Origin: a virus
Taxonomy: Duplodnaviria; Caudoviricetes
Strand: one strand, 5' to 3'
Length of the DNA: 62,694 nt
Virus record (IMG/VR): IMGVR_UViG_3300034167_000773
Location: 1 to 62,694 of that record
The notes beneath the pieces were generated by a model that searched no databases, was not told the DNA's origin, and worked only from the letters and a program-made list of their open reading frames with translations. Each line of letters opens with the position of its first letter. Positions within the stretch are counted from its first letter, which is position 1. Positions 1 through 62,694 of the stretch are shown piece by piece. The translations under genes and the position numbers were made by a program.

Positions 1-50
1 TAAGAGATGGTACTTATAAATAAGAATAGTATAAATAATAGTTTTTTCAT
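1..50 (-). CDS. N-terminus of a secreted/membrane protein, truncated by the window edge (MKKLLFILFLFISTIS...)
   Basis: ATG at 50 on the minus strand followed by a basic + hydrophobic signal-peptide-like stretch running off the window. Confidence 0.55.
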   Translation of the reverse strand, partial: MKKLLFILFLFISTIS

Positions 51-67
51 ACTGGTTTTACGAATAG

Positions 68-149
68 CAGTCAAGATGAGATTCGAACTCATGACTATGC
101 AACCTTATAGGATGTGATGGGCCCCTTCCACATTACGCATTACTTGACT
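68..149 (-). ncRNA. tRNA-like element (intact acceptor and T arms, non-canonical D/anticodon region)
   Basis: Minus strand reads AGTCAAG-TA-...-ATGAG-TTCGAAT-CTCAT-CTTGACT-G: perfect 7-bp acceptor stem, U8A9 and canonical T arm, but no 5-bp/7-nt anticodon arm; TAGTTTTG promoter element just upstream (155-162). Confidence 0.6.
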
Positions 150-203
150 TTGCACAAAACTACTACAAAAGTTTATATTTGCCGTAATTCTGTGCAGTGT
201 TTT

Positions 204-252
204 TGTCGGGAATCCTTAAATATGTCGGGAATAGCTAAATATTGTCGGGAAT
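204..252. repeat. Three direct repeats TGTCGGGAAT (candidate operator)
   Basis: Exact 10-mers at 204-213, 223-232 and 243-252 (19-20 bp period). Confidence 0.85.
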
Positions 253-623
253 CAAGGTCTATCCCAGATATACCCAAAACTTTTTATTGTCCTAATAGGA
301 GCAATAGTTATCTTACTTCTAAGTTTTCTAATGTGAACATCTACTGTTCTATCACCAATAAACTCATTTTCCCATACTCTTTCTAACAACTCATCTCTAG
401 TAACTATTCTACCAGAGTGAGTATATAGATACTTTAATAGCTCAAATTCTTTCTTAGGTAGAAATAATTTCTTTCCCTCAAAAGATACTGTACAATCATT
501 ACTGTTAATAACAATATTAGAAACAGGTAATGGATTAAGATAATTTTCCATCCATTGTGCACCTAATAAAAAAGCTTGTGGATTATCAAAAGCTTTTGAG
601 GCTTCAATTAATTCTTGTATCAT
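252..623 (-). CDS. OmpR/PhoB-type winged-helix DNA-binding protein lacking a receiver domain
   Basis: LPKKEFELLKYL...GRIVTRDELLERVW...DRTVDVHIRKLRSK...IRTIKSFGY is the Trans_reg_C signature; the ~40-aa N-terminus is too short for a REC domain. Confidence 0.9.
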   Translation of the reverse strand: MIQELIEASKAFDNPQAFLLGAQWMENYLNPLPVSNIVINSNDCTVSFEGKKLFLPKKEFELLKYLYTHSGRIVTRDELLERVWENEFIGDRTVDVHIRKLRSKITIAPIRTIKSFGYIWDRP

Positions 624-868
624 TTCTTTTTAAATTGTTCAAACCATACTTGCAGTAAATCAATTGTTCTTTCAGAGCCATCATATTTTGATTTAGCATG
701 TAATATTTGACCATTTATATTTTTATTTTTATCAGGATAAGTGGCTACAAACTCTGCAAACTTAATCATATCTTCCTCACTATACATTCTTTCTTGTTTA
801 GGTTCTTTTAATGGTTCACAATCACAAATTGTAGTATGACCACAATAACATTTAATTTCTTTATTCAT
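620..868 (-). CDS. Hypothetical phage protein with Cys/His N-terminus (CYCGHTTICDC)
   Basis: 82-aa ORF; stop overlaps the start of the downstream gene. Confidence 0.7.
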   Translation of the reverse strand: MNKEIKCYCGHTTICDCEPLKEPKQERMYSEEDMIKFAEFVATYPDKNKNINGQILHAKSKYDGSERTIDLLQVWFEQFKKK

Positions 869-870
869 AA

Positions 871-1416
871 TTATATAGAAATATGTACTGAGTCTACTTT
901 AAGTTTATCATAAACAAGAAAATCTATTTTATTAGTAAATCTTTTGTTCATAGTATCTTCTACTTTCCAAAATCCTCTAATATGTGCAGGTTGATGTACA
1001 TAAATAGTACTACCATAAGGATAAATATTAAGTAAGTCTCTGCTTACTGCTACAATATTAATAGTTTTATTCTTAAGCTTCTTTAAGTTAATCTTATATC
1101 CGGATCCTGTAATAAGAGGAGTCTTATCACATTGTCCTGAAGTAGGATTGTAGTAAGTAGCTTTAATTTTTCTAAAAGGTACTGTATCTATTTGTACAGA
1201 GTCTTTAATAGTTCTTACTTCTTTCTTACTATCAGCTTTATCAAGTGTATTATTTAAATGTGCAAAACATAAAATAAGAGTTGCTATTGCAGATAATATA
1301 TTTAATATTACTTTAAATATGTTTTCTTTTTTATCATATAATAAGTAACACTCTAAACCTGTGGCAAAAAATGATAATGCCATAAAAATAACCAAAATAT
1401 TAAGTATTGTAATCAT
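871..1416 (-). CDS. Membrane-anchored 3D-domain (MltA-like) putative peptidoglycan hydrolase
   Basis: ATYYNP..QCDKTPLITGSG...VAVSRDLL..YPYGS...VEDTMNKRFTNKIDFL matches the 3D domain pattern; two N-terminal hydrophobic segments; start placed at ATG 1416 to limit overlap with the sigma gene. Confidence 0.8.
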   Translation of the reverse strand: MITILNILVIFMALSFFATGLECYLLYDKKENIFKVILNILSAIATLILCFAHLNNTLDKADSKKEVRTIKDSVQIDTVPFRKIKATYYNPTSGQCDKTPLITGSGYKINLKKLKNKTINIVAVSRDLLNIYPYGSTIYVHQPAHIRGFWKVEDTMNKRFTNKIDFLVYDKLKVDSVHISI

Positions 1417-1849
1417 ACCATTTCTGTTTAAGTAATTTGTTAAGCTCATTGTAATCTTGCATAGATATCTGGAGCTCGTTACAGATATCTTTGACTGATT
1501 TATCATCAGATTTTAAAAGAAAGAACATATATAATGATGTACCCATTAATGTCTCCTTAAAGTTCTTAATGTCTATACTACTGTTATCATTATATTCTAA
1601 TCTCTCAGGTATAGTGTCTACATAATCAGGATGTTTCTTCCTAATATATTTATCAATATAATGGTTTCTAGCTACATTATTTATCCAAGTAACAGGTGCA
1701 CTTTTGGTGCTATCAAAGAGGTGTTGTTTAAGAGTTGCTTTAAGTAATATATCTTCTACAAAATCATCAAGATCTTCATCTTTTAATTTAAAGTTATTTT
1801 TAGCAAATCTTTTTACATCCTTCTTATAGTTGTAAAAATCAAAATTCAT
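1400..1849 (-). CDS. ECF-type (sigma70 family) RNA polymerase sigma factor
   Basis: Region 2 pattern EDLDDFVEDILLKA...FD...TWINNVARNHYIDKYIRK and region-4-like HTH KSVKDICNELQIS; 149 aa. Confidence 0.8.
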   Translation of the reverse strand: MNFDFYNYKKDVKRFAKNNFKLKDEDLDDFVEDILLKATLKQHLFDSTKSAPVTWINNVARNHYIDKYIRKKHPDYVDTIPERLEYNDNSSIDIKNFKETLMGTSLYMFFLLKSDDKSVKDICNELQISMQDYNELNKLLKQKWYDYNT

Positions 1850-1853
1850 GATG

Positions 1854-1861
1854 CAAATGTA
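1854..1861 (-). promoter_or_regulatory. Bacteroidota housekeeping-sigma -7 element (TACATTTG) upstream of the sigma gene
   Basis: Matches TAnnTTTG, 4 nt before the ATG at 1849. Confidence 0.65.
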
Positions 1862-2026
1862 TAAAAAAATAAGTTAGGACAATATATCCTAACTTATTAC
1901 TGTTAAAACACCATACAAAACACAAAAAGTTTCTTGTTTATAAGGTTAATATAAAGGAAATAAAGTAAGGGAGAATATCTCCCCTAATTTATATAACTAT
2001 TTATTCACAATTAACCAAAACACATG

Positions 2027-2100
2027 TGACTCTGGTAGGATTCAAACCTACAACTTTCACCTTAGAAGGGTGACACTCTATTCAATTGAGTTACAGAGTC
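2027..2100 (-). tRNA. tRNA-Arg (anticodon UCU), CCA not encoded
   Basis: GACTCTG-TA-ACTC AATTGAATA GAGT-G-TCACC CTTCTAA GGTGA-AAGTT-GTAGG TTTGAAT CCTAC-CAGAGTC-A folds as a full cloverleaf. Confidence 0.9.
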
Positions 2101-2110
2101 TTATAAGATA

Positions 2111-2473
2111 CTAATGTATCTTATTCTTATTTACCCTAATCCTTTCTTCTTCCATCATCTCTTCTAAAGCTTGTTCCACAATTTCTATTGGGAACTTTTT
2201 AATAGCATTAATGACAGCATTGTCAATACTATCTTGCTTAGAGATTACTCCCCTACTAACAAGAATATCATTGCAAATCTGCAACTTTTCTTGAAATAAG
2301 GCAACACTTGCTCTTTTCTCTTCAAGTCTCTTCCTTATCTCAGGAAGAATGACTTTTTCTAATTTTGTTGTTGGCATTGTGGGTAGTAATTCCATACTAC
2401 CATCCTTGTGTTTCCAGAGTTGTTTTTCTGAAAAATTAATCTTACTGCTGTTGTCTTTGATTTTTGTATTCAT
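2111..2473 (-). CDS. Hypothetical protein
   Basis: 120-aa ORF with AT-rich leader, in the minus-strand gene run. Confidence 0.7.
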   Translation of the reverse strand: MNTKIKDNSSKINFSEKQLWKHKDGSMELLPTMPTTKLEKVILPEIRKRLEEKRASVALFQEKLQICNDILVSRGVISKQDSIDNAVINAIKKFPIEIVEQALEEMMEEERIRVNKNKIH

Positions 2474-2520
2474 GATTTGTAAATTTTTAATACCCTAAAT
2501 TTAATGAAATAATAAAAAAA

Positions 2521-2542
2521 TAGGGGAGATTTCTCTCCCCTA
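2521..2542 (-). terminator. Rho-independent terminator
   Basis: Minus strand TAGGGGAGA-GAAA-TCTCCCCTA followed by a U7 tract, just after the 2552..2944 stop. Confidence 0.8.
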
Positions 2543-2551
2543 TAATCAAAC

Positions 2552-2944
2552 TTAAGCTACTGCTAAAGGATTAGCATTAACTACCTTAGTAGTACTAGTA
2601 GTACTAGCAACACCAATACCAAAGTCAGAAAAATCTGCTCTTGAAGAACTACCCTGTAAATGAGAACAAACTAGAAGAACTGTACTTTGACCATCTCTGA
2701 TGATAGCATTACAAAGGTAATCATTACCTTCAGTCATGCCTTTATCAAAATTAGCTTTGTTAATGATACAAGTTCTTTGTACCATTTGTCCCTTATCATT
2801 CTCAAATTGGATAGTACCAATGTGATACTCTTTACCAGATGGAAACTGTCCTACTGGTTGCTCAGAAACAGAAATAAGTCTGCCATTAAAATTAGCTACT
2901 TCTTGATTTCTTTCATCATCACGAATAAACTGAAAATTTGCCAT
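2552..2944 (-). CDS. Hypothetical protein, possibly OB-fold/ssDNA-binding
   Basis: 130-aa beta-rich ORF with low-complexity C-tail and A-rich leader; fold call is a guess. Confidence 0.6.
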   Translation of the reverse strand: MANFQFIRDDERNQEVANFNGRLISVSEQPVGQFPSGKEYHIGTIQFENDKGQMVQRTCIINKANFDKGMTEGNDYLCNAIIRDGQSTVLLVCSHLQGSSSRADFSDFGIGVASTTSTTKVVNANPLAVA

Positions 2945-3010
2945 AAAATTGTTTTTTTTTGAAATTTGTTTTTAAAAAAGATTAAATACTAAAAAGAATA
3001 TTGAAATTGT

Positions 3011-3256
3011 TTATTTAATAGCTTGTAACTCATATTGAGCTTCAAGTGAATCTATGTGAGGTGAGACAAATCTATCTACCTTATAACCTCCATAAGGAGG
3101 AGTAGGTTGAACTTCTTGCAAAATAAAGTAATCTTCATTTGTAATCTTGTTCCTACTTATTCTAAGAACAGTGTATTCCTGTCCTTCTTTAAGCCAACAG
3201 GAAGTTGGTACTTCCTGTGGCCTATTAGTTGCATCAATGCATACTACCTTAAACAC
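3011..3256 (-). CDS. Hypothetical phage protein
   Basis: 81-aa ORF overlapping the upstream stop (KVVCID...WLKEGQEYTV...RF). Confidence 0.65.
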   Translation of the reverse strand: MFKVVCIDATNRPQEVPTSCWLKEGQEYTVLRISRNKITNEDYFILQEVQPTPPYGGYKVDRFVSPHIDSLEAQYELQAIK

Positions 3257-3584
3257 TGTAGACTAATTTAGAAGTTAAAATTCTATTTAAGTCTTCTTGT
3301 CTTACATTAGATTCTTCTATAAGATGGTTTAAAGCATTCTCAAAAGATATCTTGTAGAAATCTTTCACAGCTAAACTAAACTTATTAATATCTGCTGTAG
3401 CAAAGTCTACCACAAGTTTGTCTTTTCCATTCTTATCTACAACTTTAATGTAGTTAGAATGAAGTAAACTTCTTTTGATTAGACTTTCGACTCTAAAATC
3501 AGAGTTAAATGCAACTCTGATAGTGTGGACTTGAAAGTTATTAACCTTTGAAGTCTTAATTCCGTAAACTGTTTTCTTGTTCAT
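3249..3584 (-). CDS. Hypothetical protein
   Basis: 111-aa ORF in the operon. Confidence 0.7.
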   Translation of the reverse strand: MNKKTVYGIKTSKVNNFQVHTIRVAFNSDFRVESLIKRSLLHSNYIKVVDKNGKDKLVVDFATADINKFSLAVKDFYKISFENALNHLIEESNVRQEDLNRILTSKLVYSV

Positions 3585-3716
3585 TTTGATAAATTGTTAA
3601 AATTTGTGAAACATCTAAATATTGCCAGTTTGTTGCAGGAAAGTATGTAACCTGCAAGTATTTCTTTAAAAGTGGTGATCTATCAGACCACCACTCTTGA
3701 GCTTTTTTAGTATCCA

Positions 3717-3995
3717 TCATTTGTTTATAATAACAACTGTTGTATACTGATAACGTCTAGAGCTAGGATATGCTAACTCATGTTTTGGCATCTGATTGTA
3801 GATGATTCTAATAGTATCACCTACTTTGTACATATCTTTATGCAATATTTCAGCATAATAGATAGGACTACAACAAGTCTCTTTTACAAGAACACTTGGT
3901 GTAATAGTTTCTTTTTCTTTAGCACAACTAGTAATCATAGTTACTAGTAATAACAAACTAATAATAGTTTGTTGAGCATTACTTATTTTCTTCAT
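3717..3995 (-). CDS. Lipoprotein
   Basis: Hydrophobic stretch ending ITSC then AKEKE; shares MY[KR][VL]GDT[IV] with 5211..5408. Confidence 0.7.
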   Translation of the reverse strand: MKKISNAQQTIISLLLLVTMITSCAKEKETITPSVLVKETCCSPIYYAEILHKDMYKVGDTIRIIYNQMPKHELAYPSSRRYQYTTVVIINK

Positions 3996-4329
3996 ACCAG
4001 TTTGATGAGAAATGTTCTACAGCTGGTTTTTTTTCAGGAAACTTAGGATAATAATGATACTCCCAGCACTCTGAACCATCATACTCATGTCTAGTAAACC
4101 AAGAATTATTTTTGCACCATATAGTGCCAAATAAGTATTGTCTACCAAATCCTGAGTTATACTCAAAATCTAAGTTATTCAGGAACTCTTCAAGTTCTTC
4201 TTCTGTATAATTTAGATTAAGAGTAAATACAGTATTATCATCATAAGAATACTCATGTCTAATTTGAGCACAAAGTACTTCAACTTTAAATGATGAAATT
4301 GTTTTTAAAAATTCTTGTTTTGCATTCAT
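3979..4329 (-). CDS. Hypothetical phage protein (aromatic-rich, LDFEYNSGFG...EYDGSE motif)
   Basis: 116-aa ORF coupled to neighbours. Confidence 0.75.
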   Translation of the reverse strand: MNAKQEFLKTISSFKVEVLCAQIRHEYSYDDNTVFTLNLNYTEEELEEFLNNLDFEYNSGFGRQYLFGTIWCKNNSWFTRHEYDGSECWEYHYYPKFPEKKPAVEHFSSNWYEENK

Positions 4330-4433
4330 GAGTTACCTGCTAAGATTACAATTTTACCTACAATAACAAATAGTGCTAATGTTGCAACTATTGTTATAAA
4401 GATGTCTAATGCTAGATCTCTGTACTTATCCAT
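4326..4433 (-). CDS. Small single-TM protein (35 aa, MDKYRDLALDIFITIVATLALFVIVGKIVILAGNS)
   Basis: Not in the ORF track; A-rich leader, stop overlaps the next start (ATGA). Confidence 0.6.
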   Translation of the reverse strand: MDKYRDLALDIFITIVATLALFVIVGKIVILAGNS

Positions 4434-4498
4434 TTTGTTTTTTTTTGTTAATGTGTGAATAAATAGGGAATTTCACCCTAAAATTTCTTACAATAGAT

Positions 4499-4792
4499 TT
4501 AAACTTTAGGTAATTCTGCTACTTTATCACAAGCAGCTAAAACCTTATTTAAATCTTTACAAAAGTACCCATACTCCTGTTTTAGTTCATCATTTAATGA
4601 TGAACAAAAGAATGGATCATATGAGTCTTCTACATAAACAATTAAGCCATAGTAGACAAACCTAAAATCCTCATCATCATGTACAGATGGAGTATTTTTC
4701 ACGATTATTAAACTATAACCATTAGGTAATGTTTTTGTATACTCAGTATTTCCACCATGTACATTTCTTTTTTTAAACTCTTCAATATTCAT
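4499..4792 (-). CDS. Hypothetical protein
   Basis: Start placed at ATG 4792 (MNIEEFKK) after an A-rich leader; the longer start overlaps the ribozyme. Confidence 0.7.
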   Translation of the reverse strand: MNIEEFKKRNVHGGNTEYTKTLPNGYSLIIVKNTPSVHDDEDFRFVYYGLIVYVEDSYDPFFCSSLNDELKQEYGYFCKDLNKVLAACDKVAELPKV

Positions 4793-4915
4793 GTTTTGTT
4801 GTTTTTTAAATTGTTTTAAATTAAGAATATTTCTTGTGTTAGTTGTAATAGATAACTCTTGCAAGTTATTGTTAGCATATATCCCTATACTATTACAACT
4901 ATACACAAAAAATAA

Positions 4916-5090
4916 TTTGCCCATCTGCACTCAGTTGTAACTAATAAATTCACCTTTAGATACTGTGTATCATCTGGGTTTTATTATTAATCTACTCAGT
5001 TATTCAACTCCTCAAAACTACAATCTAATGAGTAAGTGAGATTATTACAATTGCTCACCCTTTGGAAGTGAGTTATGGTGCATTAACAAA
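4916..5090 (-). ncRNA. Twister ribozyme, type P1, with a long P5 insertion
   Basis: P1 UUUGU/GCAAA; UAA; P2 UGCA/UGCA; CC; P4 CUCAC/GUGAG; L4 (U)UCCAAAGG; P5 CAAUUGUAAU/GUUACAACUG; GA-UGG. Both pseudoknots are Watson-Crick (CCA/UGG and CC/GG). Confidence 0.8.
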
Positions 5091-5091
5091 A

Positions 5092-5121
5092 AGGAATACA
5101 AGTATTGCTACCTGTATTCCT
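5092..5121 (-). terminator. Terminator-like hairpin abutting the twister P1
   Basis: AGGAATACAGGTA-GCAA-TACTTGTATTCCT followed by TTTT. Confidence 0.55.
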
Positions 5122-5142
5122 GAAATGCTGATTCAACAGAAA

Positions 5143-5208
5143 TTATTTTCTGTCATATGCAATAGCATCCTCAATGGATACTATTACACCATTGATAATG
5201 GCGCACAT
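5143..5208 (-). CDS. Possible 21-aa peptide (MCAIINGVIVSIEDAIAYDRK)
   Basis: ATG 2 nt after the lipoprotein stop; could equally be non-coding hairpin sequence. Confidence 0.3.
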   Translation of the reverse strand: MCAIINGVIVSIEDAIAYDRK

Positions 5209-5210
5209 AG

Positions 5211-5408
5211 TTACTTAACAATAAGATACTTGTTTCTATTTACATATACTGTATCTCCTAATCTATACATAGGATCTACGTTAATTAAATAGATAGCACT
5301 TGATGCTTTGTTATCTAAAGGACCAATAAGTCTTGCTCTGACTTTTTTATCATTTGAGCAAGAAGATAAGGCAGCTACTGCTGCAATAAGAATGAGAAGA
5401 TTTTTCAT
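5211..5408 (-). CDS. Small lipoprotein
   Basis: MKNLLILIAAVAALSSC lipobox followed by SNDKK. Confidence 0.8.
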   Translation of the reverse strand: MKNLLILIAAVAALSSCSNDKKVRARLIGPLDNKASSAIYLINVDPMYRLGDTVYVNRNKYLIVK

Positions 5409-5435
5409 TTGGTTTGTGAAATTTAAATTAAAACA

Positions 5436-5590
5436 TGTGTTTTACACCTAAAACTTTATACTTATCATAGTATTGTGGTAGTTATAGCAGTTTATTACTA
5501 TATACTAGTATTCCACAACCTATTTACTGAATGGATAAGAATTTACTAAAGAAACTGGTGCCCTCAACAACTTGGGAAGTTATTAAGTTT
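5436..5590 (-). ncRNA. Circularly permuted twister-like RNA lacking P4
   Basis: UCCCAAGU-U-GUU-GA-GGG-CACC ... GGUG-UAA-AAC-AC gives T1 CCC/GGG, P1 CACC/GGUG, UAA site, P2 AAC/GUU and T2 AC/GU; no P4 3' strand. Confidence 0.55.
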
Positions 5591-5706
5591 TTTGTGAATT
5601 TATTCTCAGAGTTAATAGCCATAGTAACCTAAACTTGTATGTGATAATACAGTTGATGATTACTTTGCTTCCAAAGAATAAATAAGAGAAAGGGGAATTT
5701 CACCCC

Positions 5707-6015
5707 TTAAGAATATCTATCTCCAGGTTTTCTACCTTTAGAGAAATGTTCTACAACATCTCTTTCAGTAGATTCCCTTTCAATAAAGTATTCTGTTGTT
5801 CTATCATCAACAGACTTGGATGGTTCTCTATAAGACCATTCAGTAAGAGTTCTATGATGAACAGTATTACTAAGACGTTCTCTATCTTTAATAAAAGTAA
5901 AGATGTCTGTACCTAACTCTTCTTTAACCATATCATTTAACTTGTGAAATAATTGGTTATAATCATTAAGAGTCTTTTGATTTCTAATGTTGTGTAATTC
6001 TTCTTGAATAGACAT
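5707..6015 (-). CDS. Hypothetical protein
   Basis: 102-aa ORF followed by the hairpin AAGGGG-TGAAATT-CCCCTT. Confidence 0.7.
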   Translation of the reverse strand: MSIQEELHNIRNQKTLNDYNQLFHKLNDMVKEELGTDIFTFIKDRERLSNTVHHRTLTEWSYREPSKSVDDRTTEYFIERESTERDVVEHFSKGRKPGDRYS

Positions 6016-6140
6016 TGGTAATTGTAAATAAAAAGTTTGGCTATAATTATTTATTAAAACAACAACTAAGGAATAGCAGATACTTAAAAGTTGAGTGATA
6101 TAGTATTAGAGTGATTATCAATCACTTATGAATAAATTTA

Positions 6141-6240
6141 AACAAATAAGCCATACCCTCTCAGGACTTGTATGGAGCACTCCAATGCTACTTGGACATT
6201 TACCACTGCTGAGTACAGTGTATGCTACTTCTTATTTGTT
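6141..6240 (-). ncRNA. Unassigned multi-stem structured RNA candidate
   Basis: 10-bp perfect closing stem AACAAATAAG/CTTATTTGTT enclosing AGCAT/GTGCT, ACTG/CAGT, TCCAA/TTGGA and CCATAC/GTATGG stems. Confidence 0.5.
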
Positions 6241-6292
6241 AATAGTTTCTAGAACATATAAACACAATTAAAAGGGGGGTTTCCCCCCACTC

Positions 6293-6550
6293 TTAGCCGA
6301 GAACCATCAGAGCCTCACCAGTCTTGGTAGTCCTCACAGTTCCATCCTCATTCTTCCAAGGCTTCAGTTCATACTGAGTTTGGAATACACCTACCTGACC
6401 AGGTTGTAAGCCTGCACAGATATCAATAGCAGCATACACAGGTATACCACCAAATACACCAGGCTTCTTGATTAACAATAATGCCGTAGTCTTCTTCTCA
6501 CCTCTAATGGAGTGGAAAAGGAACATTTCATTTTTTTCTACTATTCTCAT
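6293..6550 (-). CDS. Hypothetical protein (higher GC than surroundings)
   Basis: Start placed at ATG 6550 (MRIVEK); followed by a G/C hairpin at about 6272-6294. Confidence 0.65.
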   Translation of the reverse strand: MRIVEKNEMFLFHSIRGEKKTTALLLIKKPGVFGGIPVYAAIDICAGLQPGQVGVFQTQYELKPWKNEDGTVRTTKTGEALMVLG

Positions 6551-6669
6551 AATTAATTGTGTTTTATGACAGGAGATCACATACCGCCTACCTGCCTTCA
6601 CTAAGACATTGGGGGACTTTGTTGTTAGTTGTCCAACCCTTACACAAATTTTTAAAAATTTTAAAAAAA

Positions 6670-6990
6670 TTAAAATTTTATATTAAGCATCTTAAGAAGA
6701 ATCTTAAACTCTTCCTCATTATCTACTTCCCCTTCAAATACTAATCTTTCTTGTTTATAGATATATATCTTATCAAAGACATCTTTCTTTTTTGGATCAT
6801 ATAAACTCCTAAGAATAATTCCAGTAGGTATAGGATGTTTATCTACAAACTCATATGTTTTCCATTTCTCATAATAAGCTTCAAAATCATTTTCTCCAAT
6901 TGTAAAAACAAAAGTTGAATTACCAGTATCAGTTGAGGATGCTTCCTTAAAATTATTATCATTTATGATATCTATTATTTTTTTTCTCAT
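6670..6990 (-). CDS. Hypothetical protein
   Basis: ATG at 6990, downstream of TATATTTG (7006-7013, minus strand). Confidence 0.7.
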   Translation of the reverse strand: MRKKIIDIINDNNFKEASSTDTGNSTFVFTIGENDFEAYYEKWKTYEFVDKHPIPTGIILRSLYDPKKKDVFDKIYIYKQERLVFEGEVDNEEEFKILLKMLNIKF

Positions 6991-7187
6991 AAGTTTTATT
7001 TTTTGCAAATATATATAAAAAAACAAAAAGGTAGTAACTAAGTTACTACCCCTGATTGCATATGCTATACAATGCTTCTTGAATTCTAATCTTATTGAGT
7101 AAGAGATACTTACCTATAGGTAAATGAATACTTAAATTTATAATTAAGTTATTTAATTAATTATACGAGAAATAAATAACTTTCTAT

Positions 7188-7322
7188 TTATCTTCCTTGT
7201 CCAGCATAAGGTTTCTTATACTTCTTACTCCCCTTAGCTAAGCTATTTTTCTTAGAATGTCTACCAAGAGAACTCTTAGCTTTCTTCTTGAATAAGGTTT
7301 CTGTTACTTTGTTCTTTGCCAT
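7188..7322 (-). CDS. Small basic phage protein ending ...YKKPYAGQGR (44 aa)
   Basis: Not in the ORF track; MAKNKVTETLFKKKAKSSLGRHSKKNSLAKGSKKYKKPYAGQGR resembles the widespread phage KxYxGQGR peptides (from recall). Confidence 0.75.
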   Translation of the reverse strand: MAKNKVTETLFKKKAKSSLGRHSKKNSLAKGSKKYKKPYAGQGR

Positions 7323-7473
7323 AATTATCTAATAATTGTTTTATTCTTTCCATTGCTTGTTGAGTTCCCTCTTCACCCTTAATACTATCTAAGAAATCTT
7401 TATTCTTCTTAAGAAAAAGAGAGTATTCTTGTTTCTTTAACTTTTCTAATTTTCTTCTGTATTGCCTATTCAT
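7276..7473 (-). CDS. Hypothetical protein (MNRQYRRK N-terminus)
   Basis: 65-aa ORF, first gene of the leftward unit. Confidence 0.65.
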   Translation of the reverse strand: MNRQYRRKLEKLKKQEYSLFLKKNKDFLDSIKGEEGTQQAMERIKQLLDNYGKEQSNRNLIQEES

Positions 7474-7486
7474 AATATTTTATTCT

Positions 7487-7494
7487 TATATTTG
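7487..7494 (+). promoter_or_regulatory. Bacteroidota -7 promoter element TATATTTG for the rightward unit
   Basis: TAnnTTTG match with TTG at 7462-7464; ATG at 7516. Confidence 0.65.
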
Positions 7495-7515
7495 CAAGTA
7501 ATAATACGAATAAAA

Positions 7516-7914
7516 ATGAAAACTATAAAATTAAAATTGTTAGTATTTGAAGATTCTCTTAAAGATTCTAAAGGAAAGACTATAACACATGATATTGCAG
7601 ACATGTTAAGAGAGGTTGGAGAAGAAGTAATTGAGGGAGAAAATTTAGCTTACAAGGATATTGTCTTTGCTTTTAATACTCTACCTCCATTCATCCTTAT
7701 TGGCAATCAAGTATCCCCACTAACTGAGCATACCTTTACTATTATGCAAGGATTAACTGAGGATATTATGTTTAACTTCCTAGAAAGTCCTGATGAGATT
7801 ATGAAACTTATTAATGATGTTGAAGAGAAACACCTTAATGAAGAATTTACTAACTTCCAACTTAAGATACCTTTTAATAATGGAGAAACAAAGACTGATA
7901 GCAGTGAAGGGTGA
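7516..7914 (+). CDS. Hypothetical acidic protein
   Basis: Start placed at ATG 7516 (MKTIKLK), downstream of the promoter. Confidence 0.7.
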   Translation: MKTIKLKLLVFEDSLKDSKGKTITHDIADMLREVGEEVIEGENLAYKDIVFAFNTLPPFILIGNQVSPLTEHTFTIMQGLTEDIMFNFLESPDEIMKLINDVEEKHLNEEFTNFQLKIPFNNGETKTDSSEG

Positions 7915-8218
7915 TCCTTATCACAACTATATGAAGGTTATGGCTCTAAACTTTAATCTTACTGAGACAGAAATTAAAGTAGCTGCAGAGTTACTTAGAG
8001 AGTATGAAGCATTTCTTATACAAAGTACACCTGAGATAGCGTGGGAGTTGTTAAACTCCCCTAAGACTAACAAGAAGATTAAGGACAAACTCCTTCTTAA
8101 GGATGCTTCTTACAACAACATTAAAGCATCTCTTAAAAAGAAAAGTCTCTTAACTACTTCTGGCTTTAGAAATGGTATATATCTAGCAGATATTAAGTTT
8201 ATCTTTAGTGAGACTTAG
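7880..8218 (+). CDS. Putative HTH DNA-binding protein upstream of terminase
   Basis: LTETEIKVAAELL...YNNIKASLKKK pattern; position typical of crAss-like phages; start at ATG 7880. Confidence 0.55.
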   Translation: MEKQRLIAVKGDPYHNYMKVMALNFNLTETEIKVAAELLREYEAFLIQSTPEIAWELLNSPKTNKKIKDKLLLKDASYNNIKASLKKKSLLTTSGFRNGIYLADIKFIFSET

Positions 8219-8435
8219 TCTTATTATTAAAGAAGTAGCTGATAATCTTGGACTTCCGTACAAGGATGTTAATACTGTCATTAAATTTGCCTTCCTCTCT
8301 GTTGCTAAACAGATGAAAGAGAAGAGTCCTAAGATAACAGTAAGATATCTTGGTACTTTTATTAGAAAACTTACCAAAAGTGAGAGGTATAAGAATTACT
8401 TAAAAAGAAAAGATGAAATTAATAGAGATAAATAG
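8208..8435 (+). CDS. HU/IHF-like DNA-binding protein
   Basis: IIKEVADNLGLPYKDVNTVI...ITVRYLGTF resembles the HU helix pair plus xxFGTF strand. Confidence 0.7.
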   Translation: MRLSLIIKEVADNLGLPYKDVNTVIKFAFLSVAKQMKEKSPKITVRYLGTFIRKLTKSERYKNYLKRKDEINRDK

Positions 8436-8931
8436 TGCTACTGTAATTTTACATGAGGCTTGCCTCTTAGTTCCGGAGTTTAAAATAGTCTATCAGAAGT
8501 ATAAGAAAGATAATGGTATTCAAGCCTTTAAGTATATCTATCTATTTGCTGATTATAACTCTCCTTATAGAGCTTATGATGAGGAACAGAAGATTGTAGC
8601 ACTAGAAAAGGATCTAGAGATAGCCTTAACACCAGAACTTAAGAATGCTATTGAGAAATATAGAGAACTTAATTACACCTTTAACATGAGGTACCTACAA
8701 GATGCCCTTCATGCTGCCAATCAGACTAGAGCATACTTTAGAAATGTAGATTATGCCCTCTTAGACTCTAGAGGTAACCCTGTTTACAAGGTTAAAGAGG
8801 TAACAGATGCACTTAAGAATACCCTTCAGGTAATTACTACACTTGAGGGGCTTAAGGAAAAGGTAGAATCTGAGAATGTAGCACAAAATAAGGTAAGAGC
8901 AGGAGCAAAGATTAACAAATGGGAGCAGTAA
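8413..8931 (+). CDS. Putative terminase small subunit
   Basis: Helical 172-aa ORF overlapping the TerL start; assignment by position. Confidence 0.5.
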   Translation: MKLIEINSATVILHEACLLVPEFKIVYQKYKKDNGIQAFKYIYLFADYNSPYRAYDEEQKIVALEKDLEIALTPELKNAIEKYRELNYTFNMRYLQDALHAANQTRAYFRNVDYALLDSRGNPVYKVKEVTDALKNTLQVITTLEGLKEKVESENVAQNKVRAGAKINKWEQ

Positions 8932-10967
8932 GAAATAAAAATGGTATTTGGATTAATACTGAGCCTTTTAGAGAGGCCGGTAATAAGTTTATTACTACTG
9001 GTAGATATACTGATGCTCTTTTTGGGACCCTAGAGTTTGATAGATTTTGGGATCAAGAGTTTACTAGGTGTATAGAAGGGTATGAAGTATCAGGAGCTAA
9101 GATTACTGGTAAGCATTACTTCTATTTGAACTATTGTCTTATCAATAAGGTAAATTTAACTGATGATAACAGAGGTAAAAGAAAAGTATCTAAGGGATTT
9201 CTTCTTCCTGATTTTTGGGATGGGGACTTTGAGTACTTCTGGTTTCTAGAGATTGCAGAAAATGGTATAGACCCACTACTTATCCCAGGTTTGCACTTGA
9301 ATAACAAAGTGTTATGTACAGAAGGCGGTAAGAGTATGATAGTAGGTAAAGCAAGGAGAAGAGGTTTCTCTTATAAGAATGCTGCTACTATAGCTTGGGA
9401 ATATACCTTCATTAAAAAAAGCTTAACCCTAGTTGCTGCTTATGATAAGAAGTATCTATTCTCAGAAATTGGTATCTTTACTAAGGTTATGGATATGCTT
9501 AACCACTTGAATACCAATTGCCCAGCTTTTAAAAGAAGCAGGTTAGTTAATAAGATTGCTGATGGTAGAATTAAGAGTGGTTATATAGAATATACTGATG
9601 ATGGTACAGAATTAGCTAAAGGACATCAAAGTTCTATTACTTGTGTATCTTTTATGAATAACCCTGATGCTGCAAGGGGTGCTGATGCTAGTAAAATTAT
9701 TGTAGAAGAAGCAGGTACTTTTGTTAATTGGAATGAGAGTTACTATGCTATGGAACCTTCTATTAAAGCTGGTGATTATTATACTGGTATGATGATTATC
9801 TTTGGTACTGGTGGTGATATGGAAGCTGGTACTATTGACTTTGCTGAAATGTACTATAATCCAGACAATTATAACATGATGCCCTTTGAGAATGTATGGG
9901 ATGAGGATGGATTAAGAGAAAAATCTGCAGGTTTCTTCTTTCCTATGTTTCAAAACTATGAAGGGGCTTATGATAAGAGTGGTAACTCAGATATACCTAA
10001 GGCTAAAGAACTTCTTACCAAACTAAGGGAGAATAAGAAAGCTAAAGCTAAATCTCCTGATGAGTATTTAAGACATACTACTGAGTATGCTTGGTCACCA
10101 GCAGAAGCCTTTCAAATTATCTCTAATAATGTATTTCCTACAGAAGATTTAAGAAGGCAACTAGGATTATGTCAGACTAAAGATGAATATAAAGGTATTT
10201 GTGGTAAAATGGCTTATGATGAGAGAGGTAATCCAGAGTTTGTACCAGACTTAAATTTAAAACCACTTGAGTATAGAGATAAAACTTTAAATAAAAGTGG
10301 TTGTATACAGATTTGGGAAAAACCAACTCCAGGTACATCGTACAACTTATATACTGGAGGACTAGATCCATATGCTACTGATGAAGCTAATTACTCAGAC
10401 TCACTTGGCTCATTGTTTATCTTTAAAAGATATGCTATTGGTGAGGAAACTCATGATCTTCCAGTTGCTGAGTATACAGGTAGACCACAGAACTTTAAAG
10501 AATTCTATGACCAATGCATTCTCTTAATTGAGTACTATAACGCAAGCTGTTTATATGAAAATAACATCAACAATTTCAAAACTCACTGTGAGAATAAACA
10601 TAAATTACATTTATTATCCAGAACTCCAGGTATTGTCAAAGCTGCTTCTAACCAACACACAAACACCTATGGTATCAGAGTTGTCGGCAATTCATATTCA
10701 TCTGTCAAGAATGAACTTATCACTTATGTAAACAACTGGTTAAGAGAGGAGTATGAAGATGGTAAGAGTAATGTTTATAAGATTAAGTCTGTAGGACTAT
10801 TACAAGAACTTATAACTTACAATAGTAGAGGTAACTTTGATAGATTTATATCCTTCTCTCTAGCACTTATTAGAAGTATAGAGTTAACTAGAATACAACC
10901 TGCTTTTAAAGACTCGTATAAGAGGAATGGCAGAGATTTCTTTTCTTCCAAATTATTTAGTAACTAA
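8919..10967 (+). CDS. terL: Terminase large subunit
   Basis: Walker A-like KARRRGFSY, Walker B IIVEEAG, coupling motif FGTGG, nuclease GLDPY and GNFDR, all typical of crAss-like TerL. Confidence 0.95.
   Translation: MGAVRNKNGIWINTEPFREAGNKFITTGRYTDALFGTLEFDRFWDQEFTRCIEGYEVSGAKITGKHYFYLNYCLINKVNLTDDNRGKRKVSKGFLLPDFWDGDFEYFWFLEIAENGIDPLLIPGLHLNNKVLCTEGGKSMIVGKARRRGFSYKNAATIAWEYTFIKKSLTLVAAYDKKYLFSEIGIFTKVMDMLNHLNTNCPAFKRSRLVNKIADGRIKSGYIEYTDDGTELAKGHQSSITCVSFMNNPDAARGADASKIIVEEAGTFVNWNESYYAMEPSIKAGDYYTGMMIIFGTGGDMEAGTIDFAEMYYNPDNYNMMPFENVWDEDGLREKSAGFFFPMFQNYEGAYDKSGNSDIPKAKELLTKLRENKKAKAKSPDEYLRHTTEYAWSPAEAFQIISNNVFPTEDLRRQLGLCQTKDEYKGICGKMAYDERGNPEFVPDLNLKPLEYRDKTLNKSGCIQIWEKPTPGTSYNLYTGGLDPYATDEANYSDSLGSLFIFKRYAIGEETHDLPVAEYTGRPQNFKEFYDQCILLIEYYNASCLYENNINNFKTHCENKHKLHLLSRTPGIVKAASNQHTNTYGIRVVGNSYSSVKNELITYVNNWLREEYEDGKSNVYKIKSVGLLQELITYNSRGNFDRFISFSLALIRSIELTRIQPAFKDSYKRNGRDFFSSKLFSN
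10915..10921 (+). promoter_or_regulatory. CGTATAA putative late promoter (portal)
   Basis: One of 12 exact copies; 45 nt before the portal ATG. Confidence 0.6.
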
Positions 10968-13363
10968 TGATTCCACCTCTTCCCGAACAACGAGTTCCAC
11001 AAAAAACTAAGGAGACCTTAGATTGGCAAAAAAAATGCATTATTGCCTTAGTAGGTAGAGCATACTCTAATCTCTCAGGAAGCAGATCTTCTAGAGAAGC
11101 TAAACAAATTAACTATGACCTTTTTAACTCAATTGTTAATATTGAAGATTTTTCTTATGTTACTAAGCCTTATGGTGTTGATATTCACGATAGCATTGGT
11201 AATCTTCCTGCTAATTTTCAAGACTATAATATTGTTCGCAGTTCAGTTTTGCAATTGGTTGGTGAAGAACTTAAGAGACCATTCTCTTATAAAGTAGTAT
11301 CTACTGCAGGAGATGGTTTTAATCAATATCTTCAGGAAAAAAAAGAAGCTTTAGAGTATTCCTATATGGCAATGCTTAAGAATGCTCTTGGTGAAAAAAC
11401 TGAAGCAGAAACACCTAAAGAAGTAGAAGAATACTTTACTAACTCATACACTAACAATGTAGAGATTACTGCTAACAAACTCTTAAATCATCTTGAGAAA
11501 TCCTTAAAGCTTAAGAATCACTTTATTAGAGGTTTTCAAAATGCACTTACTTGTGCAGAGGAAGTATATTATGCAGGTATCTTTAACAATGAACCAGTTT
11601 TAATTCCTTGGAATCCAATACACTTTGAGTGTGATAAGAACCAAGATTCACTCTTTATTGAGGATTGTGATTGGGCAGTAGGTAGAATGTGGTTAGATAG
11701 AGGACAAATACTAGATTGGTTTGGAGACAGACTAACAGATAAAGATAAAGAAAACTTAAGAAGCGCAGAGATATTTAATGCAACAGCATCCTATGGACAA
11801 TCCCCAGAAGTCATTACAACAACATACCCACATTACAACTACACAGGTACCAAAATTCTCATGCAACTTACCACATGGAAAAGTGAGAAGAAGATTGGGA
11901 CTGCAACTTATCTTGACCAAAATGGTCAGGAACAAAAGAAAGTTGTTGATGAAAGTTTTAAGATTCCTGAAGAACTTAAAGGGGAAATCAAAGTTGAATG
12001 GAACTGGATACCTAGGACATGGATTGGAGTACAAGTTGGACCAACAATCTTCTTTGCATATGAGAGTCCCTATCAATTCAACACAGTGGATAACCCATAC
12101 AAGTGTAAACTTCCATTTATTGGTAGAATCTTCAACAACATCAACAGTAAGCCGACCTCACTTGTTGATCTCATTAAACCCTATCAGTACCTCTACAACA
12201 TCATCTGGTACAGACTAGAGTTAGAGTTTGCTAAGGCAAAGGGTAAGAAGTTTGTAATGGATATTGCTCAAATACCCAAATCTAAAGGATGGAGTGTAGA
12301 GCAATGGATGTATTACTTTGATACTCTGGGTATTGCATTTGTAAACTCAGCAGAAGAAGGTAGAGAAGGAGATCCAAGTTCTGTATCTAAGTTTAATCAG
12401 TTTACTGGTATTGATATGAGCTTGAGTAGTTCTATACAAGGATATTTCTCAATGCTTTCTAAACTTGAGGAGGCAGTAGAAAATATTACTGGTATCTCAA
12501 GACAAAGAAAAGGACAGATTAATAGTTCTGAGACTGTAGGAGGTGTAGAAAGATCTGTAGTGCAAAGCAACGCTCTCACTGAAATATATTTTCATGAACA
12601 TTCAATGGTTAAAGAGAAGGTCTTAGAACATCTTTTAGAAATAGCTAAGATTGCCTACTCAACTAATGAACAAGGTAAACTTGTATTTGATGAGTTTAGT
12701 AGAAATGTATTAAATACTAAATCCCTGCTTAATACAGACTTTGGTTTATATGTATCTGATAGTATTAAAGATAATGCAATCTTTGAACAACTTAAAGGAC
12801 TTGCTAAAGAAGGTATTTCTTCTGGAACTTTACAATTCTCTAACTTTGTTACTCTCTTAAAGAGCAACTCTATTGCTGAAGTAGAATCCTCTATTAAAGC
12901 TTCTGAGGAAAGAAAGATGAAGATGCAAGAACAACAATCTGCTACTCAACAACAACAGATTCAAAGTAATGAAAAAATTGCTAGAGAGAAAATGGATAGG
13001 GATGAAAATCAAAAACAACTTGATAGAGAAGCAAGACTTAGAGAAGCTGAGATTAGAGCTTTGGGTTCTATTGGAATGAGTAATCCTGATGTTAATCAAA
13101 ATATGATTCCAGATGTAATGGAACAAGCTAAACTTTCTTTACAGCAATCTAAACAACAGTTTGATCAAGTTGAGAAAAAACAAAAAATGGAAATTGAGAA
13201 AACTAAAATGCAAGTTCAACAAGAAATGCAATCTAGAGAAAATGCTCAACAAGATAGAGTTCATGCTGATAATATGAGGCTTGAACAGCAGAAACTTGTT
13301 CTTAAGAAAGAAGAGATTGCAGTTAAGAAAAAAGCTCTTAAGTATAAACCTAAAAGCAAATAG
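10967..13363 (+). CDS. Portal protein
   Basis: 798 aa directly after TerL; SLVDLIKPYQYLYNI, GISRQRKGQI..SETVGGVERSVVQS and coiled-coil C-terminus as in crAss-like portals. Confidence 0.9.
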   Translation: MIPPLPEQRVPQKTKETLDWQKKCIIALVGRAYSNLSGSRSSREAKQINYDLFNSIVNIEDFSYVTKPYGVDIHDSIGNLPANFQDYNIVRSSVLQLVGEELKRPFSYKVVSTAGDGFNQYLQEKKEALEYSYMAMLKNALGEKTEAETPKEVEEYFTNSYTNNVEITANKLLNHLEKSLKLKNHFIRGFQNALTCAEEVYYAGIFNNEPVLIPWNPIHFECDKNQDSLFIEDCDWAVGRMWLDRGQILDWFGDRLTDKDKENLRSAEIFNATASYGQSPEVITTTYPHYNYTGTKILMQLTTWKSEKKIGTATYLDQNGQEQKKVVDESFKIPEELKGEIKVEWNWIPRTWIGVQVGPTIFFAYESPYQFNTVDNPYKCKLPFIGRIFNNINSKPTSLVDLIKPYQYLYNIIWYRLELEFAKAKGKKFVMDIAQIPKSKGWSVEQWMYYFDTLGIAFVNSAEEGREGDPSSVSKFNQFTGIDMSLSSSIQGYFSMLSKLEEAVENITGISRQRKGQINSSETVGGVERSVVQSNALTEIYFHEHSMVKEKVLEHLLEIAKIAYSTNEQGKLVFDEFSRNVLNTKSLLNTDFGLYVSDSIKDNAIFEQLKGLAKEGISSGTLQFSNFVTLLKSNSIAEVESSIKASEERKMKMQEQQSATQQQQIQSNEKIAREKMDRDENQKQLDREARLREAEIRALGSIGMSNPDVNQNMIPDVMEQAKLSLQQSKQQFDQVEKKQKMEIEKTKMQVQQEMQSRENAQQDRVHADNMRLEQQKLVLKKEEIAVKKKALKYKPKSK

Positions 13364-13370
13364 CGTATAA
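13364..13370 (+). promoter_or_regulatory. CGTATAA putative late promoter
   Basis: Immediately after the portal stop, 19 nt before ATG 13390. Confidence 0.65.
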
Positions 13371-13389
13371 AATAAAGAATAAAAATATT

Positions 13390-13662
13390 ATGGCAAAATC
13401 AGTTAATACCCCTAAAGAAGAAACTCTAGTTGTAACACAAGTAGAAGAAACACTTACTCCTGCTCCTGTAGTAGAAGAAGTAGTTACAGCTGTAGTAGAA
13501 GTTAAACCTGCACCCTCTTTTAATAAAGAAGAAATTGTAACTAAACTTGGAGAACTTGCTTTTATCTTTAGAACTATGTATGGAGAACAATTAAATCCTG
13601 TATTTGCAGAGATTCATAAGTCCCTCTCTAATGCACAATATAAGATTATGCAAAACCTTTAA
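13390..13662 (+). CDS. Small hypothetical protein with E/V/P-rich N-terminus
   Basis: 90-aa ORF. Confidence 0.7.
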   Translation: MAKSVNTPKEETLVVTQVEETLTPAPVVEEVVTAVVEVKPAPSFNKEEIVTKLGELAFIFRTMYGEQLNPVFAEIHKSLSNAQYKIMQNL

Positions 13663-13669
13663 TAAAAAA

Positions 13670-15535
13670 ATGAAAAAAGGCATTAAGAAATATTATCCTG
13701 GAGTTAGTGGTCTTACTAATTTTCAATCTGGACCAGGAACAGGAACTGTATTAGCACCACCAATAGATCCAAATGGTTTTTCAACTGGAAAAATGCTTTT
13801 TCCAAAACAAGAAACTTTAGGAAAAATTGTTGATAATAAAGTAATGTCCCAAGATTATCTTGATAAAGCTAAACCTTCTTTTAGTGATAAAGCAGGAGCT
13901 GCTATGGGAAATTATGGAGGAGCTATTACTCAAGCTGCTGGTACATTAATGCCATTGCTTATGAAAAAACCAGATCCTAACGCAAAACCTTATAAAACAG
14001 GAACTAATATGATTAAATATCAAGGTAATAAACTAAATACTAAAACTAGTAAATCTAAGTTTATTAAATATCAAGAAGGTAATGAATATCTTCAATCAGG
14101 AAAAGGCATGAGTAATGTTTTAAATGCTATGGAAGAAAATAATAATAATCTTTCTAATGCATCTATTAAACCTGAAAAATTTGATATGGCATCATTAAAT
14201 GATTACATGCCAGATATTCCACAAAGACAATCACCTCAACCTATAGAAGTTGGTCCTTCTAAAAAAGAAATAGCTAGATTGATGAGGGAATATAATAAAA
14301 AAGAATTTGAAGCAGGTAAATTTGGATATATGGATAAATCTGATCCTAGATATAAACAACTTGCTACTAGAAATGAAGCTAATGCAGCTAGAGGAGAATA
14401 TGAAAAGTTATATTCTCAAAATGAAAATGATTATAAAAAATTAAAAAATAATTATAAAGAATTAGAACCTTTATCTACTAAAACACCTCTTCTTAATCTT
14501 AAATTAGCTCAATCTGCTGAGCTTCCTTCTAATCTAAATAAAATTCCTGTTAAAGAACAATCTAGAAAAGAAAGAAAAGCAGAAAATAAAAAGCTTGAGG
14601 GTATGGCTAAAGCTCCTATTACTTATAATGAGAACAGCTTTGTAGGACCTCCACAATTTGTAGGACCATCTGATCAAGAGTTACAATTAGGTAGAACTAG
14701 AGAAGATGCACAAGCTGCTAGAAATCTTTATGAAGCTAAACAAAAAGGTACTCCTATGACAGATGCCTTGATTAAAAAATCTATGAGCAGTCAAGCTTTT
14801 AAAGATGTAACTTCTAAAAAATCTTTACAACAAAAATATAATGAAAATAAAGGAGGTTATGCTAATGCTCTTAAAAGTGGTAAAGTAAATGCAAAAGGCT
14901 TCTTAGTTGATCCTAATACAGGACTTGAGTATGAAGATTTAAGAAAAAAATCTTCAGGAAAACAAGCACAATCTACAACTACTGCTAAAAAAGAAAGTAA
15001 ACCTACTGCTAAAGGTAATACTCCAAAAGGACCATTTTTTAAAGATGGTGTAGCTATTAATAAGTTTAAAGATCCTGCTACTGGTAGAAGCTATTATACT
15101 AATAATAGAATATTTGATGAAAAAACTGGTAGAATGGGTAAATATAATTATGATGAAAAAATTAATAAAGTAATAACTCAATGGGATAAAACTGATCCTA
15201 ATAGTAACTCAAACAGAAGAGTTTATCCAGGAGAAAGTCCTTTAGTTAAATATAAAAATTTAAATAATACAAAAAATAATACTCAAGAAAATAAAACTGC
15301 TAGGCATACTACAGATGATGCTGGTAAAAAGATGGTTAATCCATATAAAAGTACAGTAGAAAGTAAAATTCAACAAGAAAGAGCAAATTATAAAAAAAGC
15401 CAAGAACAAGAACAAGCTAATTTAAGACAGCAAGGAGTTAATGCTATGGAAAAACTTAAAAAAGAAAATCCACAAGCATATGATTTTCAAATGAGACTTA
15501 ATGCAAAAAGAGAAGCTTTAAAAGCTAAAAAATAA
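13670..15535 (+). CDS. Basic low-complexity cargo-like protein
   Basis: Start at ATG 13670 (MKKGIKKYYPG); carries KYxxG motifs shared with the 26842-35255 cluster. Confidence 0.65.
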   Translation: MKKGIKKYYPGVSGLTNFQSGPGTGTVLAPPIDPNGFSTGKMLFPKQETLGKIVDNKVMSQDYLDKAKPSFSDKAGAAMGNYGGAITQAAGTLMPLLMKKPDPNAKPYKTGTNMIKYQGNKLNTKTSKSKFIKYQEGNEYLQSGKGMSNVLNAMEENNNNLSNASIKPEKFDMASLNDYMPDIPQRQSPQPIEVGPSKKEIARLMREYNKKEFEAGKFGYMDKSDPRYKQLATRNEANAARGEYEKLYSQNENDYKKLKNNYKELEPLSTKTPLLNLKLAQSAELPSNLNKIPVKEQSRKERKAENKKLEGMAKAPITYNENSFVGPPQFVGPSDQELQLGRTREDAQAARNLYEAKQKGTPMTDALIKKSMSSQAFKDVTSKKSLQQKYNENKGGYANALKSGKVNAKGFLVDPNTGLEYEDLRKKSSGKQAQSTTTAKKESKPTAKGNTPKGPFFKDGVAINKFKDPATGRSYYTNNRIFDEKTGRMGKYNYDEKINKVITQWDKTDPNSNSNRRVYPGESPLVKYKNLNNTKNNTQENKTARHTTDDAGKKMVNPYKSTVESKIQQERANYKKSQEQEQANLRQQGVNAMEKLKKENPQAYDFQMRLNAKREALKAKK

Positions 15536-15572
15536 AAATCTAATAAAAAATATTAGATAACATAATAACTTT

Positions 15573-15579
15573 CGTATAA
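15573..15579 (+). promoter_or_regulatory. CGTATAA putative late promoter (scaffold-capsid)
   Basis: Intergenic, 19 nt before ATG 15599. Confidence 0.65.
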
Positions 15580-15598
15580 AAATTAAAATTAGAACAAC

Positions 15599-16576
15599 AT
15601 GTTTGGAGACTTTGTAGAAGAAGAATTAGAAAAAGAAAAACCTATGCCTGGAGAGACAGGTGTAGAGGAGGAAGAAACCTCAGAAGAAGACTCTTATGAT
15701 GAAGAAGAGTCTTATGAAGAGGAAGAAGGTGAAGAGATTAGTGATGAGGATAAAACTCCTTACCAGATTCTTATGGAAGATCTAGTAGAAAAAGGAGTTT
15801 TGTTTGCAGATGATGAGAAGGAATATGATGCCAATGAAGATGGTATTGAAGAACTTCTTGATGATACTGTAAATGCAAGACTTAGTTCTATGTTTCAAGA
15901 GAATGAAGAACTTGCAATGCTATATGATGTAGTACAGAATGGAGGTTCAATCCAAGATGTAATGGAAATCTATGGTGAAGTAAATTACAGTGAGTTGGAC
16001 ATGTCTGATGAAGGGACTCAAGAGCAAGTAGTAATTGATTACTATACTGCTAAGGGTATTTCAGAAGATAGGATCTCTCGTCTTATTGAAAGCTCTAAAG
16101 ATGATGGATCTTTTGGTAATGAGGTACAAGAAGCATACTCTGCTCTTGTAAACTCTCAAAGAGCTCAAATGCAAGAATATCTAAGTTCTCTTGAAGAACA
16201 AAAAGTTGAACAAGAAGAATATGCAAGAGAGCAAATGGTAACTCTTAGACAAACTGTAAACAGTATTGAAGAAATTCAAGGGTTTAAGTTAGATAAGAGA
16301 ACTAGAGATGATTTCTTCAGTTATATGACACAGCCAACTAAAAATGGTATGACTAGACTGCAAGAAGATGCTCAAGATTATGAGAAACAGCTAGTAATGG
16401 CTTTTATGTATTATACAAACTTCAACTCTGAAGATATGCAAAGAAGAGCTACTACTAATGTTTCTGACAAACTCTCTAAAGCTTTGAAGAGCCAAAAGGA
16501 TAGTAATATTCGTTCAGGTTCTTCAGGTAGTAAGAGAAATAGTAATATTGATGACTTTGATGATATTATCATTTAA
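15599..16576 (+). CDS. Putative capsid scaffolding protein
   Basis: Very acidic N-terminus, helical, immediately upstream of the capsid gene. Confidence 0.75.
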   Translation: MFGDFVEEELEKEKPMPGETGVEEEETSEEDSYDEEESYEEEEGEEISDEDKTPYQILMEDLVEKGVLFADDEKEYDANEDGIEELLDDTVNARLSSMFQENEELAMLYDVVQNGGSIQDVMEIYGEVNYSELDMSDEGTQEQVVIDYYTAKGISEDRISRLIESSKDDGSFGNEVQEAYSALVNSQRAQMQEYLSSLEEQKVEQEEYAREQMVTLRQTVNSIEEIQGFKLDKRTRDDFFSYMTQPTKNGMTRLQEDAQDYEKQLVMAFMYYTNFNSEDMQRRATTNVSDKLSKALKSQKDSNIRSGSSGSKRNSNIDDFDDIII

Positions 16577-16614
16577 ATAAATAAAAAAACAAACTTAAAA
16601 ACAAATAAAATAAA

Positions 16615-18075
16615 ATGGATGTTAACGTAAATTCCAGTAGTCTCCCTAGGCTCATTGATGCCAGGGCGGTCTCAGGTGCACTTACTGATAGCAATAAGCT
16701 AGATCAGTTGTTGCTTCGCAAGCCTTTCCAATTTGGACAGGTAGTATCTTACCTTTTAGGTAAGCAATATGGTCACTCTTTACAGTGTCTTACTGAGGCT
16801 CTTGGTAGGATTGAAGAGAAAGAAATTGATAGTAATATCTATCAATGGGATGTAGCCTACATGAATGATAGAACTATTAAAATTACTGCTGGTTCTACTT
16901 CTACAGTTTCTAACCTTGGTCTTAACTGTACTCCTGTACAATTGACTTTGGAAGAAAAATGGTTCTCTGGTATTGATAAAGTAAGAACTGATACAGGTGC
17001 TCTTGTAAACATTATTGCTGATCCTATTCAAACTGGTACTGGTTGGTTGTATACTTTCCAATTCTCTGATCCTGCTCAGTATTTTGATCCTAATGATGTT
17101 ATTACTGGTGCTAAATTGAGCAGAGCTTATTCTCCAGTATCTGAGATGTCAGATAGAGGTGGATGGGTAGATTTCTTCTCACCTGCTAAATTTGAGAATT
17201 ACTTCACTACTCACAGAATTGAGCATGCTATTTCTGCTGAAGCTATGAAGCAAAAGATTGCTATTGAGTTGACCAAATCTGATGGATCTAAGACTTTTTC
17301 TTGGATTGAGAAGGCTAAGTGGGAAGCTATGGCACAACTTTTGAAGAGAGAGGAGATTGCACTTATGTATGGTACTATGTCTAAAGGCAATGTACTAGGA
17401 CCTAATGGTAGACCTATCATTGAAGGTGCTGGACTTCGTCAACAGATTTCTAACAGAAATAAGCAGACTTACAACAGACTTTCTTATGACATGCTTCAAG
17501 ATTACTTGATGAACCTATCTTGGATTGCTAATGGTCAATCTGGTGGAGACTTCAAGTTTGTAATGATGACTGGAAGACAAGGTATGATTGAGTTTGATAG
17601 AGCTATTCAAGATAAAGTAAAAAACCTTTCTATCAAGGTTTACGAAGGTGGTCAGTTTGTATCAGGTACTGGTATGAATATGAGCTTTGGTTCACAGTTC
17701 AAAACTTGTATGTTCCCTAATGGTCTTGAGGTTACTGTAGTTCATTGTCCTCTTTATGATGATATTGTTCTTAACAGACAACTTGACCCTGCTACTGGAT
17801 ATCCTTTGGAATCCTCTCGTTTTACTATCTTCAACATTGGTAACAATGCTAATGGTGCTAACCTTGTTAAAGTAACCTTGAAAGGTGCTCAGATGGGTTC
17901 AATCCAAATTGAAGGTATGACTGACATCAATGGTAATTACAAGCAAGGATTTGCTCCTTCTAGTTCTGCTCTTGATGGTGCACAAATCCACATGATTAGA
18001 AGGTCTGGTATCCTTTTGAAAGATCCTCTTTCAGCTGGTGAATTGATTCCTGCTAAGATTGGTAAATTCGTCTAA
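16615..18075 (+). CDS. Major capsid protein (crAss-like, HK97 fold)
   Basis: 486 aa; LTDSNKL, LEEKWF, GRPIIEGAGLRQQI, TGRQGMIEFDRAI and DPATGYPLESSRF recall crAss-like MCPs; synteny. Confidence 0.9.
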   Translation: MDVNVNSSSLPRLIDARAVSGALTDSNKLDQLLLRKPFQFGQVVSYLLGKQYGHSLQCLTEALGRIEEKEIDSNIYQWDVAYMNDRTIKITAGSTSTVSNLGLNCTPVQLTLEEKWFSGIDKVRTDTGALVNIIADPIQTGTGWLYTFQFSDPAQYFDPNDVITGAKLSRAYSPVSEMSDRGGWVDFFSPAKFENYFTTHRIEHAISAEAMKQKIAIELTKSDGSKTFSWIEKAKWEAMAQLLKREEIALMYGTMSKGNVLGPNGRPIIEGAGLRQQISNRNKQTYNRLSYDMLQDYLMNLSWIANGQSGGDFKFVMMTGRQGMIEFDRAIQDKVKNLSIKVYEGGQFVSGTGMNMSFGSQFKTCMFPNGLEVTVVHCPLYDDIVLNRQLDPATGYPLESSRFTIFNIGNNANGANLVKVTLKGAQMGSIQIEGMTDINGNYKQGFAPSSSALDGAQIHMIRRSGILLKDPLSAGELIPAKIGKFV

Positions 18076-18083
18076 TTTTTCTC

Positions 18084-18139
18084 ATGTTGTTGTAGGATAG
18101 GGGCAGAAACTTTTTCTGTTCCCTATCTTATTCCAACAT
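18084..18139 (+). terminator. Long hairpin after the capsid gene, followed by TATATTTG (18139-18146)
   Basis: TAGGATAGGG-GCAGAAA ... TTTCTGT-T-CCCTATCTTA inverted repeat; no clear U tract. Confidence 0.5.
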
Positions 18140-18173
18140 ATATTTGCAACAACAAAGAAATTTAAAAAACAAT

Positions 18174-19034
18174 ATGAAGTATAGATTAAAAAGCATCTCT
18201 AAGAGTTCTTGGGGATTTACAAAAGCAGGTAAAAAATTTACTCAGTTTGATAAGACTAAGTATAGAATTGTAGCATACAAGGATATGTCTAATAACTTTA
18301 TTACCGGTCTTACTAAAGATGATGAAAAGTATTTTGAGGAAAAACTAGGTAAGCCAATGGGATACTTCTCTAATAGAAGTAATTTCTGGTATGATAGTCC
18401 AATGGAATGCTTTGGTGAAATGACTAATGGTTTTTATGTAGAATATGAGGTAGACCTAGATACTGAAGGTAAAGACCAAGGTAAAATTATTGAGACTGGA
18501 GAAGCTGATATTGAGGAAGTATGGAATAACTTAAAGATTAAGTTTCTAACAGTTAATCCATCTATTGCATACAACAGTGCAGTTAATGCACAAGCTATGC
18601 TAGAACTATCTTCACTTTCTGAAGTATCTAAATTAAAGGTTGAGAATAGAAGACATAAAGCTGAGGCTTATGCTAAATATCTTACCCTTACTCCTGAAGA
18701 TAAAAGAAAGTACTTTACAGTTATTACTGGTAAGAGTGCATCTAATCTTTTAGATTCTGCTATTGATGAAAGACTTACAGATTACATTGAAGGGTCTCCT
18801 GTACAAGCTGATACTTTTGTAGCACTTATTGATGATCCTTCTGTAGATGAAAAGTATAAATATAACCAACTATTTCTCTCAGGAAATATTACTAAAGATA
18901 ATAGTGGTTATAAGTTTAATGGTATTCAATTGGGCTTTACATTTGATGAGATTTACAAGTTCTTAAAAGATAAGAAAAATCAGGAACTTAAAGATCTTGT
19001 TAGTAAAGCGTATGATAAAATGCTAACATTATAA
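18174..19034 (+). CDS. Conserved post-capsid protein of crAss-like phages, function unknown
   Basis: Start at ATG 18174; ITGL..DDEKYFEEKLG...SNFW; synteny. Confidence 0.65.
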   Translation: MKYRLKSISKSSWGFTKAGKKFTQFDKTKYRIVAYKDMSNNFITGLTKDDEKYFEEKLGKPMGYFSNRSNFWYDSPMECFGEMTNGFYVEYEVDLDTEGKDQGKIIETGEADIEEVWNNLKIKFLTVNPSIAYNSAVNAQAMLELSSLSEVSKLKVENRRHKAEAYAKYLTLTPEDKRKYFTVITGKSASNLLDSAIDERLTDYIEGSPVQADTFVALIDDPSVDEKYKYNQLFLSGNITKDNSGYKFNGIQLGFTFDEIYKFLKDKKNQELKDLVSKAYDKMLTL

Positions 19035-19038
19035 AAAT

Positions 19039-19671
19039 ATGAATATTATAGAATGGCATCAAGCATTTAAGGTACAACTAGATACTCTTGATACTCAAGG
19101 GGCTCTACGTCTACAACCTGAGGTGGTTGATGTATTCTTTAATAAAGCTATTAATAAGATAATGATAGAACTTTATGATTCTTTTGAAGAATCTCAAGAA
19201 CTATCTGATGCATTATCTTCACAAACTATTATAACAAGTTGTACTGTAAACCCAACAACTGTACCTAATCAATGGAAAGTTTCTTTTCCATCTGATTATT
19301 ATCACCATTTGCAATCTAATGCAACTCTTAAGATTGGTACTGTAACTGGTTATGTTAGAACAGTTAAACAACTACTTGATAATGAGAGTAAGATTATAGA
19401 TAGTCCATTTGAGAGAGCAAATGATACAGAAATTCCTATCTTCTTTAAAGCTGGTGGAATTTATGCATATACTCCTCCTGGGTATACTTTAGATAGTTTT
19501 AATATAACTTATTTAAAGAATCCTATTATAGTCTCGTATAAACAAAATATAGACAGTGACATTGATGAGTATCTCCATGAGAGAATTATTAACCTAGCTG
19601 TTATATATGCACTTGAAACTTATGGTTCTGAAAGGACACCATCTAAAGTGCAAATTAAAGATGTCAATTAA
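19039..19671 (+). CDS. Tail ring / head-tail connector protein
   Basis: PEVVDVFFNKA, ITYLKNP, LHERIINLAV motifs; synteny with crAss001 ring proteins. Confidence 0.7.
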   Translation: MNIIEWHQAFKVQLDTLDTQGALRLQPEVVDVFFNKAINKIMIELYDSFEESQELSDALSSQTIITSCTVNPTTVPNQWKVSFPSDYYHHLQSNATLKIGTVTGYVRTVKQLLDNESKIIDSPFERANDTEIPIFFKAGGIYAYTPPGYTLDSFNITYLKNPIIVSYKQNIDSDIDEYLHERIINLAVIYALETYGSERTPSKVQIKDVN

Positions 19672-19706
19672 ATAAATTTTATAAACTAAAAAACAAATTA
19701 AAAAAA

Positions 19707-21035
19707 ATGGAACTTTTAAAAGTTTTCGTAGGTGATGGTGGTACAACTGGTACTACTGTCAATAATATGATAGAAGGAGATTTGCTTCTTGTAACTGCTA
19801 ATGATCATGTTAAACTTACTGCCTCAATTGCAGCAGGACTTGCTGACAATGTACTTGTACAAATTGTTGCTAAAAATTCTAAAGGATTGAAATTTTCAAC
19901 TCCAATGAAAAGATCAGAAGTATCTTATGTTAATTACAAAGCAAAACAATCAGTTGCTCAAAAAGTAATGAATGTAGGTTTTGGATTTTCAACTACTACA
20001 CTATCTGATTTTAATAGTAAAACATTTACTCTTGGAGTACAGATTAAAGAAGATTTGAGGATGGGTACTTATAACAAGAATACTGAAATTCTTGCTTCTC
20101 ATGTATGTCCTTCAACTGCATATGCTTCTGTAACTAAATTGCTTGAAGATATGAGCGGTAATCTTGCTAAAGGTTTTGCTGCTAATCCTCTTACTTCTGC
20201 AGGTTCCCCTTATCAATTAGTAAAAATTGAAAGAGTAAGTACTGCTACTAAAACTAGTCTTGCTATTGCAACTGAAACTTTTACATTTACTAAAGGTTCA
20301 AGAATGGTAACTATTGGTACTGATGTAGCTTCTACATTTACAGCTGGAAAAATTCTTTCTGTAGGTCAAGGTTCTAGTACTTATGATGCAATTTATGTTG
20401 TTGAGAAAAAAGGTGTTTATGATAGTGGAACAACAACTACTACTTTTTATCTTGATACTGCTTATCAAGGAGAAAGTTCTACTAATCTTGTTGCTACAGG
20501 AACTACTTCTGGAACTACTGTAGGTTCTTTGTCTGCATTAACTGTAGCTGATTTAGATTTTAAAGTTACTGGTATTGCTCAAACAAGAACTAATAGATAT
20601 GACCAATCTAGAGTTATTGATTTTGTGATTGTATCTCCTAAAGGATTTGATGGTCCTGATGATATTGCTGTTACAACTGAAAGCGGATTTCAATATCCAA
20701 TTGGTTCATGGGCTCAAGTAAGAGATCTTGAAGAAAAAGCATTCACTAATGTTAATCCTTTGATTAACTATAGAGAGTTTCCTTTTGAAGATTTTGCTCT
20801 TAATGTTAATGCTATTGCTACTAGTGCAGAATTTAATCAATTTGTATTAGTTCATTCTGCTGGAAATGGTTACAATTACATGCAATCTTCTAGTAAAGAT
20901 TTTCCACAAACTACAATTGCTGCTGTTGTTTCAGGTACTAATGATGGTACAGTAGGTTCTGATAATTATTTTGGTAGTGTTCTTACTGCTTGGTGGTCTA
21001 AAGATTCTACTCCAACTTCTGCACAATTTGCTTAA
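19707..21035 (+). CDS. Structural protein, probable auxiliary capsid protein
   Basis: Thr/Gly/Ala-rich, strong A-rich leader, GSWAQVRDLEE motif, followed by a terminator; synteny. Confidence 0.6.
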   Translation: MELLKVFVGDGGTTGTTVNNMIEGDLLLVTANDHVKLTASIAAGLADNVLVQIVAKNSKGLKFSTPMKRSEVSYVNYKAKQSVAQKVMNVGFGFSTTTLSDFNSKTFTLGVQIKEDLRMGTYNKNTEILASHVCPSTAYASVTKLLEDMSGNLAKGFAANPLTSAGSPYQLVKIERVSTATKTSLAIATETFTFTKGSRMVTIGTDVASTFTAGKILSVGQGSSTYDAIYVVEKKGVYDSGTTTTTFYLDTAYQGESSTNLVATGTTSGTTVGSLSALTVADLDFKVTGIAQTRTNRYDQSRVIDFVIVSPKGFDGPDDIAVTTESGFQYPIGSWAQVRDLEEKAFTNVNPLINYREFPFEDFALNVNAIATSAEFNQFVLVHSAGNGYNYMQSSSKDFPQTTIAAVVSGTNDGTVGSDNYFGSVLTAWWSKDSTPTSAQFA

Positions 21036-21058
21036 GATATAACGGAGACTCACAGTTG

Positions 21059-21089
21059 GAGGGAAGAGAAATCTTCCCTCTTTCTTTTT
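21059..21089 (+). terminator. Rho-independent terminator
   Basis: GAGGGAAGA-GAAA-TCTTCCCTC followed by TTTCTTTTT. Confidence 0.8.
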
Positions 21090-21098
21090 ATATACTTT

Positions 21099-21105
21099 CG
21101 TATAA
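21099..21105 (+). promoter_or_regulatory. CGTATAA putative late promoter re-initiating after the terminator
   Basis: Between the terminator and ATG 21112 (6-nt gap). Confidence 0.7.
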
Positions 21106-21111
21106 AAACAT

Positions 21112-21768
21112 ATGTTACTATCTAAGATAATATATACCATTCAAGAGCTTAGGAGTAAGTTCTCTCAATCAGATGATAACCCCCTATCTGATAGACAAGT
21201 ACTCTTTATCTTGAATTACTATAGATCTTTTCTTATTAGACAAGATATGGAGAAGGGTAGACCTTTATCTCCATTTATTATACAAGAGTTAACTTTAGAT
21301 CTTGAGAAGGTAGATAAAGGTATTGGCTTTGTTACTAATGATATGATTCTTAGAACTAAGATTAACATTCCTAAGCCTATAGAAGGTCATATGCATGACT
21401 ACTTAACTTATGTAGGTAGAGCAGACTTTGAAGATAGATGGACACAGCTTGATTTACAGTCACTTAAATCAGTAAGCTATACTAGACATGCAGGTAGATT
21501 TCCTAGATGGTTTGCTAGAGAAAGTTATATATATGTAAAGTTTCCTCCTACTTGTACAGTAAGTAAAGTATTAGTTAGAGGAGTATTTGAGGAGCCGGAA
21601 TTAGTTGCAAAACTTGCTGGTAAGATACTTCCATTTCAAGGTCAAGAGTGGGACTATCCTATCTCTAATAATATGTTATCTACTATTATTAAGATGCTTG
21701 AGGATTCAGAATTTAGGTTTACATTTGCTATTCCTAAAGACCATGAAAATGACGGAAGTCAACAGTAA
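21112..21768 (+). CDS. Tail ring protein
   Basis: SDDNPLSDRQVLFILNYYRSFLIRQ...VRGVFEEP...YPI pattern of crAss-like ring proteins. Confidence 0.75.
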   Translation: MLLSKIIYTIQELRSKFSQSDDNPLSDRQVLFILNYYRSFLIRQDMEKGRPLSPFIIQELTLDLEKVDKGIGFVTNDMILRTKINIPKPIEGHMHDYLTYVGRADFEDRWTQLDLQSLKSVSYTRHAGRFPRWFARESYIYVKFPPTCTVSKVLVRGVFEEPELVAKLAGKILPFQGQEWDYPISNNMLSTIIKMLEDSEFRFTFAIPKDHENDGSQQ

Positions 21769-22210
21769 GGGAAATTTCCTTGCTGTATATCCTAAACTAA
21801 AAGATCTGCCTTATGATAAAATCATAAAGGAGTTTCAAAAGGTATTATATGCTCACCTATTTAAAGGTAAGGTAATAGAAACTCATATAGGTACTTTTGA
21901 AATAATAAGATTTAAACCTGTTAGAGAGTTTAAGAAAAAACCTATAGATTTTAAAGCAACTAAAGAAGAAGGGTTTACTATTAGACATTTAAATGATCAT
22001 ACTAATGGGTATGCTTGTATGGTAAACTTTACTCCTAAAGCTTTCTTTAGTAAATATAAGTTTAAGACAGTCAGAGTATTAGCTAGGTCTCTTGCAGCCT
22101 ATATACTTCAAAACAAAGACTCGTATAAGTTATATTATGAAGTTAGCAAATATAAACACAGTAATATACAGGCTGGAACAGTTGGTAGTGGAGCCACTCC
22201 CAATAGCTGA
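21749..22210 (+). CDS. IHF-like protein of the crAss-like tail module
   Basis: IGTFEII..KP...IDFKAT...IRHLNDHTNGY; start placed at ATG 21749. Confidence 0.6.
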   Translation: MTEVNSKGNFLAVYPKLKDLPYDKIIKEFQKVLYAHLFKGKVIETHIGTFEIIRFKPVREFKKKPIDFKATKEEGFTIRHLNDHTNGYACMVNFTPKAFFSKYKFKTVRVLARSLAAYILQNKDSYKLYYEVSKYKHSNIQAGTVGSGATPNS

Positions 22211-22946
22211 TTGTTATGAATGGATAGCTGCTGCATTACAGCATATTGGTGGAGATTATCCACAAGTTTTAAAAGATATAGATCTTGAAATAGAAAACTA
22301 TAGAGCAGAAGTTCCTTGTGATATGGTTAACTTCCTAAGACTATTAAAAGTTGAAACTCCTGATAAACAGCAAGAAACTTTTATAGAAGAAACTCGTCTT
22401 CCTAATTATCTTGAGACATCTTATATGTATGCTAATAGAAGAGTAAACTTTCATGAGCCTACACAACAACATAATCCTTTTAATAACTCTATTAAACACT
22501 CAGTTAATAACTGGTTAACTCCTGAGAATGATTTAACTTGGAACTCAAATCTTGATTATAGAATTGAGAATAACCATTTTCTTTTTAATATTGAGAAGGG
22601 AACTATTACTATACAGTACTGGGCAATTCCTACAGATGAGAATGAGTTACCAATGATACCAGATACAGAAGCTTTTATTGAGGCTTTGATGTGGTACTGT
22701 TGTAAACAACTTTCTTATCAAGGATACAAGTTTAAAAATCAAGAATTTAAGATGATGTTCTTTGAGCAGAAGTGGAATAGGTATTGTTTGCAAGCTAGAA
22801 CAGAAGGTAGAATGCCAGACATTCATATGTTACAAAGACTTTCTAATGAGAACATGAGACTTCTCCCAATAACTAATCATTACTATACCTCATTTAGGTA
22901 CTTGGGAATTATGCAACAACAAAATAGACACGGAAGATTTAGATAA
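22137..22946 (+). CDS. Tail ring / tubular protein
   Basis: EWIAAAL..IG, IENYRAEVPCD, YWAIPTDENELPMIPD, WNRYCLQAR; start at ATG 22137, 8 nt after CGTATAA (22122-22128). Confidence 0.8.
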   Translation: MKLANINTVIYRLEQLVVEPLPIADCYEWIAAALQHIGGDYPQVLKDIDLEIENYRAEVPCDMVNFLRLLKVETPDKQQETFIEETRLPNYLETSYMYANRRVNFHEPTQQHNPFNNSIKHSVNNWLTPENDLTWNSNLDYRIENNHFLFNIEKGTITIQYWAIPTDENELPMIPDTEAFIEALMWYCCKQLSYQGYKFKNQEFKMMFFEQKWNRYCLQARTEGRMPDIHMLQRLSNENMRLLPITNHYYTSFRYLGIMQQQNRHGRFR

Positions 22947-22951
22947 AACTT

Positions 22952-25900
22952 ATGGAAGGAACAAATAGTTTTGAGAAAGGATTGCATAGGAGTAATAGTC
23001 CTCAAATGCAGCCAGAAGGCAGCTATGTAGATGCACTTAACTGGATCAGAAATGATAGTGGCAGATTAACTAATGAAGAAATTGAAGAAATAATACAACC
23101 TTTAACAGATGCTGTTTCTTATAAATATTTAGGTTCTTGTCCTGTACAAGATTCATTTATTATATTCTTTCAACAATTAGGTAATGATGGAAACTTATAT
23201 TCTGAGATAGGTATATTTAATAACAATAATCCAAATCAACCTTATACAAGAATATTTAATGATTTTTTTACCAATCCTGTTTATAGATTAAATTTTAATA
23301 ACTCTATTGATAGTGTTGCTAGAATAAATAATAAAGAAGAAATAGTTGTTTATTTTGTAGAAGAAGGTAATGTTCCAAGAAGATTTAATATTACAGAATT
23401 TGAAAATACAGGAAAATATTCTTCACTAGCTTATAATATTATAGATGACTGGAATTTACAATTAAATATTAAAATCCCACATGCAAATTTAATTGTTGAA
23501 GATGATGGAGGTAGTATTCCTTCAGGAACGTATTCTGTATGTTTAAGATATATAACAGATATAAATAATAAAACTACTTTTGGTATACCTAGTAGAATGA
23601 TTTATATTACTAATGATACAGGTAAAAGTATTACAGTTGATGGTTGTCCCCCTCAAACACAAACAGATAAAAAAATTAAAATACAGCCTATAAATATTGA
23701 TACTAATTATCCTTATATAGAACCTGTTATTATAACTTATGTAGGAATAACTAATGTATTAGTTATTAAAAGTTTAGGATTATATGTTAATGATGGTAGA
23801 CCTATTTACTTTCAAGATGAATCTCAATATAAAGAAAGTGTATCTCTTGAAGAAATAAATGAAAACCCTATATTTTATTCAAGTGCTAAATGCATAGAAC
23901 AAAAAGATAATATACTTATTATCTCTAATTTAACTGGAAAAAAATATGATAGAGATTTTCAAAAAATAGCTAATGATATAAAAGTTGTATGGTATTATGA
24001 TACAAGTTATACTGATCCAAATACAGGAAGATTTTATGTTAGTGATTACATAGATAAAACTAATAGTACAAATCAAGGAGGTTCTTTAGGTACTTCAGTT
24101 GGATATTATGATGATAATGGAGATGAAAATGGTGATAGTGATGATGATCTTTTTGGAGATGGTTTAAAAAATATGATTAGTAAAGCATATACTAGTTCTG
24201 CATATGAATTTCATTATAAAGATGGAATTGAAAAAAAAGGTTTTACTAGAGGAGAAGTATATTCATTTTCTATTACTCCTATTTATAAAGATGGAAGTTT
24301 AGGATTTGCATATCATGTTCCTGCTAAACCCTATACAACTACTAATGGAGAAACAACAACAGATGTTTTTGTATCATCAGAAAGTTATCCTGATTATTTA
24401 TTAAATGATTTAAATTTTCCTTACAACTCAACTGTTAGTGATGGTAAAATAAGACATCATAGAATGCCTGATTATAATAGTTCAGGTGATATGAAATGTT
24501 TAGATATTTCAAAAGGTGTATTAAAAATAAAATTTGAAAATATAGTTTTTTCACAAACACAAAAAAACTTAATTCAAGGATATATTATAGGATATCAACC
24601 TAGATCAAATAATGAAAATACTAGAATTATAGAACATGGTTGGGCAAAACCATATATAGCAAATGGTAATTTTAAAATGAATTCTTTTTTTAGTGGAAGT
24701 TGTTATAATCAATTTAATGATGGATCAACTATGTCATCAAATTTATTTGATACAGGATACATGTATTACTCTCCAGAAACAGAATTAGGTGTAGAGTTAA
24801 ACAGTTCATATAAAATGCAATTTTATGGTTGGGCAACAGAAAGAACTACAAATGGAAATAAACTTTTTAAGTTTATGGATTTTAACAGTGATTATAAAAA
24901 AATGAGAAATAGTAATTCTGGAGCATTTTTTGATCACTTTGAAACTATTGATGATCCTAATGTTGGTGCATATACATTAAATGATATTAAATATACAATT
25001 AAAATTGATGCAATTGGAGAAGGTAATAAAACTATTTTAGGAAAATATAGAATAGAATTTAGTAAAGTTTATTATCATATTGAATCTGAAAGTAATAATC
25101 AAATATTTTTAAGTTTATCTTGGCCAATTTATTACATTGATAATATTCTTGGTTTTGATTATCAACTTAGAAATCAACCTGATGCAGGTAATGCAAGACA
25201 AATAATGAATTTAAATATTGCTAAAAATCAATATTTACCTTTATTTAGAATTGTAAATGATATAGATTTTCAATATGGTCAACTTCAAAATGCTGAATAT
25301 ATACCTTCTGAAATAATATATGATGTAAATCAAACTACAATTTTAGATGTTGAAGGAGATACATTTTTAACTAAATATTTTCATCACAATCTTGATGGTT
25401 ATAGAAATAGTTTTACAGGAAGTGGGTATGATAGTAATAGTGATGTTTATAATTTTGAATATATAGCTGGAATATGGTATGAATCAAAAAATAATTATGC
25501 TTTAAGACATTATGATGAATTAAATAATGAACTTCCTTATTATCCTAAACTTGATGTATTAAATAATATAAATACTCCAAAAGGAATAGTTAATTATGAA
25601 TGGTATAAAAGAGGTTTTGGATATAATAAACAATACTCTGCATCTAATAATTTTAAAGAACAATTTGCTAAACCTTTATTTTTTAATGAAATAACAAACT
25701 ACTCAAATAGAAGTATATATTCTAAACAATCATTTGAAAATGAGTTAATAGATCAATATAGAAATTTTCCTGCTTTACAATATCATGATATTCCTAAACA
25801 TAGAGGAGTAATTACAGATACATTTGTATTTAATAATAACTTCTTTCATCATACAGAATATGGATTATGGTTATCTTACTTTAATCCTAATACTGTACAA

Positions 25901-26842
25901 TCTACAACTCAAGGAGATGTAGTACTTGGTAATGCTGGAATCTTTAAAATACCATCTAAACTTATTCTTGATATTAAAGGAGGTTATATGGGAACTATGG
26001 ATAAAAGTGGAACTAATACTCCATTTGGTAGAGTATTCTTAGATCATAAACAAGGTAAGATATTTTTATTTGCTGGAGAAAGTCCTGTAGAAATATCAGA
26101 TTTAGGTCTATTCTCATTTTTTAGAGACTTTGTAAATACTACTGATAAGTATACAATGGGATATGATTGGGCTAATAAAAGATTATTGATTAATAATATT
26201 ACTCAAGAAAAAGCTATCTCTTATTATCCTAAAACTGAAACTTGGACATCATTACATGTTTTTTCTCCAGTAGAATATTTTACTACTAATGGATATTCTT
26301 ATGCTTATAATAATAATGAATTCTTTAATCTTAATAATTTAAATGGTCTTAGAAAAGATTCTTATATAACATTTGTAGAAAATACTCAACCTGATGCTTT
26401 TAAAAGATTTGATAGAATAGAAATGAATACTATGTCAGGTGGTAATGCTGGAGTAAATTTTCCAGGGTTTGTAGAACCTAATAGTTATATTTTTAATGAT
26501 GAATCTTTTAGTAAAATTCATTGTTGGACAGATAGACAAAATACTACTGATTTAACATTTGCATATGAACCTAATCATGATTATAACAATAACTTTTTAA
26601 ATAGTTATAATCCTTCTTTAGTACCTGCTAATTATTATAAAAGTTCTTTTCATGCTGAATTTCCATTAGATGCAGTAGTAAATCCTTATGCTAATATTTT
26701 TGATAATAACAACTTAAATATTAATGCAGACTTTAGAGCACACATGAAAGGTAAGTTTTTGTACACTAAGCTTTCGTATAATGGTACTAATCCTTTAGTT
26801 TTAAATTACATTAAAACATTCTTTAAACCTACTGTTGCATAA
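22952..26842 (+). CDS. Muzzle / tail stabilisation protein
   Basis: 1296 aa; NSFEKGL...QPEGSYVDALN N-terminus and GFTRGEVYSFSI motif; synteny. Confidence 0.8.
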   Translation: MEGTNSFEKGLHRSNSPQMQPEGSYVDALNWIRNDSGRLTNEEIEEIIQPLTDAVSYKYLGSCPVQDSFIIFFQQLGNDGNLYSEIGIFNNNNPNQPYTRIFNDFFTNPVYRLNFNNSIDSVARINNKEEIVVYFVEEGNVPRRFNITEFENTGKYSSLAYNIIDDWNLQLNIKIPHANLIVEDDGGSIPSGTYSVCLRYITDINNKTTFGIPSRMIYITNDTGKSITVDGCPPQTQTDKKIKIQPINIDTNYPYIEPVIITYVGITNVLVIKSLGLYVNDGRPIYFQDESQYKESVSLEEINENPIFYSSAKCIEQKDNILIISNLTGKKYDRDFQKIANDIKVVWYYDTSYTDPNTGRFYVSDYIDKTNSTNQGGSLGTSVGYYDDNGDENGDSDDDLFGDGLKNMISKAYTSSAYEFHYKDGIEKKGFTRGEVYSFSITPIYKDGSLGFAYHVPAKPYTTTNGETTTDVFVSSESYPDYLLNDLNFPYNSTVSDGKIRHHRMPDYNSSGDMKCLDISKGVLKIKFENIVFSQTQKNLIQGYIIGYQPRSNNENTRIIEHGWAKPYIANGNFKMNSFFSGSCYNQFNDGSTMSSNLFDTGYMYYSPETELGVELNSSYKMQFYGWATERTTNGNKLFKFMDFNSDYKKMRNSNSGAFFDHFETIDDPNVGAYTLNDIKYTIKIDAIGEGNKTILGKYRIEFSKVYYHIESESNNQIFLSLSWPIYYIDNILGFDYQLRNQPDAGNARQIMNLNIAKNQYLPLFRIVNDIDFQYGQLQNAEYIPSEIIYDVNQTTILDVEGDTFLTKYFHHNLDGYRNSFTGSGYDSNSDVYNFEYIAGIWYESKNNYALRHYDELNNELPYYPKLDVLNNINTPKGIVNYEWYKRGFGYNKQYSASNNFKEQFAKPLFFNEITNYSNRSIYSKQSFENELIDQYRNFPALQYHDIPKHRGVITDTFVFNNNFFHHTEYGLWLSYFNPNTVQSTTQGDVVLGNAGIFKIPSKLILDIKGGYMGTMDKSGTNTPFGRVFLDHKQGKIFLFAGESPVEISDLGLFSFFRDFVNTTDKYTMGYDWANKRLLINNITQEKAISYYPKTETWTSLHVFSPVEYFTTNGYSYAYNNNEFFNLNNLNGLRKDSYITFVENTQPDAFKRFDRIEMNTMSGGNAGVNFPGFVEPNSYIFNDESFSKIHCWTDRQNTTDLTFAYEPNHDYNNNFLNSYNPSLVPANYYKSSFHAEFPLDAVVNPYANIFDNNNLNINADFRAHMKGKFLYTKLSYNGTNPLVLNYIKTFFKPTVA

Positions 26843-29088
26843 TGAAAAATAAGTATAATAAAAGAAAATACAAACTACAAGCAGGAGTTCAACAAATCCA
26901 AATGGATACTCCTGATTATGGTAAAGCTTATGAAATTCAAGCTGAACAATCTGCTGCAAATAAAGGTATATCTCAAGTGGCACAACAATTTTCAGGATCA
27001 TTTGCTCCTGTAGGACAAGTAGGTGGAATGGCTGCAGATGTTATTAGAAGTAGATCTAAAAATAAAAAAACAGGAGCTACTGTAGGAGGTGCTGTTGAAA
27101 TGGGAACTTCTGGTGCTGCATTAGGTATGCAATTAGGAGGTCCTTGGGGAGCTGCTGCAGGAGCTGTAGTAGGTGGAGTTTATGGTGGTATTAAAGGAGC
27201 TAAAAATTATGAAAAAGTTAAATCTGCTGCTCAAGAAGAAGAAAGAAAAGTTGAAGTAGCAAACTTTAATAAACAATTTGTTGAAGGTAATAGTACTGAT
27301 GCTCAAGCAACATTAGCTAAAAGAGGTAAATATAAAGTTAAAACTAAACAACCACGTTTAATTGAGACTGAAGGTAGAGAACCTATCTTCTCTCCTAAAA
27401 AGAAAGATGGTAGTAGAGATCTTCTTTATTACAATCCTAATGATCCTACTCATGAAGAAGGTGGAGTAAAAGCTGTAGTTATGCCTAAAAAGAAATATAC
27501 TAATGGTACAGGAGATTTACAAATTTCTCCTAATAATGCAAATACTTTTAATAGTATAGCTACTGGTACTGCAAAACCTTATACTAGAAAACCAAATGAT
27601 CCAATAGTTTTTGGACAAGAACCAGGAAGTTTTGGAAATAAAATGGGACAAGTATTAGCTCTTGGTAAACAAACTATGCCAGGACAAGGATATCAATTTA
27701 CTCCATCTGAAACTGCTAAGCAGACTGCAATTAGTTATGCTACAGGAGCAAGTATGGGTAAGCTTATGTCTCCTGTATTAAAGAATGCTAAACCTGTAAT
27801 GAATAAAGGAGCAAATCTTATGACTACTTTTATGGATACAACTCCATATGTAGAAAAATTAGGATTTAAGAAAAATGGTACTTCAAAAGTTCAAGCTTTT
27901 AAAAATAAATATAATAATGGTACTAATAGTTTAATGCCTAAAAGAAGTAAAGAATCTTTAGTAGGTTCTGGTATAATGGCTGTAGGTGCTAAACAAATTA
28001 AAGTCAATGATCTTAATAATACTGCATTTTCTCAGAACCTTTCTAATACTCCTCCTGCCAATGCTGCTAATGCATTTATTCAGCCACAAGCAGGGATTAA
28101 CCAAGTTGCCAGGCAGATTCCGCAAGAAAGAAGGAAAGAAACTAAAAGGACTATCAGGTCTCACAAAAAAGTAAATCCAGATCTTAATAAAATAGTAGAT
28201 CCTCCTACTACTTATGATATGATGGAACGTCCTCCATTAAGTAGAGTTAATAAAGATACTTTATATGAGGCAAAACTTCCTAAACCAACAAATACTTATA
28301 ATACTAAAAATAATTTTAAAAATGGTGGTAAGTATATAAAGGTTTATAAAGAAGGTACTGATGGTACAGAATCTGGAGCTACTTATAAGCATACTAAAAC
28401 TTTTAAAAGTAAACCAGCTTATCAAGCAGCATTACAGGCACATGATGATAGTTTAAATCTATATTCTCAATCTAGATACTTTACTGATAAAGTAAAAGGT
28501 AGTGGACTTTATAACTCTACTGTAGAAAATCCAGAAGTTAAGAATATTACTAGAAGTGGATTAGGTAGAGCACCAAGTCCATTAAAAGCATATGGTTCTC
28601 CTAATGATGCCTCAGAAGAAATTATGACAGTTGCAGGAATGAATCCTATGAGAAAAGATCTTTACTCTAGAAAAGAAAGTCAATATAAATCTTTTAAAGA
28701 ACATAAAGAAGCTGAAGCTTCTGGACAACCTCATGGTACACATGAAGGGTATGAGATTAATATGTATAAGCATCCTGAGATGGCTTTAAATTATGTACCT
28801 GATACAGCAAAAACTATTGAACCTAGAAGGGCTAAATTTAAAACTTCTAGTGATAATAGTACTACAACTAGAACTCCTGTTAGACAAATTCAAACTCCTA
28901 CAAAAGAGACTATTGTAGATACTAGTAAAATTAAAACAACTCCTGTAGTTGCTACAAAATCTACTGCAACAAGAGGAAAATTTGTTGGTAGAGAAAAAAC
29001 TTTACTTGATAAAGCAGGTGAGTTTCTTAATAAAGTAGGTTCCTCAAAAAGAATGTCTAATGGTAAATCAGTAAGAGTATTTAAATAA
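26842..29088 (+). CDS. Cargo protein 1-like modular protein (glycine zipper, ExE...HExGG module)
   Basis: GAALGMQLGGPWGAAAGAVVGGVYGG zipper; IETEGREP...PTHEEGGV; follows the muzzle gene; CGTATAA at 26775. Confidence 0.7.
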   Translation: MKNKYNKRKYKLQAGVQQIQMDTPDYGKAYEIQAEQSAANKGISQVAQQFSGSFAPVGQVGGMAADVIRSRSKNKKTGATVGGAVEMGTSGAALGMQLGGPWGAAAGAVVGGVYGGIKGAKNYEKVKSAAQEEERKVEVANFNKQFVEGNSTDAQATLAKRGKYKVKTKQPRLIETEGREPIFSPKKKDGSRDLLYYNPNDPTHEEGGVKAVVMPKKKYTNGTGDLQISPNNANTFNSIATGTAKPYTRKPNDPIVFGQEPGSFGNKMGQVLALGKQTMPGQGYQFTPSETAKQTAISYATGASMGKLMSPVLKNAKPVMNKGANLMTTFMDTTPYVEKLGFKKNGTSKVQAFKNKYNNGTNSLMPKRSKESLVGSGIMAVGAKQIKVNDLNNTAFSQNLSNTPPANAANAFIQPQAGINQVARQIPQERRKETKRTIRSHKKVNPDLNKIVDPPTTYDMMERPPLSRVNKDTLYEAKLPKPTNTYNTKNNFKNGGKYIKVYKEGTDGTESGATYKHTKTFKSKPAYQAALQAHDDSLNLYSQSRYFTDKVKGSGLYNSTVENPEVKNITRSGLGRAPSPLKAYGSPNDASEEIMTVAGMNPMRKDLYSRKESQYKSFKEHKEAEASGQPHGTHEGYEINMYKHPEMALNYVPDTAKTIEPRRAKFKTSSDNSTTTRTPVRQIQTPTKETIVDTSKIKTTPVVATKSTATRGKFVGREKTLLDKAGEFLNKVGSSKRMSNGKSVRVFK

Positions 29089-29089
29089 T

Positions 29090-30895
29090 ATGATGAAAAT
29101 ACCAGTAAATAAAACAGGATATTTAAAAGGAGCTAAGACTGCTAAAAATCCAGTCAACATTATTCCTTCTAGCCTTATTACTACACAAGGTATGGCATTT
29201 CCTATTAAGGCTAATGGTAAAACTCTGTATCCTAATACTGGTCAATATAAGTTTCCTACACCTAATGTAGTTGAGACTCCTCTTAAGAAAAAAGGTACTG
29301 ATGAATTAGTACCTAATAAAATGAGTAAAACATCTCTTTCTAAAGCTCAAGAAATTGCATATCAAAGATGGATGAAGTTTAAAGGCTATAATGAGTCTGA
29401 TGATTATGACATGAGAGATTACTGGAAAAATGAAGGATTTAAAAATCTTGGCTCTCCAAAAGGAGGAGACCATTTTCCTGATACTTATAAAAGACTTGCC
29501 CCGTTCTCAGAAGGAGATAATTATCCCACTCTTTCTGATGAAAGTAATAGAGCTTCTAAGTTTGATAAAAGAGGTCAAGGTACTTGGACTAAAGAAGGTA
29601 AATATGTAAATTATCAAGAAGGAACTGAGGGACTTAATGCTATGTCATATGCTAAGTTTCCAAATAGAATTAAAGATAAAAAAAGAAGAGATACTCAAAT
29701 AGCAGATATATATAATGCTACTTTAGATGATCATAAAGGAGATACTACTAATGCTAAAAGAGCATTTAAAAGTTTTTTTACACATTATGGCTCTGAAAGA
29801 TTTGATAATATAAAACCCCTTGAAGGGTATTATGGATTTGATAAAAAAGATTATGAAGATTCAACTTTAGATAGTCTTGGTAAAAATTGGCATAAACAAA
29901 TAAGAGCACCTAAAAAACAACAAGGAACTAAGAATGCTAAAGTAGAACCTAAAAGAGAACCAGAATTTGGTGCTGGATTATTTGGTAACTTATTTGGAAA
30001 AGCAGGAAATCCTGTAGCTGATAAAAAAGAAAATGTAAAAAGAAGACAAGAATTTGAAACTGCTACAAAAAGAGGATTATCTTCTGAAGGGCTAGGAGAT
30101 CTTGCTATGGGACTTAGTGGAGAAGCTATAGCTGGTGCTGCTACCAAAGTAGGAGGCAAATTATATAAAGCTGCTTCTCCTTATATTAAAAAAGCAGGAA
30201 AATATCTTACAACAAAAACTCCTTTAAAAGATGTATATAAATTAAATCCTTGGGCTTATAAAGGTAAAGAAGGAATGATGTATAGAGGACTTGGTAAAGA
30301 AGGAATGGAAGATGCTGTTGAATCAGGTTTATTTAGAGCTAAACAAGATGTAATTCCTGAATATTACCCAGGTAGCAAATTGCGAATGAATAAAAGTTTT
30401 TCTAATCCATATTTTACACCTAAATTTAAAACAGCTGCAACATATGGTGATAATTATTTAGCTGAAGTTCCTAGAAATGTTGCTAATTGGAGACAAAGAT
30501 ACAAACGTACAAATTGGAGTCAAGTTGCTGATAAACCTATACCAATTAAAGAAGGTAAAATATTAGAAAAACATTGGTTAAAAGGATATAAACCTTTGCA
30601 ATTTAAAAATGGTTCTAAAGGAGTATCACTAGCTTTTAGTAGAGGAGAAAAAGATCCTAAAGGTGGACTTACTCAAAAAGGTGTAGACAAATATAATAGA
30701 GCTACAGGAGGTAATTTAAAAATGGCTGTTACTACACCACCATCTAAACTTAAAGCAGATAGTAAAGCAGCTAATAGAAGAAAGAGTTTTTGTAGTCGAA
30801 TGAAAGGTATGAAATCTAAATTAACTTCTGCTAAAACAGCAAATGATCCTAATAGCAGAATTAATAAAAGCTTAAGGAAATGGAATTGCAATTAA
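29090..30895 (+). CDS. Modular cargo-like protein (includes ART-like and DUF6321-like modules)
   Basis: Distinct modules separated by KKKGT, YQEGT, KQQGT and FKNGS; C-terminal KDPKGGL...RRKSFCSRMKG...DPNSRINKSLRKWNC recalls DUF6321. Confidence 0.65.
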   Translation: MMKIPVNKTGYLKGAKTAKNPVNIIPSSLITTQGMAFPIKANGKTLYPNTGQYKFPTPNVVETPLKKKGTDELVPNKMSKTSLSKAQEIAYQRWMKFKGYNESDDYDMRDYWKNEGFKNLGSPKGGDHFPDTYKRLAPFSEGDNYPTLSDESNRASKFDKRGQGTWTKEGKYVNYQEGTEGLNAMSYAKFPNRIKDKKRRDTQIADIYNATLDDHKGDTTNAKRAFKSFFTHYGSERFDNIKPLEGYYGFDKKDYEDSTLDSLGKNWHKQIRAPKKQQGTKNAKVEPKREPEFGAGLFGNLFGKAGNPVADKKENVKRRQEFETATKRGLSSEGLGDLAMGLSGEAIAGAATKVGGKLYKAASPYIKKAGKYLTTKTPLKDVYKLNPWAYKGKEGMMYRGLGKEGMEDAVESGLFRAKQDVIPEYYPGSKLRMNKSFSNPYFTPKFKTAATYGDNYLAEVPRNVANWRQRYKRTNWSQVADKPIPIKEGKILEKHWLKGYKPLQFKNGSKGVSLAFSRGEKDPKGGLTQKGVDKYNRATGGNLKMAVTTPPSKLKADSKAANRRKSFCSRMKGMKSKLTSAKTANDPNSRINKSLRKWNCN

Positions 30896-30922
30896 AAAAT
30901 TGTTAAAACGTAAAATAATATT

Positions 30923-31858
30923 ATGAAATTTAAAATGGGCGGTTCTGGTATACACATTAAGCCAGAGAATAAAGGAAAGTTTACAGCTACTAAAAAAGCT
31001 ACTGGTAAAAGTACAGAAGAATTAACTCATAGTAAAAATCCTGTTACTAAAAAAAGAGCAATCTTTGCACAAAATGCTGCTAAATGGAAACATGATGAAG
31101 GTACTAAAAAATTAGCTACTGCTGATAGTACAGCATATTATGGAAAACAAATGGAAAAGTTTATGAAAAAGCGTTCTAATGTTTCTATTGATAAGGCTCC
31201 TCCATATGATCAAAAAGTAAATAAAGCTATGTCAAATATGTATAGACAAACTAAAAAAGGTAAACCAGGCTATGATGCTAATGGTCATCCTGTTATAATG
31301 AAAATGAAAATGGGTACTAAAAATGTTAACTCTTTTCCAGATCTAAATAAGGATGGAGAAATTACTAAAGCTGATATTCTTAAAGGCAGAGGTGTAATTA
31401 AAAAGACTGGTACCAAGTCTATGAAAGTAGATGAAAAAATGTGTGGTTCTAAAGGTATGAAATATCAAAATGGAGGAAAAGATCTTGGAAAAGAACTTAT
31501 GTCAAGAGCTCAATGGAGTAAGATTACTCCAAAGCCAAATCCAGATAAACCAACTTCTAAACTAACTGTAATTAATAAATCTCCTGGTAATCCAAATGAA
31601 AAAGGTTCTTTTGTAAATACAGTAATAACTAAAGCAAAAGAAAATCAAAAACAAAATTCTACTAAAAAATTTAAAGAAGGAACTAAGAGCATTAAGTTTA
31701 AAAAACCTATGATGAAGAGAGCTGATGGTTCTACTTCTCAAAGAGGTTTGTGGGATAATTTGAGAAGCAAAGCAGCTGAAAATAAAAAAACTGGTGCTAA
31801 ACCTAAAGCTCCTACTAAAGCAATGTTATCTCAAGAAAAAAAGATTAACTCCAAATAA
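30923..31858 (+). CDS. Modular basic cargo-like protein
   Basis: Short modules IHIKPENKGKFT...FAQNAAKWKH, FPDLNKDGEITKADILKGRGV (EF-hand-like loop) and KRADGSTSQRGLWDNLR, separated by xxxG[TSG] motifs. Confidence 0.65.
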   Translation: MKFKMGGSGIHIKPENKGKFTATKKATGKSTEELTHSKNPVTKKRAIFAQNAAKWKHDEGTKKLATADSTAYYGKQMEKFMKKRSNVSIDKAPPYDQKVNKAMSNMYRQTKKGKPGYDANGHPVIMKMKMGTKNVNSFPDLNKDGEITKADILKGRGVIKKTGTKSMKVDEKMCGSKGMKYQNGGKDLGKELMSRAQWSKITPKPNPDKPTSKLTVINKSPGNPNEKGSFVNTVITKAKENQKQNSTKKFKEGTKSIKFKKPMMKRADGSTSQRGLWDNLRSKAAENKKTGAKPKAPTKAMLSQEKKINSK

Positions 31859-31860
31859 TA

Positions 31861-32484
31861 ATGATATTAGATATTAGTATAGAATTTAAACAAAGGTATT
31901 TTTCTAAAAAAGAAAAAGGAGGAGTTATTTATAAGATCACAAATCTTATAAATAATGATTTTTATATTGGAAGTACTAATAACCTTGTTAAAAGATACTA
32001 TACTCATATTAATCATATTAGAACTAATAGAAATACTTGTATAAAATTAATTAGAGCTGTTAATAAGTATGGTGAAAATAATTTTAAATTTGAAATTTTA
32101 ATTGTTTGTCCTCAAGAATATATTTTAAAAGCTGAACAATGGTTTATAGATAAACTTAAACCTAAATATAATATTGCTAAAATAGCTGGTAGTAATTTAG
32201 GAATTAAAAGAACTGTTGAATGTAAACTTCAAAGATCTATTCTTCAAAAACAAAAATGGCAAGATGTAGAATATAGAGAAAGCCATTTAAAAACATTATC
32301 TAAAAATTGGAAAAGTGGGTCTTCTCATTGCATGGCTAAACTAACAGAAGATAAAGTAATTAATATCAAAAAACTTTTAGCAGATGGAATTACTGTTAAA
32401 AAAGTTTCAGAAATATTAGAAGTTAGTTATCATTCTGTAAAAGATATAAAAAGAAATAAAACTTGGAAAAATGTTATTATATAA
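31861..32484 (+). mobile_element. Free-standing GIY-YIG homing endonuclease
   Basis: GVIYKITNLINNDFYIGS..NLVKRYYTH...AEQWFID..KPKYN plus C-terminal AKLTEDKV..IK...IKRNKTW DNA-binding module. Confidence 0.9.
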
Positions 32485-32504
32485 ATTAAATCTAGTAAGT
32501 AATT

Positions 32505-35255
32505 ATGCCTCCAGTTAATAAAAAACCTATTTATGTATCTAATCCTAATGATCCTAGAATAAAAGCTTATTCTGATAGTTTAAGATTATACAATAGTAAT
32601 CCTAAACCTAATGAAATTTTAAGAAAAGTAAAAGGAACTTATGATAAAGTTACTGGAATAAGTTATGATTCTTTTATAGGATTAAAAAATAAAAATAAAA
32701 ATAGACCTATAAATATGTATCTTTTAGGAGATAAAACATCTAAAACAACTAATTCTGATGGTAGTGTTACTTTAAATGAAAAAGGTTGGGCAGGAGAATA
32801 TAAAAAACCAGAACAACCTTATATTTATAAAAAAGAAGAAAGGAAAAAAGAAAATATTGAACCTTTAGAAATTAAACAAACTAAATTAAATCTTTCTAAA
32901 GATACTATTGTAGATAAAAAACCAGAACCTATAGTTATTAAAAAACTTCCAGGAGGTAGTGGTAAATTTGCACAGTATTCTAATATGAAATCTCAATTAG
33001 GTTCTATGAAAACTTCTAGAATGGTTAATGCTAAGAAAGTACAAAACATTGTACCTACTTTTGCAGAAGGAGCAAACTTTGTTTCAGGTAATGAAAAACA
33101 TAGAGTTTATAAAAAGACTACTAAGAGAGGTGAGGGAAAGATTGGTGACATTATGGTTAATCATCCTACTAAGGATAAAGGAACTTATGATACTATTAGT
33201 CTTACCAGAACTTCAAATGCTAAAACTATTAAACAAGGAATAGCTGCTGAAAAGAAATGGCATGCTGATAATCCTATGAAAATGTTATCAGGAGCAAAAA
33301 GCGTAAAACAATATAGAGGAGATGAGAATCTTCCTGAAGCTAAGAATGGTATGAAAAAAAACTGTGGATGTAAGCATACTAGAAGCAAGTATAAGTATCA
33401 AGAAGGTGAAAGAGATATTGCTGCTGATAAATTAGAGTATGGTGATGATTATGAAAAAGAATTGGCAAGAAACTTTGGAGCAACTCCAGTAGCAAATACT
33501 GTTGCTCCTATTGTTGCAAAAAAACCAATACTTAAAAAAGATACTGTTCCTGTTAAAGGAAATACAGTTACTCCTAGAAGAGATACTGTTTCTACTAAAA
33601 AGAAAACCTACTCAAGAATTGGTGGAGAAAAGAAAATATATGTTGAAAAGTCTCCAGTAAGTGTTAATAAAAATAAACCTGCAGAATATACTTCTAGAGT
33701 AAAAGAATATATCAATAACTCTTTAGGAGAACTTATACCACAAAAAGATACTACTTATTCTTTAGATGAAAATACTAATAAAATGGTAATGCATCTTCCA
33801 ACAAAGTCAAATAGAATGTGGTCTAAGAAAAACATAGGATATGGTTATGAAAATCTTACACCTGAGGAACAAAAACAAGTTAAGTATGAACAAAAGCTAA
33901 GACAAAGAAATGATTTAGCTAAACAAATTGAGATTTCCAATAGTAGTTTAAAGTATAGAAAACAATATCCTGGACAAAAAAGAGAATCAGCTAAAAACTC
34001 AACAGCACCAGTATGGAAAATGGCTAAAAATGTAAATGCTTTTACTAAATCTATAGAAGGTAAAAGTGGATACAAGTATGGTACTGGAGCATTAGCTATC
34101 CCAGAAGGTTCTGCTATTGTTACTGCTAATGGTGGTAAGAATAAACAAGCTTTGATGGCATATAAGAAAGGCAACTATAAACTCTTAAATAATATTATAG
34201 AAGACATGCCTGAAGATAGAGTTGATAAAGCTCAAGCTGGTATAAAAGGTACTAAAGTTAAAGGTAAATATACTACTACAGATCCTATTACTAAAGAAAC
34301 TTATCAAGAAGAATCTGTACATGGTGCTGATAAAAGATTTGGTAAAGAGATGTCATTAGCTGATGCTCAAAATCTTTATAATCTTACTGATGCTCAGTTT
34401 GAAGCTGCTTATGGTAAAAATAAAAAAAGTGATGCTTATAAAATTGAGAGGGGTAGAAGAGATGCTGTAAATGAAGGTAATGTAACTTATACAGTTGAGG
34501 GTAAAAAAGGCAAAGATGGTAAACCTCTTAAGTATGCTTCTGGATATAGAAGCAAACCAGGAGAAGGTGAAAAGAAAAAAGAAGGGGATGATGATAAAGA
34601 CAAAATTCCTACACCTATTCCTCCTCCAGATAAAGGTGGTGATGATGATACTGGAAAAAGAAAAGAGTTTGTAACTCTTCCTACTATGGCAGAAATTGCT
34701 GCTAGAAGTTCTATTCTTGGACAAGGTATAGAAGGAGTTCCTGAAAATTACTTAAAATTAGGTAGATATAATTATGCTTCTCAACTTCCTCAGACTCTTA
34801 GAGAAATACAACTTTCTGAGCAAGCAGGTAAAGAATCTGCTAGAGATATTGTAGGAGGAGATGCTGGTAGATATCTTGCACAAGCAGGAAATTTATCTGC
34901 TTCTAGAATGAAGGCTAATAATGACGCTGTAGTACAAGATACTCTTGCTAGACAAGATATCTTAAATAAAAATGTAGATTTGGGCAATGTTGAATCTCAA
35001 ACTAATAGAGGACTTAAAGATCAATATGCTATGCAAAGAGCAGCTAATAGAGGAGCATATAATAATCAACTTATTGCTACTGGTCAAGGTATTGATACTG
35101 CTGTAGATGCTTCTAAGTTAATGAGATCTCAAAGAGATGTAGATGATGTTAGAACCAACTTACTTAAGACTGGAGAATATACAATGGATTCACAAGGAAA
35201 TATTAAAAAAACAGCTAAAGGAGCTAAAAAACTTAAGACGTATAAAAGAAAATAA
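32505..35255 (+). CDS. Modular cargo-like protein
   Basis: Modules separated by FAEGA, MLSGA, AKNGM, YQEGE, YKYGT and AQAGI; Ala/Gln-rich helical C-terminus. Confidence 0.65.
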   Translation: MPPVNKKPIYVSNPNDPRIKAYSDSLRLYNSNPKPNEILRKVKGTYDKVTGISYDSFIGLKNKNKNRPINMYLLGDKTSKTTNSDGSVTLNEKGWAGEYKKPEQPYIYKKEERKKENIEPLEIKQTKLNLSKDTIVDKKPEPIVIKKLPGGSGKFAQYSNMKSQLGSMKTSRMVNAKKVQNIVPTFAEGANFVSGNEKHRVYKKTTKRGEGKIGDIMVNHPTKDKGTYDTISLTRTSNAKTIKQGIAAEKKWHADNPMKMLSGAKSVKQYRGDENLPEAKNGMKKNCGCKHTRSKYKYQEGERDIAADKLEYGDDYEKELARNFGATPVANTVAPIVAKKPILKKDTVPVKGNTVTPRRDTVSTKKKTYSRIGGEKKIYVEKSPVSVNKNKPAEYTSRVKEYINNSLGELIPQKDTTYSLDENTNKMVMHLPTKSNRMWSKKNIGYGYENLTPEEQKQVKYEQKLRQRNDLAKQIEISNSSLKYRKQYPGQKRESAKNSTAPVWKMAKNVNAFTKSIEGKSGYKYGTGALAIPEGSAIVTANGGKNKQALMAYKKGNYKLLNNIIEDMPEDRVDKAQAGIKGTKVKGKYTTTDPITKETYQEESVHGADKRFGKEMSLADAQNLYNLTDAQFEAAYGKNKKSDAYKIERGRRDAVNEGNVTYTVEGKKGKDGKPLKYASGYRSKPGEGEKKKEGDDDKDKIPTPIPPPDKGGDDDTGKRKEFVTLPTMAEIAARSSILGQGIEGVPENYLKLGRYNYASQLPQTLREIQLSEQAGKESARDIVGGDAGRYLAQAGNLSASRMKANNDAVVQDTLARQDILNKNVDLGNVESQTNRGLKDQYAMQRAANRGAYNNQLIATGQGIDTAVDASKLMRSQRDVDDVRTNLLKTGEYTMDSQGNIKKTAKGAKKLKTYKRK

Positions 35256-35258
35256 GAC

Positions 35259-36989
35259 ATGGGAGTTAATGCATATACCACTAATCTTGGAGTAAGAGAA
35301 AGGCAAAGTACTTATGTACCTATGCCTTTTGAAGAAATGTATGCTGCTCTTCAAGAAAAGCAAAAAAGGTATGATGCTGCTGATGCTATGGAGAGAGAAG
35401 CTAAGAGAAGTGTATCTGCACTCTCTACTCCTATTAAAGGACATAGTGAGTATCTTGAGAAGAAGAAACAAGACTACTTAACTCAAGCTATGAATCTTCA
35501 TACTAGTATGCCTGATAAAGGATCTGCAGAATATAAAAGAAAAACACAGGATTTAATAGATGGTTTTATTGCAGATCCTAATGTTAATCTTATTTCTAAT
35601 TCTGCACAAGAGTGGATTAAGGGTAGAGAGACAGCTTCTAAGCTTATGGTAGATGGTAAATACTCTACCTATCAAGATAGATATAATTTAAATTTCAATG
35701 GTGTAGATCCTACTACTGGAGCTTTACAGAGATATAACTTTATGGGTCTTAAACCTAAAGTAGATTACATGAAGATAATGGAATCTGGTGAAAAAGCTAC
35801 ACCAAAACAAAGTGTAGATATAACAAGATCTTTTCCTGATGGTTCAGTAAAAAGAATAAAGAATGTAATTAAATCAGCAAAAGCTATAGAAGGAAATGTA
35901 TTTACAGCACTTTCTATGGATCCTGATGCTATTCCAGAAATGGCTGCAGATTTAAATCTTGATTCTAAAGGAGTTAAAGAGTATCTTAAAATATTTGCTG
36001 CAGGAAGACAAGAAATAGAAACTATTGATGAAAATAAATTTGATGCCGGCACTGCTACATATTTTGATAAGAAAAGAAAAGAAGAGGAAGCTGCAGCAGC
36101 AGTACCTTTAAATATTATACCTAATACTCCTTATAAAGAAACTCAAGAACAACTTAAGAGTTATATTGATGATAGAGGTAATTTTAAAGAAGCAGAAATA
36201 AATAATCCTTCTACATGGGGAGCTAACTCAAGAAGAGAAGGTGGAATGTCATCATTTGGTGCAGGACAATATTTTGCAGGAGAATCTTCTAATAAATTAC
36301 AACAAGAATATTCTAAAAATCAAGCAAGAAGTAAACAAGAAAAAGTTTCTCATTCAGTATCTCAAGTAGAAAGATTAATTAGAGAAAAACATCCTGAGGT
36401 TTATAATAACTTCTTAAAGGCAAGAAATGATAATAAAGAGTTAGCTCTTAAAGATGCTATTGCATTTATTCAAGAACAAAAAGAATCTAGACCTCTTTAT
36501 GGTACTACAATAGATGATGATGATCAAAGAGCTAATATTAAAGAAGCTATGTATGGCAACTCATCTGCAGTAATGTTATATACCTTAGATTCAAAAGGAG
36601 AAGAATTACTTGGAGCAAAATCAGCACCATTATCTTCTGTTCTTAGTAAAGATGTTAAAGAATCTGATTTCCATATAGGAGCCAAATTGACTGCATCACC
36701 ATATGGTAGAGATGCTAATACTGGTATGGCTTTACAATCTTATAGTATTAATGTTGGAGGTGTTCCTTATATTGCTACTCTTGGTAGCTTAAATACAAGA
36801 GATCAACAAGCACAAGCATTATATGATGTGCAAACTCTTGGAAAGAAAGCAATTATTTATAACTTTGAACCTGATCCACAAAATTATCCAGAACTACCTA
36901 ATAGACCTGTTCGTAAATTAGAAGTATACTTAAATAGACTTTCTAATGGAGAATATTCTGTTTGTGGTACTGATGTTAGTGGTAAATAG
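35259..36989 (+). CDS. Cargo/ejection protein preceding the virion RNA polymerase
   Basis: STYVPMPFEEM..ALQEKQKRYD N-terminus as recalled for crAss-like phages; CGTATAA at 35239. Confidence 0.65.
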   Translation: MGVNAYTTNLGVRERQSTYVPMPFEEMYAALQEKQKRYDAADAMEREAKRSVSALSTPIKGHSEYLEKKKQDYLTQAMNLHTSMPDKGSAEYKRKTQDLIDGFIADPNVNLISNSAQEWIKGRETASKLMVDGKYSTYQDRYNLNFNGVDPTTGALQRYNFMGLKPKVDYMKIMESGEKATPKQSVDITRSFPDGSVKRIKNVIKSAKAIEGNVFTALSMDPDAIPEMAADLNLDSKGVKEYLKIFAAGRQEIETIDENKFDAGTATYFDKKRKEEEAAAAVPLNIIPNTPYKETQEQLKSYIDDRGNFKEAEINNPSTWGANSRREGGMSSFGAGQYFAGESSNKLQQEYSKNQARSKQEKVSHSVSQVERLIREKHPEVYNNFLKARNDNKELALKDAIAFIQEQKESRPLYGTTIDDDDQRANIKEAMYGNSSAVMLYTLDSKGEELLGAKSAPLSSVLSKDVKESDFHIGAKLTASPYGRDANTGMALQSYSINVGGVPYIATLGSLNTRDQQAQALYDVQTLGKKAIIYNFEPDPQNYPELPNRPVRKLEVYLNRLSNGEYSVCGTDVSGK

Positions 36990-37000
36990 AAATAAAATTT

Positions 37001-40000
37001 ATGGCAAAAAAAATAACACCTACTTTTAGCTCTGGAGGGTTTCCAGTAGTACCTCAATCTACAACTGGTATTGATGTTGGATTTGAAGGATCAAAGTATG
37101 AAAGACCTATAGCACCTGGAGAATCTGTTGAACAAGTACTTGCTGCAGAGCAAGGAATGATGGATGTTACTGGTAATATTCTTGGTAGATTTCTTGGTAG
37201 AGCAACATTATCTGTAGCAGAAACTGCAGGAATGATTGGATATGGAAGTATTGCTGCTATTAGAGATAGAAGTTTTTCTAGTTTATATGATAATGAATTA
37301 AGTAAACAATTTAAAAAAGCTGATGAGTTCTTAGTTAAGAATACTCCATTCTATGATACTGCTGAAGAAAAGAAAGCTAAATTCTTTTCCTCAGATATTT
37401 TTACAGTAATGGGTAGTGCAGGATTCTGGGGTAATGCCTTAGGTGAGGGTGCAGGTTTTGTAGCAGGTGCTGTTGCCGGAGGTTATGGAACAGGACTTTT
37501 ATTAAAGGGCTTAGGAGCTCTTGGTAGAGGTGCCTTAACTGTAACTAGAATGTCTAAAGCTGTAACTGCTGCTACAGAAGCAGAACAATTAGGAGCCTTA
37601 GCTGCTGAGGGGGTTAAGGATGTTAACTTTGCTAATAAAGTAAAAAATGTTCTTAGTAGTGCTAAGTTTAAAAATGCTGCTCAATTTCAAACTCAAAGAG
37701 CAGTTAGTAATATGTATGAAGCTGGTGTAGAAGCCAAGGGAATTAAGGAAGAATATATTGCTAACATGGAGAAAGACTTTAAGTTGCAATATGGAGAAGA
37801 TGCTGTTGCTGATGAAGCTACTAAACTTGATTGGGAAAAACAAGCTAACAAGTATGCCAATGTTGGTTTTGGAATAAACATGGCTTTACTTAATCTTGAT
37901 GGAATAGGATATAGTAGATATTTTAAAGGATATAAGGAAACTAGAAAAGCTATTGATGCTACTAGAGATGCTGCTACTGGAATGTATAAGCCTCTTACAG
38001 GTATTAGAAAAGGTATCTCTACAGTTAAGAATTATGGAGGTAATGCATTTGCAGAATCCTTTCAAGAAGCAGGTCAGTATGTTACTGAGAAGACTCTTAC
38101 AGATAGAGACTTACAACAATCTGGAAGAGGTATTACAGATTATGTAAGAGCTACTATAAAAGGTTTAGAAGAAACTTTTGGTAGTAAAGAAGGACAAGAA
38201 AGTATGGTTATTGGTGCTATGCTTGGTGGCCCATCTTCTGTTAGAGAAGGTATGGCCCAAGGTAAACTTAATCAAGTAGGTATAGACTTACTTAATAAGT
38301 ATATGGCTAAGGAATCTATTGCTCCTATTATTAAACATACTAATGATGCCGTTCAAAGTAATAAAGGAGATCTTAGTGAGAGGGTAGCTGAATCTTCTTC
38401 TAAGTATCTTTTTAGAAGTGCACAAGATGAGGCTTTCTATAACTATGTAAATAGTAGAATACAGTCAGGAAGATTTGGAGACATGATGGATGATCTTGAT
38501 GACTTTAAAAGAATGGATGAAGGTACCTTTAATGAACTTTTTGTCACTTCTTATGATAGAGTTAAGAAAGATCAAACAGTACAAGAACTCATCAACTCTG
38601 CTAAAAGAATTCAAGATATTACTGATAAGACAGATGCAGTTTATGGTAAGAATAAATTTAAGAGTGAGATTATTAAAACTGTAGCTGATGTATCTACTTA
38701 TGATAAAAGAATAAATGAAATACAAAGTAAATTAGCTTCTGAGAATAATCCTCTTGAGAGAGAACTTTTGATGAGTGATTTAGGATTCTTAGTTAAGGAT
38801 AGAGATGCCGCTAATGCTAAACTTAGATTAATGACTTCTCTTGCTTCTAATGAAGAAATTGCTCTTAATAAAGAAAAAAATGAGAAGCCTAAGAAAGAAA
38901 TAGAAAAAATTGATAAAGAAAAACCTCCTGTAGCTGCAACACCTACTCCAAGTACTGATATTGTTAAAGGTAATACTGTTGTAGTAGATGGTAAGAAAGT
39001 AATTATAGAAGGAATTAATGATGATGGTACTGTAAGAGGAGCTACTCCTGCAGGACCAATAACATTTGATCCTGATGAGATAGATGCTCCTATTCAAGGA
39101 TTTGAGAAAAGTGACCACTATGATGAAGAACCTCAAGAATTAACTCCTGAGAAAGCTACTCTTGGTAGAGATGCAGTAGATGCTCCTGCTGGAGAAAACT
39201 TTGGAGGTAGAGCTTTTGTATATGATCCTCTTGACCCTAACTCTGAATTTGGTCAATGGACTGATTTTCAACCTATCTTAAATAATGATGTATTAAATAA
39301 TAAATTAAATAATGGTAATGCTACAGAATTAGATAAAACTAATGGAGCTAAAGCTCAAGAAGTTGTTGATAAACTTATCAATGACAACATGAAGAAAATT
39401 AAAGACACTCATACTTTTGAAGTTAGAAATGAGAATGGTAGAAATAACTTATATGCCATTGATAGAAAAGATAATAAACCAACTCTTATAGGATTTTTTA
39501 AGAATGGTAACTTTCAAGTAGGTAACTCATCTAATACTAAATCTAAAAAGAAACATAATGGTTTAAATGAGTTTGTAGATTCATATTCTCAAACTGAGCA
39601 AGGTAAGAGAAAACAAATACCTGATAAAAATGGTAGAAATGTTTTCATGGATGTTATTAATGGATGGAGAAAACTTATTAATAGTAAAGTAGCTGATGTT
39701 ACTAATTATTTAAAGTTACGTTCAGAAATACTCAATACTGGTACTCCTACAACTCTTGCAGAGATTATGAATTCTCCTTATGCTGAGAGATGGAAAGTTA
39801 ATGGAGAATATGTTATTGTACATAATGATAATGGTAACTATATTCTTATAGATAATGTTAATCAAAAATCAAATATTGATTTAGCCAATGAATACTTAAA
39901 TAAACCAGATGCTGTCAGATCTCTTGGTACTCAATATGCAATTCTTGTTAAAAGACCTGATAGTGATAATTATCAGTTTATTGGATTAAAGGGTGGAGAT

Positions 40001-43000
40001 TTATCTGCTACTGAAAAACAATCTTATGTAGAACTTGTAAAAAAAGTTAATAATAATCCTGGTGAATATACTCAGGAAGAAGTTGATAAAATTATTAATG
40101 ACTTAAATAAAAATATATTCTTAGCTACTAATAAAGTAATTAAAATTGAGGGGCAAGAAGTTCCCATTCACATTAGATTTTATAGAACTAAGGGTAAAAA
40201 TCAAATTAAAATTATTACTTCTCCTAAGTTAGGATTAGATGGTAAACCAGTAGGAGGTATTAAGTTAACTCTTAAACAAGCATTTGGAACTTTTCCTGAT
40301 GTAGAATCTGCTATCATTAATCTTGGTAAAAAGAAAATTTATAAAGCTTCTGAGGAGGCACAAGATTTAGATTTCTTAAAAGATTATCTTGAGACTAAAG
40401 TTAGTCCTACTATTTGGAAAACATATTTTAGATTTGAGCATAGAGATTTCTTAGCTAATGAGGTTAATAATACTAATGAAAAATACTCTGCTGCAGAACA
40501 AGAATTTCCAGCTAATAGTGAGAATGTATATAATGTAGGAGATTCTGTTATTTGGAATGGTGCTCCACATACTATTGCTAAAATAGTTGCTGGAGGAGTT
40601 CCATTTTATACACTAGCTGATGCTAGTGGTAATATTGTTAAAACTTCTACAAAACAAGATAGATTATTTCCTGCCACTCAATTAACTCCTGCTAAAAAAG
40701 AAGCACCTACAGAAAGAATGAAAAATGTAGGAATGAGTAGACAACAAGCTGAGGATGATATAGAAAAACTTGGAGTTGACTTATATTATGCTAAATTATT
40801 AGGTAAATCAGTTGAAAAAAATAAACCTCTTGATAAAGGAAAACAATATCTTAGAATTATTGTAGATATGTCAAACCATGCAAGTGCTGCTGAAATAATA
40901 ACTGGCACTGGAGAAGTTTACAATTATACTCAAATGAGTGGTTATTCTGGTTCAGGAACATCAAATCAAATGGTAATTCAATTACCATCATTTTATGATA
41001 GTAAAGGAAAACTTTTTGAAGGTAGTCTTTCTACAGGTTATATATATGAAATACCTAATATAGATATTAATAATAAAGAACTTTTAGCTCAATTTTTATC
41101 ATCATCTAACTATATAAAAAATAAACCTATATCTGCTAAAGTAGGTTTTGTAAATAATAATGATGGTACTTCAACATTAAAATATTATGATTTAAATTTT
41201 AATGTAAAACAAAAAATTATAGAAACTCCAGCAGGAGCATATCCTGAAAAATTAATTAATGATTTTTTAAAAAAGGAATATGATGCAGAATTAGCTGCTT
41301 TAAAAGGAGTTAAACCTACTGCTCCTGTATCTGATTTTAATTCTTTACCGGATTTACAGAAACAAAATCTTATTGCTGCTAAAATTCTTAAAGCTCCTCC
41401 TACTGATATGTTAATGACATTAACTCCAGAGGAAAGAAAATATTATAATGAGTATAAAACTGTAATAGATAATATAATAGACATGTTATCTATTGGAGGT
41501 CTTTATCAACAAAGTGGTAAAAATAATGATTTAGATCCAGCACTTGGAGGAGTTGATATTGCTGATAATCTTCCTGCAGAAGGACCTATAGGTACATTTA
41601 AACCTGCTATTGAGGATGCTAACTTAGAAGAAATCTCTGATGAGGTTGCTAGAGAAATAGAAGCTTTTACCGGACTTAAGGTAGAGTTTTATAAAGAAGG
41701 TAATACTCAAAACTTTGGTGAGTTTAGAGATGGTATTATATACTTAAGTAGATTTGTTCCTAAAGGTACTCAGTGGCATGAAGCTTTCCATGGTATCTTC
41801 TCATTACTTCCAGAAGCTGAGCAAGATAGATTACTTAGAATTGCTGGTAATAAGTGGGGAGTAACTAATGAGGAGTTTATGGAACTCATTAAAATTTATG
41901 AAGATAGAGGTCATGCTAACTTCTTAAAAAGTGTAGGTAAGGATTGGATTGTAAAAACTATTCTTGAGGAAAAGATTGCAGATCATTTTCAAGAGTTTAT
42001 GGTAGAAGGTAAGAAGCCAGTAATTCTAGAAAGTTTCTTTACTAAAGCTAAAAGATTTGTAAATCTAATGACTGGTGTAGTAGAAGAACCTTCTTTCCAA
42101 TCATTCTTTGCTGATGCTACTAAAGGTAAATTTAAAAAGAATGTTCCTGTAGGTACTCAAGCTAGAATTGCTACTGCTAAATATAAAGTTATTCCTGGTA
42201 GTAAAACAGAAACAGAATCTAATAGATTGATTAAGGAACTTGTTAATTTGTATGCAGATAGACATAATCCTAAATTACTTGAGAACTTTCCTGAACTTAA
42301 AGATGCTGATAATACTCTACAAGGATTTGTAAGGTATTATATAAATTTACTTAGAAAATATTCTAATGAGGGAATTGTAAGACAAGCTACAGAATATAAA
42401 CAAATATTAGAAGATCCACTTGTTCCTGATGAAAGGAAAGAAAGTGTAAAAAGAGATTATGATGATTTTCTAAAATCTCTTCAAAAACCTGAAGACCCTA
42501 ATATTCCACCTACTTTTGTTAAAGAAGATGGATTAGTATTTCCTGCTTTATTTCACTCTAGTAATCTTAAAATGATTACTAAAGAAGTAATTAGGACTGG
42601 TAATTTTAAAGAAACTTATGAGGAAGTAGATCAAGAAAATGAGAAGGATATTATGCACAATGAAAGTGTGCAATCTAAAAATCCTCTTACAGAAACTTCT
42701 ACTAGAGATTTAAGAAATATTATCTCTAGTATGTATTACTTTGATATGGGTAAACCTACATTCTTAGATGAGAAAGGTGTTATTAATAATCTACTCTTTA
42801 ATCTAAGTAATGTTGAACCTGAGCAATATGAGGAAACTTTACAGAAACTTGCTAGAGAAGGAAATAATAGTATTGATAAGTCTGATTTCTCAAGATCTAT
42901 GCAAGAGGTTCTAAATATGTATAGAGGTAATGAAACTTTTAAAAACATTTTTAAAGGTGCATTTGATAAAAGGTTTGTAAAGTCTTTTCAAGTTGTAGAT

Positions 43001-46000
43001 ACTGTTAACACTAGAAATAGTGGTTCTAAAGTAATTACAGTTAATATGAAGAACCATCTTTATGCTCAAATGAATTTATGGAGAAATCAAGGTTTTAATA
43101 AAGAAATTAATTCTGAGGTAGTTAAAGATCTTAAAGATATTGGTAAAGGTCTTGGTATTAATATTGAACAAGATGTTTATACTGATCCTAATGCACAAGA
43201 AGTTCTTAATAAATTATATAAAATAATTAAGGGTGGTTTACAGAATAGAGATTTTAATAAAGTATTTTCTTCTGAGGCAAATAGAAATGTTCTTGAAAGT
43301 TTAGCTGCATTTAATATTGAAAGAAGATTAGATTTGGGAGAATTAAATTATAAAAATGCTGATGATAAAACTCAGTATTCTATTATTAATAACTCACACT
43401 TACTTGAGAAGATTACTAAAATTTATCTTCCTGAGTTGGATACAAGAAAACCTGAGAAAAGAGCTGCTGAAGGAAACTTACCTAACTTGACTTTTGGAAC
43501 ATTCTCAGGTTCACAATTTGGAGATAATTCTCACACTTACTCAGACCTTGATCCTGTTACTTATTTATATACAACTTTTAGTTTGTATAATAATTACTAT
43601 AAGAAAGGAGATGTTGATAAAGAATTTACACCTTATTTCTTTATTCAACAGTGGGAATCTAAGAGTACTAACTTTGTATTTCAAGGATATAATCATGCTG
43701 CAGATCCTATAGAAAATATTCTTAAATACTTAAATGAGGAAGTAGATAGACAAGCTATTAGAATTAATGAAACATTAGAATCTCTTAAGAAAGATGAAGA
43801 TATTAAATTAATTGATGGATATCATATTCTTAAAGATCCTAATAATAAATTATCTCCAAGAGAATATACTCTCTCACTTGTTGAGAGATTTATGAAAGAT
43901 GATATTACAAGAGACCAACTTCCAAGAGGTTTTCAGTATACTAATCTTCCATATGCTAATGAAAAGATTATCTCACAAAATCCAGTAACTTTAGAAGATT
44001 TAGAAAAAATGCTTTCTAAACAAGCTGAGAATATGGATAAGTATTTCAGAGAGTTTAACATCAATAAGATGAGTTTCTTAAAGGAAACTACTAATGATAA
44101 TAACTTAACTGAGGAGCAAGCTAATAAGTATATGAGAAACTTTCTTCTTAATCAGTATATGAATAGAAGTAGAGTTCTTGCTCAAATTACTCCTAATCTT
44201 GCAGAATTTAAAGGGTATGTAGATATTACTAAGAGGGGTGCTGGTGTACTAGCATCTGGTCCTAATCATGGAGAAGGAAACTTTAAGTTTGGTGTTATTA
44301 AAGATATAGATATTGAGGGGGCTAACTCTACTGATGCTGCAGGATATGAGAGTATATCTGAGAGGATAAATAGACTTCTTAGAAGAGGAGTAATCTCTAA
44401 TACTGATATGTCTACAGGTGGAGTAAGTGATAAGAAGTATGAGAATTATTTGCTTCTTAAAGCTCACTTAGAAGATGATAGAGATTATATTGATCTTCAT
44501 GATGATGATGATGCTCTTCTTAAAATTGAGAAGACTGTGGGTTATGGAGAAGAGTATTATATTAAGACTGCTGTAGCTCCTATAACAAGATATATGAGCT
44601 CACAGTTTGCAAATAAAGGAGATAAAATAACTGTTAATGGTGTAGAGTATACTGCTGTAAAAGATGTAGTTAATGAGAAATACTATCTACCTCTACCTTC
44701 CTCAGTAGATAGCTGGAAAATGCTTAATGAGATGCAGCAAGAAAATGGCCCACAAGCCATCTTTGCAGAATCTGCAATTAAGAAAAATGTTAATAGTAAG
44801 GTAGATGTACAAACAGAAAGTTTTGCTGGTAAGACTTTAGACTTTAGATATAAAGATTATCGCTTACAACAAGAAAACCCATCTGGTAAAGAAAAGATTA
44901 AAGATGGTACTCAGTTACTACAACTTATTGATGCATACTTTTCTAAAGATTTTGGTGGTGATGTTTCTAAGCAAATGGATGCTCTTGTTTCTGAACTTAA
45001 AAGTTATGGCTTTGAGTTCTTTGGTAGAGAGTTAGTTGCTAACATTAATGGAGAAACTTATGATCCTTTTATGGAATATGTGCAAGCAGCTATGGAAGGT
45101 TCTGCACTTAGTGATAGGATTATGGAATTCTTTGAGAAAGATCCTGTAACAGGAACTATGAAAATCTCTAGTAACATGCCTATGATTAGGAATAAGTTTG
45201 AGCAATATGTTATGTCTTACTATAACAATAATATTGCATCTCATAAAGTTCCTGGTAATAAGTGTACTCTCCTAACATCCTTGACTAAAGGAGTTATAAC
45301 TTTTGGAGATAAAACAATTAGTACTTATGAGTATAACAACTTATCTAAAGAAGATAAAAACAAATGTTCTACTAGAAGACTTTCATGGGCTACAGAATCT
45401 AAACCTTATGCTGAGGTTATTGTATCTGAGGAATACATTAATCAGATGGGATTTACCATCTCTGAGTGGCATGATTTAAAGAAAAATGATCCAACCTTAT
45501 TTGAGAAAGTATCTACAGCAGTAGGTTACAGGATTCCTACACAAGCTCAACACTCTATGATACCAATTAAGATTGTTGATATTTTACCTGCTAGTTATGG
45601 TAGTACAATTATAGCACCTGCAGAAATTACTAAAATCTCTGGAGCTGACTATGACGTGGATAGTTTATATATCCATAAACCAAGTGTTTATCATACTGTA
45701 GAAAATAAAGTTAAGAAGTTTAAAATGTATGAAGATGATGTATACTCCTATGAAAAATCTATTAACAGTAATAAGATAGTTAAGGAGATAGCATCTAAAT
45801 TAAATAGTGAAGAGAAAGAATCTATTCAACATCAGATGATGATTCTTAAAAGAAAGAAATATTCTATTAGTAAAAAATTAAATGATCTTAGAAGTATTTC
45901 TGATACTATTAAAGAATCTTCTCCTGCTGAAAGAGATAAGTATTATGCTGAAAAAGATTCCTTACTTACTGAGATTAAAGCTGTTAATAATGATTTAGCT

Positions 46001-48922
46001 TTTCAGAAAGAGGAAATGAATGATGTTAATAGAAGATCTAGTACTGAAGCTATTAAACTTATTAGAGATAAAGATGATCCTCAAAGACAGATTTTTCTTC
46101 CAGGTTATGTACAAGGATTAAAGAATCCTGATGGAACTAAATCTGTAAATGCTATTATTCCAGAAAGTAATTTTAATAAATTACTAGAACTAAGATTAAA
46201 ACTCCTTACTTCTAAAGAAGGTGTAGACTTAATTAATACTCCTGCTAAAGATTTTATGAAGGAGATTTACAGTGGAAATGAGAAAGAAAATAAAACTGCT
46301 TATTTCTTAGACGCAGGTTATCCTAATCCTAACAAGGAAGCTAAAGATTATGTAGTTTACTCTGGACAAGATACCATGCTTAATGAGTATAAGAAAATCT
46401 CTACAGGTAGTAAAGCTATTGGAGGTGCAGCTAATATAAATAAGGTAGCAGCATTTCTACAAAAGAATGGTGTTGTTTTAGATAGTACTTTAGCTGCTAA
46501 ACTAAAATCATTATACTCTGGATTAGAGTTTGATAGTGCCTCAGAGTTTGAGAGTGATTTTGATTTTATAATGCAGGATGGTAAAATTGGTTTTGTAACT
46601 AAGACTGAGAATGCTCTTAAGTTTAATACCCTCTCTAACATGGTATCCATTACTGTGGATAATGCTAAAGATCAAACCTTGGTTCTCTTTAATATTACAG
46701 ATAAGAATATCTCTGAGATATCTACAATGGCTATGTTAGGCATGGGTATAAATAGAATCTCAGCAATTCTACAAACTCCTGCAGCTAGAAAGATATCTTC
46801 TCTTTTAAGCATTCCAGATAAAGGTGTTTATGAGTATCAAGAGTTTAGAGATAATCCTAAAGCTATTAAGAAATACATTGAAGAAGACTTACAGAAAAAA
46901 GGTCTTGAGATTGTAAGTCTAACAGATGCTGATATTGTAGATAGTATTTCTACATGGGATGAGAATAAAAGAATTGAGGAATTATTATATGCTAAAGATA
47001 TTAGTAATATAAGTGATAAAGATAAACATAGACTTAATGTACAATATACTATTGCTAATCTTTATCTTGAGATTAGTAATATCACTAAAGATGCTTACCA
47101 AGTAAATACTTTACTTAACTTTAATAAAACTATAGGTAAAGAAGGTTTTGAGATTAGTAAATTAAGTACAGCATATAATAATATTAGTAAAGATGGTTTC
47201 TCATTTGCTCCAAGTAATATTACTAGTAATGGATTTATAAATACTGTAAATGATATTTCCGGTAAACTTGCTACTAGAGTAGGTAATAAAATTATTGCTT
47301 ACAATAATAATACAAATTCTTTAACTACTTCTATTGTTAGAAGTACTGATAAAGAAGGAGATGATTATCTTTCTAAAAGATTTCAAGCATCTCTTAATAA
47401 ATCTTTTATAGATTTCTTAGCTATTAATATGTTTTTTAATAAACATAAAGAAAAGAATGTACTTGGAGGAATTGATCTTTGGGATGAAAATATCTTAAAT
47501 GGTACAGCTATTACTGAAGCTTATGATAAAGTTAAGAATAAATTAGATTCTTATACTATAGGTAAGATGTTTGAAATTCAAAACCCTACTATTAAATATC
47601 CATTTAAAAGAGTAGGTATAGATACCTTTACTAACTTATCTCCTGATGAAGAACAGAATATTGTAGATAGCTTTGATAGAATGATATCATCTAGTGATTC
47701 TGAAATTAAGAATTTTGCTTATCAAGTTTTAGCACATGTAGCTGTACATGATAATTATAGATACTTAAAAGGTTCAGTAGTTAGTAAGATAAGAGCTAGA
47801 TACTTGGGTACTTATAACCAAATGTATACTGAGTATCTTGAGCCTATTATTAAAGAAATTGAAGATTCAGTTTTAACTGAGCAAGAAAAAAGAGATTTAC
47901 AATATCTTAAAGAAAGAGGTATTAGTGTTAAAGAACCTAAGACAGTAAGACAAAAACTTGTATATCATACTGGTTATAATAACTATACTACCTTAATTGG
48001 AAACTTTGCTAAGTATTTCTTTAGTGATAATAGAAATGCAAGATTTGTTAATAATCTTAAAGGAGTTAAGTTTTTATATAAACCTCAAGAAGGAGAAACT
48101 TTAGAAATTACTCCTGTTAGTAAAATTATTAATAATGAAGATGTTTATATTATTGAAGCAGATTCTTCTATCAATGCTTATGATATAATATCTCCACTTA
48201 TGTTTCAAAGCAAAGGAATATATATTAAGGAATCTTATGAGAATGATGTTGACTCTTTCTTAAAAGAAGGTGTTAAAGTTAGTAGAATAATTTATAAAAA
48301 ACTTGATGTTATTAATGGAGGTTATCTTCCTAGTGTTATGGCACAACAATATCCTTATAATCAATATAAAGAAATTGTTGATAAAGCTATAAAAGCACTT
48401 AAAGAAGATACTCGCCCTGGAACTGGAGCTAACTATGGAGCTATAGATAGTGAGGAATCAGAAAATGTAAAAGGTGCATTTGATTATGATCCTGTAAGAA
48501 TGGATGATTTTCCAGATGTTGATTTAGATTCTGGTGATGAGGAAGGTAAAGAAAATAATGCTATCTCTAATCCTCCTGTACAACCTAATGTAGTTCCGGT
48601 AATATCTGCAGAAGAAACTTTTAATAAACCAGATGAAACTGCTGATGCTTTACTTAAAGCTCAGCAGGATGAACTTGAAAGAAGAAAAGAAGAATTTTTA
48701 AAATCATTAAATTTAAGTAGTTTTAATCCATCTGATTTACCTAAGATGAAAGTTAGACCTCAAACAAATACCTTAGCTAATGAGGTAATTGATGAAATTT
48801 CTAATAACTTTGAGCAGTATAAAATTGCTTTAGAATCTGTAGGTATCAATTCCGTAGAAGAACTTATGGAGTTGTCTGATGAAAGAAAAGCAACATTAAT
48901 TCAAGATATTTGTAAAGGATAA
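37001..48922 (+). CDS. Virion-packaged two-barrel RNA polymerase with zincin-like domain
   Basis: 3973 aa; GYRIPTQ..HS followed by catalytic GADYDVDSL (about 45641-45667); HExxH (WHEAFH, about 41777); N-terminal Gly/Ala hydrophobic helices; matches the phi14:2 gp66 family architecture. Confidence 0.92.
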   Translation: MAKKITPTFSSGGFPVVPQSTTGIDVGFEGSKYERPIAPGESVEQVLAAEQGMMDVTGNILGRFLGRATLSVAETAGMIGYGSIAAIRDRSFSSLYDNELSKQFKKADEFLVKNTPFYDTAEEKKAKFFSSDIFTVMGSAGFWGNALGEGAGFVAGAVAGGYGTGLLLKGLGALGRGALTVTRMSKAVTAATEAEQLGALAAEGVKDVNFANKVKNVLSSAKFKNAAQFQTQRAVSNMYEAGVEAKGIKEEYIANMEKDFKLQYGEDAVADEATKLDWEKQANKYANVGFGINMALLNLDGIGYSRYFKGYKETRKAIDATRDAATGMYKPLTGIRKGISTVKNYGGNAFAESFQEAGQYVTEKTLTDRDLQQSGRGITDYVRATIKGLEETFGSKEGQESMVIGAMLGGPSSVREGMAQGKLNQVGIDLLNKYMAKESIAPIIKHTNDAVQSNKGDLSERVAESSSKYLFRSAQDEAFYNYVNSRIQSGRFGDMMDDLDDFKRMDEGTFNELFVTSYDRVKKDQTVQELINSAKRIQDITDKTDAVYGKNKFKSEIIKTVADVSTYDKRINEIQSKLASENNPLERELLMSDLGFLVKDRDAANAKLRLMTSLASNEEIALNKEKNEKPKKEIEKIDKEKPPVAATPTPSTDIVKGNTVVVDGKKVIIEGINDDGTVRGATPAGPITFDPDEIDAPIQGFEKSDHYDEEPQELTPEKATLGRDAVDAPAGENFGGRAFVYDPLDPNSEFGQWTDFQPILNNDVLNNKLNNGNATELDKTNGAKAQEVVDKLINDNMKKIKDTHTFEVRNENGRNNLYAIDRKDNKPTLIGFFKNGNFQVGNSSNTKSKKKHNGLNEFVDSYSQTEQGKRKQIPDKNGRNVFMDVINGWRKLINSKVADVTNYLKLRSEILNTGTPTTLAEIMNSPYAERWKVNGEYVIVHNDNGNYILIDNVNQKSNIDLANEYLNKPDAVRSLGTQYAILVKRPDSDNYQFIGLKGGDLSATEKQSYVELVKKVNNNPGEYTQEEVDKIINDLNKNIFLATNKVIKIEGQEVPIHIRFYRTKGKNQIKIITSPKLGLDGKPVGGIKLTLKQAFGTFPDVESAIINLGKKKIYKASEEAQDLDFLKDYLETKVSPTIWKTYFRFEHRDFLANEVNNTNEKYSAAEQEFPANSENVYNVGDSVIWNGAPHTIAKIVAGGVPFYTLADASGNIVKTSTKQDRLFPATQLTPAKKEAPTERMKNVGMSRQQAEDDIEKLGVDLYYAKLLGKSVEKNKPLDKGKQYLRIIVDMSNHASAAEIITGTGEVYNYTQMSGYSGSGTSNQMVIQLPSFYDSKGKLFEGSLSTGYIYEIPNIDINNKELLAQFLSSSNYIKNKPISAKVGFVNNNDGTSTLKYYDLNFNVKQKIIETPAGAYPEKLINDFLKKEYDAELAALKGVKPTAPVSDFNSLPDLQKQNLIAAKILKAPPTDMLMTLTPEERKYYNEYKTVIDNIIDMLSIGGLYQQSGKNNDLDPALGGVDIADNLPAEGPIGTFKPAIEDANLEEISDEVAREIEAFTGLKVEFYKEGNTQNFGEFRDGIIYLSRFVPKGTQWHEAFHGIFSLLPEAEQDRLLRIAGNKWGVTNEEFMELIKIYEDRGHANFLKSVGKDWIVKTILEEKIADHFQEFMVEGKKPVILESFFTKAKRFVNLMTGVVEEPSFQSFFADATKGKFKKNVPVGTQARIATAKYKVIPGSKTETESNRLIKELVNLYADRHNPKLLENFPELKDADNTLQGFVRYYINLLRKYSNEGIVRQATEYKQILEDPLVPDERKESVKRDYDDFLKSLQKPEDPNIPPTFVKEDGLVFPALFHSSNLKMITKEVIRTGNFKETYEEVDQENEKDIMHNESVQSKNPLTETSTRDLRNIISSMYYFDMGKPTFLDEKGVINNLLFNLSNVEPEQYEETLQKLAREGNNSIDKSDFSRSMQEVLNMYRGNETFKNIFKGAFDKRFVKSFQVVDTVNTRNSGSKVITVNMKNHLYAQMNLWRNQGFNKEINSEVVKDLKDIGKGLGINIEQDVYTDPNAQEVLNKLYKIIKGGLQNRDFNKVFSSEANRNVLESLAAFNIERRLDLGELNYKNADDKTQYSIINNSHLLEKITKIYLPELDTRKPEKRAAEGNLPNLTFGTFSGSQFGDNSHTYSDLDPVTYLYTTFSLYNNYYKKGDVDKEFTPYFFIQQWESKSTNFVFQGYNHAADPIENILKYLNEEVDRQAIRINETLESLKKDEDIKLIDGYHILKDPNNKLSPREYTLSLVERFMKDDITRDQLPRGFQYTNLPYANEKIISQNPVTLEDLEKMLSKQAENMDKYFREFNINKMSFLKETTNDNNLTEEQANKYMRNFLLNQYMNRSRVLAQITPNLAEFKGYVDITKRGAGVLASGPNHGEGNFKFGVIKDIDIEGANSTDAAGYESISERINRLLRRGVISNTDMSTGGVSDKKYENYLLLKAHLEDDRDYIDLHDDDDALLKIEKTVGYGEEYYIKTAVAPITRYMSSQFANKGDKITVNGVEYTAVKDVVNEKYYLPLPSSVDSWKMLNEMQQENGPQAIFAESAIKKNVNSKVDVQTESFAGKTLDFRYKDYRLQQENPSGKEKIKDGTQLLQLIDAYFSKDFGGDVSKQMDALVSELKSYGFEFFGRELVANINGETYDPFMEYVQAAMEGSALSDRIMEFFEKDPVTGTMKISSNMPMIRNKFEQYVMSYYNNNIASHKVPGNKCTLLTSLTKGVITFGDKTISTYEYNNLSKEDKNKCSTRRLSWATESKPYAEVIVSEEYINQMGFTISEWHDLKKNDPTLFEKVSTAVGYRIPTQAQHSMIPIKIVDILPASYGSTIIAPAEITKISGADYDVDSLYIHKPSVYHTVENKVKKFKMYEDDVYSYEKSINSNKIVKEIASKLNSEEKESIQHQMMILKRKKYSISKKLNDLRSISDTIKESSPAERDKYYAEKDSLLTEIKAVNNDLAFQKEEMNDVNRRSSTEAIKLIRDKDDPQRQIFLPGYVQGLKNPDGTKSVNAIIPESNFNKLLELRLKLLTSKEGVDLINTPAKDFMKEIYSGNEKENKTAYFLDAGYPNPNKEAKDYVVYSGQDTMLNEYKKISTGSKAIGGAANINKVAAFLQKNGVVLDSTLAAKLKSLYSGLEFDSASEFESDFDFIMQDGKIGFVTKTENALKFNTLSNMVSITVDNAKDQTLVLFNITDKNISEISTMAMLGMGINRISAILQTPAARKISSLLSIPDKGVYEYQEFRDNPKAIKKYIEEDLQKKGLEIVSLTDADIVDSISTWDENKRIEELLYAKDISNISDKDKHRLNVQYTIANLYLEISNITKDAYQVNTLLNFNKTIGKEGFEISKLSTAYNNISKDGFSFAPSNITSNGFINTVNDISGKLATRVGNKIIAYNNNTNSLTTSIVRSTDKEGDDYLSKRFQASLNKSFIDFLAINMFFNKHKEKNVLGGIDLWDENILNGTAITEAYDKVKNKLDSYTIGKMFEIQNPTIKYPFKRVGIDTFTNLSPDEEQNIVDSFDRMISSSDSEIKNFAYQVLAHVAVHDNYRYLKGSVVSKIRARYLGTYNQMYTEYLEPIIKEIEDSVLTEQEKRDLQYLKERGISVKEPKTVRQKLVYHTGYNNYTTLIGNFAKYFFSDNRNARFVNNLKGVKFLYKPQEGETLEITPVSKIINNEDVYIIEADSSINAYDIISPLMFQSKGIYIKESYENDVDSFLKEGVKVSRIIYKKLDVINGGYLPSVMAQQYPYNQYKEIVDKAIKALKEDTRPGTGANYGAIDSEESENVKGAFDYDPVRMDDFPDVDLDSGDEEGKENNAISNPPVQPNVVPVISAEETFNKPDETADALLKAQQDELERRKEEFLKSLNLSSFNPSDLPKMKVRPQTNTLANEVIDEISNNFEQYKIALESVGINSVEELMELSDERKATLIQDICKG

Positions 48923-48926
48923 AATT

Positions 48927-49418
48927 ATGAAATTAAATAAGAAAATAGTTGATGCTTTAAATTATAGAATTCAACAAGAAGAAGCATCTTCAAGAGTATA
49001 TGAGCAGTTTGCTTTATGGCTTGATGATAAAGGGTTTAAGAACTTTGCAGCACTGTATTACAAGTATGCAAGTGAAGAACTTGGACATGCAAAATTTGCT
49101 AAAGACCATCTTCTTGCTTTTGGTGTGCAACCAGAGTTAACTAAGTTACCTGCTCCTGATTATGAGTTCAACTCTTTAAAAGATATTCTAGAGTTGACTC
49201 TTGAGCATGAGCAAGAAATTACTAGACAGTGTAATGAGCTTACTAAGCTTGCTGCTAGTCTAGATGATTTTCCAACTATGACTCTAGGTATGAAGTACTG
49301 TGCTGAGCAAGTAGAAGAACTTGATAAGGCTCAAACTTTTGTAGATCAAATGGAAACCTTTGGTGATTCTAAGGAAGTAATGATTACTCTTGAGCACAAT
49401 GTTAAAGACATGCTATGA
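48927..49418 (+). CDS. ftn: Non-heme ferritin (FtnA-like)
   Basis: 163 aa; LN..IQQEE.SS..Y, EELGHA, LEHEQEIT and EQVEE ferroxidase pattern. Confidence 0.9.
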   Translation: MKLNKKIVDALNYRIQQEEASSRVYEQFALWLDDKGFKNFAALYYKYASEELGHAKFAKDHLLAFGVQPELTKLPAPDYEFNSLKDILELTLEHEQEITRQCNELTKLAASLDDFPTMTLGMKYCAEQVEELDKAQTFVDQMETFGDSKEVMITLEHNVKDML

Positions 49419-52400
49419 TAGTTTGCCCAAATAAAAGAACTAAGAGTTGGAAAAATTTAGTAGCTGCAAGAGGAGAATCTGAAGCTTATAATTTATTTTT
49501 TAAGTATCAAGGAGAAGTACCTGAGAGTGAGTATGAAATTTCTGAAGAAGAAATACTTCCAACAGTTTCTCAAGGAGGATATGATAGTTTTCTTAAGATA
49601 AAATATTTTTATGATCAACCTTCTAAAGGGTCTTTACCAACTTCAACAGTTTTAGGAAGAATTGCAAAATCTTCTCATCCACTTAATAAAGTAGCTGAGC
49701 ATTTATTACCTTATGTAAATAGAATTAATGATTGTCCAATAAGTATAGTAAATAATATTACAATTAAAGGAAGTGATTTAAAACTTGGAATTGCTGGTAT
49801 TTACTCTAGAAAAAATAATAATATTCTTATTAACAATTTTGCTAGATTTAGAGGTAAAGGTGAAGAACCAACTATTATTCATGAGGTAATGCACTCTTTA
49901 ACTTATGGAGCTTTAAGATCTGATAATGAAAATACTCAAAAATTTAATGAGATATATGAGTATCTTAAACCTATGTTTCCTGAATTTAATCCAAAAACAG
50001 GAGAAGGTACTTATGCATTAAAAAACTTAGATGAGTTTATAGTAGCATTATTCTCAGATAGTGCTTTTATTAAAGAACTTATTAAGATACCAGCTATTGA
50101 TAAATCTAAAAGTTCTATACTTAAAGAAGTATTTGATTATATTCTATCCTTATTTAATATCTCAGAAAAAGATAGTATTTATAGACAAGCATTTATTGTA
50201 GCAAGTGATATTCTTGAGAATGCAGCTTTATACTCAGACTATCAAAAAGAACAGTATGAGGCAGAATATTATATGAGCCCTCAATCTAATCCTAATTTTG
50301 CTGCACAGTTAAGACAATGGAATGAGAATAAAGGTAAGAATTATACAAATACTGAACAACAAGCTAATGATACTTATGAACGCTTAAAAAGTTTTTATAC
50401 TAATGGTGTTGTTTATAAACCTAAACAAGTAAAAGATAACTTATGGGTAGTTAATGTTAAAAAACCAGTAGATGTTGTAGTAGAAGAAGATATTAAAAAA
50501 GTTATTAATGAGAGTTATAATAAAGATTTTATTCCTAGAATAACTGAAATTGGTCCTAATCAGTGGATGACTCCAGAAGGAGATATTATTTCTAATGATG
50601 ATGCTGAACCTTACAAGTCTGTTGATAATATTGAAGCTCCTGAGAGTTTACCTAAATTTAAAATTGCACCAAATGATAAAATTATTTGGGGGCATCCAGG
50701 AATTGGTAAAACTTTTTTAAGACAAACTAACCAAGATATTATTGATTTTGATTCTGATTATAAATCAAGAATTAATAAAAAATATAATCTTCCTGAAGGG
50801 TTTAAAGCAAGAAATGAATGGAGAAACTCTAATCCTGAGTTGTGGAAAGAAGAAATAAGACAACTTTGGTCTGAAGCTAAAGAAGAAAGTAAAGCTACAG
50901 GTAAAAGATTACTTGTATCTGATATGCTTATGCTTAGAGAATTTGCTAATGATTTTGATAAAGTAATTAATATTTCAGATGAAACTTTTGTAGAAAGAGC
51001 TAAGCAAAGAGATGATTATACAGAAGGTGAAACTGAACAATGGAAAGCTAATATTAATCAAGCTTTACAAAATATACCTCAATCTAAGATTGTTCAAACA
51101 GATAAGTATATCTCAGATTTATTTACAACTTCTCAAAAACAGTTACCTAAGTTTAAACCAAAACCTGCTAATACTCTTAACTCTTTAGAAATAGAACAAT
51201 TTAGAGTTGCTTTAGATACTTCTTTACAAGTTGGAGGTACTATTAACTTTAATTATTGGAGTGAGGGAACATCTGGAGAAATCTCTAATAAAGATATAGA
51301 AATATTAAGTGTTGATGATAATACTTTTGTAGGTAAATATTCTGATGGTACTGAAAGAGTATTTAGATTTGATAATGTAGTTAGTAAAGCTGTTCCTGGA
51401 AAATATGAAGTGCATGAACAAGCAATTTTTAAAAGCAATCTTGCAGTAGGTAAAACAGTTACAGTCTCTAGTAATGGATTAGAGTACTCTGGTACTGTAG
51501 CAGAAATAGGAGGAGATAACTTTACTGTTCTTGATGTTGATGGTACTATCTATAATCTTAAGTATGCTGATATAGATAAAGAAAACTATGAAAGAAGAAT
51601 CTTTCAAAGAGCTTCTGAGATGAAGAGTATTCTTGAGGAGCAAATAAAAAGATTTTCTAAGAATGCTAAATCTCAATTTCAACTTGATAGAATTGCTCTT
51701 TTGCAACAAGCAGTAGCTCATTTAGATACTTACAAAGGCACTGTAGATCTTATTAAGTTTATGAAACTATTACAGGAATCTGTTAATAAGAGTAAAGCCT
51801 TAATGAGAAATCTTTCAGAATCTGATAAAGATCTTGATAGTATGACTGAAAGTGAAAAGATTGAGGAGGTTAATAAGAGATTGTCTAAGCTTTCTTTCTT
51901 AAAGGATTATGTAGATAGCATGATGGTATTTAAGAAAATGGCTTTTGAGATTGCTGAATCTGATAGTTCTCAAGAGTTAAAAGATAAAGCTGGTGGGCTA
52001 TCTTTAGAGATTGATTCTGCTGATAATATGTATTATGAGGTAGCTATTCCTAATATAGCTGATTGGTTGTGGATGTGTTTCCCTAAGAAACTTAATTCTC
52101 AACTTCTTTTGATTGGTGAAAAAGAATGGACTAAGGAAAGATTAATACAAGAACTTAGACAACCTACTAAAGATTTAGATTTTCTAAATTCTTATGGTGT
52201 TCCTGTAGCTAATGCTAATGATATTATTACTGGTCTCTTTAGTAAGGCTGTAAAAAAGGTTTTACAATATGCTAAAGAAAACCATATTAATCTTGAAAAG
52301 AACTTACTTCCTTTCTTTAAGAAAGTAGCAGCTACCGGTGCTAAGATGGAAGAAGTTTATAAGAAGTTTTATACCATCAAACAGATGGAAACTGAGGAAG

Positions 52401-54613
52401 AAGTTATAGTTGATGGACAACCTACTATACAAAAAGTTACTAAGAATGTTAGAGTATTTATTGAGAAATATGATTTACAATTATATTATGATACTGTAAG
52501 AAGTTTTACTTCTCAAATAAGAAGTATTAATGATAGAATAGCAGTTACTGATAATACTGCTGAAAGAAATGCTCTCTTTACTGAGAAGAAAAATATATTA
52601 GCTAGCCTTAATGCCTATCAAAAAAAGACAGCTATTAATTATTCTTTTACTCAAATGAATGAGATGATGGAGAAACTTAGAAAAAATAATGTTCCTAAGT
52701 TTCTTGAGAATCTTAATAATTTTTATAAAGCAGGTGAGGAAACTCCTAATTCTTTTAAGTATGTTACAGAAGATGGTGCTATAGTATATTATAACTATAA
52801 AGGTAATTTCTATAAACCTAATAAAGAATCTGTAGATCCAGATACTGGTAAGAAGATATTTTTAACTGAAGATTATGAAAACTTAATGAAAGAACCTCAA
52901 GAGGTTATAGATCTTTATAATGAGGTTAAAAGAATATATGATGAGAAAAATAATTTACTTCCTGAACATTTAAAACTAAAAGGAGTAGTTCCTGTGTTTT
53001 ATGAACAAAGCATGTTAAAAGATCTCTCTAAAACTATTAGTAATAGAGGTAAATATAATGATGCTCAAGAACTAAGAAAGAAAGATAAAAAGACTTTTAC
53101 TAAACTTAATGGAGAACCTTATCAGAATATTCCAGTTGGGTATACAAGAATTCTTGATGTTAGTGAAAGCTCTGATAATATTATGCAATCATTTTTACTC
53201 TGGGCTAATGATGTTCAAATGTATAAAGCTAAGAATGATGTTATTGGTAGTGTAGAAAACTTAACTACAGTTCTTGAGAAGAATAAACCTATTGGAGAAG
53301 ATGGGGAAGGTAAGAGTAAAATTAATAGAAGGGTTGAGGTTATTAAGAAGTATGCTAACCAGGTTCTCTATGGAGAAACCAGAGCTAGTAATGAATGGTG
53401 GGATAGAGTATTTGATTATATGGGCAAATTTACTGCACTTACTAGAATGCTTATTAAACCTTCCTCAGCACTTAATAACTTAATTATTGGTAACTACGCT
53501 CTCTTATCTGAGGCTATTGGTGGTAGAAACTTTACTACTAAAGAGTTATGGAGAGCTCATAGAAAATATGTAGATCTTATTGCTACTGATAAGGAAAAAC
53601 TCAATAACATGCTCATTACCTTAGATGCTATTCAAGGTAGATTTAAGGATGAAATTGGTAATGACTTTCAAACTTTCCAAGATACTTTTGGATTTAATAC
53701 AGCATTCTCATTAAACAATACTGCTGAACATCAAATACAAGCTGTATCTATGTTAGCTCTATTAGAAAAATGGGGTGTTGAGGTTCCTGAGAATGGTATG
53801 TTTGAAGTAGATAAACTTCCTGATAATTTCTTAGGAACTTTACATGAGTTGAATAAGGCTAATAATGGTGTCTACTCAGAATCTGATAGATTGTATCACC
53901 AAGATGAATCTCTCTTTAGATTGTTTTTGCAATTTAGAAAATATATTGTACCTACATTTAGAACTAAATGGTCAGGTATGACTCAAAAGGGTAATAACAA
54001 ATATAGAATGGATCTAGAAGCTGGCTCAGTAGAGTTAGGTTATTATAGAGCATTTGGGGAATTTGTATGGAATAATGTAGTTAAGATAAAAAACCTTCCT
54101 AATCTTATTGCTAATTATAAAAACTTAAATGAGATAGAGAAAGAAGGTGTATGGAGAGGTCTTGTAGATGGAGTAGCTTTTGCAAGTATAGGTTTATTGT
54201 TCTTACCTCTTGCTGGTGCTGATGATGATGATTGGGATGACAATGAACACTCAAGATTTGAGAACCTTATACATTGGGAACTTATTTATCAACTTGCTAG
54301 ATTAAGAGCTGATATTGGTACTTATATTCCAGGGTTTGGTTTCTCAGATCAAAGCAGACTTGTAAATCAACCATTTGCTGCTGCTAGTACAGCTACACAA
54401 TTAGCTAAAATAGTTGGTATTGTATTTGATTTTGAAGAAGATGATGAGGGTAATATCTCTATCTGGAAACAGTATGATAGAGATTATGGTAGATTTAAGA
54501 AAGGAGATTTAAAGATTTTACAACCTATCTCTAAACTTAATCCTCTTGATAATCCTTATGAGGATCTATTTCCACATGTACAATATAATGATTTTAAAGG
54601 AGCAAGTAGGTAA
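49415..54613 (+). CDS. Large cargo/ejection protein with zincin, P-loop and WYL/SH3-like modules
   Basis: MIVCPN start; IIHEVMH...NLDEF zincin; IIWGHPGIGKT P-loop; ERVFRFDNV; C-terminal LFLQFRKY region. Confidence 0.75.
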   Translation: MIVCPNKRTKSWKNLVAARGESEAYNLFFKYQGEVPESEYEISEEEILPTVSQGGYDSFLKIKYFYDQPSKGSLPTSTVLGRIAKSSHPLNKVAEHLLPYVNRINDCPISIVNNITIKGSDLKLGIAGIYSRKNNNILINNFARFRGKGEEPTIIHEVMHSLTYGALRSDNENTQKFNEIYEYLKPMFPEFNPKTGEGTYALKNLDEFIVALFSDSAFIKELIKIPAIDKSKSSILKEVFDYILSLFNISEKDSIYRQAFIVASDILENAALYSDYQKEQYEAEYYMSPQSNPNFAAQLRQWNENKGKNYTNTEQQANDTYERLKSFYTNGVVYKPKQVKDNLWVVNVKKPVDVVVEEDIKKVINESYNKDFIPRITEIGPNQWMTPEGDIISNDDAEPYKSVDNIEAPESLPKFKIAPNDKIIWGHPGIGKTFLRQTNQDIIDFDSDYKSRINKKYNLPEGFKARNEWRNSNPELWKEEIRQLWSEAKEESKATGKRLLVSDMLMLREFANDFDKVINISDETFVERAKQRDDYTEGETEQWKANINQALQNIPQSKIVQTDKYISDLFTTSQKQLPKFKPKPANTLNSLEIEQFRVALDTSLQVGGTINFNYWSEGTSGEISNKDIEILSVDDNTFVGKYSDGTERVFRFDNVVSKAVPGKYEVHEQAIFKSNLAVGKTVTVSSNGLEYSGTVAEIGGDNFTVLDVDGTIYNLKYADIDKENYERRIFQRASEMKSILEEQIKRFSKNAKSQFQLDRIALLQQAVAHLDTYKGTVDLIKFMKLLQESVNKSKALMRNLSESDKDLDSMTESEKIEEVNKRLSKLSFLKDYVDSMMVFKKMAFEIAESDSSQELKDKAGGLSLEIDSADNMYYEVAIPNIADWLWMCFPKKLNSQLLLIGEKEWTKERLIQELRQPTKDLDFLNSYGVPVANANDIITGLFSKAVKKVLQYAKENHINLEKNLLPFFKKVAATGAKMEEVYKKFYTIKQMETEEEVIVDGQPTIQKVTKNVRVFIEKYDLQLYYDTVRSFTSQIRSINDRIAVTDNTAERNALFTEKKNILASLNAYQKKTAINYSFTQMNEMMEKLRKNNVPKFLENLNNFYKAGEETPNSFKYVTEDGAIVYYNYKGNFYKPNKESVDPDTGKKIFLTEDYENLMKEPQEVIDLYNEVKRIYDEKNNLLPEHLKLKGVVPVFYEQSMLKDLSKTISNRGKYNDAQELRKKDKKTFTKLNGEPYQNIPVGYTRILDVSESSDNIMQSFLLWANDVQMYKAKNDVIGSVENLTTVLEKNKPIGEDGEGKSKINRRVEVIKKYANQVLYGETRASNEWWDRVFDYMGKFTALTRMLIKPSSALNNLIIGNYALLSEAIGGRNFTTKELWRAHRKYVDLIATDKEKLNNMLITLDAIQGRFKDEIGNDFQTFQDTFGFNTAFSLNNTAEHQIQAVSMLALLEKWGVEVPENGMFEVDKLPDNFLGTLHELNKANNGVYSESDRLYHQDESLFRLFLQFRKYIVPTFRTKWSGMTQKGNNKYRMDLEAGSVELGYYRAFGEFVWNNVVKIKNLPNLIANYKNLNEIEKEGVWRGLVDGVAFASIGLLFLPLAGADDDDWDDNEHSRFENLIHWELIYQLARLRADIGTYIPGFGFSDQSRLVNQPFAAASTATQLAKIVGIVFDFEEDDEGNISIWKQYDRDYGRFKKGDLKILQPISKLNPLDNPYEDLFPHVQYNDFKGASR

Positions 54614-54627
54614 GCCGTATAATGAGT

Positions 54628-55203
54628 ATGAGTCAAGTAAAAAAAATAGCACGTCTACTTTTTGTTATATGGCTTGCTTCTTGTAGGCTTCTTAAATCTG
54701 ATGAGCAAAATGCTATCAGAGATATAGATAAACATGAGAGGAAACTTAGAAAGATTTATGCTGAGTTTCCTCAATTTAGAAAAGTAGATACTGTTGAAAC
54801 TGTAGTTACAATTCAAAATCCTCTTATTAAGATTGACACTGTAGTTTTATATAAAGACTCTATTATTAGAGAGAAGATTTATAAAAAGATTATAGAAAGA
54901 TGTAAGGATAGTGCTTTAGCTAAAGAGATTGCTCATAAGATTCTAGATAATTATAAGTGTATTAAGGATAGTATTGTAGTTAAAGATAACTTATATAGAG
55001 CAGTAATTACTCAAGATAGTTTAGGTGTACATGTAAACATTGTTCCTAATGATACTACTCTTAGTGCTAAGTATAAAGCACCTTGTCCTCAAACTGTACT
55101 TCCGGGAGATAAGTTCTGGAATCATGAAGAGTTTTGGTTCTTAGCAGGATTATTCTTAATTACAATATTAGGTATACTTATACATCTTAGATTGCAAAGA
55201 TAA
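54628..55203 (+). CDS. Putative unimolecular spanin
   Basis: Lipobox LASC plus C-terminal TM (FWFLAGLFLITILGILIHL); next to the holin; start at second ATG, 5 nt after CGTATAA (54616-54622). Confidence 0.65.
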   Translation: MSQVKKIARLLFVIWLASCRLLKSDEQNAIRDIDKHERKLRKIYAEFPQFRKVDTVETVVTIQNPLIKIDTVVLYKDSIIREKIYKKIIERCKDSALAKEIAHKILDNYKCIKDSIVVKDNLYRAVITQDSLGVHVNIVPNDTTLSAKYKAPCPQTVLPGDKFWNHEEFWFLAGLFLITILGILIHLRLQR

Positions 55204-55218
55204 CCTCGTATAAGGTTT

Positions 55219-55497
55219 ATGCTTAATCTTAAAACATTTAGCTTTATAGAGGCACTTAACAATAGTAAGGGTAAATCCTCACTAGGGCTTCTATTTGGTT
55301 TTTTGTATGGATTAACAGCATTAATTTTGTACTGTGTAGGAACTTACTGTGTATTTCATGGAATAACAGGGTATGTTGATATATATACACAAGCAGCAAT
55401 CCTTACAGGTGCTAGTAGTACATTAATTGGTGTAAGAAGATTTACTAAAGATAAAGAATTAAATACAGAAGATAATGGCAATAGCAACAACAGTTGA
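55219..55497 (+). CDS. Putative holin (2 TM)
   Basis: 92 aa, two hydrophobic helices, charged C-tail; CGTATAA at 55207. Confidence 0.65.
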   Translation: MLNLKTFSFIEALNNSKGKSSLGLLFGFLYGLTALILYCVGTYCVFHGITGYVDIYTQAAILTGASSTLIGVRRFTKDKELNTEDNGNSNNS

Positions 55498-57883
55498 ACA
55501 AGTAGTAGGAAGTTATAATTTTACATATAGTTTCTTAGATGATACTAATAATGAAGCACCATTAAAAGTTGAAATTTATGAACAATCTGGTACAGAACCA
55601 ATAACTGTTATTTCAGATTTACTTCAAGATACAACTTACCCATATACTAATGAACTGGGACCAGGAACTTATAGAGTAGAATATTATTTACTTGATCCTG
55701 CACCTGTAGATCCTCTTAATCCATGGGTTTATAAATTTGATGAACCTATTCTTATTCAAGAATATCAAATTAATGTTGATTGGAATTGGACTAGTGGAGG
55801 TCTTGAAGATCCAAATGGTAATGTTATAGTTAGTGGTATTGCTAATAATGGTGACGGATTTATTGTTGATATTGAAGGTTGGGGAAATCCAACAGGTACT
55901 CAATGGAGTGATTTAAATGGAACTTATGTAAAAACATCTGTTGCAGTAACTCCTTCTGGAATTAGCGGTGGTGATGATGGTATGCATACTCCAAAACCAG
56001 GTACATTTAATTATTATTTAGCACCTGTAGGAAACCCTGCTTTTAATGGTATTGCTTACTTTCTAGCTCCTGGAAATAGAAGTGGTTGGGGAGATCCTGA
56101 TAATGATGCAACTACTGATCCATCTGTTAATTATTGGAGATTATGTGTTTTATCAGATTATCCTTATTGTTATTTTACTAACCCAAGTACAGATCCTACT
56201 GTATTTCCTACAACAGGTTGGATTGTTATAGATGATACATTATCTAATAGTGAAGGAGGTAATGGATATGATTATATAGCTGGTTATGATGGTGGATTTA
56301 CAGTTAATTTTACTTCTACAATCTTAGATCCAGAAACTACATATTCATACTATCCGGCATCTTTAATATTAAATAATAATGCATGTCCTACAGTAGGAGG
56401 TTATACTCCATCAATTTCACATACTTTATATCATCTTATAAATGGTTTATGGGTAGATATTAATACTGAAACTTATAGTCTTGTAGAATGGGATGATATA
56501 GATCAACTTGTTGAAACTATTAATTTAGAATTTATTCCAGAAGGATATCCAATTAAAATTGAAACTACTTTAAGAAATTGTCATCAAGAAATTATACATA
56601 GTACTCTTAATGACCCAGGAATTTTTTTATTAGCTGATTCTCAAACAACTCACTCAGAAACTCAAGATCCAGCATCTTATACAATAAGATTTGCTTTTGA
56701 GTATCTTGATATTACTGAACCTAATTTAATTATTACTCCTGAGAATAATGTAAGAGCTGAAGCTTATATCTATAAGAATAATGAAATTATTTTTATTTAT
56801 AATAATGTGCTTCCTGGACTATTTTATCCTTATACTTTTTCAGAAGCATCTTCAGAAGATGTTGAATATAAAGTAGTTTACAAAGCAATTAATCCAGATC
56901 TTAATTTAGAAGAGTCTTTAGAAGTACTTTTTATTGTTAAAGAATATAAACCTACTTTTGATTTACCAACTATTTCTTGTTTACAAATTAATGAAAATGC
57001 AAGTATCTTATTACAAAATTTAAACTTTAATTGTTTTAATAATGATGAAAACTTGCATATTTTACCATCAAATGTTAATCTTAATATAAGATACTCTCTT
57101 TATTATTTTAATACCAATACTTATGTATGGGAACTTCAAGGTTCTGTTTCAGATACTCCAGATTTAAATGATGATGCTATTGATTATGCAGATGAAAATC
57201 CTGCTGAGAATGATTTATTTATAAGTGAGTATTTAAGAGAAAAATATTATTATGGTTCTCTTAATACAGAAAAAGGATTATGGAAGCCTGAAAAATTAAC
57301 TATGGTTAAACTTGTAGCAGCTGTAACTAATTATACTACTACAGTAACTAAAGAAGTTGTATTTCCTATTTGTGGAAGTTGGAAAATTAGAAGAATGTCT
57401 TGCGGTAAGTATAGAATATACAACTATAAAAATGAAGTTTTAACTTTTACTATCTCAAATTACAACTCAACTGGAGTTTTAAAAACTGTAACTATTGTAC
57501 CTTTAAGTTTTGAAGAGATAACATTTGATGTAGATGGTATTTATAAAGTAAGTTCTGATAATTTACATAGATATATAATAAATTTTTGTGAGATAGAGAA
57601 TTGTGTTCTTGAGTTACAAAAGAAAGTTCTTCTTGATGATCATCTTTGTGATACATGTAAGTTAGATAAAGTACTTTATCAAAAAGCTTTGCGTCTTATT
57701 CCTATCTATGAAACTTGGAAAAAACTTCTTGATAAGGACTGGGTATATGAGATACAATATAAAAGTACAGATATTGATGGAGTATTAGCAGCTATTTATG
57801 ATGCTAATGAGTTGTATGCAGAACTTAAGTTACTTTGTGATGGATGTGCAGATCAAGCAGGAACTAAAAAATGTAATTGTTAA
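55475..57883 (+). CDS. Virion structural protein (acidic, beta-rich, Cys-rich C-terminus)
   Basis: 802 aa; C-terminal FCEIENC...CDTC...LCDGC...KKCNC. Confidence 0.6.
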   Translation: MAIATTVEQVVGSYNFTYSFLDDTNNEAPLKVEIYEQSGTEPITVISDLLQDTTYPYTNELGPGTYRVEYYLLDPAPVDPLNPWVYKFDEPILIQEYQINVDWNWTSGGLEDPNGNVIVSGIANNGDGFIVDIEGWGNPTGTQWSDLNGTYVKTSVAVTPSGISGGDDGMHTPKPGTFNYYLAPVGNPAFNGIAYFLAPGNRSGWGDPDNDATTDPSVNYWRLCVLSDYPYCYFTNPSTDPTVFPTTGWIVIDDTLSNSEGGNGYDYIAGYDGGFTVNFTSTILDPETTYSYYPASLILNNNACPTVGGYTPSISHTLYHLINGLWVDINTETYSLVEWDDIDQLVETINLEFIPEGYPIKIETTLRNCHQEIIHSTLNDPGIFLLADSQTTHSETQDPASYTIRFAFEYLDITEPNLIITPENNVRAEAYIYKNNEIIFIYNNVLPGLFYPYTFSEASSEDVEYKVVYKAINPDLNLEESLEVLFIVKEYKPTFDLPTISCLQINENASILLQNLNFNCFNNDENLHILPSNVNLNIRYSLYYFNTNTYVWELQGSVSDTPDLNDDAIDYADENPAENDLFISEYLREKYYYGSLNTEKGLWKPEKLTMVKLVAAVTNYTTTVTKEVVFPICGSWKIRRMSCGKYRIYNYKNEVLTFTISNYNSTGVLKTVTIVPLSFEEITFDVDGIYKVSSDNLHRYIINFCEIENCVLELQKKVLLDDHLCDTCKLDKVLYQKALRLIPIYETWKKLLDKDWVYEIQYKSTDIDGVLAAIYDANELYAELKLLCDGCADQAGTKKCNC

Positions 57884-57911
57884 ATAGAGTCTCGTATAAC
57901 TAAAATAAGTT

Positions 57912-58850
57912 ATGGCATATTTAAGATATATAAGTGGTGTAAAGTATTTTGTTGTTAATGATGAAACAACAGCTGCTTTTACTAATAATGTTTTTTCAGA
58001 AACATTTCCAAATTATGATTTTGATAATGCCACTCCTGTAGATTTAACAACTCTTTCAGATGATTATGAAATTAAATTGCCTGTTAAATTAGGAGAAAAT
58101 GTAAATACTGCTACTATTAATTCTAATGGTACTATAACCTCATCTGAGAGTGGATTTTTCACTTCTTGTGAAGTTGGAGATTATTTATTTGTTCAAAGAG
58201 GAGAAGAAAAAGATTTAAATATATTAGGCAAAATTAAAGTTATAAATTCTGCAACAATAGTAACTCTTGAAAGTGTTCCTCAAAATGTTATTTATGGAGG
58301 ATTAGGAGCTAATAATGCAAATAAAAATATCTATCATCTCAGTAAAAATTCTGTAGGATTACCATTTGGTGAGAATAGTTCTTTTTATATGTTAATACAA
58401 AATTCTGATTATGATGATGATGAAAGTTTTGAATTACATAACTCAATTCCTTATATAAATCCTACAGTAACTTCTGTATCAGATGATTATTTTGCATATG
58501 GAGGAAATGCATCTGGAAATAATATTATAAATCCAAAATACTTTGCAATAGTACCAATAAGTACTATTAGTAATGCTACAGATGGTCTTACTAATGCACA
58601 AATTTCATATGTAGATTCTATTCCTTGCACTATTACACCAATAAGTACACTTTCTCAACAACTTACAATTCCTTCTGAGAGTGATGCAATATCTGCATCA
58701 GATATTCCTTATTGGAGTGTGTATCTTATTAATCCTTATGGACTTACATCTTTTTCTATATTAAAAAACACAACTTATAAAATAGAAATAGATGATCAAA
58801 TTCCTGTTAGGAAATTAGAAATAACTCCTACATTACCACCAGGTGGATAA
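57912..58850 (+). CDS. Structural protein, paralog of 58880..60094
   Basis: Shares PYW..Y..NPYG...LKN..Y.IEI with the next gene; CGTATAA at 57893. Confidence 0.65.
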   Translation: MAYLRYISGVKYFVVNDETTAAFTNNVFSETFPNYDFDNATPVDLTTLSDDYEIKLPVKLGENVNTATINSNGTITSSESGFFTSCEVGDYLFVQRGEEKDLNILGKIKVINSATIVTLESVPQNVIYGGLGANNANKNIYHLSKNSVGLPFGENSSFYMLIQNSDYDDDESFELHNSIPYINPTVTSVSDDYFAYGGNASGNNIINPKYFAIVPISTISNATDGLTNAQISYVDSIPCTITPISTLSQQLTIPSESDAISASDIPYWSVYLINPYGLTSFSILKNTTYKIEIDDQIPVRKLEITPTLPPGG

Positions 58851-58879
58851 CAATATTAAAAATATAAAATATAAAAAAC

Positions 58880-60094
58880 ATGGCTTTAAAACAATTTTCA
58901 AAAATTCTTATATTTAAGAATACTCCTGAGACAAAAGCAGCTTTTGGAGTTAATGGTAATATGGATAACTGGGATGGTACATCTTTTGCTCCTAGTTCTG
59001 ATAAACAATTTAATGGAACTTATCCAACTGAAAACTTAAGTAATTTTACTAGTAGTTTTTTTGAGAATAATTTGTTGCATGCTATTGGTACAGAAGAACC
59101 AATTGGAGCAGGAGCTACAGGTTTAGCTGGATGGAATCTTGATCCACAATCTTCTGGTAAAGCTTATATTATTGATGGATATATTAAAGCTTTTAATATT
59201 GATAACTATGATGGTGCTGTTGCTACTTTTGGAGATCTTGCTGGTATTCTAACTCCTACTAATGGTCTTGAATATGTTGTAGTTAATGAAAATACACCAT
59301 ATGTATATAATAGTACTACAACTTCATGGGAACAGGGAACTATAATTCCATTTACATTTGATTATCCTAGTAATGATCTTGTAAATAATGATATGTTATT
59401 TTATGGAGATGATTTTAATGATTTAAATATAGCAGGTAAAATTACAGCAGTATATAATTCAGGAAGTGCTGAATATACTCAAGGTAAAAGATATAAATTA
59501 AGTAAGGTAAATACTCCTGATACTCCATATCAAGATATTTATTATTACAGAAATTCTTGGAATGGTAAAGGAATTTCAATTGATGTTACTGAAGGGTTTT
59601 ATATTCTTATTAGTGTTGAAAAATCTAATAATCAAAGAATACTTTATCCTTACTTAAATGTTCAAGGTAGTTCTAATTCTGCAAATTCATCAACTCAAAT
59701 TGTTGTACCATCAAGTGGAGGAACTGCATATACAGATTTGATAAAACTAAAAAGAGTTTCTAGCAAATATAAATATGATGAGGATAGAATTTCTGATGAA
59801 GAACAAGAAATTATTTCTTGCACTATCAAAAGAACTAACTCTGTTAAAAGTGCTATAGCTATAGAAGTTGATCAAGAAGAAGGAGAAATTTTATTGCCGG
59901 CAGTTTTTCCAACAGTTAATGATTTTCCATATTGGGTAGCATATTTTGTAAATCCTTATGGTGAATTTTCAGATGTTTTATTAAAAAATAGTGTTTATGC
60001 TATTGAAATTAATGAACTTCTTCCTTATTATACTATTTTTTCTGGTGCAAAAGTTCCAGCAAATTATTCCAACTTTTTTAATAGACTTGTTTAA
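58880..60094 (+). CDS. Structural protein, paralog of 57912..58850
   Basis: Shared N-terminal ET.AAF, LNI.GKI and C-terminal motifs. Confidence 0.65.
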   Translation: MALKQFSKILIFKNTPETKAAFGVNGNMDNWDGTSFAPSSDKQFNGTYPTENLSNFTSSFFENNLLHAIGTEEPIGAGATGLAGWNLDPQSSGKAYIIDGYIKAFNIDNYDGAVATFGDLAGILTPTNGLEYVVVNENTPYVYNSTTTSWEQGTIIPFTFDYPSNDLVNNDMLFYGDDFNDLNIAGKITAVYNSGSAEYTQGKRYKLSKVNTPDTPYQDIYYYRNSWNGKGISIDVTEGFYILISVEKSNNQRILYPYLNVQGSSNSANSSTQIVVPSSGGTAYTDLIKLKRVSSKYKYDEDRISDEEQEIISCTIKRTNSVKSAIAIEVDQEEGEILLPAVFPTVNDFPYWVAYFVNPYGEFSDVLLKNSVYAIEINELLPYYTIFSGAKVPANYSNFFNRLV

Positions 60095-60096
60095 CT

Positions 60097-60993
60097 ATGG
60101 CTTTAGGTGATAACAATGGTACTGGATTTCCTATTTATATTATTAGTGAACCTACTAATAATAGTGTAGCATACTTTTTTACACCACAAGCAAAAATTAA
60201 GTATTTTATTACTGAACCATTAAGTTTTTATACTAAATATTTATTTACACCTACATCTAAAGCTAGTTATTTATTTACTCCAACTGCTCCTCAAATAGGA
60301 GAAGATGAACCAAATGTTTGTTATTATCCAACTGAGTTAGAATTAATTAGAGATAAAGCTGTTAAATTATATTACAAAGAAATTTCTAAAGTTTTAAAAG
60401 ACTCTATATACTCAGAAAGTTATGGTAAGATATGCATGTCTGGTTATAATAAAACAGGCATGATGAGAATTCTTATTGATTATTTGTCTGCTATTTGGAT
60501 TCAAAAAGATTATGATTCTCGTTCAGGATTAGTTAGAACTGCAGATTATTATTGGGTTACTTATAAGATATATGATGTTATCTCTAACTTTAGAGAATGT
60601 AATATGAATATAAAACCAATAGTAGCTCTCTTTAACTTGAATTCGTATACTGTTAAAGATGATGAGTGGCCTAATTACTTTATGATGAATAATGTAATTA
60701 ATCCTCCTGATGAAGTAACTCAGAAAGAAATGAAGCAGTGGACAGATATTTTTACTTTGCAACCAGTAACTCCTGATAGAAATCAGGCTATTAAACCACT
60801 TAATTCTTCTCAAACTTCATTTACACCCACTAAAAATATTAAATACTTCTCTGCATTTACTATCAATGGTGTAGATTATACAGGATATACTGATTACAAT
60901 GCTAACTCAGTAACATACTCACCTTCTCAGCTATTTGGTTATAATATTGAGAGTAATGACACTGTAGTAATCACATATTGGTATGAAGAGTAG
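60097..60993 (+). CDS. Putative tail-associated structural protein
   Basis: 298 aa; C-terminal INGVDY...DTVVITY beta module. Confidence 0.55.
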   Translation: MALGDNNGTGFPIYIISEPTNNSVAYFFTPQAKIKYFITEPLSFYTKYLFTPTSKASYLFTPTAPQIGEDEPNVCYYPTELELIRDKAVKLYYKEISKVLKDSIYSESYGKICMSGYNKTGMMRILIDYLSAIWIQKDYDSRSGLVRTADYYWVTYKIYDVISNFRECNMNIKPIVALFNLNSYTVKDDEWPNYFMMNNVINPPDEVTQKEMKQWTDIFTLQPVTPDRNQAIKPLNSSQTSFTPTKNIKYFSAFTINGVDYTGYTDYNANSVTYSPSQLFGYNIESNDTVVITYWYEE

Positions 60994-62056
60994 GCAGTTA
61001 TATTTTGAGAATCTTCTTGCACAAAATGCTTTAGGTGGTATACCTGCAGGATATAATTTTGCAGATAAAACTCTTTATCAAATATTTAGTGATCTTTTTT
61101 CAGGAGGAACTACATACACTCAAATAAATCTAGAACCAAATACCGGTTTAGAATTTAATTTAGCATCTAATTTACAAACCAAGTATAATACCTTAATTGC
61201 AGATAGTACTCCCTCACAAACAATAAATAAGCTTACTTCTAAAACTGCTGCAGTTTGGAAGAATAAAACTATAGTAGAAGTTCTTGATGAGATTTTATTC
61301 CCAGCTAATCTTCCTACTTATATTATTCCTACTATTACAATAACAGATACTCTTACTGAAATTCAAGAAGTAGGCAATGAAGTTACTAATAACTTTACAA
61401 TAGTAGGTACTAAGAATGATGCCGGTAATTTTACATATCTTGGTCTTTATCAAGGAGCTACAGAAATAACTTCATCTTCTCCTGCTCCAGGACTTACTGC
61501 CACCTTAACTTATGCCCAAACTTTTAATGTACCTATAGGAGTAACTTCTTGGACAGGTAAAGGTAATTATGATCAAGGAGCTAGGAAGTTTGATTCTCAA
61601 GGAGTAGAAGATACTAGACCTTATGCTTTAAGAAGTATTAATGCTCCACAATTAGAAGATAATGATTTTACTTCAAACTCTACACAAATAGATGGTATAT
61701 ATCCATTTTTTTATGGAACATCTACTACAAAACTAACAGATATTGAGATTAGAGATATTATTGAAGCAGGAGATGCTAATAAAGTTCTTACTAAAGCTGA
61801 TGGAACTATTACTATTACCTTTAATGCTAGTGATAAGTATGTATGGTTTGCTCATGCAGATGCATATACTGAGAAGACTAAGTGGTATGGAGATACTATA
61901 AACAATGGTAACATAGGAGGATCTGGAGACTTTATTAATGCTCCAAATCTTATTGAAGTTTCTTCTCCAGATAATTATTGGACAGTAGAATATATGACAT
62001 ATATCTCTGATTACTCAACAAATACAGTAGGGGCTTTACAATTTAGAAATAGTTGA
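60983..62056 (+). CDS. Putative tail/fibre-associated protein
   Basis: LGGIPAG, EVLDEILFP...P, EVG, YPFFYG and YVWFA motifs common in Bacteroidota phage tail proteins. Confidence 0.65.
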   Translation: MKSRQLYFENLLAQNALGGIPAGYNFADKTLYQIFSDLFSGGTTYTQINLEPNTGLEFNLASNLQTKYNTLIADSTPSQTINKLTSKTAAVWKNKTIVEVLDEILFPANLPTYIIPTITITDTLTEIQEVGNEVTNNFTIVGTKNDAGNFTYLGLYQGATEITSSSPAPGLTATLTYAQTFNVPIGVTSWTGKGNYDQGARKFDSQGVEDTRPYALRSINAPQLEDNDFTSNSTQIDGIYPFFYGTSTTKLTDIEIRDIIEAGDANKVLTKADGTITITFNASDKYVWFAHADAYTEKTKWYGDTINNGNIGGSGDFINAPNLIEVSSPDNYWTVEYMTYISDYSTNTVGALQFRNS

Positions 62057-62057
62057 T

Positions 62058-62694
62058 ATGGCAATAAACTTAAATGATAATATATTTTCTTCTTCCCCTA
62101 AACTTTTAGATGCTAAATGGGGACCTTTTCCTGATTTGGCTACAGCTTATGCTTCTGTAGGAAAAAGTTTTAGGAAGATAGGAATGTTTGCTATTATTGC
62201 TCCTACAGGAGGTGGTGCTGCTCAATTATATTGGTATAAGAATGATACTGATAACTTAGTTCCATTCTCAGGAAATTCTAGTGTAGAAGTATATGCTACT
62301 TTCTCAGCTTTTCCACCTACTGGTTCAGCAAATGTTATTTACATTGATAAAAGTGAAAGTAAATCTTATTATTGGAATGGTGCTCTTATACCTCCTGTTT
62401 ATGTAGTTACAGCTTCTAGTGTAGAAGTTTATGCTAACACAACTTTATTTCCTCAAAATGGAGCAGAAGGAGTAATTTATATAGCTGATGATACTAATAC
62501 TTCATATATATGGAATCCAGCATTACTTAATAATAATGGAGATTATGAAGTTATAAGTGGAAGTATTGCAGATACTGGTAATATTAGATTTGATGAAAGT
62601 ATAATTTTTAGTACTGAAAATTTTGTAGATATTCATACTGATGATGAGTATGTACAATTTAGTTATACTAATACTGCATTTGATAATAATCCTT
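62058..62694 (+). CDS. Tail fibre-like protein, truncated by the window edge
   Basis: Not in the ORF track; open from ATG 62058 (MAINLNDNIFSSSPKLLDAKWGPF) to the end, with two SSVEVYA....FP..G...VIYI repeats. Confidence 0.8.
   Translation, partial: MAINLNDNIFSSSPKLLDAKWGPFPDLATAYASVGKSFRKIGMFAIIAPTGGGAAQLYWYKNDTDNLVPFSGNSSVEVYATFSAFPPTGSANVIYIDKSESKSYYWNGALIPPVYVVTASSVEVYANTTLFPQNGAEGVIYIADDTNTSYIWNPALLNNNGDYEVISGSIADTGNIRFDESIIFSTENFVDIHTDDEYVQFSYTNTAFDNNP

Follow-up and report, generated by a model that had tools for sequence, protein, structure and literature searches.

Two twister-like RNA families with a predicted role in mRNA processing at a crAss-like phage locus

Twister cleavage leaves 5'-OH and 2',3'-cyclic phosphate ends, and the engineered Tornado design runs from a P3-type twister upstream to a P1-type twister downstream. 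In Rfam, the twister-P1 consensus reads P1, UAA, P2, GC, P3, P4 with the loop GUCCCAAGCC, UAAA, P2', GAGGG and P1'. The available part of one account (PMC5408937) regards P4 and T2 as essential or critical for twister, and notes that twister-sister loosely resembles it in loop sequence and likewise has a conserved A on the 3' side of the cleavage site. For Tornado, the accessible text of PMC11263348 specifies twister ribozymes leaving ends that are compatible with RtcB. Hammerheads, another self-cleaving motif, occur in clusters that flank single genes in prophages and phages, and the processing of long transcripts into single-gene mRNAs has been proposed for them; circular products were considered and looked for, and, as far as the available part of that report goes, were not detected (PMC3088659). 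Ribozymes flanking phage genes, and the circles that might result, were under discussion already in 2011.

Two twister-like RNAs around a lipoprotein gene

We compared these systems with a locus in the window, by which we mean the whole 62,694-nt stretch of viral DNA analyzed here. A sequence-only reading had placed two twister-like RNAs on its minus strand, with a small lipoprotein gene between them. That proposal holds. Both elements, designated M1 (upstream) and E2 (downstream), belong to families that are conserved, covary and share the layout of twister, and because both families are conserved, their presence here is more than chance (Table 1). They appear to represent two RNA families that are widespread in phages but uncatalogued and that derive their architecture from the double-pseudoknot core of twister; here a crAss-like phage carries both. 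The M1 pattern occurs at no fewer than 113 viral loci and the E2 pattern at 119 or more.

In both elements, UAA, GAGGG and UCCCAAG stand in the same relative places as in the twister consensus. Twister-sister differs in that its cut is on the opposite strand and it lacks pseudoknots, whereas a covarying T1 is present in both E2 and M1. They resemble the phage hammerhead clusters, as described in the available part of PMC3088659, in that several motifs of self-cleaving type lie amid small genes of varying identity, in both orders and with different cargo. Unlike those clusters, they form two uncatalogued twister-like families whose predicted cut positions are complementary, at the 5' end of E2 and at the 3' end of M1, so that the gene (in the window) or the spacer (in an E2-M1 tandem) would be released almost free of ribozyme.

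Table 1. Coordinates of the two elements and of the segment between them
Feature	Positions	Strand	Details and basis
M1, two-part pseudoknotted twister-like RNA	5433-5600	minus	Conserved 5' and 3' halves around a variable hairpin; covariance model match (window is part of the model)
M1 leader, AAAAAAC	5587-5593	minus	(Nearly) invariant columns of alignment A4; no twister counterpart
M1 L4-like block, UUCCCAAG	5578-5571	minus	CCC 5576-5574 is the 5' strand of a T1-like pseudoknot
M1 tail-pairing strand, GA and T1 3' strand	UGUU 5569-5566; GA 5565-5564; GGG 5563-5561	minus	
M1 P1 region	5445-5560	minus	CACC 5560-5557 with GGUG 5448-5445
U-rich internal loop inside M1 P1	AGUUU 5556-5552 and UUUUA 5453-5449	minus	Conserved
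M1 variable hairpin inside P1	5551-5454	minus	
M1 3' tail	5436-5444	minus	Predicted U5444^A5443, AA, AACA 5441-5438 pairing with UGUU, conserved C5437
65-aa ORF, lipoprotein-type signal (…LSSC…)	5211-5408	minus	ORF list; start codon 35 nt past the predicted M1 cut
21-aa ORF	5143-5208	minus	ORF list alone
13-bp terminator-like hairpin, then UUUUUGUU	5092-5121	minus	Terminator-like scan; U tract doubles as the 5' strand of E2 P1
Predicted double-cleavage product, 359 nt	5085-5443	minus	Predicted 5'-OH at A5443 and 2',3'-cyclic phosphate at U5085
E2, twister-like RNA, type-P1 layout without P3, long P5	4913-5093	minus	Covariance model match (window itself is part of the model)
E2 P1	UUUGU 5090-5086 with GCAAA 4920-4916	minus	
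E2 predicted scissile bond	U5085^A5084, then AA	minus	Predicted from layout
E2 P2	UGCAC 5082-5078 with GUGCA 4930-4926	minus	
E2 P4	5072-5068 with 5058-5054	minus	Closes loop UUCCAAAGG (5067-5059)
E2 GA and T1	GA 4925-4924; UGG 4923-4921 with CCA 5065-5063	minus	

At gathering score, Rfam finds a tRNA only in the whole window, and at E<=10 no ribozyme family is matched at window positions 4400-6100 or in the related loci L048, L042, L008, L121 and L205. Searched at E<=10, the twister-P1 model (RF03160) had no match in the window's own record, L042 or L048, and no Rfam twister model matched M1 in the window or in the minimal, 85-nt copy of L008. The twister-sister model of Rfam had no match in the window. 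RF02684 gave nothing in the records of five relatives, a negative of little weight, since the control was silent as well. Conversely, a model built from E2 recovers a sub-threshold RF03160 match in L115. By blastn, window positions 5544-5599 (the 5' part of M1) were matched in 13 crAss-like phage records, and an E2 copy had no match among GenBank phages. Bacterial genomes gave 10 matches to the M1 pattern, located on MAG or small contigs. The E2 pattern gave 99 there, about the chance expectation for its 16 fixed bases, some seven of them with both flanks, and these were set aside. The literature searches found neither motif described, nor a twister associated with crAss-like phages; supplementary tables of ncRNA surveys might list them.

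Helices and covariation in E2 and M1

The order of parts in E2 is P1, U^AA, P2 of 4-5 bp, P4 with the loop UUCC(C/A)AAGG, a long P5, GA, the T1 strand and P1'. With type-P1 twister (RF03160) it has in common a P1 adjoining U^A, UAA, a 4-bp P2, a P4 loop with UCCCAAG, a 3-bp T1 to the strand after GA, and P1'. E2 would be a variant of this type that lacks P3, a part of the Rfam consensus, that carries a P5 insert (at least 43 nt in the parsed copies) in place of the UAAA junction, and whose T2 would read CC/GG, not GC/GC, with one extra U in the loop.

Compensatory changes lie behind P1, P2, P4, P5 and the pseudoknot T1 of E2, which are all of its helices except T2. Among the matches listed, 114 of 121 have both conserved flanks, and the covariation score on the named structure was reached by none of 500 shuffles. 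In the alignment, P1 changes on both sides at all eight of its pairs. The four pairs closest to the junction are all formed in 45 of 99 unique sequences, compared with a shuffle mean of 7.5 and a maximum of 16. P2 pairs UGCA with UGCA and adds a fifth pair, the five being possible in 92 of 99 copies, with UGCAU/AUGCA, UGUAC/GUACA and UGUAU/AUACA as compensatory versions. P4 is invariant (CUCAC/GUGAG) in the pattern-selected sample and takes the compensatory forms UCUAC/GUAGA, CUCUA/UAGAG and CUAGU/ACUAG in members found by the model (L061, L031, L051). For T1, the 99 unique sequences among the matches listed include 67 with CCC/GGG and 20 with CCA/UGG; the column pair 31-173 holds 40 C-G, 18 A-U and 2 unpaired cases. 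The GA 5' of the T1 strand, nearly invariant in alignment A2, corresponds to that of GAGGG in the Rfam twister-P1 consensus. The candidate T2 consists of the CC after P2 and the GG ending L4, which can pair; neither varied across samples. At the predicted cut, 93 of 99 copies have U as the preceding base, and the AA is invariant (among the matches listed).

M1 would be a more radical, circularly permuted relative of twister. Its L4-like block comes first, then the tail-pairing strand, GA and GGG; a P1 hairpin follows that carries the variable insert, and U^AA and the strand of the tail end the series. The core keeps P1, U^AA, P2 and GA-T1 in twister order, its GA-GGG matches GAGGG in the Rfam consensus for twister-P1, and its predicted cut position corresponds to the UAA adjoining P1 there. 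Like the known permuted twisters (types P3 and P5), M1 has a hairpin-closed P1 and a predicted cut at the 3' end of the motif. Unlike them, it ends in neither P3 nor P5, the chain opening between the P2 5' strand and the junction to L4. It also lacks a P4 3' strand and has, in addition, an invariant A-rich leader and a U-rich internal loop.

In M1, both T1 and the helix to the tail covary. T1 is CCC/GGG in 66 and UCC/GGA in 30 of 96 unique sequences, with no mixed case (among the matches listed); the first C against the third G of GGG gives 35 C-G, 22 U-A and no unpaired case in 57 distinct rows. The 4-bp tail helix (UGUU/AACA) can pair in all 96 unique sequences, in four Watson-Crick versions, and changes at its pairs 33-218 (35 CG, 21 UA) and 34-217 (33 AU, 21 GC) are compensatory. 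Over the named structure, 94.7% of cells pair versus 83.0% after shuffling, and none of 500 shuffles reached the covariation score. The U, AAA and C of the tail are invariant or nearly invariant in alignment A4. The 3' half of M1 is found 20-149 nt downstream in 111 of 118 sources (among the matches listed). CACC/GGUG is invariant, the stem past the internal loop changes on both sides in six of seven pairs, and the minimum free energy fold joins CACC to GGUG in 82 of 86 distinct inserts.

Only one nucleotide lies between UUCCCAAG and the tail-pairing strand of M1, which therefore lacks a P4 3' strand. The alignment has none, and the sole candidate hairpin overlaps covarying pairs and shows no compensatory change. 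As a candidate T2, the C or U of the leader set against the base after AAG gives 64 C+A, 20 U+U and 12 other combinations, with no consistent Watson-Crick pair. The candidate hairpin just mentioned, in the 5' half (5587-5577 with 5573-5563), was considered as an equivalent of P4 and rejected, compensatory changes being absent; we retain it as an alternative, competing fold.

Predicted processing and competing readings

The two scissile bonds predicted here are those named in the sequence-only reading, and the geometry it described is confirmed, including the 359-nt segment between the bonds. Since the predicted cuts lie at the 3' end of M1 and the 5' end of E2, this segment would be nearly free of ribozyme sequence. 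We think it reasonably probable that M1 and E2 are self-cleaving variants of the twister core with a predicted part in mRNA processing on a leftward polycistronic transcript. Such a transcript of small genes would cleave itself at U5444^A5443 and U5085^A5084. Cleavage by M1 would leave the lipoprotein gene a clean 5' end, with 35 nt before its start codon, and cleavage by E2 a 3' end just past a protective hairpin. With both cuts made, the product would be a monocistronic mRNA of 359 nt ending in 5'-OH and 2',3'-cyclic phosphate. The two elements probably trim the lipoprotein message; we infer cleavage, its precise positions and its consequence for the mRNA. Processing is favored by the tandems in which M1 directly follows E2, by the short distance from 37 of 95 M1 sites to an ORF (see the last section) and by the precedent of phage genes flanked by ribozymes. 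Counting against it are the silence of the Rfam twister models, the missing P4 3' strand and the lack of a demonstrable T2 in M1, its competing 5' hairpin, and the terminator-like hairpin ahead of E2.

The same reading had gone further and proposed a natural cassette for excision and circularization, and for this the relatives are informative. M1 and E2 do not form a conserved unit. Conserved pairing of the two in relatives, on which that proposal had been made to depend from the outset, was not found: in L121 and L205, the closest relatives, E2 and a lipoprotein gene are retained, but the place of M1 is taken by an unrelated structured element, known from 3 loci only. Among the matches listed, any E2 is present in 8 of 100 M1 loci, and M1 in 3 of 100 E2 loci. 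Two complete genomes have one M1 each and no E2. Where the two do occur together, E2 followed by M1 is the commoner arrangement, the reverse of the order in the window; M1 stands directly behind E2 in L048, L031, L085 and L165, and after a 22-nt gap in L051. Segments bracketed in the window order, with M1 first and E2 second, are also found in L042/L228, L090 and L033, and the bracketed content varies between the joint loci; in L042/L228 it is a 252-nt segment without an ATG-started ORF of 15 aa or more.

This record makes it quite improbable that M1 and E2 form a circularization cassette, in which both would cut and RtcB would join the ends into a circular lipoprotein mRNA. The placement of M1 upstream and E2 downstream of the segment is the geometry of the engineered Tornado design (PMC11263348, in its available part), the bracketing recurs in the loci just named, and an RtcB gene is present in a Bacteroides control genome. 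Against this, the pair is not conserved, its opposite order is commoner, and what it brackets differs between loci. Nor was an RtcB gene found in the 62.7-kb window, itself a fragment. Read from the end sequences, the predicted ends of the 359-nt product form 4 offset base pairs at most, with no end-joining stem; the window differs from Tornado in this as it does in the absence of a conserved M1-E2 pairing. The circles sought around clustered hammerheads were likewise not detected, according to the available part of PMC3088659. Circularization of the released RNA is unsupported. Highly improbable, in our view, is a bolder version in which M1 is an active ribozyme of new architecture (P4 lost, the chain opened at a new position, the leader possibly docked in the U-rich loop of P1) and makes with E2 a Tornado-like device, the 359-nt product being circularized by host RtcB into an exonuclease-proof lipoprotein mRNA.

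The more serious alternative concerns M1. It is possible, if rather unlikely, that E2 alone is a ribozyme and that M1 is a non-cutting regulatory or scaffold RNA, a bistable frame switching between hairpin and pseudoknot that displays the variable hairpin and may bind a protein or the polymerase. The missing P4 and the lack of a demonstrable T2 fit this reading, as do the invariant A-rich leader and U-rich internal loop, for which twister has no counterpart. So does the competing 5' hairpin, which buries the CCC and the tail-pairing strand and is favored by 6-10 kcal/mol in nearest-neighbor folding (-38.2 vs -27.8 for the window copy). M1 is moreover found once per locus (101 matches in 100 loci) and once per complete genome, and its inserts, 86 distinct ones of 20-149 nt among the matches listed, differ in almost every lineage. 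However, M1 has the exact order and letters of twister (UAA, a 4-bp helix, GA-GGG and P1), the very two pairings from which the active site of twister is built are those supported by its covariation, it recurs directly behind E2, and the alternative hairpin shows no compensatory change. That neither element cleaves, the twister-derived folds serving some other purpose, for example in RNA stability or protein binding, is improbable. This would agree with the failure of every Rfam twister model to match M1 or E2, with the absence of P3 from E2 and the departure of its T2 from the conserved GC, and with the existence of degenerate E2 copies (second copies in L085, L051 and L031). Yet no helix or unpaired block of the twister core is missing from E2, where compensatory changes are seen, and the positions that correspond to the scissile A and the conserved G vary little or not at all.

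Returning to self-cleavage by both elements, we regard as new the two putative twister variants and their predicted part in mRNA processing. If M1 cleaves, stem P4, held to be essential for twister, would be dispensable, and crAss-like phages, including records from human feces, would carry a new permutation of twister. Structural biologists would gain a minimal twister, and for annotation there would be two models absent from Rfam. With their complementary cut positions, M1 and E2 point to a simple rule by which early phage transcripts could be processed without scars, and would offer ready-made natural parts for RNA engineering. Should M1 not cleave, it would still be a highly conserved, single-copy RNA of these phages.

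The segment between the elements

Pfam has no family for the lipoprotein ORF and gave nothing for five neighboring small proteins. The terminator-like hairpin that the sequence-only reading had noted ahead of E2 is borne out as a moderately enriched upstream feature: in 44% of 97 copies, as against 23% of 91 controls, the 45 nt before the E2 site have a folding energy of -8 kcal/mol or better, and the same hairpin precedes E2 in L121. A hairpin in this position could limit transcription of E2. At the other end of the segment, 102 M1 contexts were examined; of the 95 in which an ATG-started ORF of 40 aa or more occurs within 1500 nt, 37 have the M1 site no more than 60 nt ahead of such an ORF.

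Two conserved RNA families around a lipoprotein gene

The record is a 62.7-kb viral fragment (CheckV completeness estimate 33%). Beginning at ~7.5 kb, the plus strand encodes all of its large genes (up to 3973 aa); the small genes around the RNAs examined here are on the minus strand and point leftward. The sequence-only reading held that two twister-type RNAs bracket a lipoprotein gene, and this was confirmed: both M1 (upstream) and E2 (downstream) are conserved families with covariation.

Coordinates of the features discussed (window positions unless a relative viral locus, L-number, is named)
Feature	Position	Strand	Remark
102-aa ORF	6015-5707	minus	upstream of M1; terminator-like hairpin at end
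Terminator-like hairpin	5708-5690	minus	closes 102-aa ORF; GGGGUGAAAUUCCCC type, U-rich run
M1	5600-5433	minus	after 5708-5690 hairpin
M1 A-rich leader	5588-5593	minus	invariant
M1 P1 U-rich internal loop	5552-5556, 5449-5453	minus	invariant
65-aa ORF, lipoprotein-type signal	5408-5211	minus	after M1
21-aa ORF	5208-5143	minus	after lipoprotein ORF
13-bp hairpin with U tract	5121-5092	minus	ahead of E2
E2	5093-4913	minus	another ORF comes next
Short hairpin	4464-4480	minus	GGGGUGAAAUUCCCC type, U-rich run
Lipoprotein-type ORF	3717-3995	minus	adjoins these RNAs
tRNA-Arg, anticodon UCU	2026-2100	minus	in same leftward small-gene block
M1-replacing element	L121:12270-12395	minus	10-bp closing stem UUUGAUUACA/UGUAAUCAAA, three inner hairpins
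M1-replacing element	L205:6838-6960		as in L121
Compact type-P1 twister	L115:9463-9533	minus	P3; UCA/UGA version of T1
Degenerate E2 copies	L085:1686-1818; L051:12889-13004; L031:8494-8675; L085:1947-2120

The GGGGUGAAAUUCCCC-type hairpin with its U-rich run, present also in L121 and L205, repeats behind successive small genes and in relatives; this lineage thus has a recurrent element that marks gene ends or terminates transcription. Small lipoprotein-type ORFs adjoin these RNAs repeatedly (twice in the window, and in L048, L042, L121 and L205); Pfam returned no family for any of those beside M1 or E2.

E2 occurs in at least 119 viral loci by its core pattern, with both conserved flanks in 114 of 121 matches. 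Of the 99 unique copies, 67 have CCC/GGG as pseudoknot T1 and 20 have CCA/UGG; the remaining 12 are in part parser register errors. All five positions of P2 pair in 92 copies, with compensatory versions present, and the four junction-adjacent pairs of P1 all form in 45 (shuffle mean 7.5, maximum 16). In a formal sample of 60 of 105 unique copies, where two mis-trimmed rows were kept and counted as unpaired, every measure exceeded all 500 shuffles, with two-sided changes in each of P1, P2, T1 and P5. P4 was fixed by the search pattern; divergent copies found with a covariance model carry the compensatory versions UCUAC/GUAGA, CUCUA/UAGAG and CUAGU/ACUAG.

M1 has a variable insert between two conserved halves. 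In a blastn comparison with GenBank phages the one stretch to match was window 5544-5599, found once in each of 13 crAss-like records at 88-91.5% identity, in unannotated gaps; the four records inspected belong to Suoliviridae and Steigviridae. A degenerate pattern places the family in at least 113 viral loci. M1 is single-copy within a locus: a set of 100 loci gave 101 matches, of which one was weak. The 3' half follows 20-149 nt downstream in 111 of 118 sources, and the seven misses comprise five cut by the locus end, one variant tail and one disrupted copy. Although the search pattern permitted all four combinations of loop triplet and post-GA triplet, the 96 unique sequences comprise 66 CCC/GGG, 30 UCC/GGA and no mixed pair. 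In all 96, the three bases past AAG-N pair with the three past AAA, as CAU/AUG, UGU/ACA, CGU/ACG, UAU/AUA or wobbles. Across 58 of 111 unique sequences (at most 192 nt, each with a different insert), the paired share of cells was 94.7% versus 83.0% when shuffled and 24-46% in slid controls, and none of 500 shuffles reached the covariation score.

Relation of E2 and M1 to known twisters

Rfam at gathering scores returned tRNA-Arg alone across the whole window, neither M1 nor E2, and at E<=10 no ribozyme family in window 4400-6100, in relatives with cleaner copies or in the shortest M1 copy. The twister-P1 model RF03160 likewise had no match in the window's record. The consensus of its Rfam alignment runs P1, UAA, P2, GC, P3, P4 with loop GUCCCAAGCC, UAAA, P2', GAGGG, P1'; E2 runs P1, UAA, P2, CC, a short junction, P4 with loop UUCCCAAGG, P5, A, P2', GA, GGG, P1'. 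E2 thus lacks P3 and has a long P5, which plausibly explains why the 68-position model fails on it. Of the defining features set out in a review (PMC5408937), E2 has P1, P2, P4, T1, the scissile N-A adjoining P1 and the conserved G, and T2 could form as CC/GG. E2 is best read, with fair confidence, as a new twister-kind variant. Among 17 further loci the E2-derived model had one weak match, in L115, a stretch scoring 53.1 bits (E = 1.5e-11) against twister-P1; standard annotation would miss it because the gathering score is 67.2 bits.

M1 can be read as a circular permutation: a leader, UUCCCAAG, one base, CAUU (UGUU in the window), GA, GGG and the P1 hairpin CACC…GGUG, then at the 3' end U^AA, where the cut is predicted, AAUG (AACA in the window) and C. 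It shares with twister the L1 layout (UAA facing GA-GGG, plus a 4-bp helix), but lacks the P4 3' strand, opens its chain at a position matching none of the known types, and carries an invariant A-rich leader and U-rich internal loop in P1 that have no twister counterpart. This leader and loop could form a U-A-U triple helix. T1 and the tail helix face competition from a 5' hairpin that pairs CUCAA with UUGAG (11 bp in the window copy); changes in this hairpin are one-sided only, and nearest-neighbour folding of six copies prefers it by 6-10 kcal/mol (10.4 kcal/mol in the window copy), so M1 may be bistable. Alternatively, the role of P4 could fall to this hairpin and that of T2 to the tail helix. 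M1 is best read as a further twister-kind variant, with the odds that it is catalytic about even.

Two RNAs not conserved as a pair, with a likely role in mRNA processing

The sequence-only reading saw in the pair a possible cassette for RNA excision or circularisation, to be refuted if relatives showed no conserved pairing of the two RNAs; the pairing proved not to be conserved, and circularisation found no support. L121 and L205, the closest syntenic relatives, keep a lipoprotein gene, the hairpin and E2, and in place of M1 have an unrelated structured element of ~120 nt; this element had no Rfam match and, by a strict pattern, occurs in three loci only. Of 100 M1 loci, 8 contain E2 by the E2 model, and of 100 E2 loci, 3 contain M1 by the M1 model; two complete genomes have one M1 each and no E2, and three genomes estimated at 77-88% completeness lack M1 and have a single E2 or two. 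M1 and E2 are not a unit. Circularisation of the bracketed RNA, possible but unlikely, is further opposed by the absence of an RtcB gene from the 62.7-kb window, itself a fragment (the gene was present in a Bacteroides control genome), and by the predicted product ends, which form four offset pairs only. Nor is the idea new: a 2011 paper described clusters of hammerheads on either side of single prophage genes and proposed processing, and circular products were sought there and not found (PMC3088659).

From the positions of the predicted sites, M1 and E2 likely serve to process the mRNAs of a phage gene block; mRNA processing has also been suggested for bacterial twisters (PMC6765202). The cut would fall at the 5' end of E2 and at the 3' end of M1. 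E2 precedes M1 adjacently in L048, L031, L085 and L165, with a 22-nt gap in L051, and with longer gaps in L061, L209 and L142; in this order between two genes, both RNAs would excise themselves. Where M1 precedes E2, the segment between would be released: 359 nt with the lipoprotein ORF in the window, 252 nt without an ATG-started ORF of at least 15 aa in L042 (= L228), 1296 nt with a 160-aa ORF in L033, and a further segment in L090. In either arrangement the layout implies mRNAs nearly free of ribozyme sequence. Such processing fits two features: of 102 contexts examined, 95 have an ATG-started ORF of at least 40 aa within 1500 nt, and in 37 of these the predicted M1 site lies at most 60 nt ahead of its start; and a hairpin directly before the predicted E2 site is enriched (44% versus 23% of controls). 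In the window the predicted E2 site lies 7 nt past the terminator-like 13-bp hairpin (5121-5092), and therefore terminated and cleaved transcripts would end almost alike.

Same-strand tandem E2 pairs occur in L217 (~366 nt apart) and L277 (~390 nt apart), where the released fragment would be largely ribozyme itself. Intact M1 or E2 copies adjoin the degenerate E2 copies, one of which has lost the 5' strands of P2 and P4, suggesting turnover of these modules.

Follow-up and report, generated by a model that had tools for sequence, protein, structure and literature searches.

The window, i.e. the whole stretch of 62,694 nt analyzed here, is an IMG/VR virus record (IMGVR_UViG_3300034167_000773) of about 30% GC, in which TerL, portal and major head protein families are present. 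The major head protein is 35% identical to its counterparts in crAss-like phages, and a 3973-aa ORF (37001-48922, plus strand) presumably corresponds to the giant proteins of these phages. Positions 1-8000 carry small genes on the minus strand, and a tRNA-Arg (TCT) gene is found within this block (2026-2100, minus strand). The element described below resides in the spacer separating two of the small genes, encoding proteins of 65 and 97 aa, neither of which has a match in PHROG.

Positions 5090-4916 of the minus strand encode, with a probability of about 0.8 as judged from the sequence, a self-cleaving ribozyme of the twister class, type P1, lacking P3 and featuring a long, variable P5 (Table 1). 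The core elements of a twister, which the original prediction had placed here in the proper order, are all present on the minus strand at the positions listed. P1 of the window copy is made up by 5 pairs only and is AU-rich, and its P5 stem includes one mismatch, A5051 opposite C4934. The P3 helix is absent from every family member inspected. A degenerate pattern describing the core has a single match in the window, even when 2 mismatches are allowed, and was found in none of 100 dinucleotide-preserving shuffles.

Table 1. Features of the ribozyme locus, in the direction of transcription (coordinates refer to the window; fractions with denominator 107 refer to distinct alignment rows)
Feature	Position	Strand	Remarks
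Upstream 65-aa gene	5211-5408	-	transcript would be ended by the terminator-like hairpin
Terminator-like hairpin, 13 pairs, then U-run	5092-5121	-	U-run supplies the P1 5' strand
P1 5' strand UUUGU	5086-5090	-	partner 4920-4916; 6/6 P1 columns of the family covary
Predicted scissile bond U5085/A5084, then A5083	5084-5085	-	U 101/107, A 105/107, A 106/107
P2 5' strand UGCA (5082-5079), plus C5078	5078-5082	-	two-sided changes in 4/4 P2 pairs
C5077, which may pair with G5060 in T2; AUAA junction in place of P3	5073-5077	-	C in 104/107
P4 5' strand CUCAC	5068-5072	-	5/5 P4 pairs covary among model-found copies
L4 loop UUCCAAAGG	5059-5067	-	T1: C5065, C5064, A5063; T2 candidates: G5060, G5059
P4 3' strand GUGAG	5054-5058	-	covariation in family alignment
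P5 5' strand CAAUUGUAA	5045-5053	-	covariation in 8/9 P5 pairs
Variable P5 insert, 104 nt	4941-5044	-	without homologue in the loci compared; fold z = -0.13
P5 3' strand UUACAACUG	4932-4940	-	covariation in family alignment
A4931 and G4930	4930-4931	-	G4930 covaries with C5078
P2 3' strand UGCA	4926-4929	-	covariation in family alignment
L1 3' side GAUGG	4921-4925	-	G4925: candidate general base; T1 partners: U4923, G4922, G4921
P1 3' strand GCAAA	4916-4920	-	partner of 5090-5086
Solo P5-like hairpin without ribozyme core	4843-4898	-	59-nt alignment with the P5 arm of locus L017, 85% identity
Downstream 97-aa gene	4499-4792	-	probable start ATG 4792; the homologue in locus L001 aligns only from about that Met (75% identity)

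The exact 19-nt P4 hairpin of the window is present in 31 IMG/VR stretches; in their flanks the core is conserved, and the P1 strands are variable yet mutually complementary. The degenerate core pattern was detected in at least 119 IMG/VR stretches, which provided 122 copies, 106 of them unique among the matches listed. Pattern-found copies range in length from 81 to 355 nt, all the variation residing within P5, and the window copy is 165 nt long. A covariance model (R1), built on an alignment of 59 members (A2), retrieved, at E ≤ 1e-4, 126 copies from the window and loci L001-L099 taken together, 43 from loci L100-L149, and 100 from 80 metagenome loci. The single match in the window spans positions 4912-5094 of the minus strand (92.8 bits, E 1.8e-24). 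Once pooled, the matches correspond to at least 222 unique sequences from viral, MAG and metagenome contigs, figures which count sequences, not independent events. Sequence comparison assigns the element to a large subfamily residing in crAss-like phages, mostly of fresh water, of which it is one copy. Among the loci taken from genome contigs R1 confirmed 13 out of 27, and 7 of the 13 are held by Bacteroidota bins, a hint that Bacteroidota are the hosts, the binning of phage contigs being unreliable. No description of twisters in crAss-like phages was found in the text of the literature searched, although supplementary alignments of the Weinberg group may already include members of the family. 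The accessible text of a review on Crassvirales names introns and inteins only (PMC10136315).

The secondary structure was analyzed in an alignment of 107 distinct rows (A3), in which the nested helices are fitted to model R1 and pseudoknot T1 lies outside the model. Paired cells account for 93.4% of the total, vs. 82.0% in shuffles, none of 500 reaching the observed value, and vs. 26-49% when partners are slid. Two-sided changes occur in 26 of 29 pairs, and include every pair of P1 (6/6), P2 (4/4) and P4 (5/5); the order of the stems is that of the Rfam consensus. The first P1 pair (columns 9-331) is U-G in 36 rows. Frequent U-G pairs, which are mismatches on the opposite strand, point to an RNA of the minus strand rather than to a DNA structure.

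All three pairs of T1 covary in the same alignment (CG 97, UA 1; CG 91, AU 10; CG 72, AU 25, other 4). Excluding 27 of the 222 unique copies, which could not be parsed, the three T1 pairs are all standard in 186 of 195 copies, one pair being broken in the remaining 9. CCC/GGG is the prevalent state (139 of the 195 parsed copies), followed by CCA/UGG, the type found in the window (32 copies), and CAC/GUG (13 copies); UCC/GGA and a further paired case were each found once. A type-P1 twister with a compensated T1, as foreseen in the original prediction, is borne out by these data, CCA/UGG being one of at least three natural covarying states. The T1 state differs between copies carrying near-identical P5 arms (L003 vs. 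L119; L004 vs. L040 and L107), hence the two distant halves of T1 either changed jointly more than once or recombined together.

Candidate catalytic positions vary little among the 107 rows (U-1 conserved in 101, A+1 in 105, the L1 G corresponding to window position 4925 in 101, the L1 A in 103), conservation of the 5' core being partly by construction, as the search pattern fixed it for most members. Many copies found by R1 depart from the search pattern in P2, P4, L2 and L4, and much of the ascertainment bias is thereby removed. The alignment demonstrates that helices P1, P2, P4 and P5, as well as T1, are maintained by compensatory change, and that the nucleotides of the putative twister active site are conserved.

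The claim that T2 is compensated as CC/GG holds in part. CC and GG are complementary in nearly all copies, but changes are one-sided only (CG 84, UG 16 at one pair, CG 101 at the other). Two-sided changes involve C5078 and G4930 (columns 17-320; CG 86, UA 15, UG 1 in A3). The base with which the first L2 position covaries is thus the one located 5' of the P2 3' strand, which would add a fifth P2 pair to UGCA/UGCA, and in the 195 parsed copies the combination CC..G was counted 165 times vs. 23 for UC..A. These patterns would fit a five-pair P2 with a reduced T2, an alternation between both pairings, or a triple which includes the third base. An altered length of P2 may disturb the active site, according to a review (PMC5408937). 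The non-canonical T2, the 9-nt L4, the lack of Rfam matches, and the short P1 and P5 mismatch of the window copy count against its assignment to the twisters.

P5 arms of about 30-300 nt are present in all members, variable length being the norm in the family. The sequence of the P5 base stem is conserved well beyond the needs of pairing, UGUAA being found in most rows. The 104-nt insert of the window has no homologue in the 149 loci compared. Stems predicted within it can be seen in the MFE fold, but the fold is no stabler than those of shuffled sequences (-19.5 vs. -19.06 kcal/mol, z = -0.13). The closest relative (L002) has terminator and P1 as in the window, and a different insert. In a contig from a different lake sample (run X9) 38 unrelated letters join position 4941 to position 5044, and many contigs from other lake samples have only the region 5044-5085 in common with the window, with breaks at 5085/5086 and 5043/5044. 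The hypothesis that the insert is a regulatory domain, or a small RNA carried by the ribozyme, finds no confirmation, as the insert has no homologue in the loci compared, is exchangeable, and folds no more stably than shuffled sequences. Rather than a conserved domain with a function of its own, it is most likely filler tolerated within an exchangeable arm.

A P5-like hairpin devoid of the ribozyme core is located between the ribozyme and the 97-aa gene, just upstream of the latter. This solo hairpin and the swapping of inserts between samples argue that P5 arms are exchangeable modules. Similar solo P5 arms adjoin twisters in L109, L126, L034 and L006; these are single examples, the only kind used here, as pattern scans for solo P5 hairpins are noisy and yield palindromic matches on both strands. 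In L117 (5677-5804, plus strand) a P5-type hairpin is flanked by AAUGCAUUCCAG and CUGGAUGCAUU, and combines P2-like and P5 parts without P4; it is possibly a decayed or reduced relative of the ribozyme.

Family members reside in spacers. In the set of 126 unique copies with 400-nt flanks, ORFs of at least 80 aa overlap no more than 11 copies, and an ATG ORF on the same strand begins within 150 nt downstream of 66. In all 28 loci hosting multiple copies, these are all on one strand, and one or two copies are found per near-complete genome (114-122 kb). A stable hairpin ends within 10 nt of the cut site in 63 of 140 copies, vs. 128 of 700 random positions (odds ratio 3.7, the random control including coding DNA). 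The hairpin preceding the ribozyme in the window may represent the optional P0 stem of twisters; against this reading, the same hairpin stands without a ribozyme in L001, and is found elsewhere in L103, L056 and L061. L001 shares both the terminator hairpin and the downstream gene with the window, the two being separated by about 45 nt vs. about 300 nt in the window, and related phages therefore differ by insertion or deletion of the ribozyme region. An extended form of the 97-aa gene, starting from the AUG at 4924, was rejected. The L001 homologue aligns only from Met 47, and in L004, which also carries CCA/UGG, the frame stops after 12 codons, as determined by eye. On these grounds, the AUG is a by-product of the UGG state of T1.

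Other RNAs were detected close to family members. In L105 a Hatchet ribozyme scoring above the Rfam threshold (2079-2215, minus strand; 81.5 bits) is about 1.6 kb away from the twister-like element, on the same strand. In L040 a match to Pistol (1398-1457, plus strand) reaches 33.9 bits vs. a threshold of 34.5, 1.3 kb upstream of the twister-like element. Hatchet ribozymes are largely limited to Crassvirales, according to a preprint (10.64898/2026.03.07.710320).

At positions 5545-5600 of the window (minus strand) lies a motif of some 50 nt, AAAAAACUUAAUAACUUCCCAAGUUGUUGAGGGCACCAGUUUCUUU, which is conserved, with about 90% identity to gut crAss-like phages. Of 150 sources, 14 contain the motif, with 14 copies in total; it has internal covariation of the type YYY...RRR (CCC/GGG, UCC/GGA, CUC/GAG, CCU/AGG) and begins 13-18 nt past the twister copy in 5 loci. 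The motif has no match in Rfam; an RNA hairpin and an element linked to a promoter are both conceivable. Matches to tRNAs whose anticodon arm contains or adjoins an insert of about 50-56 nt were observed in L121 (635-755 and 1002-1117, minus strand) and L013 (1953-2067, plus strand), loci which also carry the ribozyme. L013 additionally contains a match to the freshwater-1 RNA (1696-1763, plus strand), which at 66.3 bits is below the threshold of 72.

No Rfam family matches the element in searches of the whole window at gathering score, and neither twister nor any other family was found in the region 4700-5300 at E ≤ 10. The Rfam twister-P1 model (RF03160; gathering threshold, 67.2 bits) had been proposed as a check. 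Run on the whole record, with the insert present, it gave no match to the element, which lies below the E = 10 reporting level. The original prediction held that the insert may hide the element from covariance models. Rfam does miss the element, but members with a P5 of about 30 nt are missed as well: at E ≤ 10, RF03160 found no match in 13 loci with short members, nor in any of 5 whole records, so the insert alone does not explain the miss. Taken as a refutation, as in the original prediction, the lack of a twister hit with the insert removed would speak against the assignment, but covariation shows that this criterion was too strict. In a sample of 151 genomes RF03160 had matches in 3, above threshold in one. 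Conversely, with filters off, R1 matches all the canonical RF03160 sites in L151-L155, with scores of 18.0, 17.6 and 13.5 bits (E 0.0015-0.036), and 6.3 bits at two sites. The matches are weak, and based on P1, UAAUGCA and UGCAGAGGG. As current Rfam models miss the family, twisters are under-counted in surveys of phages and metagenomes.

By analogy with established twister chemistry, the 2'-OH of U5085 would attack its 3' phosphate, with G4925 and A5084 serving as general base and general acid, respectively. Cleavage would leave a 2',3'-cyclic phosphate at the end of the upstream RNA, and a 5'-OH on A5084, the first nucleotide of the downstream RNA. The predicted cut falls a few nt past the hairpin which would terminate the upstream small gene. 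The genomic context suggests that the ribozyme probably cuts a read-through or polycistronic RNA in two. The upstream product would terminate with the hairpin; the downstream product would be the mRNA of the 97-aa gene, with a 5'-OH and the folded ribozyme body as leader. Reviews report that self-cleaving classes cluster together and near phage genes, and mention the proposal that they process polycistronic RNA (PMC10085705, PMC6765202). Metagenome and metatranscriptome contigs were inspected for ends at the cut site, and none starts at position 1 among the 80 matches listed. Among the sequencing runs listed as containing positions 4400-5500 of the window none is of RNA, and the runs aligned to the locus consist of DNA contigs.

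Alternative explanations differ in what the element would do, or in whether it is an RNA element at all. Chance resemblance in AT-rich spacer DNA would agree with the lack of Rfam matches, but is refuted by the existence of a covarying family and by the failure of 100 shuffles to reproduce the core pattern, and its probability is negligible. The same lack of Rfam matches, together with the non-canonical T2, the fifth P2 pair, and the conservation of UGUAA at the P5 base beyond pairing needs, would also fit an RNA which has kept the twister fold and lost cleavage, to act as a structured 5' leader, for instance as mRNA stabilizer or protein binder. This is highly improbable, as nucleotides required for catalysis only are retained (A+1 in 105 and L1 G in 101 of 107 rows), and both a Hatchet and a near-threshold Pistol occur in the same phage regions. 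A ribozyme whose cleavage is gated by a factor or by the timing of transcription, either through the P5 arm or through T2 competing with the fifth P2 pair, seems rather improbable too. P5 is always present and long, and C5078 is able to pair with G4930 or G5059; yet P5 inserts have no common motif or length, the insert in the window is not unusually stable, and no aptamer family of Rfam matches the region 4700-5300.

Ribozyme and hairpins may also chiefly be a selfish, or recombining, intergenic cassette, acquired and lost among phage genes and of no specific benefit to the flanking ones. The short spacing between terminator and downstream gene in L001 (about 45 vs. about 300 nt), the lake contigs which share with the window the core 5044-5085 only, with exact breaks at 5085/5086 and 5043/5044, the swapping of P5 arms between copies, and the occurrence of solo P5-like hairpins all fit this picture. 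It is nonetheless not very likely, given that near-complete phage genomes have only 1-2 copies each, that copies are always on the gene strand, in spacers, and that no associated mobility gene was seen. A cassette of this kind and a role in processing are mutually compatible. A more elaborate scheme, itself unlikely, would make the family a twister in which half of T2 has been swapped for a local pair. C5078 would alternate between two partners, G4930 for the fifth P2 pair and G5059 for T2, and cleavage would wait until the long P5 has been made and has folded, or until a factor binds it. The element might then work as a timing or regulatory switch, by which crAss-like phages would couple read-through of the terminator to the way the next early gene is processed.

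Read as a self-cleaving twister, the element adds a large subfamily, so far uncatalogued, of at least 222 unique copies, to one of the best-studied ribozyme classes. The family supplies natural mutational data on T1, with swaps at all three pairs, and a natural T2/P2 variant which tests the idea of a fixed four-pair P2. Its position is defined, past a terminator hairpin and before small genes, within short-gene blocks of crAss-like phages about which little is understood. The sharing of these regions with Hatchet and Pistol makes the role of phage self-cleaving ribozymes, long open, testable in one system.

Hatchet and Pistol share the phage niche of the window family, but have unrelated folds, and neither matches the window locus. 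For twister-sister (RF02681), a similar P4 loop sequence has been reported (PMC6154101, PMC5408937). According to the description available, however, twister-sister has no pseudoknot and cuts the opposite strand of the internal loop (PMC5408937), whereas T1 covaries in the window family, and the conserved UAA is found where twister cuts. RF02681 has no match in the region 4700-5300 at E ≤ 10.

The definition of twisters comprises a U-A cleavage site and a conserved G, in addition to three stems (P1, P2, P4) and two pseudoknots (T1, T2) (PMC5408937, PMC6154101). The window family has the same succession of P1, UAA, P2, P4, P2', G-A plus three T1 bases, and P1' as the type-P1 twister (RF03160, clan CL00120). 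Canonical twisters also feature P2 UGCA/UGCA, L4 UCCCAAG or UCACAAG, L1 GAGGG or GAGUG, and a three-pair T1 pseudoknot. Differences concern other regions. P4 is made up by 5 pairs in the window family and by 3 in canonical twisters, and L4 is UUCCCAAGG (9 nt) vs. GUCCCAAGCC (10 nt, ending GCC) in the Rfam consensus. L2 CC or UC is combined with L4 GG, in contrast to GC and GC, and an extra covarying pair, unlike in canonical twisters, lies atop P2. P3, which canonical twisters usually contain, is replaced by the junction AYAA or AUU, and P5 is always present where canonical twisters have a UAAA junction; the frequencies reported for the optional stems of twisters are 21% for P0, 78% for P3 and 1% for P5 (PMC6154101).

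Follow-up and report, generated by a model that had tools for sequence, protein, structure and literature searches.

A minus-strand RNA in a crAss-like phage sequence has the strand order of a type P3 twister ribozyme and lacks stem P4, and its resemblance to twister makes it a candidate self-cleaving RNA, predicted to be cut between U5444 and A5443; we put the probability of this reading at roughly 55%. The window, meaning the whole stretch of 62,694 nucleotides that was analysed, contains a single copy, which is intergenic and spans positions 5593-5437 of the minus strand. The element is conserved, its helices T1, P2, P1 and P1b pair across relatives, none of which has a P4, and it lies on the strand of its neighbouring genes in ribozyme-rich surroundings. 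The initial annotation had proposed a minimal twister variant or a new related motif, and the covariation of T1, P2, P1 and P1b upholds that core architecture, P3-type in order and without P4.

The record from which the window comes is 62.7 kb long and about 33% complete (CheckV). Terminase, portal and major head protein are encoded on the plus strand of the window, and an ORF of 3973 aa (37001-48922, plus strand) lies 3' of these structural genes. Giant virion proteins are typical of crAss-like phages. The terminase is less than 60% identical to all 159 GenBank phage records that it matches. The best matches, at 34.6%, are to Flavobacterium phages, and by record name the 159 also include Bacteroides and Cellulophaga phages and CrAssphage. 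Because the terminase is this far from every one of these records, CrAssphage among them, the source of the window would be a distant crAss-like phage.

The gap that holds the RNA measures 298 nt and separates two small co-directional ORFs of the minus strand, 5707-6015 and 5211-5408. The core pattern of the RNA occurs once in the window against 0.01 occurrences expected by chance, and a covariance model built for the family likewise finds one copy in the record. The downstream ORF (65 aa) starts with an ATG at 5408, 35 nt beyond the predicted cut, and has no PHROG match. A PHROG search with eight neighbouring ORFs left seven without a match and assigned one to a family of unknown function. 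Terminator-like hairpins occur in this small-ORF arm at 5092-5121 and 5690-5708 (both minus strand), and four terminator-like sites fall within 1.2 kb where 0.3 would be expected. The hairpin at 5690-5708 directly follows the upstream ORF and stands about 100 nt upstream of the RNA, which makes it uncertain that the RNA is transcribed together with the upstream gene. The same leftward arm carries a tRNA gene (2027-2100, minus strand; Rfam 68.2 bits).

Read 5' to 3' on the minus strand, the element opens with an A-tract of six A followed by CU (5593-5586). The initial annotation had located the element correctly, except that the 5' start belongs three A's further out, at 5593. Next comes a linker, U AAUAAC followed by UU (5585-5577), the final U of which directly precedes T1. 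The 5' strand of T1, CCC (5576-5574), pairs with GGG (5563-5561), and all three pairs covary. It is followed by AAG and one variable nucleotide (5573-5570), which is U in the window and A in most relatives, then by the 3' strand of P2, UGUU (5569-5566), and by GA (5565-5564). Beyond GGG lie the P1 strand CACC (5560-5557) and AGUUU (5556-5552), the 5' side of a conserved U-rich internal loop. A variable hairpin, P1b (5551-5454, base CUUUA/UAAAG), closes P1 and leads into UUUUA (5453-5449), the 3' side of the loop. The second P1 strand, GGUG (5448-5445), adjoins the junction UAA (5444-5442), and the 5' strand of P2, AACA (5441-5438), is followed by a conserved C5437, where conservation ends, 5-6 nt beyond the predicted cut.

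The core letters that the initial annotation had listed are thus all in place on the minus strand and in P3-type order: U, CCC, AAG and U at 5577-5570, GA and GGG at 5565-5561, CACC and GGUG at 5560-5557 and 5448-5445, UAA at 5444-5442, and AAC (5441-5439) opposite GUU (5568-5566). Its estimate of about 110 nt closing P1 compares with 108 nt enclosed (5556-5449). The P2 helix that it drew as AAC/GUU exists and is one pair longer, 4 bp formed by AACA (5441-5438) with UGUU (5569-5566).

Stems P1, P2 and P4 are essential in twister ribozymes, which also contain two pseudoknots, T1 and T2, according to a review (PMC5408937). The review further describes a U-A cleavage junction adjoining P1, a P2 of four pairs extended by a sheared A-G pair beside T1, a three-pair T1 supplemented by an A-A pair, a conserved U-A pair at the base of L4, and a T2 formed by a conserved GC in L2, and it states that activity survives deletion of P1 (PMC5408937). 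The phage RNA shares with twister type P3 the order of an L4-like strand, the 3' strand of P2, GA, the 3' strand of T1, the two P1 strands, U-A-A and the 5' strand of P2. It also shares the U-A junction by P1, a 4-bp P2, GA between P2 and T1, a 3-bp T1, and the U before and AA after the T1 strand. Every listed feature of the stack of P1, T1 and P2 is therefore present, whereas nothing of P4, T2 or L2 is. Presumably the likeness to canonical twister loops extends to individual letters. By analogy, GA would occupy the site of the sheared A-G pair, of the A-A pair and of the general-base G of twister, a role that we infer from the review.

Unlike twister, the phage RNA is without P4, the 2-bp T2, the GC of L2 and P3; its P1 is near-invariant and closed by a long variable hairpin, and it has an additional conserved A-tract, linker and U-rich internal loop, which possibly form a further helix, P0. 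The initial annotation had argued that P4 cannot form, and this holds: a single nucleotide (5570) separates AAG from the P2 strand, which leaves no room for P4. The spacing is one nucleotide in every member of the family, and none has a P4. Its 2-bp T2 (AC/GU), in contrast, does not survive comparison, as the second pair is paired in only 17 of 41 sequences of alignment A2 and that base belongs to P2 throughout the family. At most one invariant G-C pair is left as a remnant of T2 (G5571 and C5437, GC in 41/41 of A2). The invariant G of AAG and the C after P2 could pair across a one-base bulge, a matter on which their invariance decides nothing.

By analogy with the canonical fold, the strand that in twister leaves T2 and passes through P4 back to P2 would here be joined directly. 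Since T2 stacks on the end of P2 in twister, such a join would close a position that is already helical. Two substitutes for the missing parts were considered and rejected. A miniature P4 formed by the linker (C5579 with G5571 and so on) has an invariant first pair, and its next two pairs are unpaired in 22/41 and 26/41 sequences. A pairing of the linker with the 3' tail, as a P3, was discarded because the tail is not conserved in a comparison by eye.

Database models do not recognise the element. The Rfam twister models (-P1, -P3 and -P5) gave no match in the window at the gathering score and none at E values up to 10 on 5200-5800 or on 5430-5605 (176 nt), and none of the RAGATH families of Rfam 15 matched the element in the window or in either interval. 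A canonical twister-P3 search of five phage records that carry the element returned no matches, nor did it in the control genomes, so that it carries no weight here. Small ribozymes missed by standard models are not without precedent: non-circularly permuted hammerhead ribozymes occur in unexpected rearrangements, according to a study that also looked for additional permutations of twister and reports no promising candidates (Eckert et al., NAR 2023, PMC10085705). Those hammerheads are rearrangements of blocks, whereas the phage RNA would be a truncated twister, in which P4 and T2 are lost and the ordinary P3-type order is kept. Twister-sister, according to the review, has a vague similarity to twister in sequence and secondary structure, shows no evidence of a pseudoknot and is cut on the opposite strand (PMC5408937), whereas the T1 pseudoknot is the best-supported feature of the phage RNA.

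The element belongs to a family. When the 2.3 kb round the site were compared with GenBank, 13 crAss-like records matched, only over 45-52 nt (window positions of about 5544-5599) and at 88-91.5% identity; all 13 matches are unannotated. Four inspected records belong to Suoliviridae (three subfamilies) and Steigviridae, and in them the match lies between genes of the same strand. A query with a 60-nt block retrieved 17 phage records, all from uncultured phages and each at one place, and five phage records, three of them complete, each contain exactly one copy of the RNA. At about 90% identity, the RNA blocks appear far better conserved than the hallmark proteins of the phages. One 16-kb viral contig (L133) carries two minus-strand copies, at 4635-4758 and 1396-1578, about 3 kb apart.

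A minus-strand alignment of five sequences shows two conserved blocks that flank a variable middle. Block A begins at the A-tract and extends over the CCC-AAG segment and GA-GGG-CACC as far as AGUUUCUU; block B begins with AAGUUUUA, continues over GGUG-UAA and four further bases, and ends in a C. A degenerate pattern of block A matched at least 116 stretches in IMG/VR, and a longer version of it at least 120 stretches in metagenomes. In a collection of prokaryote genomes, 52 stretches were listed for the block A pattern, 15 of them with the signature of the family and the remainder chance matches. These 15 (L251, L253, L254, L258, L266, L267, L270, L271, L273, L284, L286, L290, L295, L297 and L300) lie mostly on short MAG contigs of unrelated taxa and are probably mis-binned or carried-over phage DNA; an archaeal MAG and a low-coverage 1-kb contig from an isolate assembly are among them. 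Overall, look-alikes amount to more than 300 stretches across viral, metagenome and MAG DNA among the matches listed.

Pairing was tallied in the listed viral and genome loci with a regular expression that fixed AAG, R-A, the P1 strand and the upstream run of A. Among the matches listed there are 174 distinct elements, of which 158 carry block B. T1 (CCC/GGG) is fully paired in 152 of these 158 listed elements, in nine paired letter combinations. Where the search left the first T1 pair free, 104 unique elements among the matches listed had C-G (72) or U-A (32) and none was discordant. The 120 metagenome stretches among the matches listed have C-G in 66, U-A in 51, U-G in two and C-A in one. 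Chance genome matches of the same pattern, taken as a control, divide about equally between C/A (11), T/G (10), C/G (9) and T/A (8).

The other two T1 positions were approached by excluding the window's letter. With the middle G excluded, 42 stretches among the matches listed included 37 family members, recognised by eye from their 5' signature; 31 of the 37 are compensated (CAC/GUG, UUC/GAA, UGC/GCA, UGC/GCG or CUC/GAG) and six are mismatched. Exclusion of G at the third position left 14 stretches among the matches listed, with seven family members, two of them compensated (UCU/AGA). Three of the five uncompensated members are without a detectable block B and one has a broken P2, for which reason they look like decaying copies. 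When the listed viral, genome and metagenome loci are pooled, 222 distinct elements fall into 163 groups by their variable hairpin. Ten groups that share a hairpin contain both CCC/GGG and UCC/GGA, and one of them also the U-G intermediate; the double change has therefore arisen, or been exchanged, many times.

P2 is as consistently paired, in 155/158 elements of the viral and genome set and 104/107 of the metagenome set among the matches listed. Its forms are CAUU/AAUG, UGUU/AACA, UAUU/AAUA, CGUU/AACG, UCUU/AAGA and UGCU/AGCA, together with wobble forms. In alignment A4 the two pairs on the side of the inner loop covary as CG 28, UA 26 and UG 3, and as AU 28, GC 25 and GU 1. P1 (CACC/GGUG) is paired in 158/158 among the matches listed; it is near-invariant and its covariation thin, with rare compensated forms in the second copy of L133 (CACU/AGUG) and in L160 (CGCC/GGCG). 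In relatives, CACC and GGUG are between 25 and 203 nt apart, and the basal 6 bp of P1b covary with up to six pair types per position.

The invariance of many core letters is partly built in, as the search patterns fixed them; retrieval through one block alone is less biased for the other. In members retrieved through block B alone the A-tract with its CU is near-invariant, and AAG is invariant except in L161. Conversely, UUUUA is at least 90% conserved in 68 unique sequences retrieved through block A, and the UAA junction is also at least 90% conserved in sequences retrieved through block A only. U, AA and then C after P2 are found in 153 of 158 elements among the matches listed. The linker AAUAAC is mostly conserved, with different letters in the L019 type, L164, L231 and L232, and the U before T1 is constant while the base before it varies (TT, AT, CT). 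Variation is so scarce in P1, the junction, the A-tract and the U-rich loop that pairing there is mostly beyond the reach of covariation.

The full model, counted as T1, P2, one G-C pair, P1 and six P1b pairs, was set against shuffled alignments. In the MAFFT alignment A2 (41 sequences), 93.2% of cells are paired compared with 83.5% in shuffles. The model-fitted alignments give 97.8% against 87.3% (A3, 100 sequences) and 97.6% against 82.2% (A4, 65 sequences). A3 and A4 were fitted to a model with T1, P1 and P1b and without P2, and so lean towards the three fitted helices; A2 is unfitted. Both sides have changed in 12 of 18 pairs of A4, which none of 500 shuffles matched, and when the partner columns are slid by one to three positions only 25-65% of cells are paired. 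RNAalifold, applied to A2, returned P2 and P1 as the consensus unprompted. Across the homologues T1, P2, P1 and the P1 hairpin thus covary, and the one helix of the initial annotation set against them, an alternative hairpin, does not.

This alternative hairpin, CUUAAUAAC/GUUGUUGAG, would compete with the fold of T1 and P2 and had been taken to suggest a switch that gates activity. The hairpin itself is credible, since it belongs to the minimum-free-energy fold of the window RNA (z -2.9 and -3.5) and a 6-bp version is possible in most relatives, with 81.8% of cells paired. Comparison gives the switch no backing: shuffles average 82.1% and 362 of 500 reach the observed value, RNAalifold does not choose the hairpin, and its three extra pairs are limited to the type found in the window. 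Single-base deletions and mismatches interrupt it in the L005 type and in L035/L086, an insertion of about 34 nt separates its arms in about ten members, and in L164, with an unrelated 5' segment and an intact core, it cannot form at all. Regulation by this hairpin is accordingly improbable.

Still less probable, to the point of being nearly negligible, is a signal that acts in the DNA, such as a promoter or a recombination or packaging site. Identical elements do occur between unrelated flanks (seven 5' and eight 3' flanks for ten elements), and part of block B resembles what we take to be the -7 box of Bacteroidota. The compensatory changes, however, span 60-200 nt, the G-U pairs of the helices are compatible only with the gene-sense strand, the orientation of the element matches the flanking genes in nearly all cases, and the putative -7 box often has A instead of its first T. 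On these four points the reading of block B as a promoter was rejected.

The conserved A-tract may supply what P4 and T2 no longer can. The extra stem AAAACU/AGUUUU of the initial annotation can form, as a helix P0 between the A-tract with its CU (5593-5586) and the AGUUU (5556-5552) just 3' of CACC, and the sequences favour it weakly. Its covariation is slight, at 93.0% paired against 89.0% in shuffles, with seven cells changed on both sides; these come from the type of L138, L172 and L083, in which both sides differ in a matching way. P0, the UUUUA strand, P1 and the linker might together form a platform that presents the T1 strand and does the job of P4 in twister. ENE-type triple helices clamp an A-tract with a U-rich internal loop. 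The phage RNA similarly has facing U-rich strands (AGUUU and UUUUA) between two stems and an A-tract in cis, so that a U-A-U triplex of this kind is conceivable, although Watson-Crick pairing is supported with one side only, and weakly.

Variants with the insertion of about 34 nt, which lies between the linker and the T1 strand, are L137, L148, L152, L163, L173, L175, L178, L188, L192 and L199. The insertion can fold into two hairpins, the first with a GNRA cap and the second small and abutting T1. By analogy, the second hairpin could stack on T1 like the P4 of twister; the copies hardly differ from one another and show no covariation. Both hairpins sit 5' of the loop and not as a closing stem.

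The mechanism that we propose treats the RNA as a self-contained, single-copy module transcribed with the neighbouring small genes and folded into an H-type pseudoknot that would reproduce the active-site half of twister. T1 (5576-5574 with 5563-5561) would enclose a loop, bases 5569-5566 of which pair with 5441-5438 to form P2, while CACC beside the loop pairs with GGUG to form P1, capped by the variable hairpin. This layout would dock the 3' strand GGUG-UAA-AACA-C like a substrate across the GA-GGG strand. Catalysis in twister involves a guanine and the junction adenine (PMC5408937). By analogy, self-cleavage would be expected between U5444 and A5443, with G5565 and A5443 serving in acid-base catalysis. 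Almost all of the ribozyme would stay with the upstream RNA, and the downstream mRNA would begin with a 35-nt leader bearing a 5'-OH. P0, with the A-tract placed in the U-rich internal loop beside P1, may hold the T1 strand in place of P4 and T2.

Processing of polycistronic transcripts would be the most economical function, one already proposed for twister and hammerhead ribozymes of bacteria (PMC6765202). When contig ends were used as a proxy for RNA ends, one of the 107 metagenome loci among the matches listed ended within 30 nt of the predicted site, and there was no pile-up. A bolder version, for which we would offer slightly less than even odds, describes a natural minimal twister: P1, T1 and P2 alone would build the active site in an H-type pseudoknot with a core of about 40 nt, and the A-tract in the U-rich loop would replace P4 and T2. 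This near letter-perfect single-copy module, carried by crAss-like phages of several habitats, would cut early transcripts at cassette boundaries beside Hatchet ribozymes.

The main competitor to self-cleavage, which we consider unlikely yet serious, is a non-catalytic RNA of the RAGATH kind. The pseudoknot would then be selected for another role, as a binding site for a protein or RNA, a processing signal for host RNase or a stability element, and its likeness to twister would be convergent or a relic. Several RNAs from ribozyme-rich neighbourhoods failed to cleave in experiments (PMC6765202). P4 and T2, absent from the phage RNA, are treated as essential or key in PMC5408937, where the L4-P4/L1-T1 architecture is called the key to the active structure. 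The absence of an Rfam twister match points the same way, and a sequence-specific partner is suggested by how unusually invariant the A-tract, the linker, P1 and the U-rich loop are. A second RNA type, moreover, combines the A-tract, CACC, hairpin base and U-rich loop with another core. In L139 and L161, two otherwise intact copies, AA replaces GA and hence A the presumed general-base G; L161 lies outside the 174-element search.

On the other side, the conserved unpaired letters of the phage RNA lie at the sites of the catalytic and tertiary-contact nucleotides of twister, and the G is retained in 173/174 among the matches listed. The dinucleotide GA is found in the same 173 of 174 distinct elements, in a search that allowed G or A at its first position. 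Conservation also stops after a short arm 3' of the UAA junction, as it would for a substrate arm. These features argue for the P4-less self-cleaver.

If the RNA does cleave, the twister active site needs neither P4 nor T2, and the minimal catalytic core would have to be redefined around what may be the smallest natural form of twister, which would also offer a highly compact starting point for ribozyme engineering. In that case crAss-like phages, which published abstracts describe as the most abundant human gut viruses, would process the transcripts of small genes with arrays of self-cleaving RNAs. Even without cleavage, the element represents a widespread, uncatalogued RNA family with strong covariation. 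In the literature covered, which consisted mostly of freely available articles without their supplements, no small self-cleaving ribozyme in crAss-like phages and no P4-less twister was found. Neither twister nor crAss appears in a paper about the theta ribozymes of gut phages, and a review of Crassvirales refers to ribozymes only where it deals with introns.

Other structured RNAs accompany the element. Hatchet ribozymes or RAGATH RNAs lie on its strand in 15 of 32 scanned loci (1-15 kb each), the RAGATH families being RAGATH-6, -7, -9, -12, -14 and -34. RAGATH RNAs are structured RNAs found near twister- and hammerhead-associated genes. The phage RNA resembles such RAGATH and Hatchet arrays in its neighbourhoods, its strand and its modular nature; it differs in matching no RAGATH model and, unlike most RAGATH RNAs, in having a recognisable ribozyme core. 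Same-strand arrays in L003, L035, L041, L051, L059 and others comprise the element, RAGATH-6, RAGATH-7, one or two Hatchet ribozymes and a tRNA, and RAGATH-14 is a close neighbour of the element in L052 and L046 (no more than about 80 nt away) and stands about 230 nt from it in L034. In cr114_1 the element stands two genes into a leftward small-ORF arm past the divergent point, and is followed by RAGATH-7 and Hatchet. Phage-borne tmRNA genes are found in the same arms as the element (L064, 7403-7948, plus strand; cr114_1, 19180-19622).

In nearly all of 111 elements the neighbouring ORFs, counted from 50 aa upwards and with an ATG start, share the strand of the element. The median gap is 192 nt between the end of the upstream ORF and the element (n = 100) and 134 nt between the predicted cut and the start of the downstream ORF (n = 96), with 41% of the downstream ORFs starting less than 100 nt away. 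Ten elements of one hairpin type have seven distinct 5' flanks and eight distinct 3' flanks. With the same hairpin between unrelated flanks, the element behaves as a cassette boundary, and the module marks sites at which phage genomes have been joined into mosaics by recombination or mobility.

The second RNA type is found at L079 (6059-6217, plus strand) and L192 (10525-10660, plus strand), and also in L160, L173, L194 and L301-L308. It shares the A-tract, CACC with AGUUUC, the hairpin base and the UUUUAG strand with the main element, and its 5' core is unrelated. An Rfam scan of the L079 locus did not match it. The native 3' end of this type is without GGUG, hybrids with a main-type block B exist, and in six loci this second type precedes a main-type copy by 288 nt. 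In L160 a divergent copy (9318-9457, minus strand) directly follows an element of the L079 type; its P1 is the compensated CGCC/GGCG, and its T1 and P2 are imperfect.
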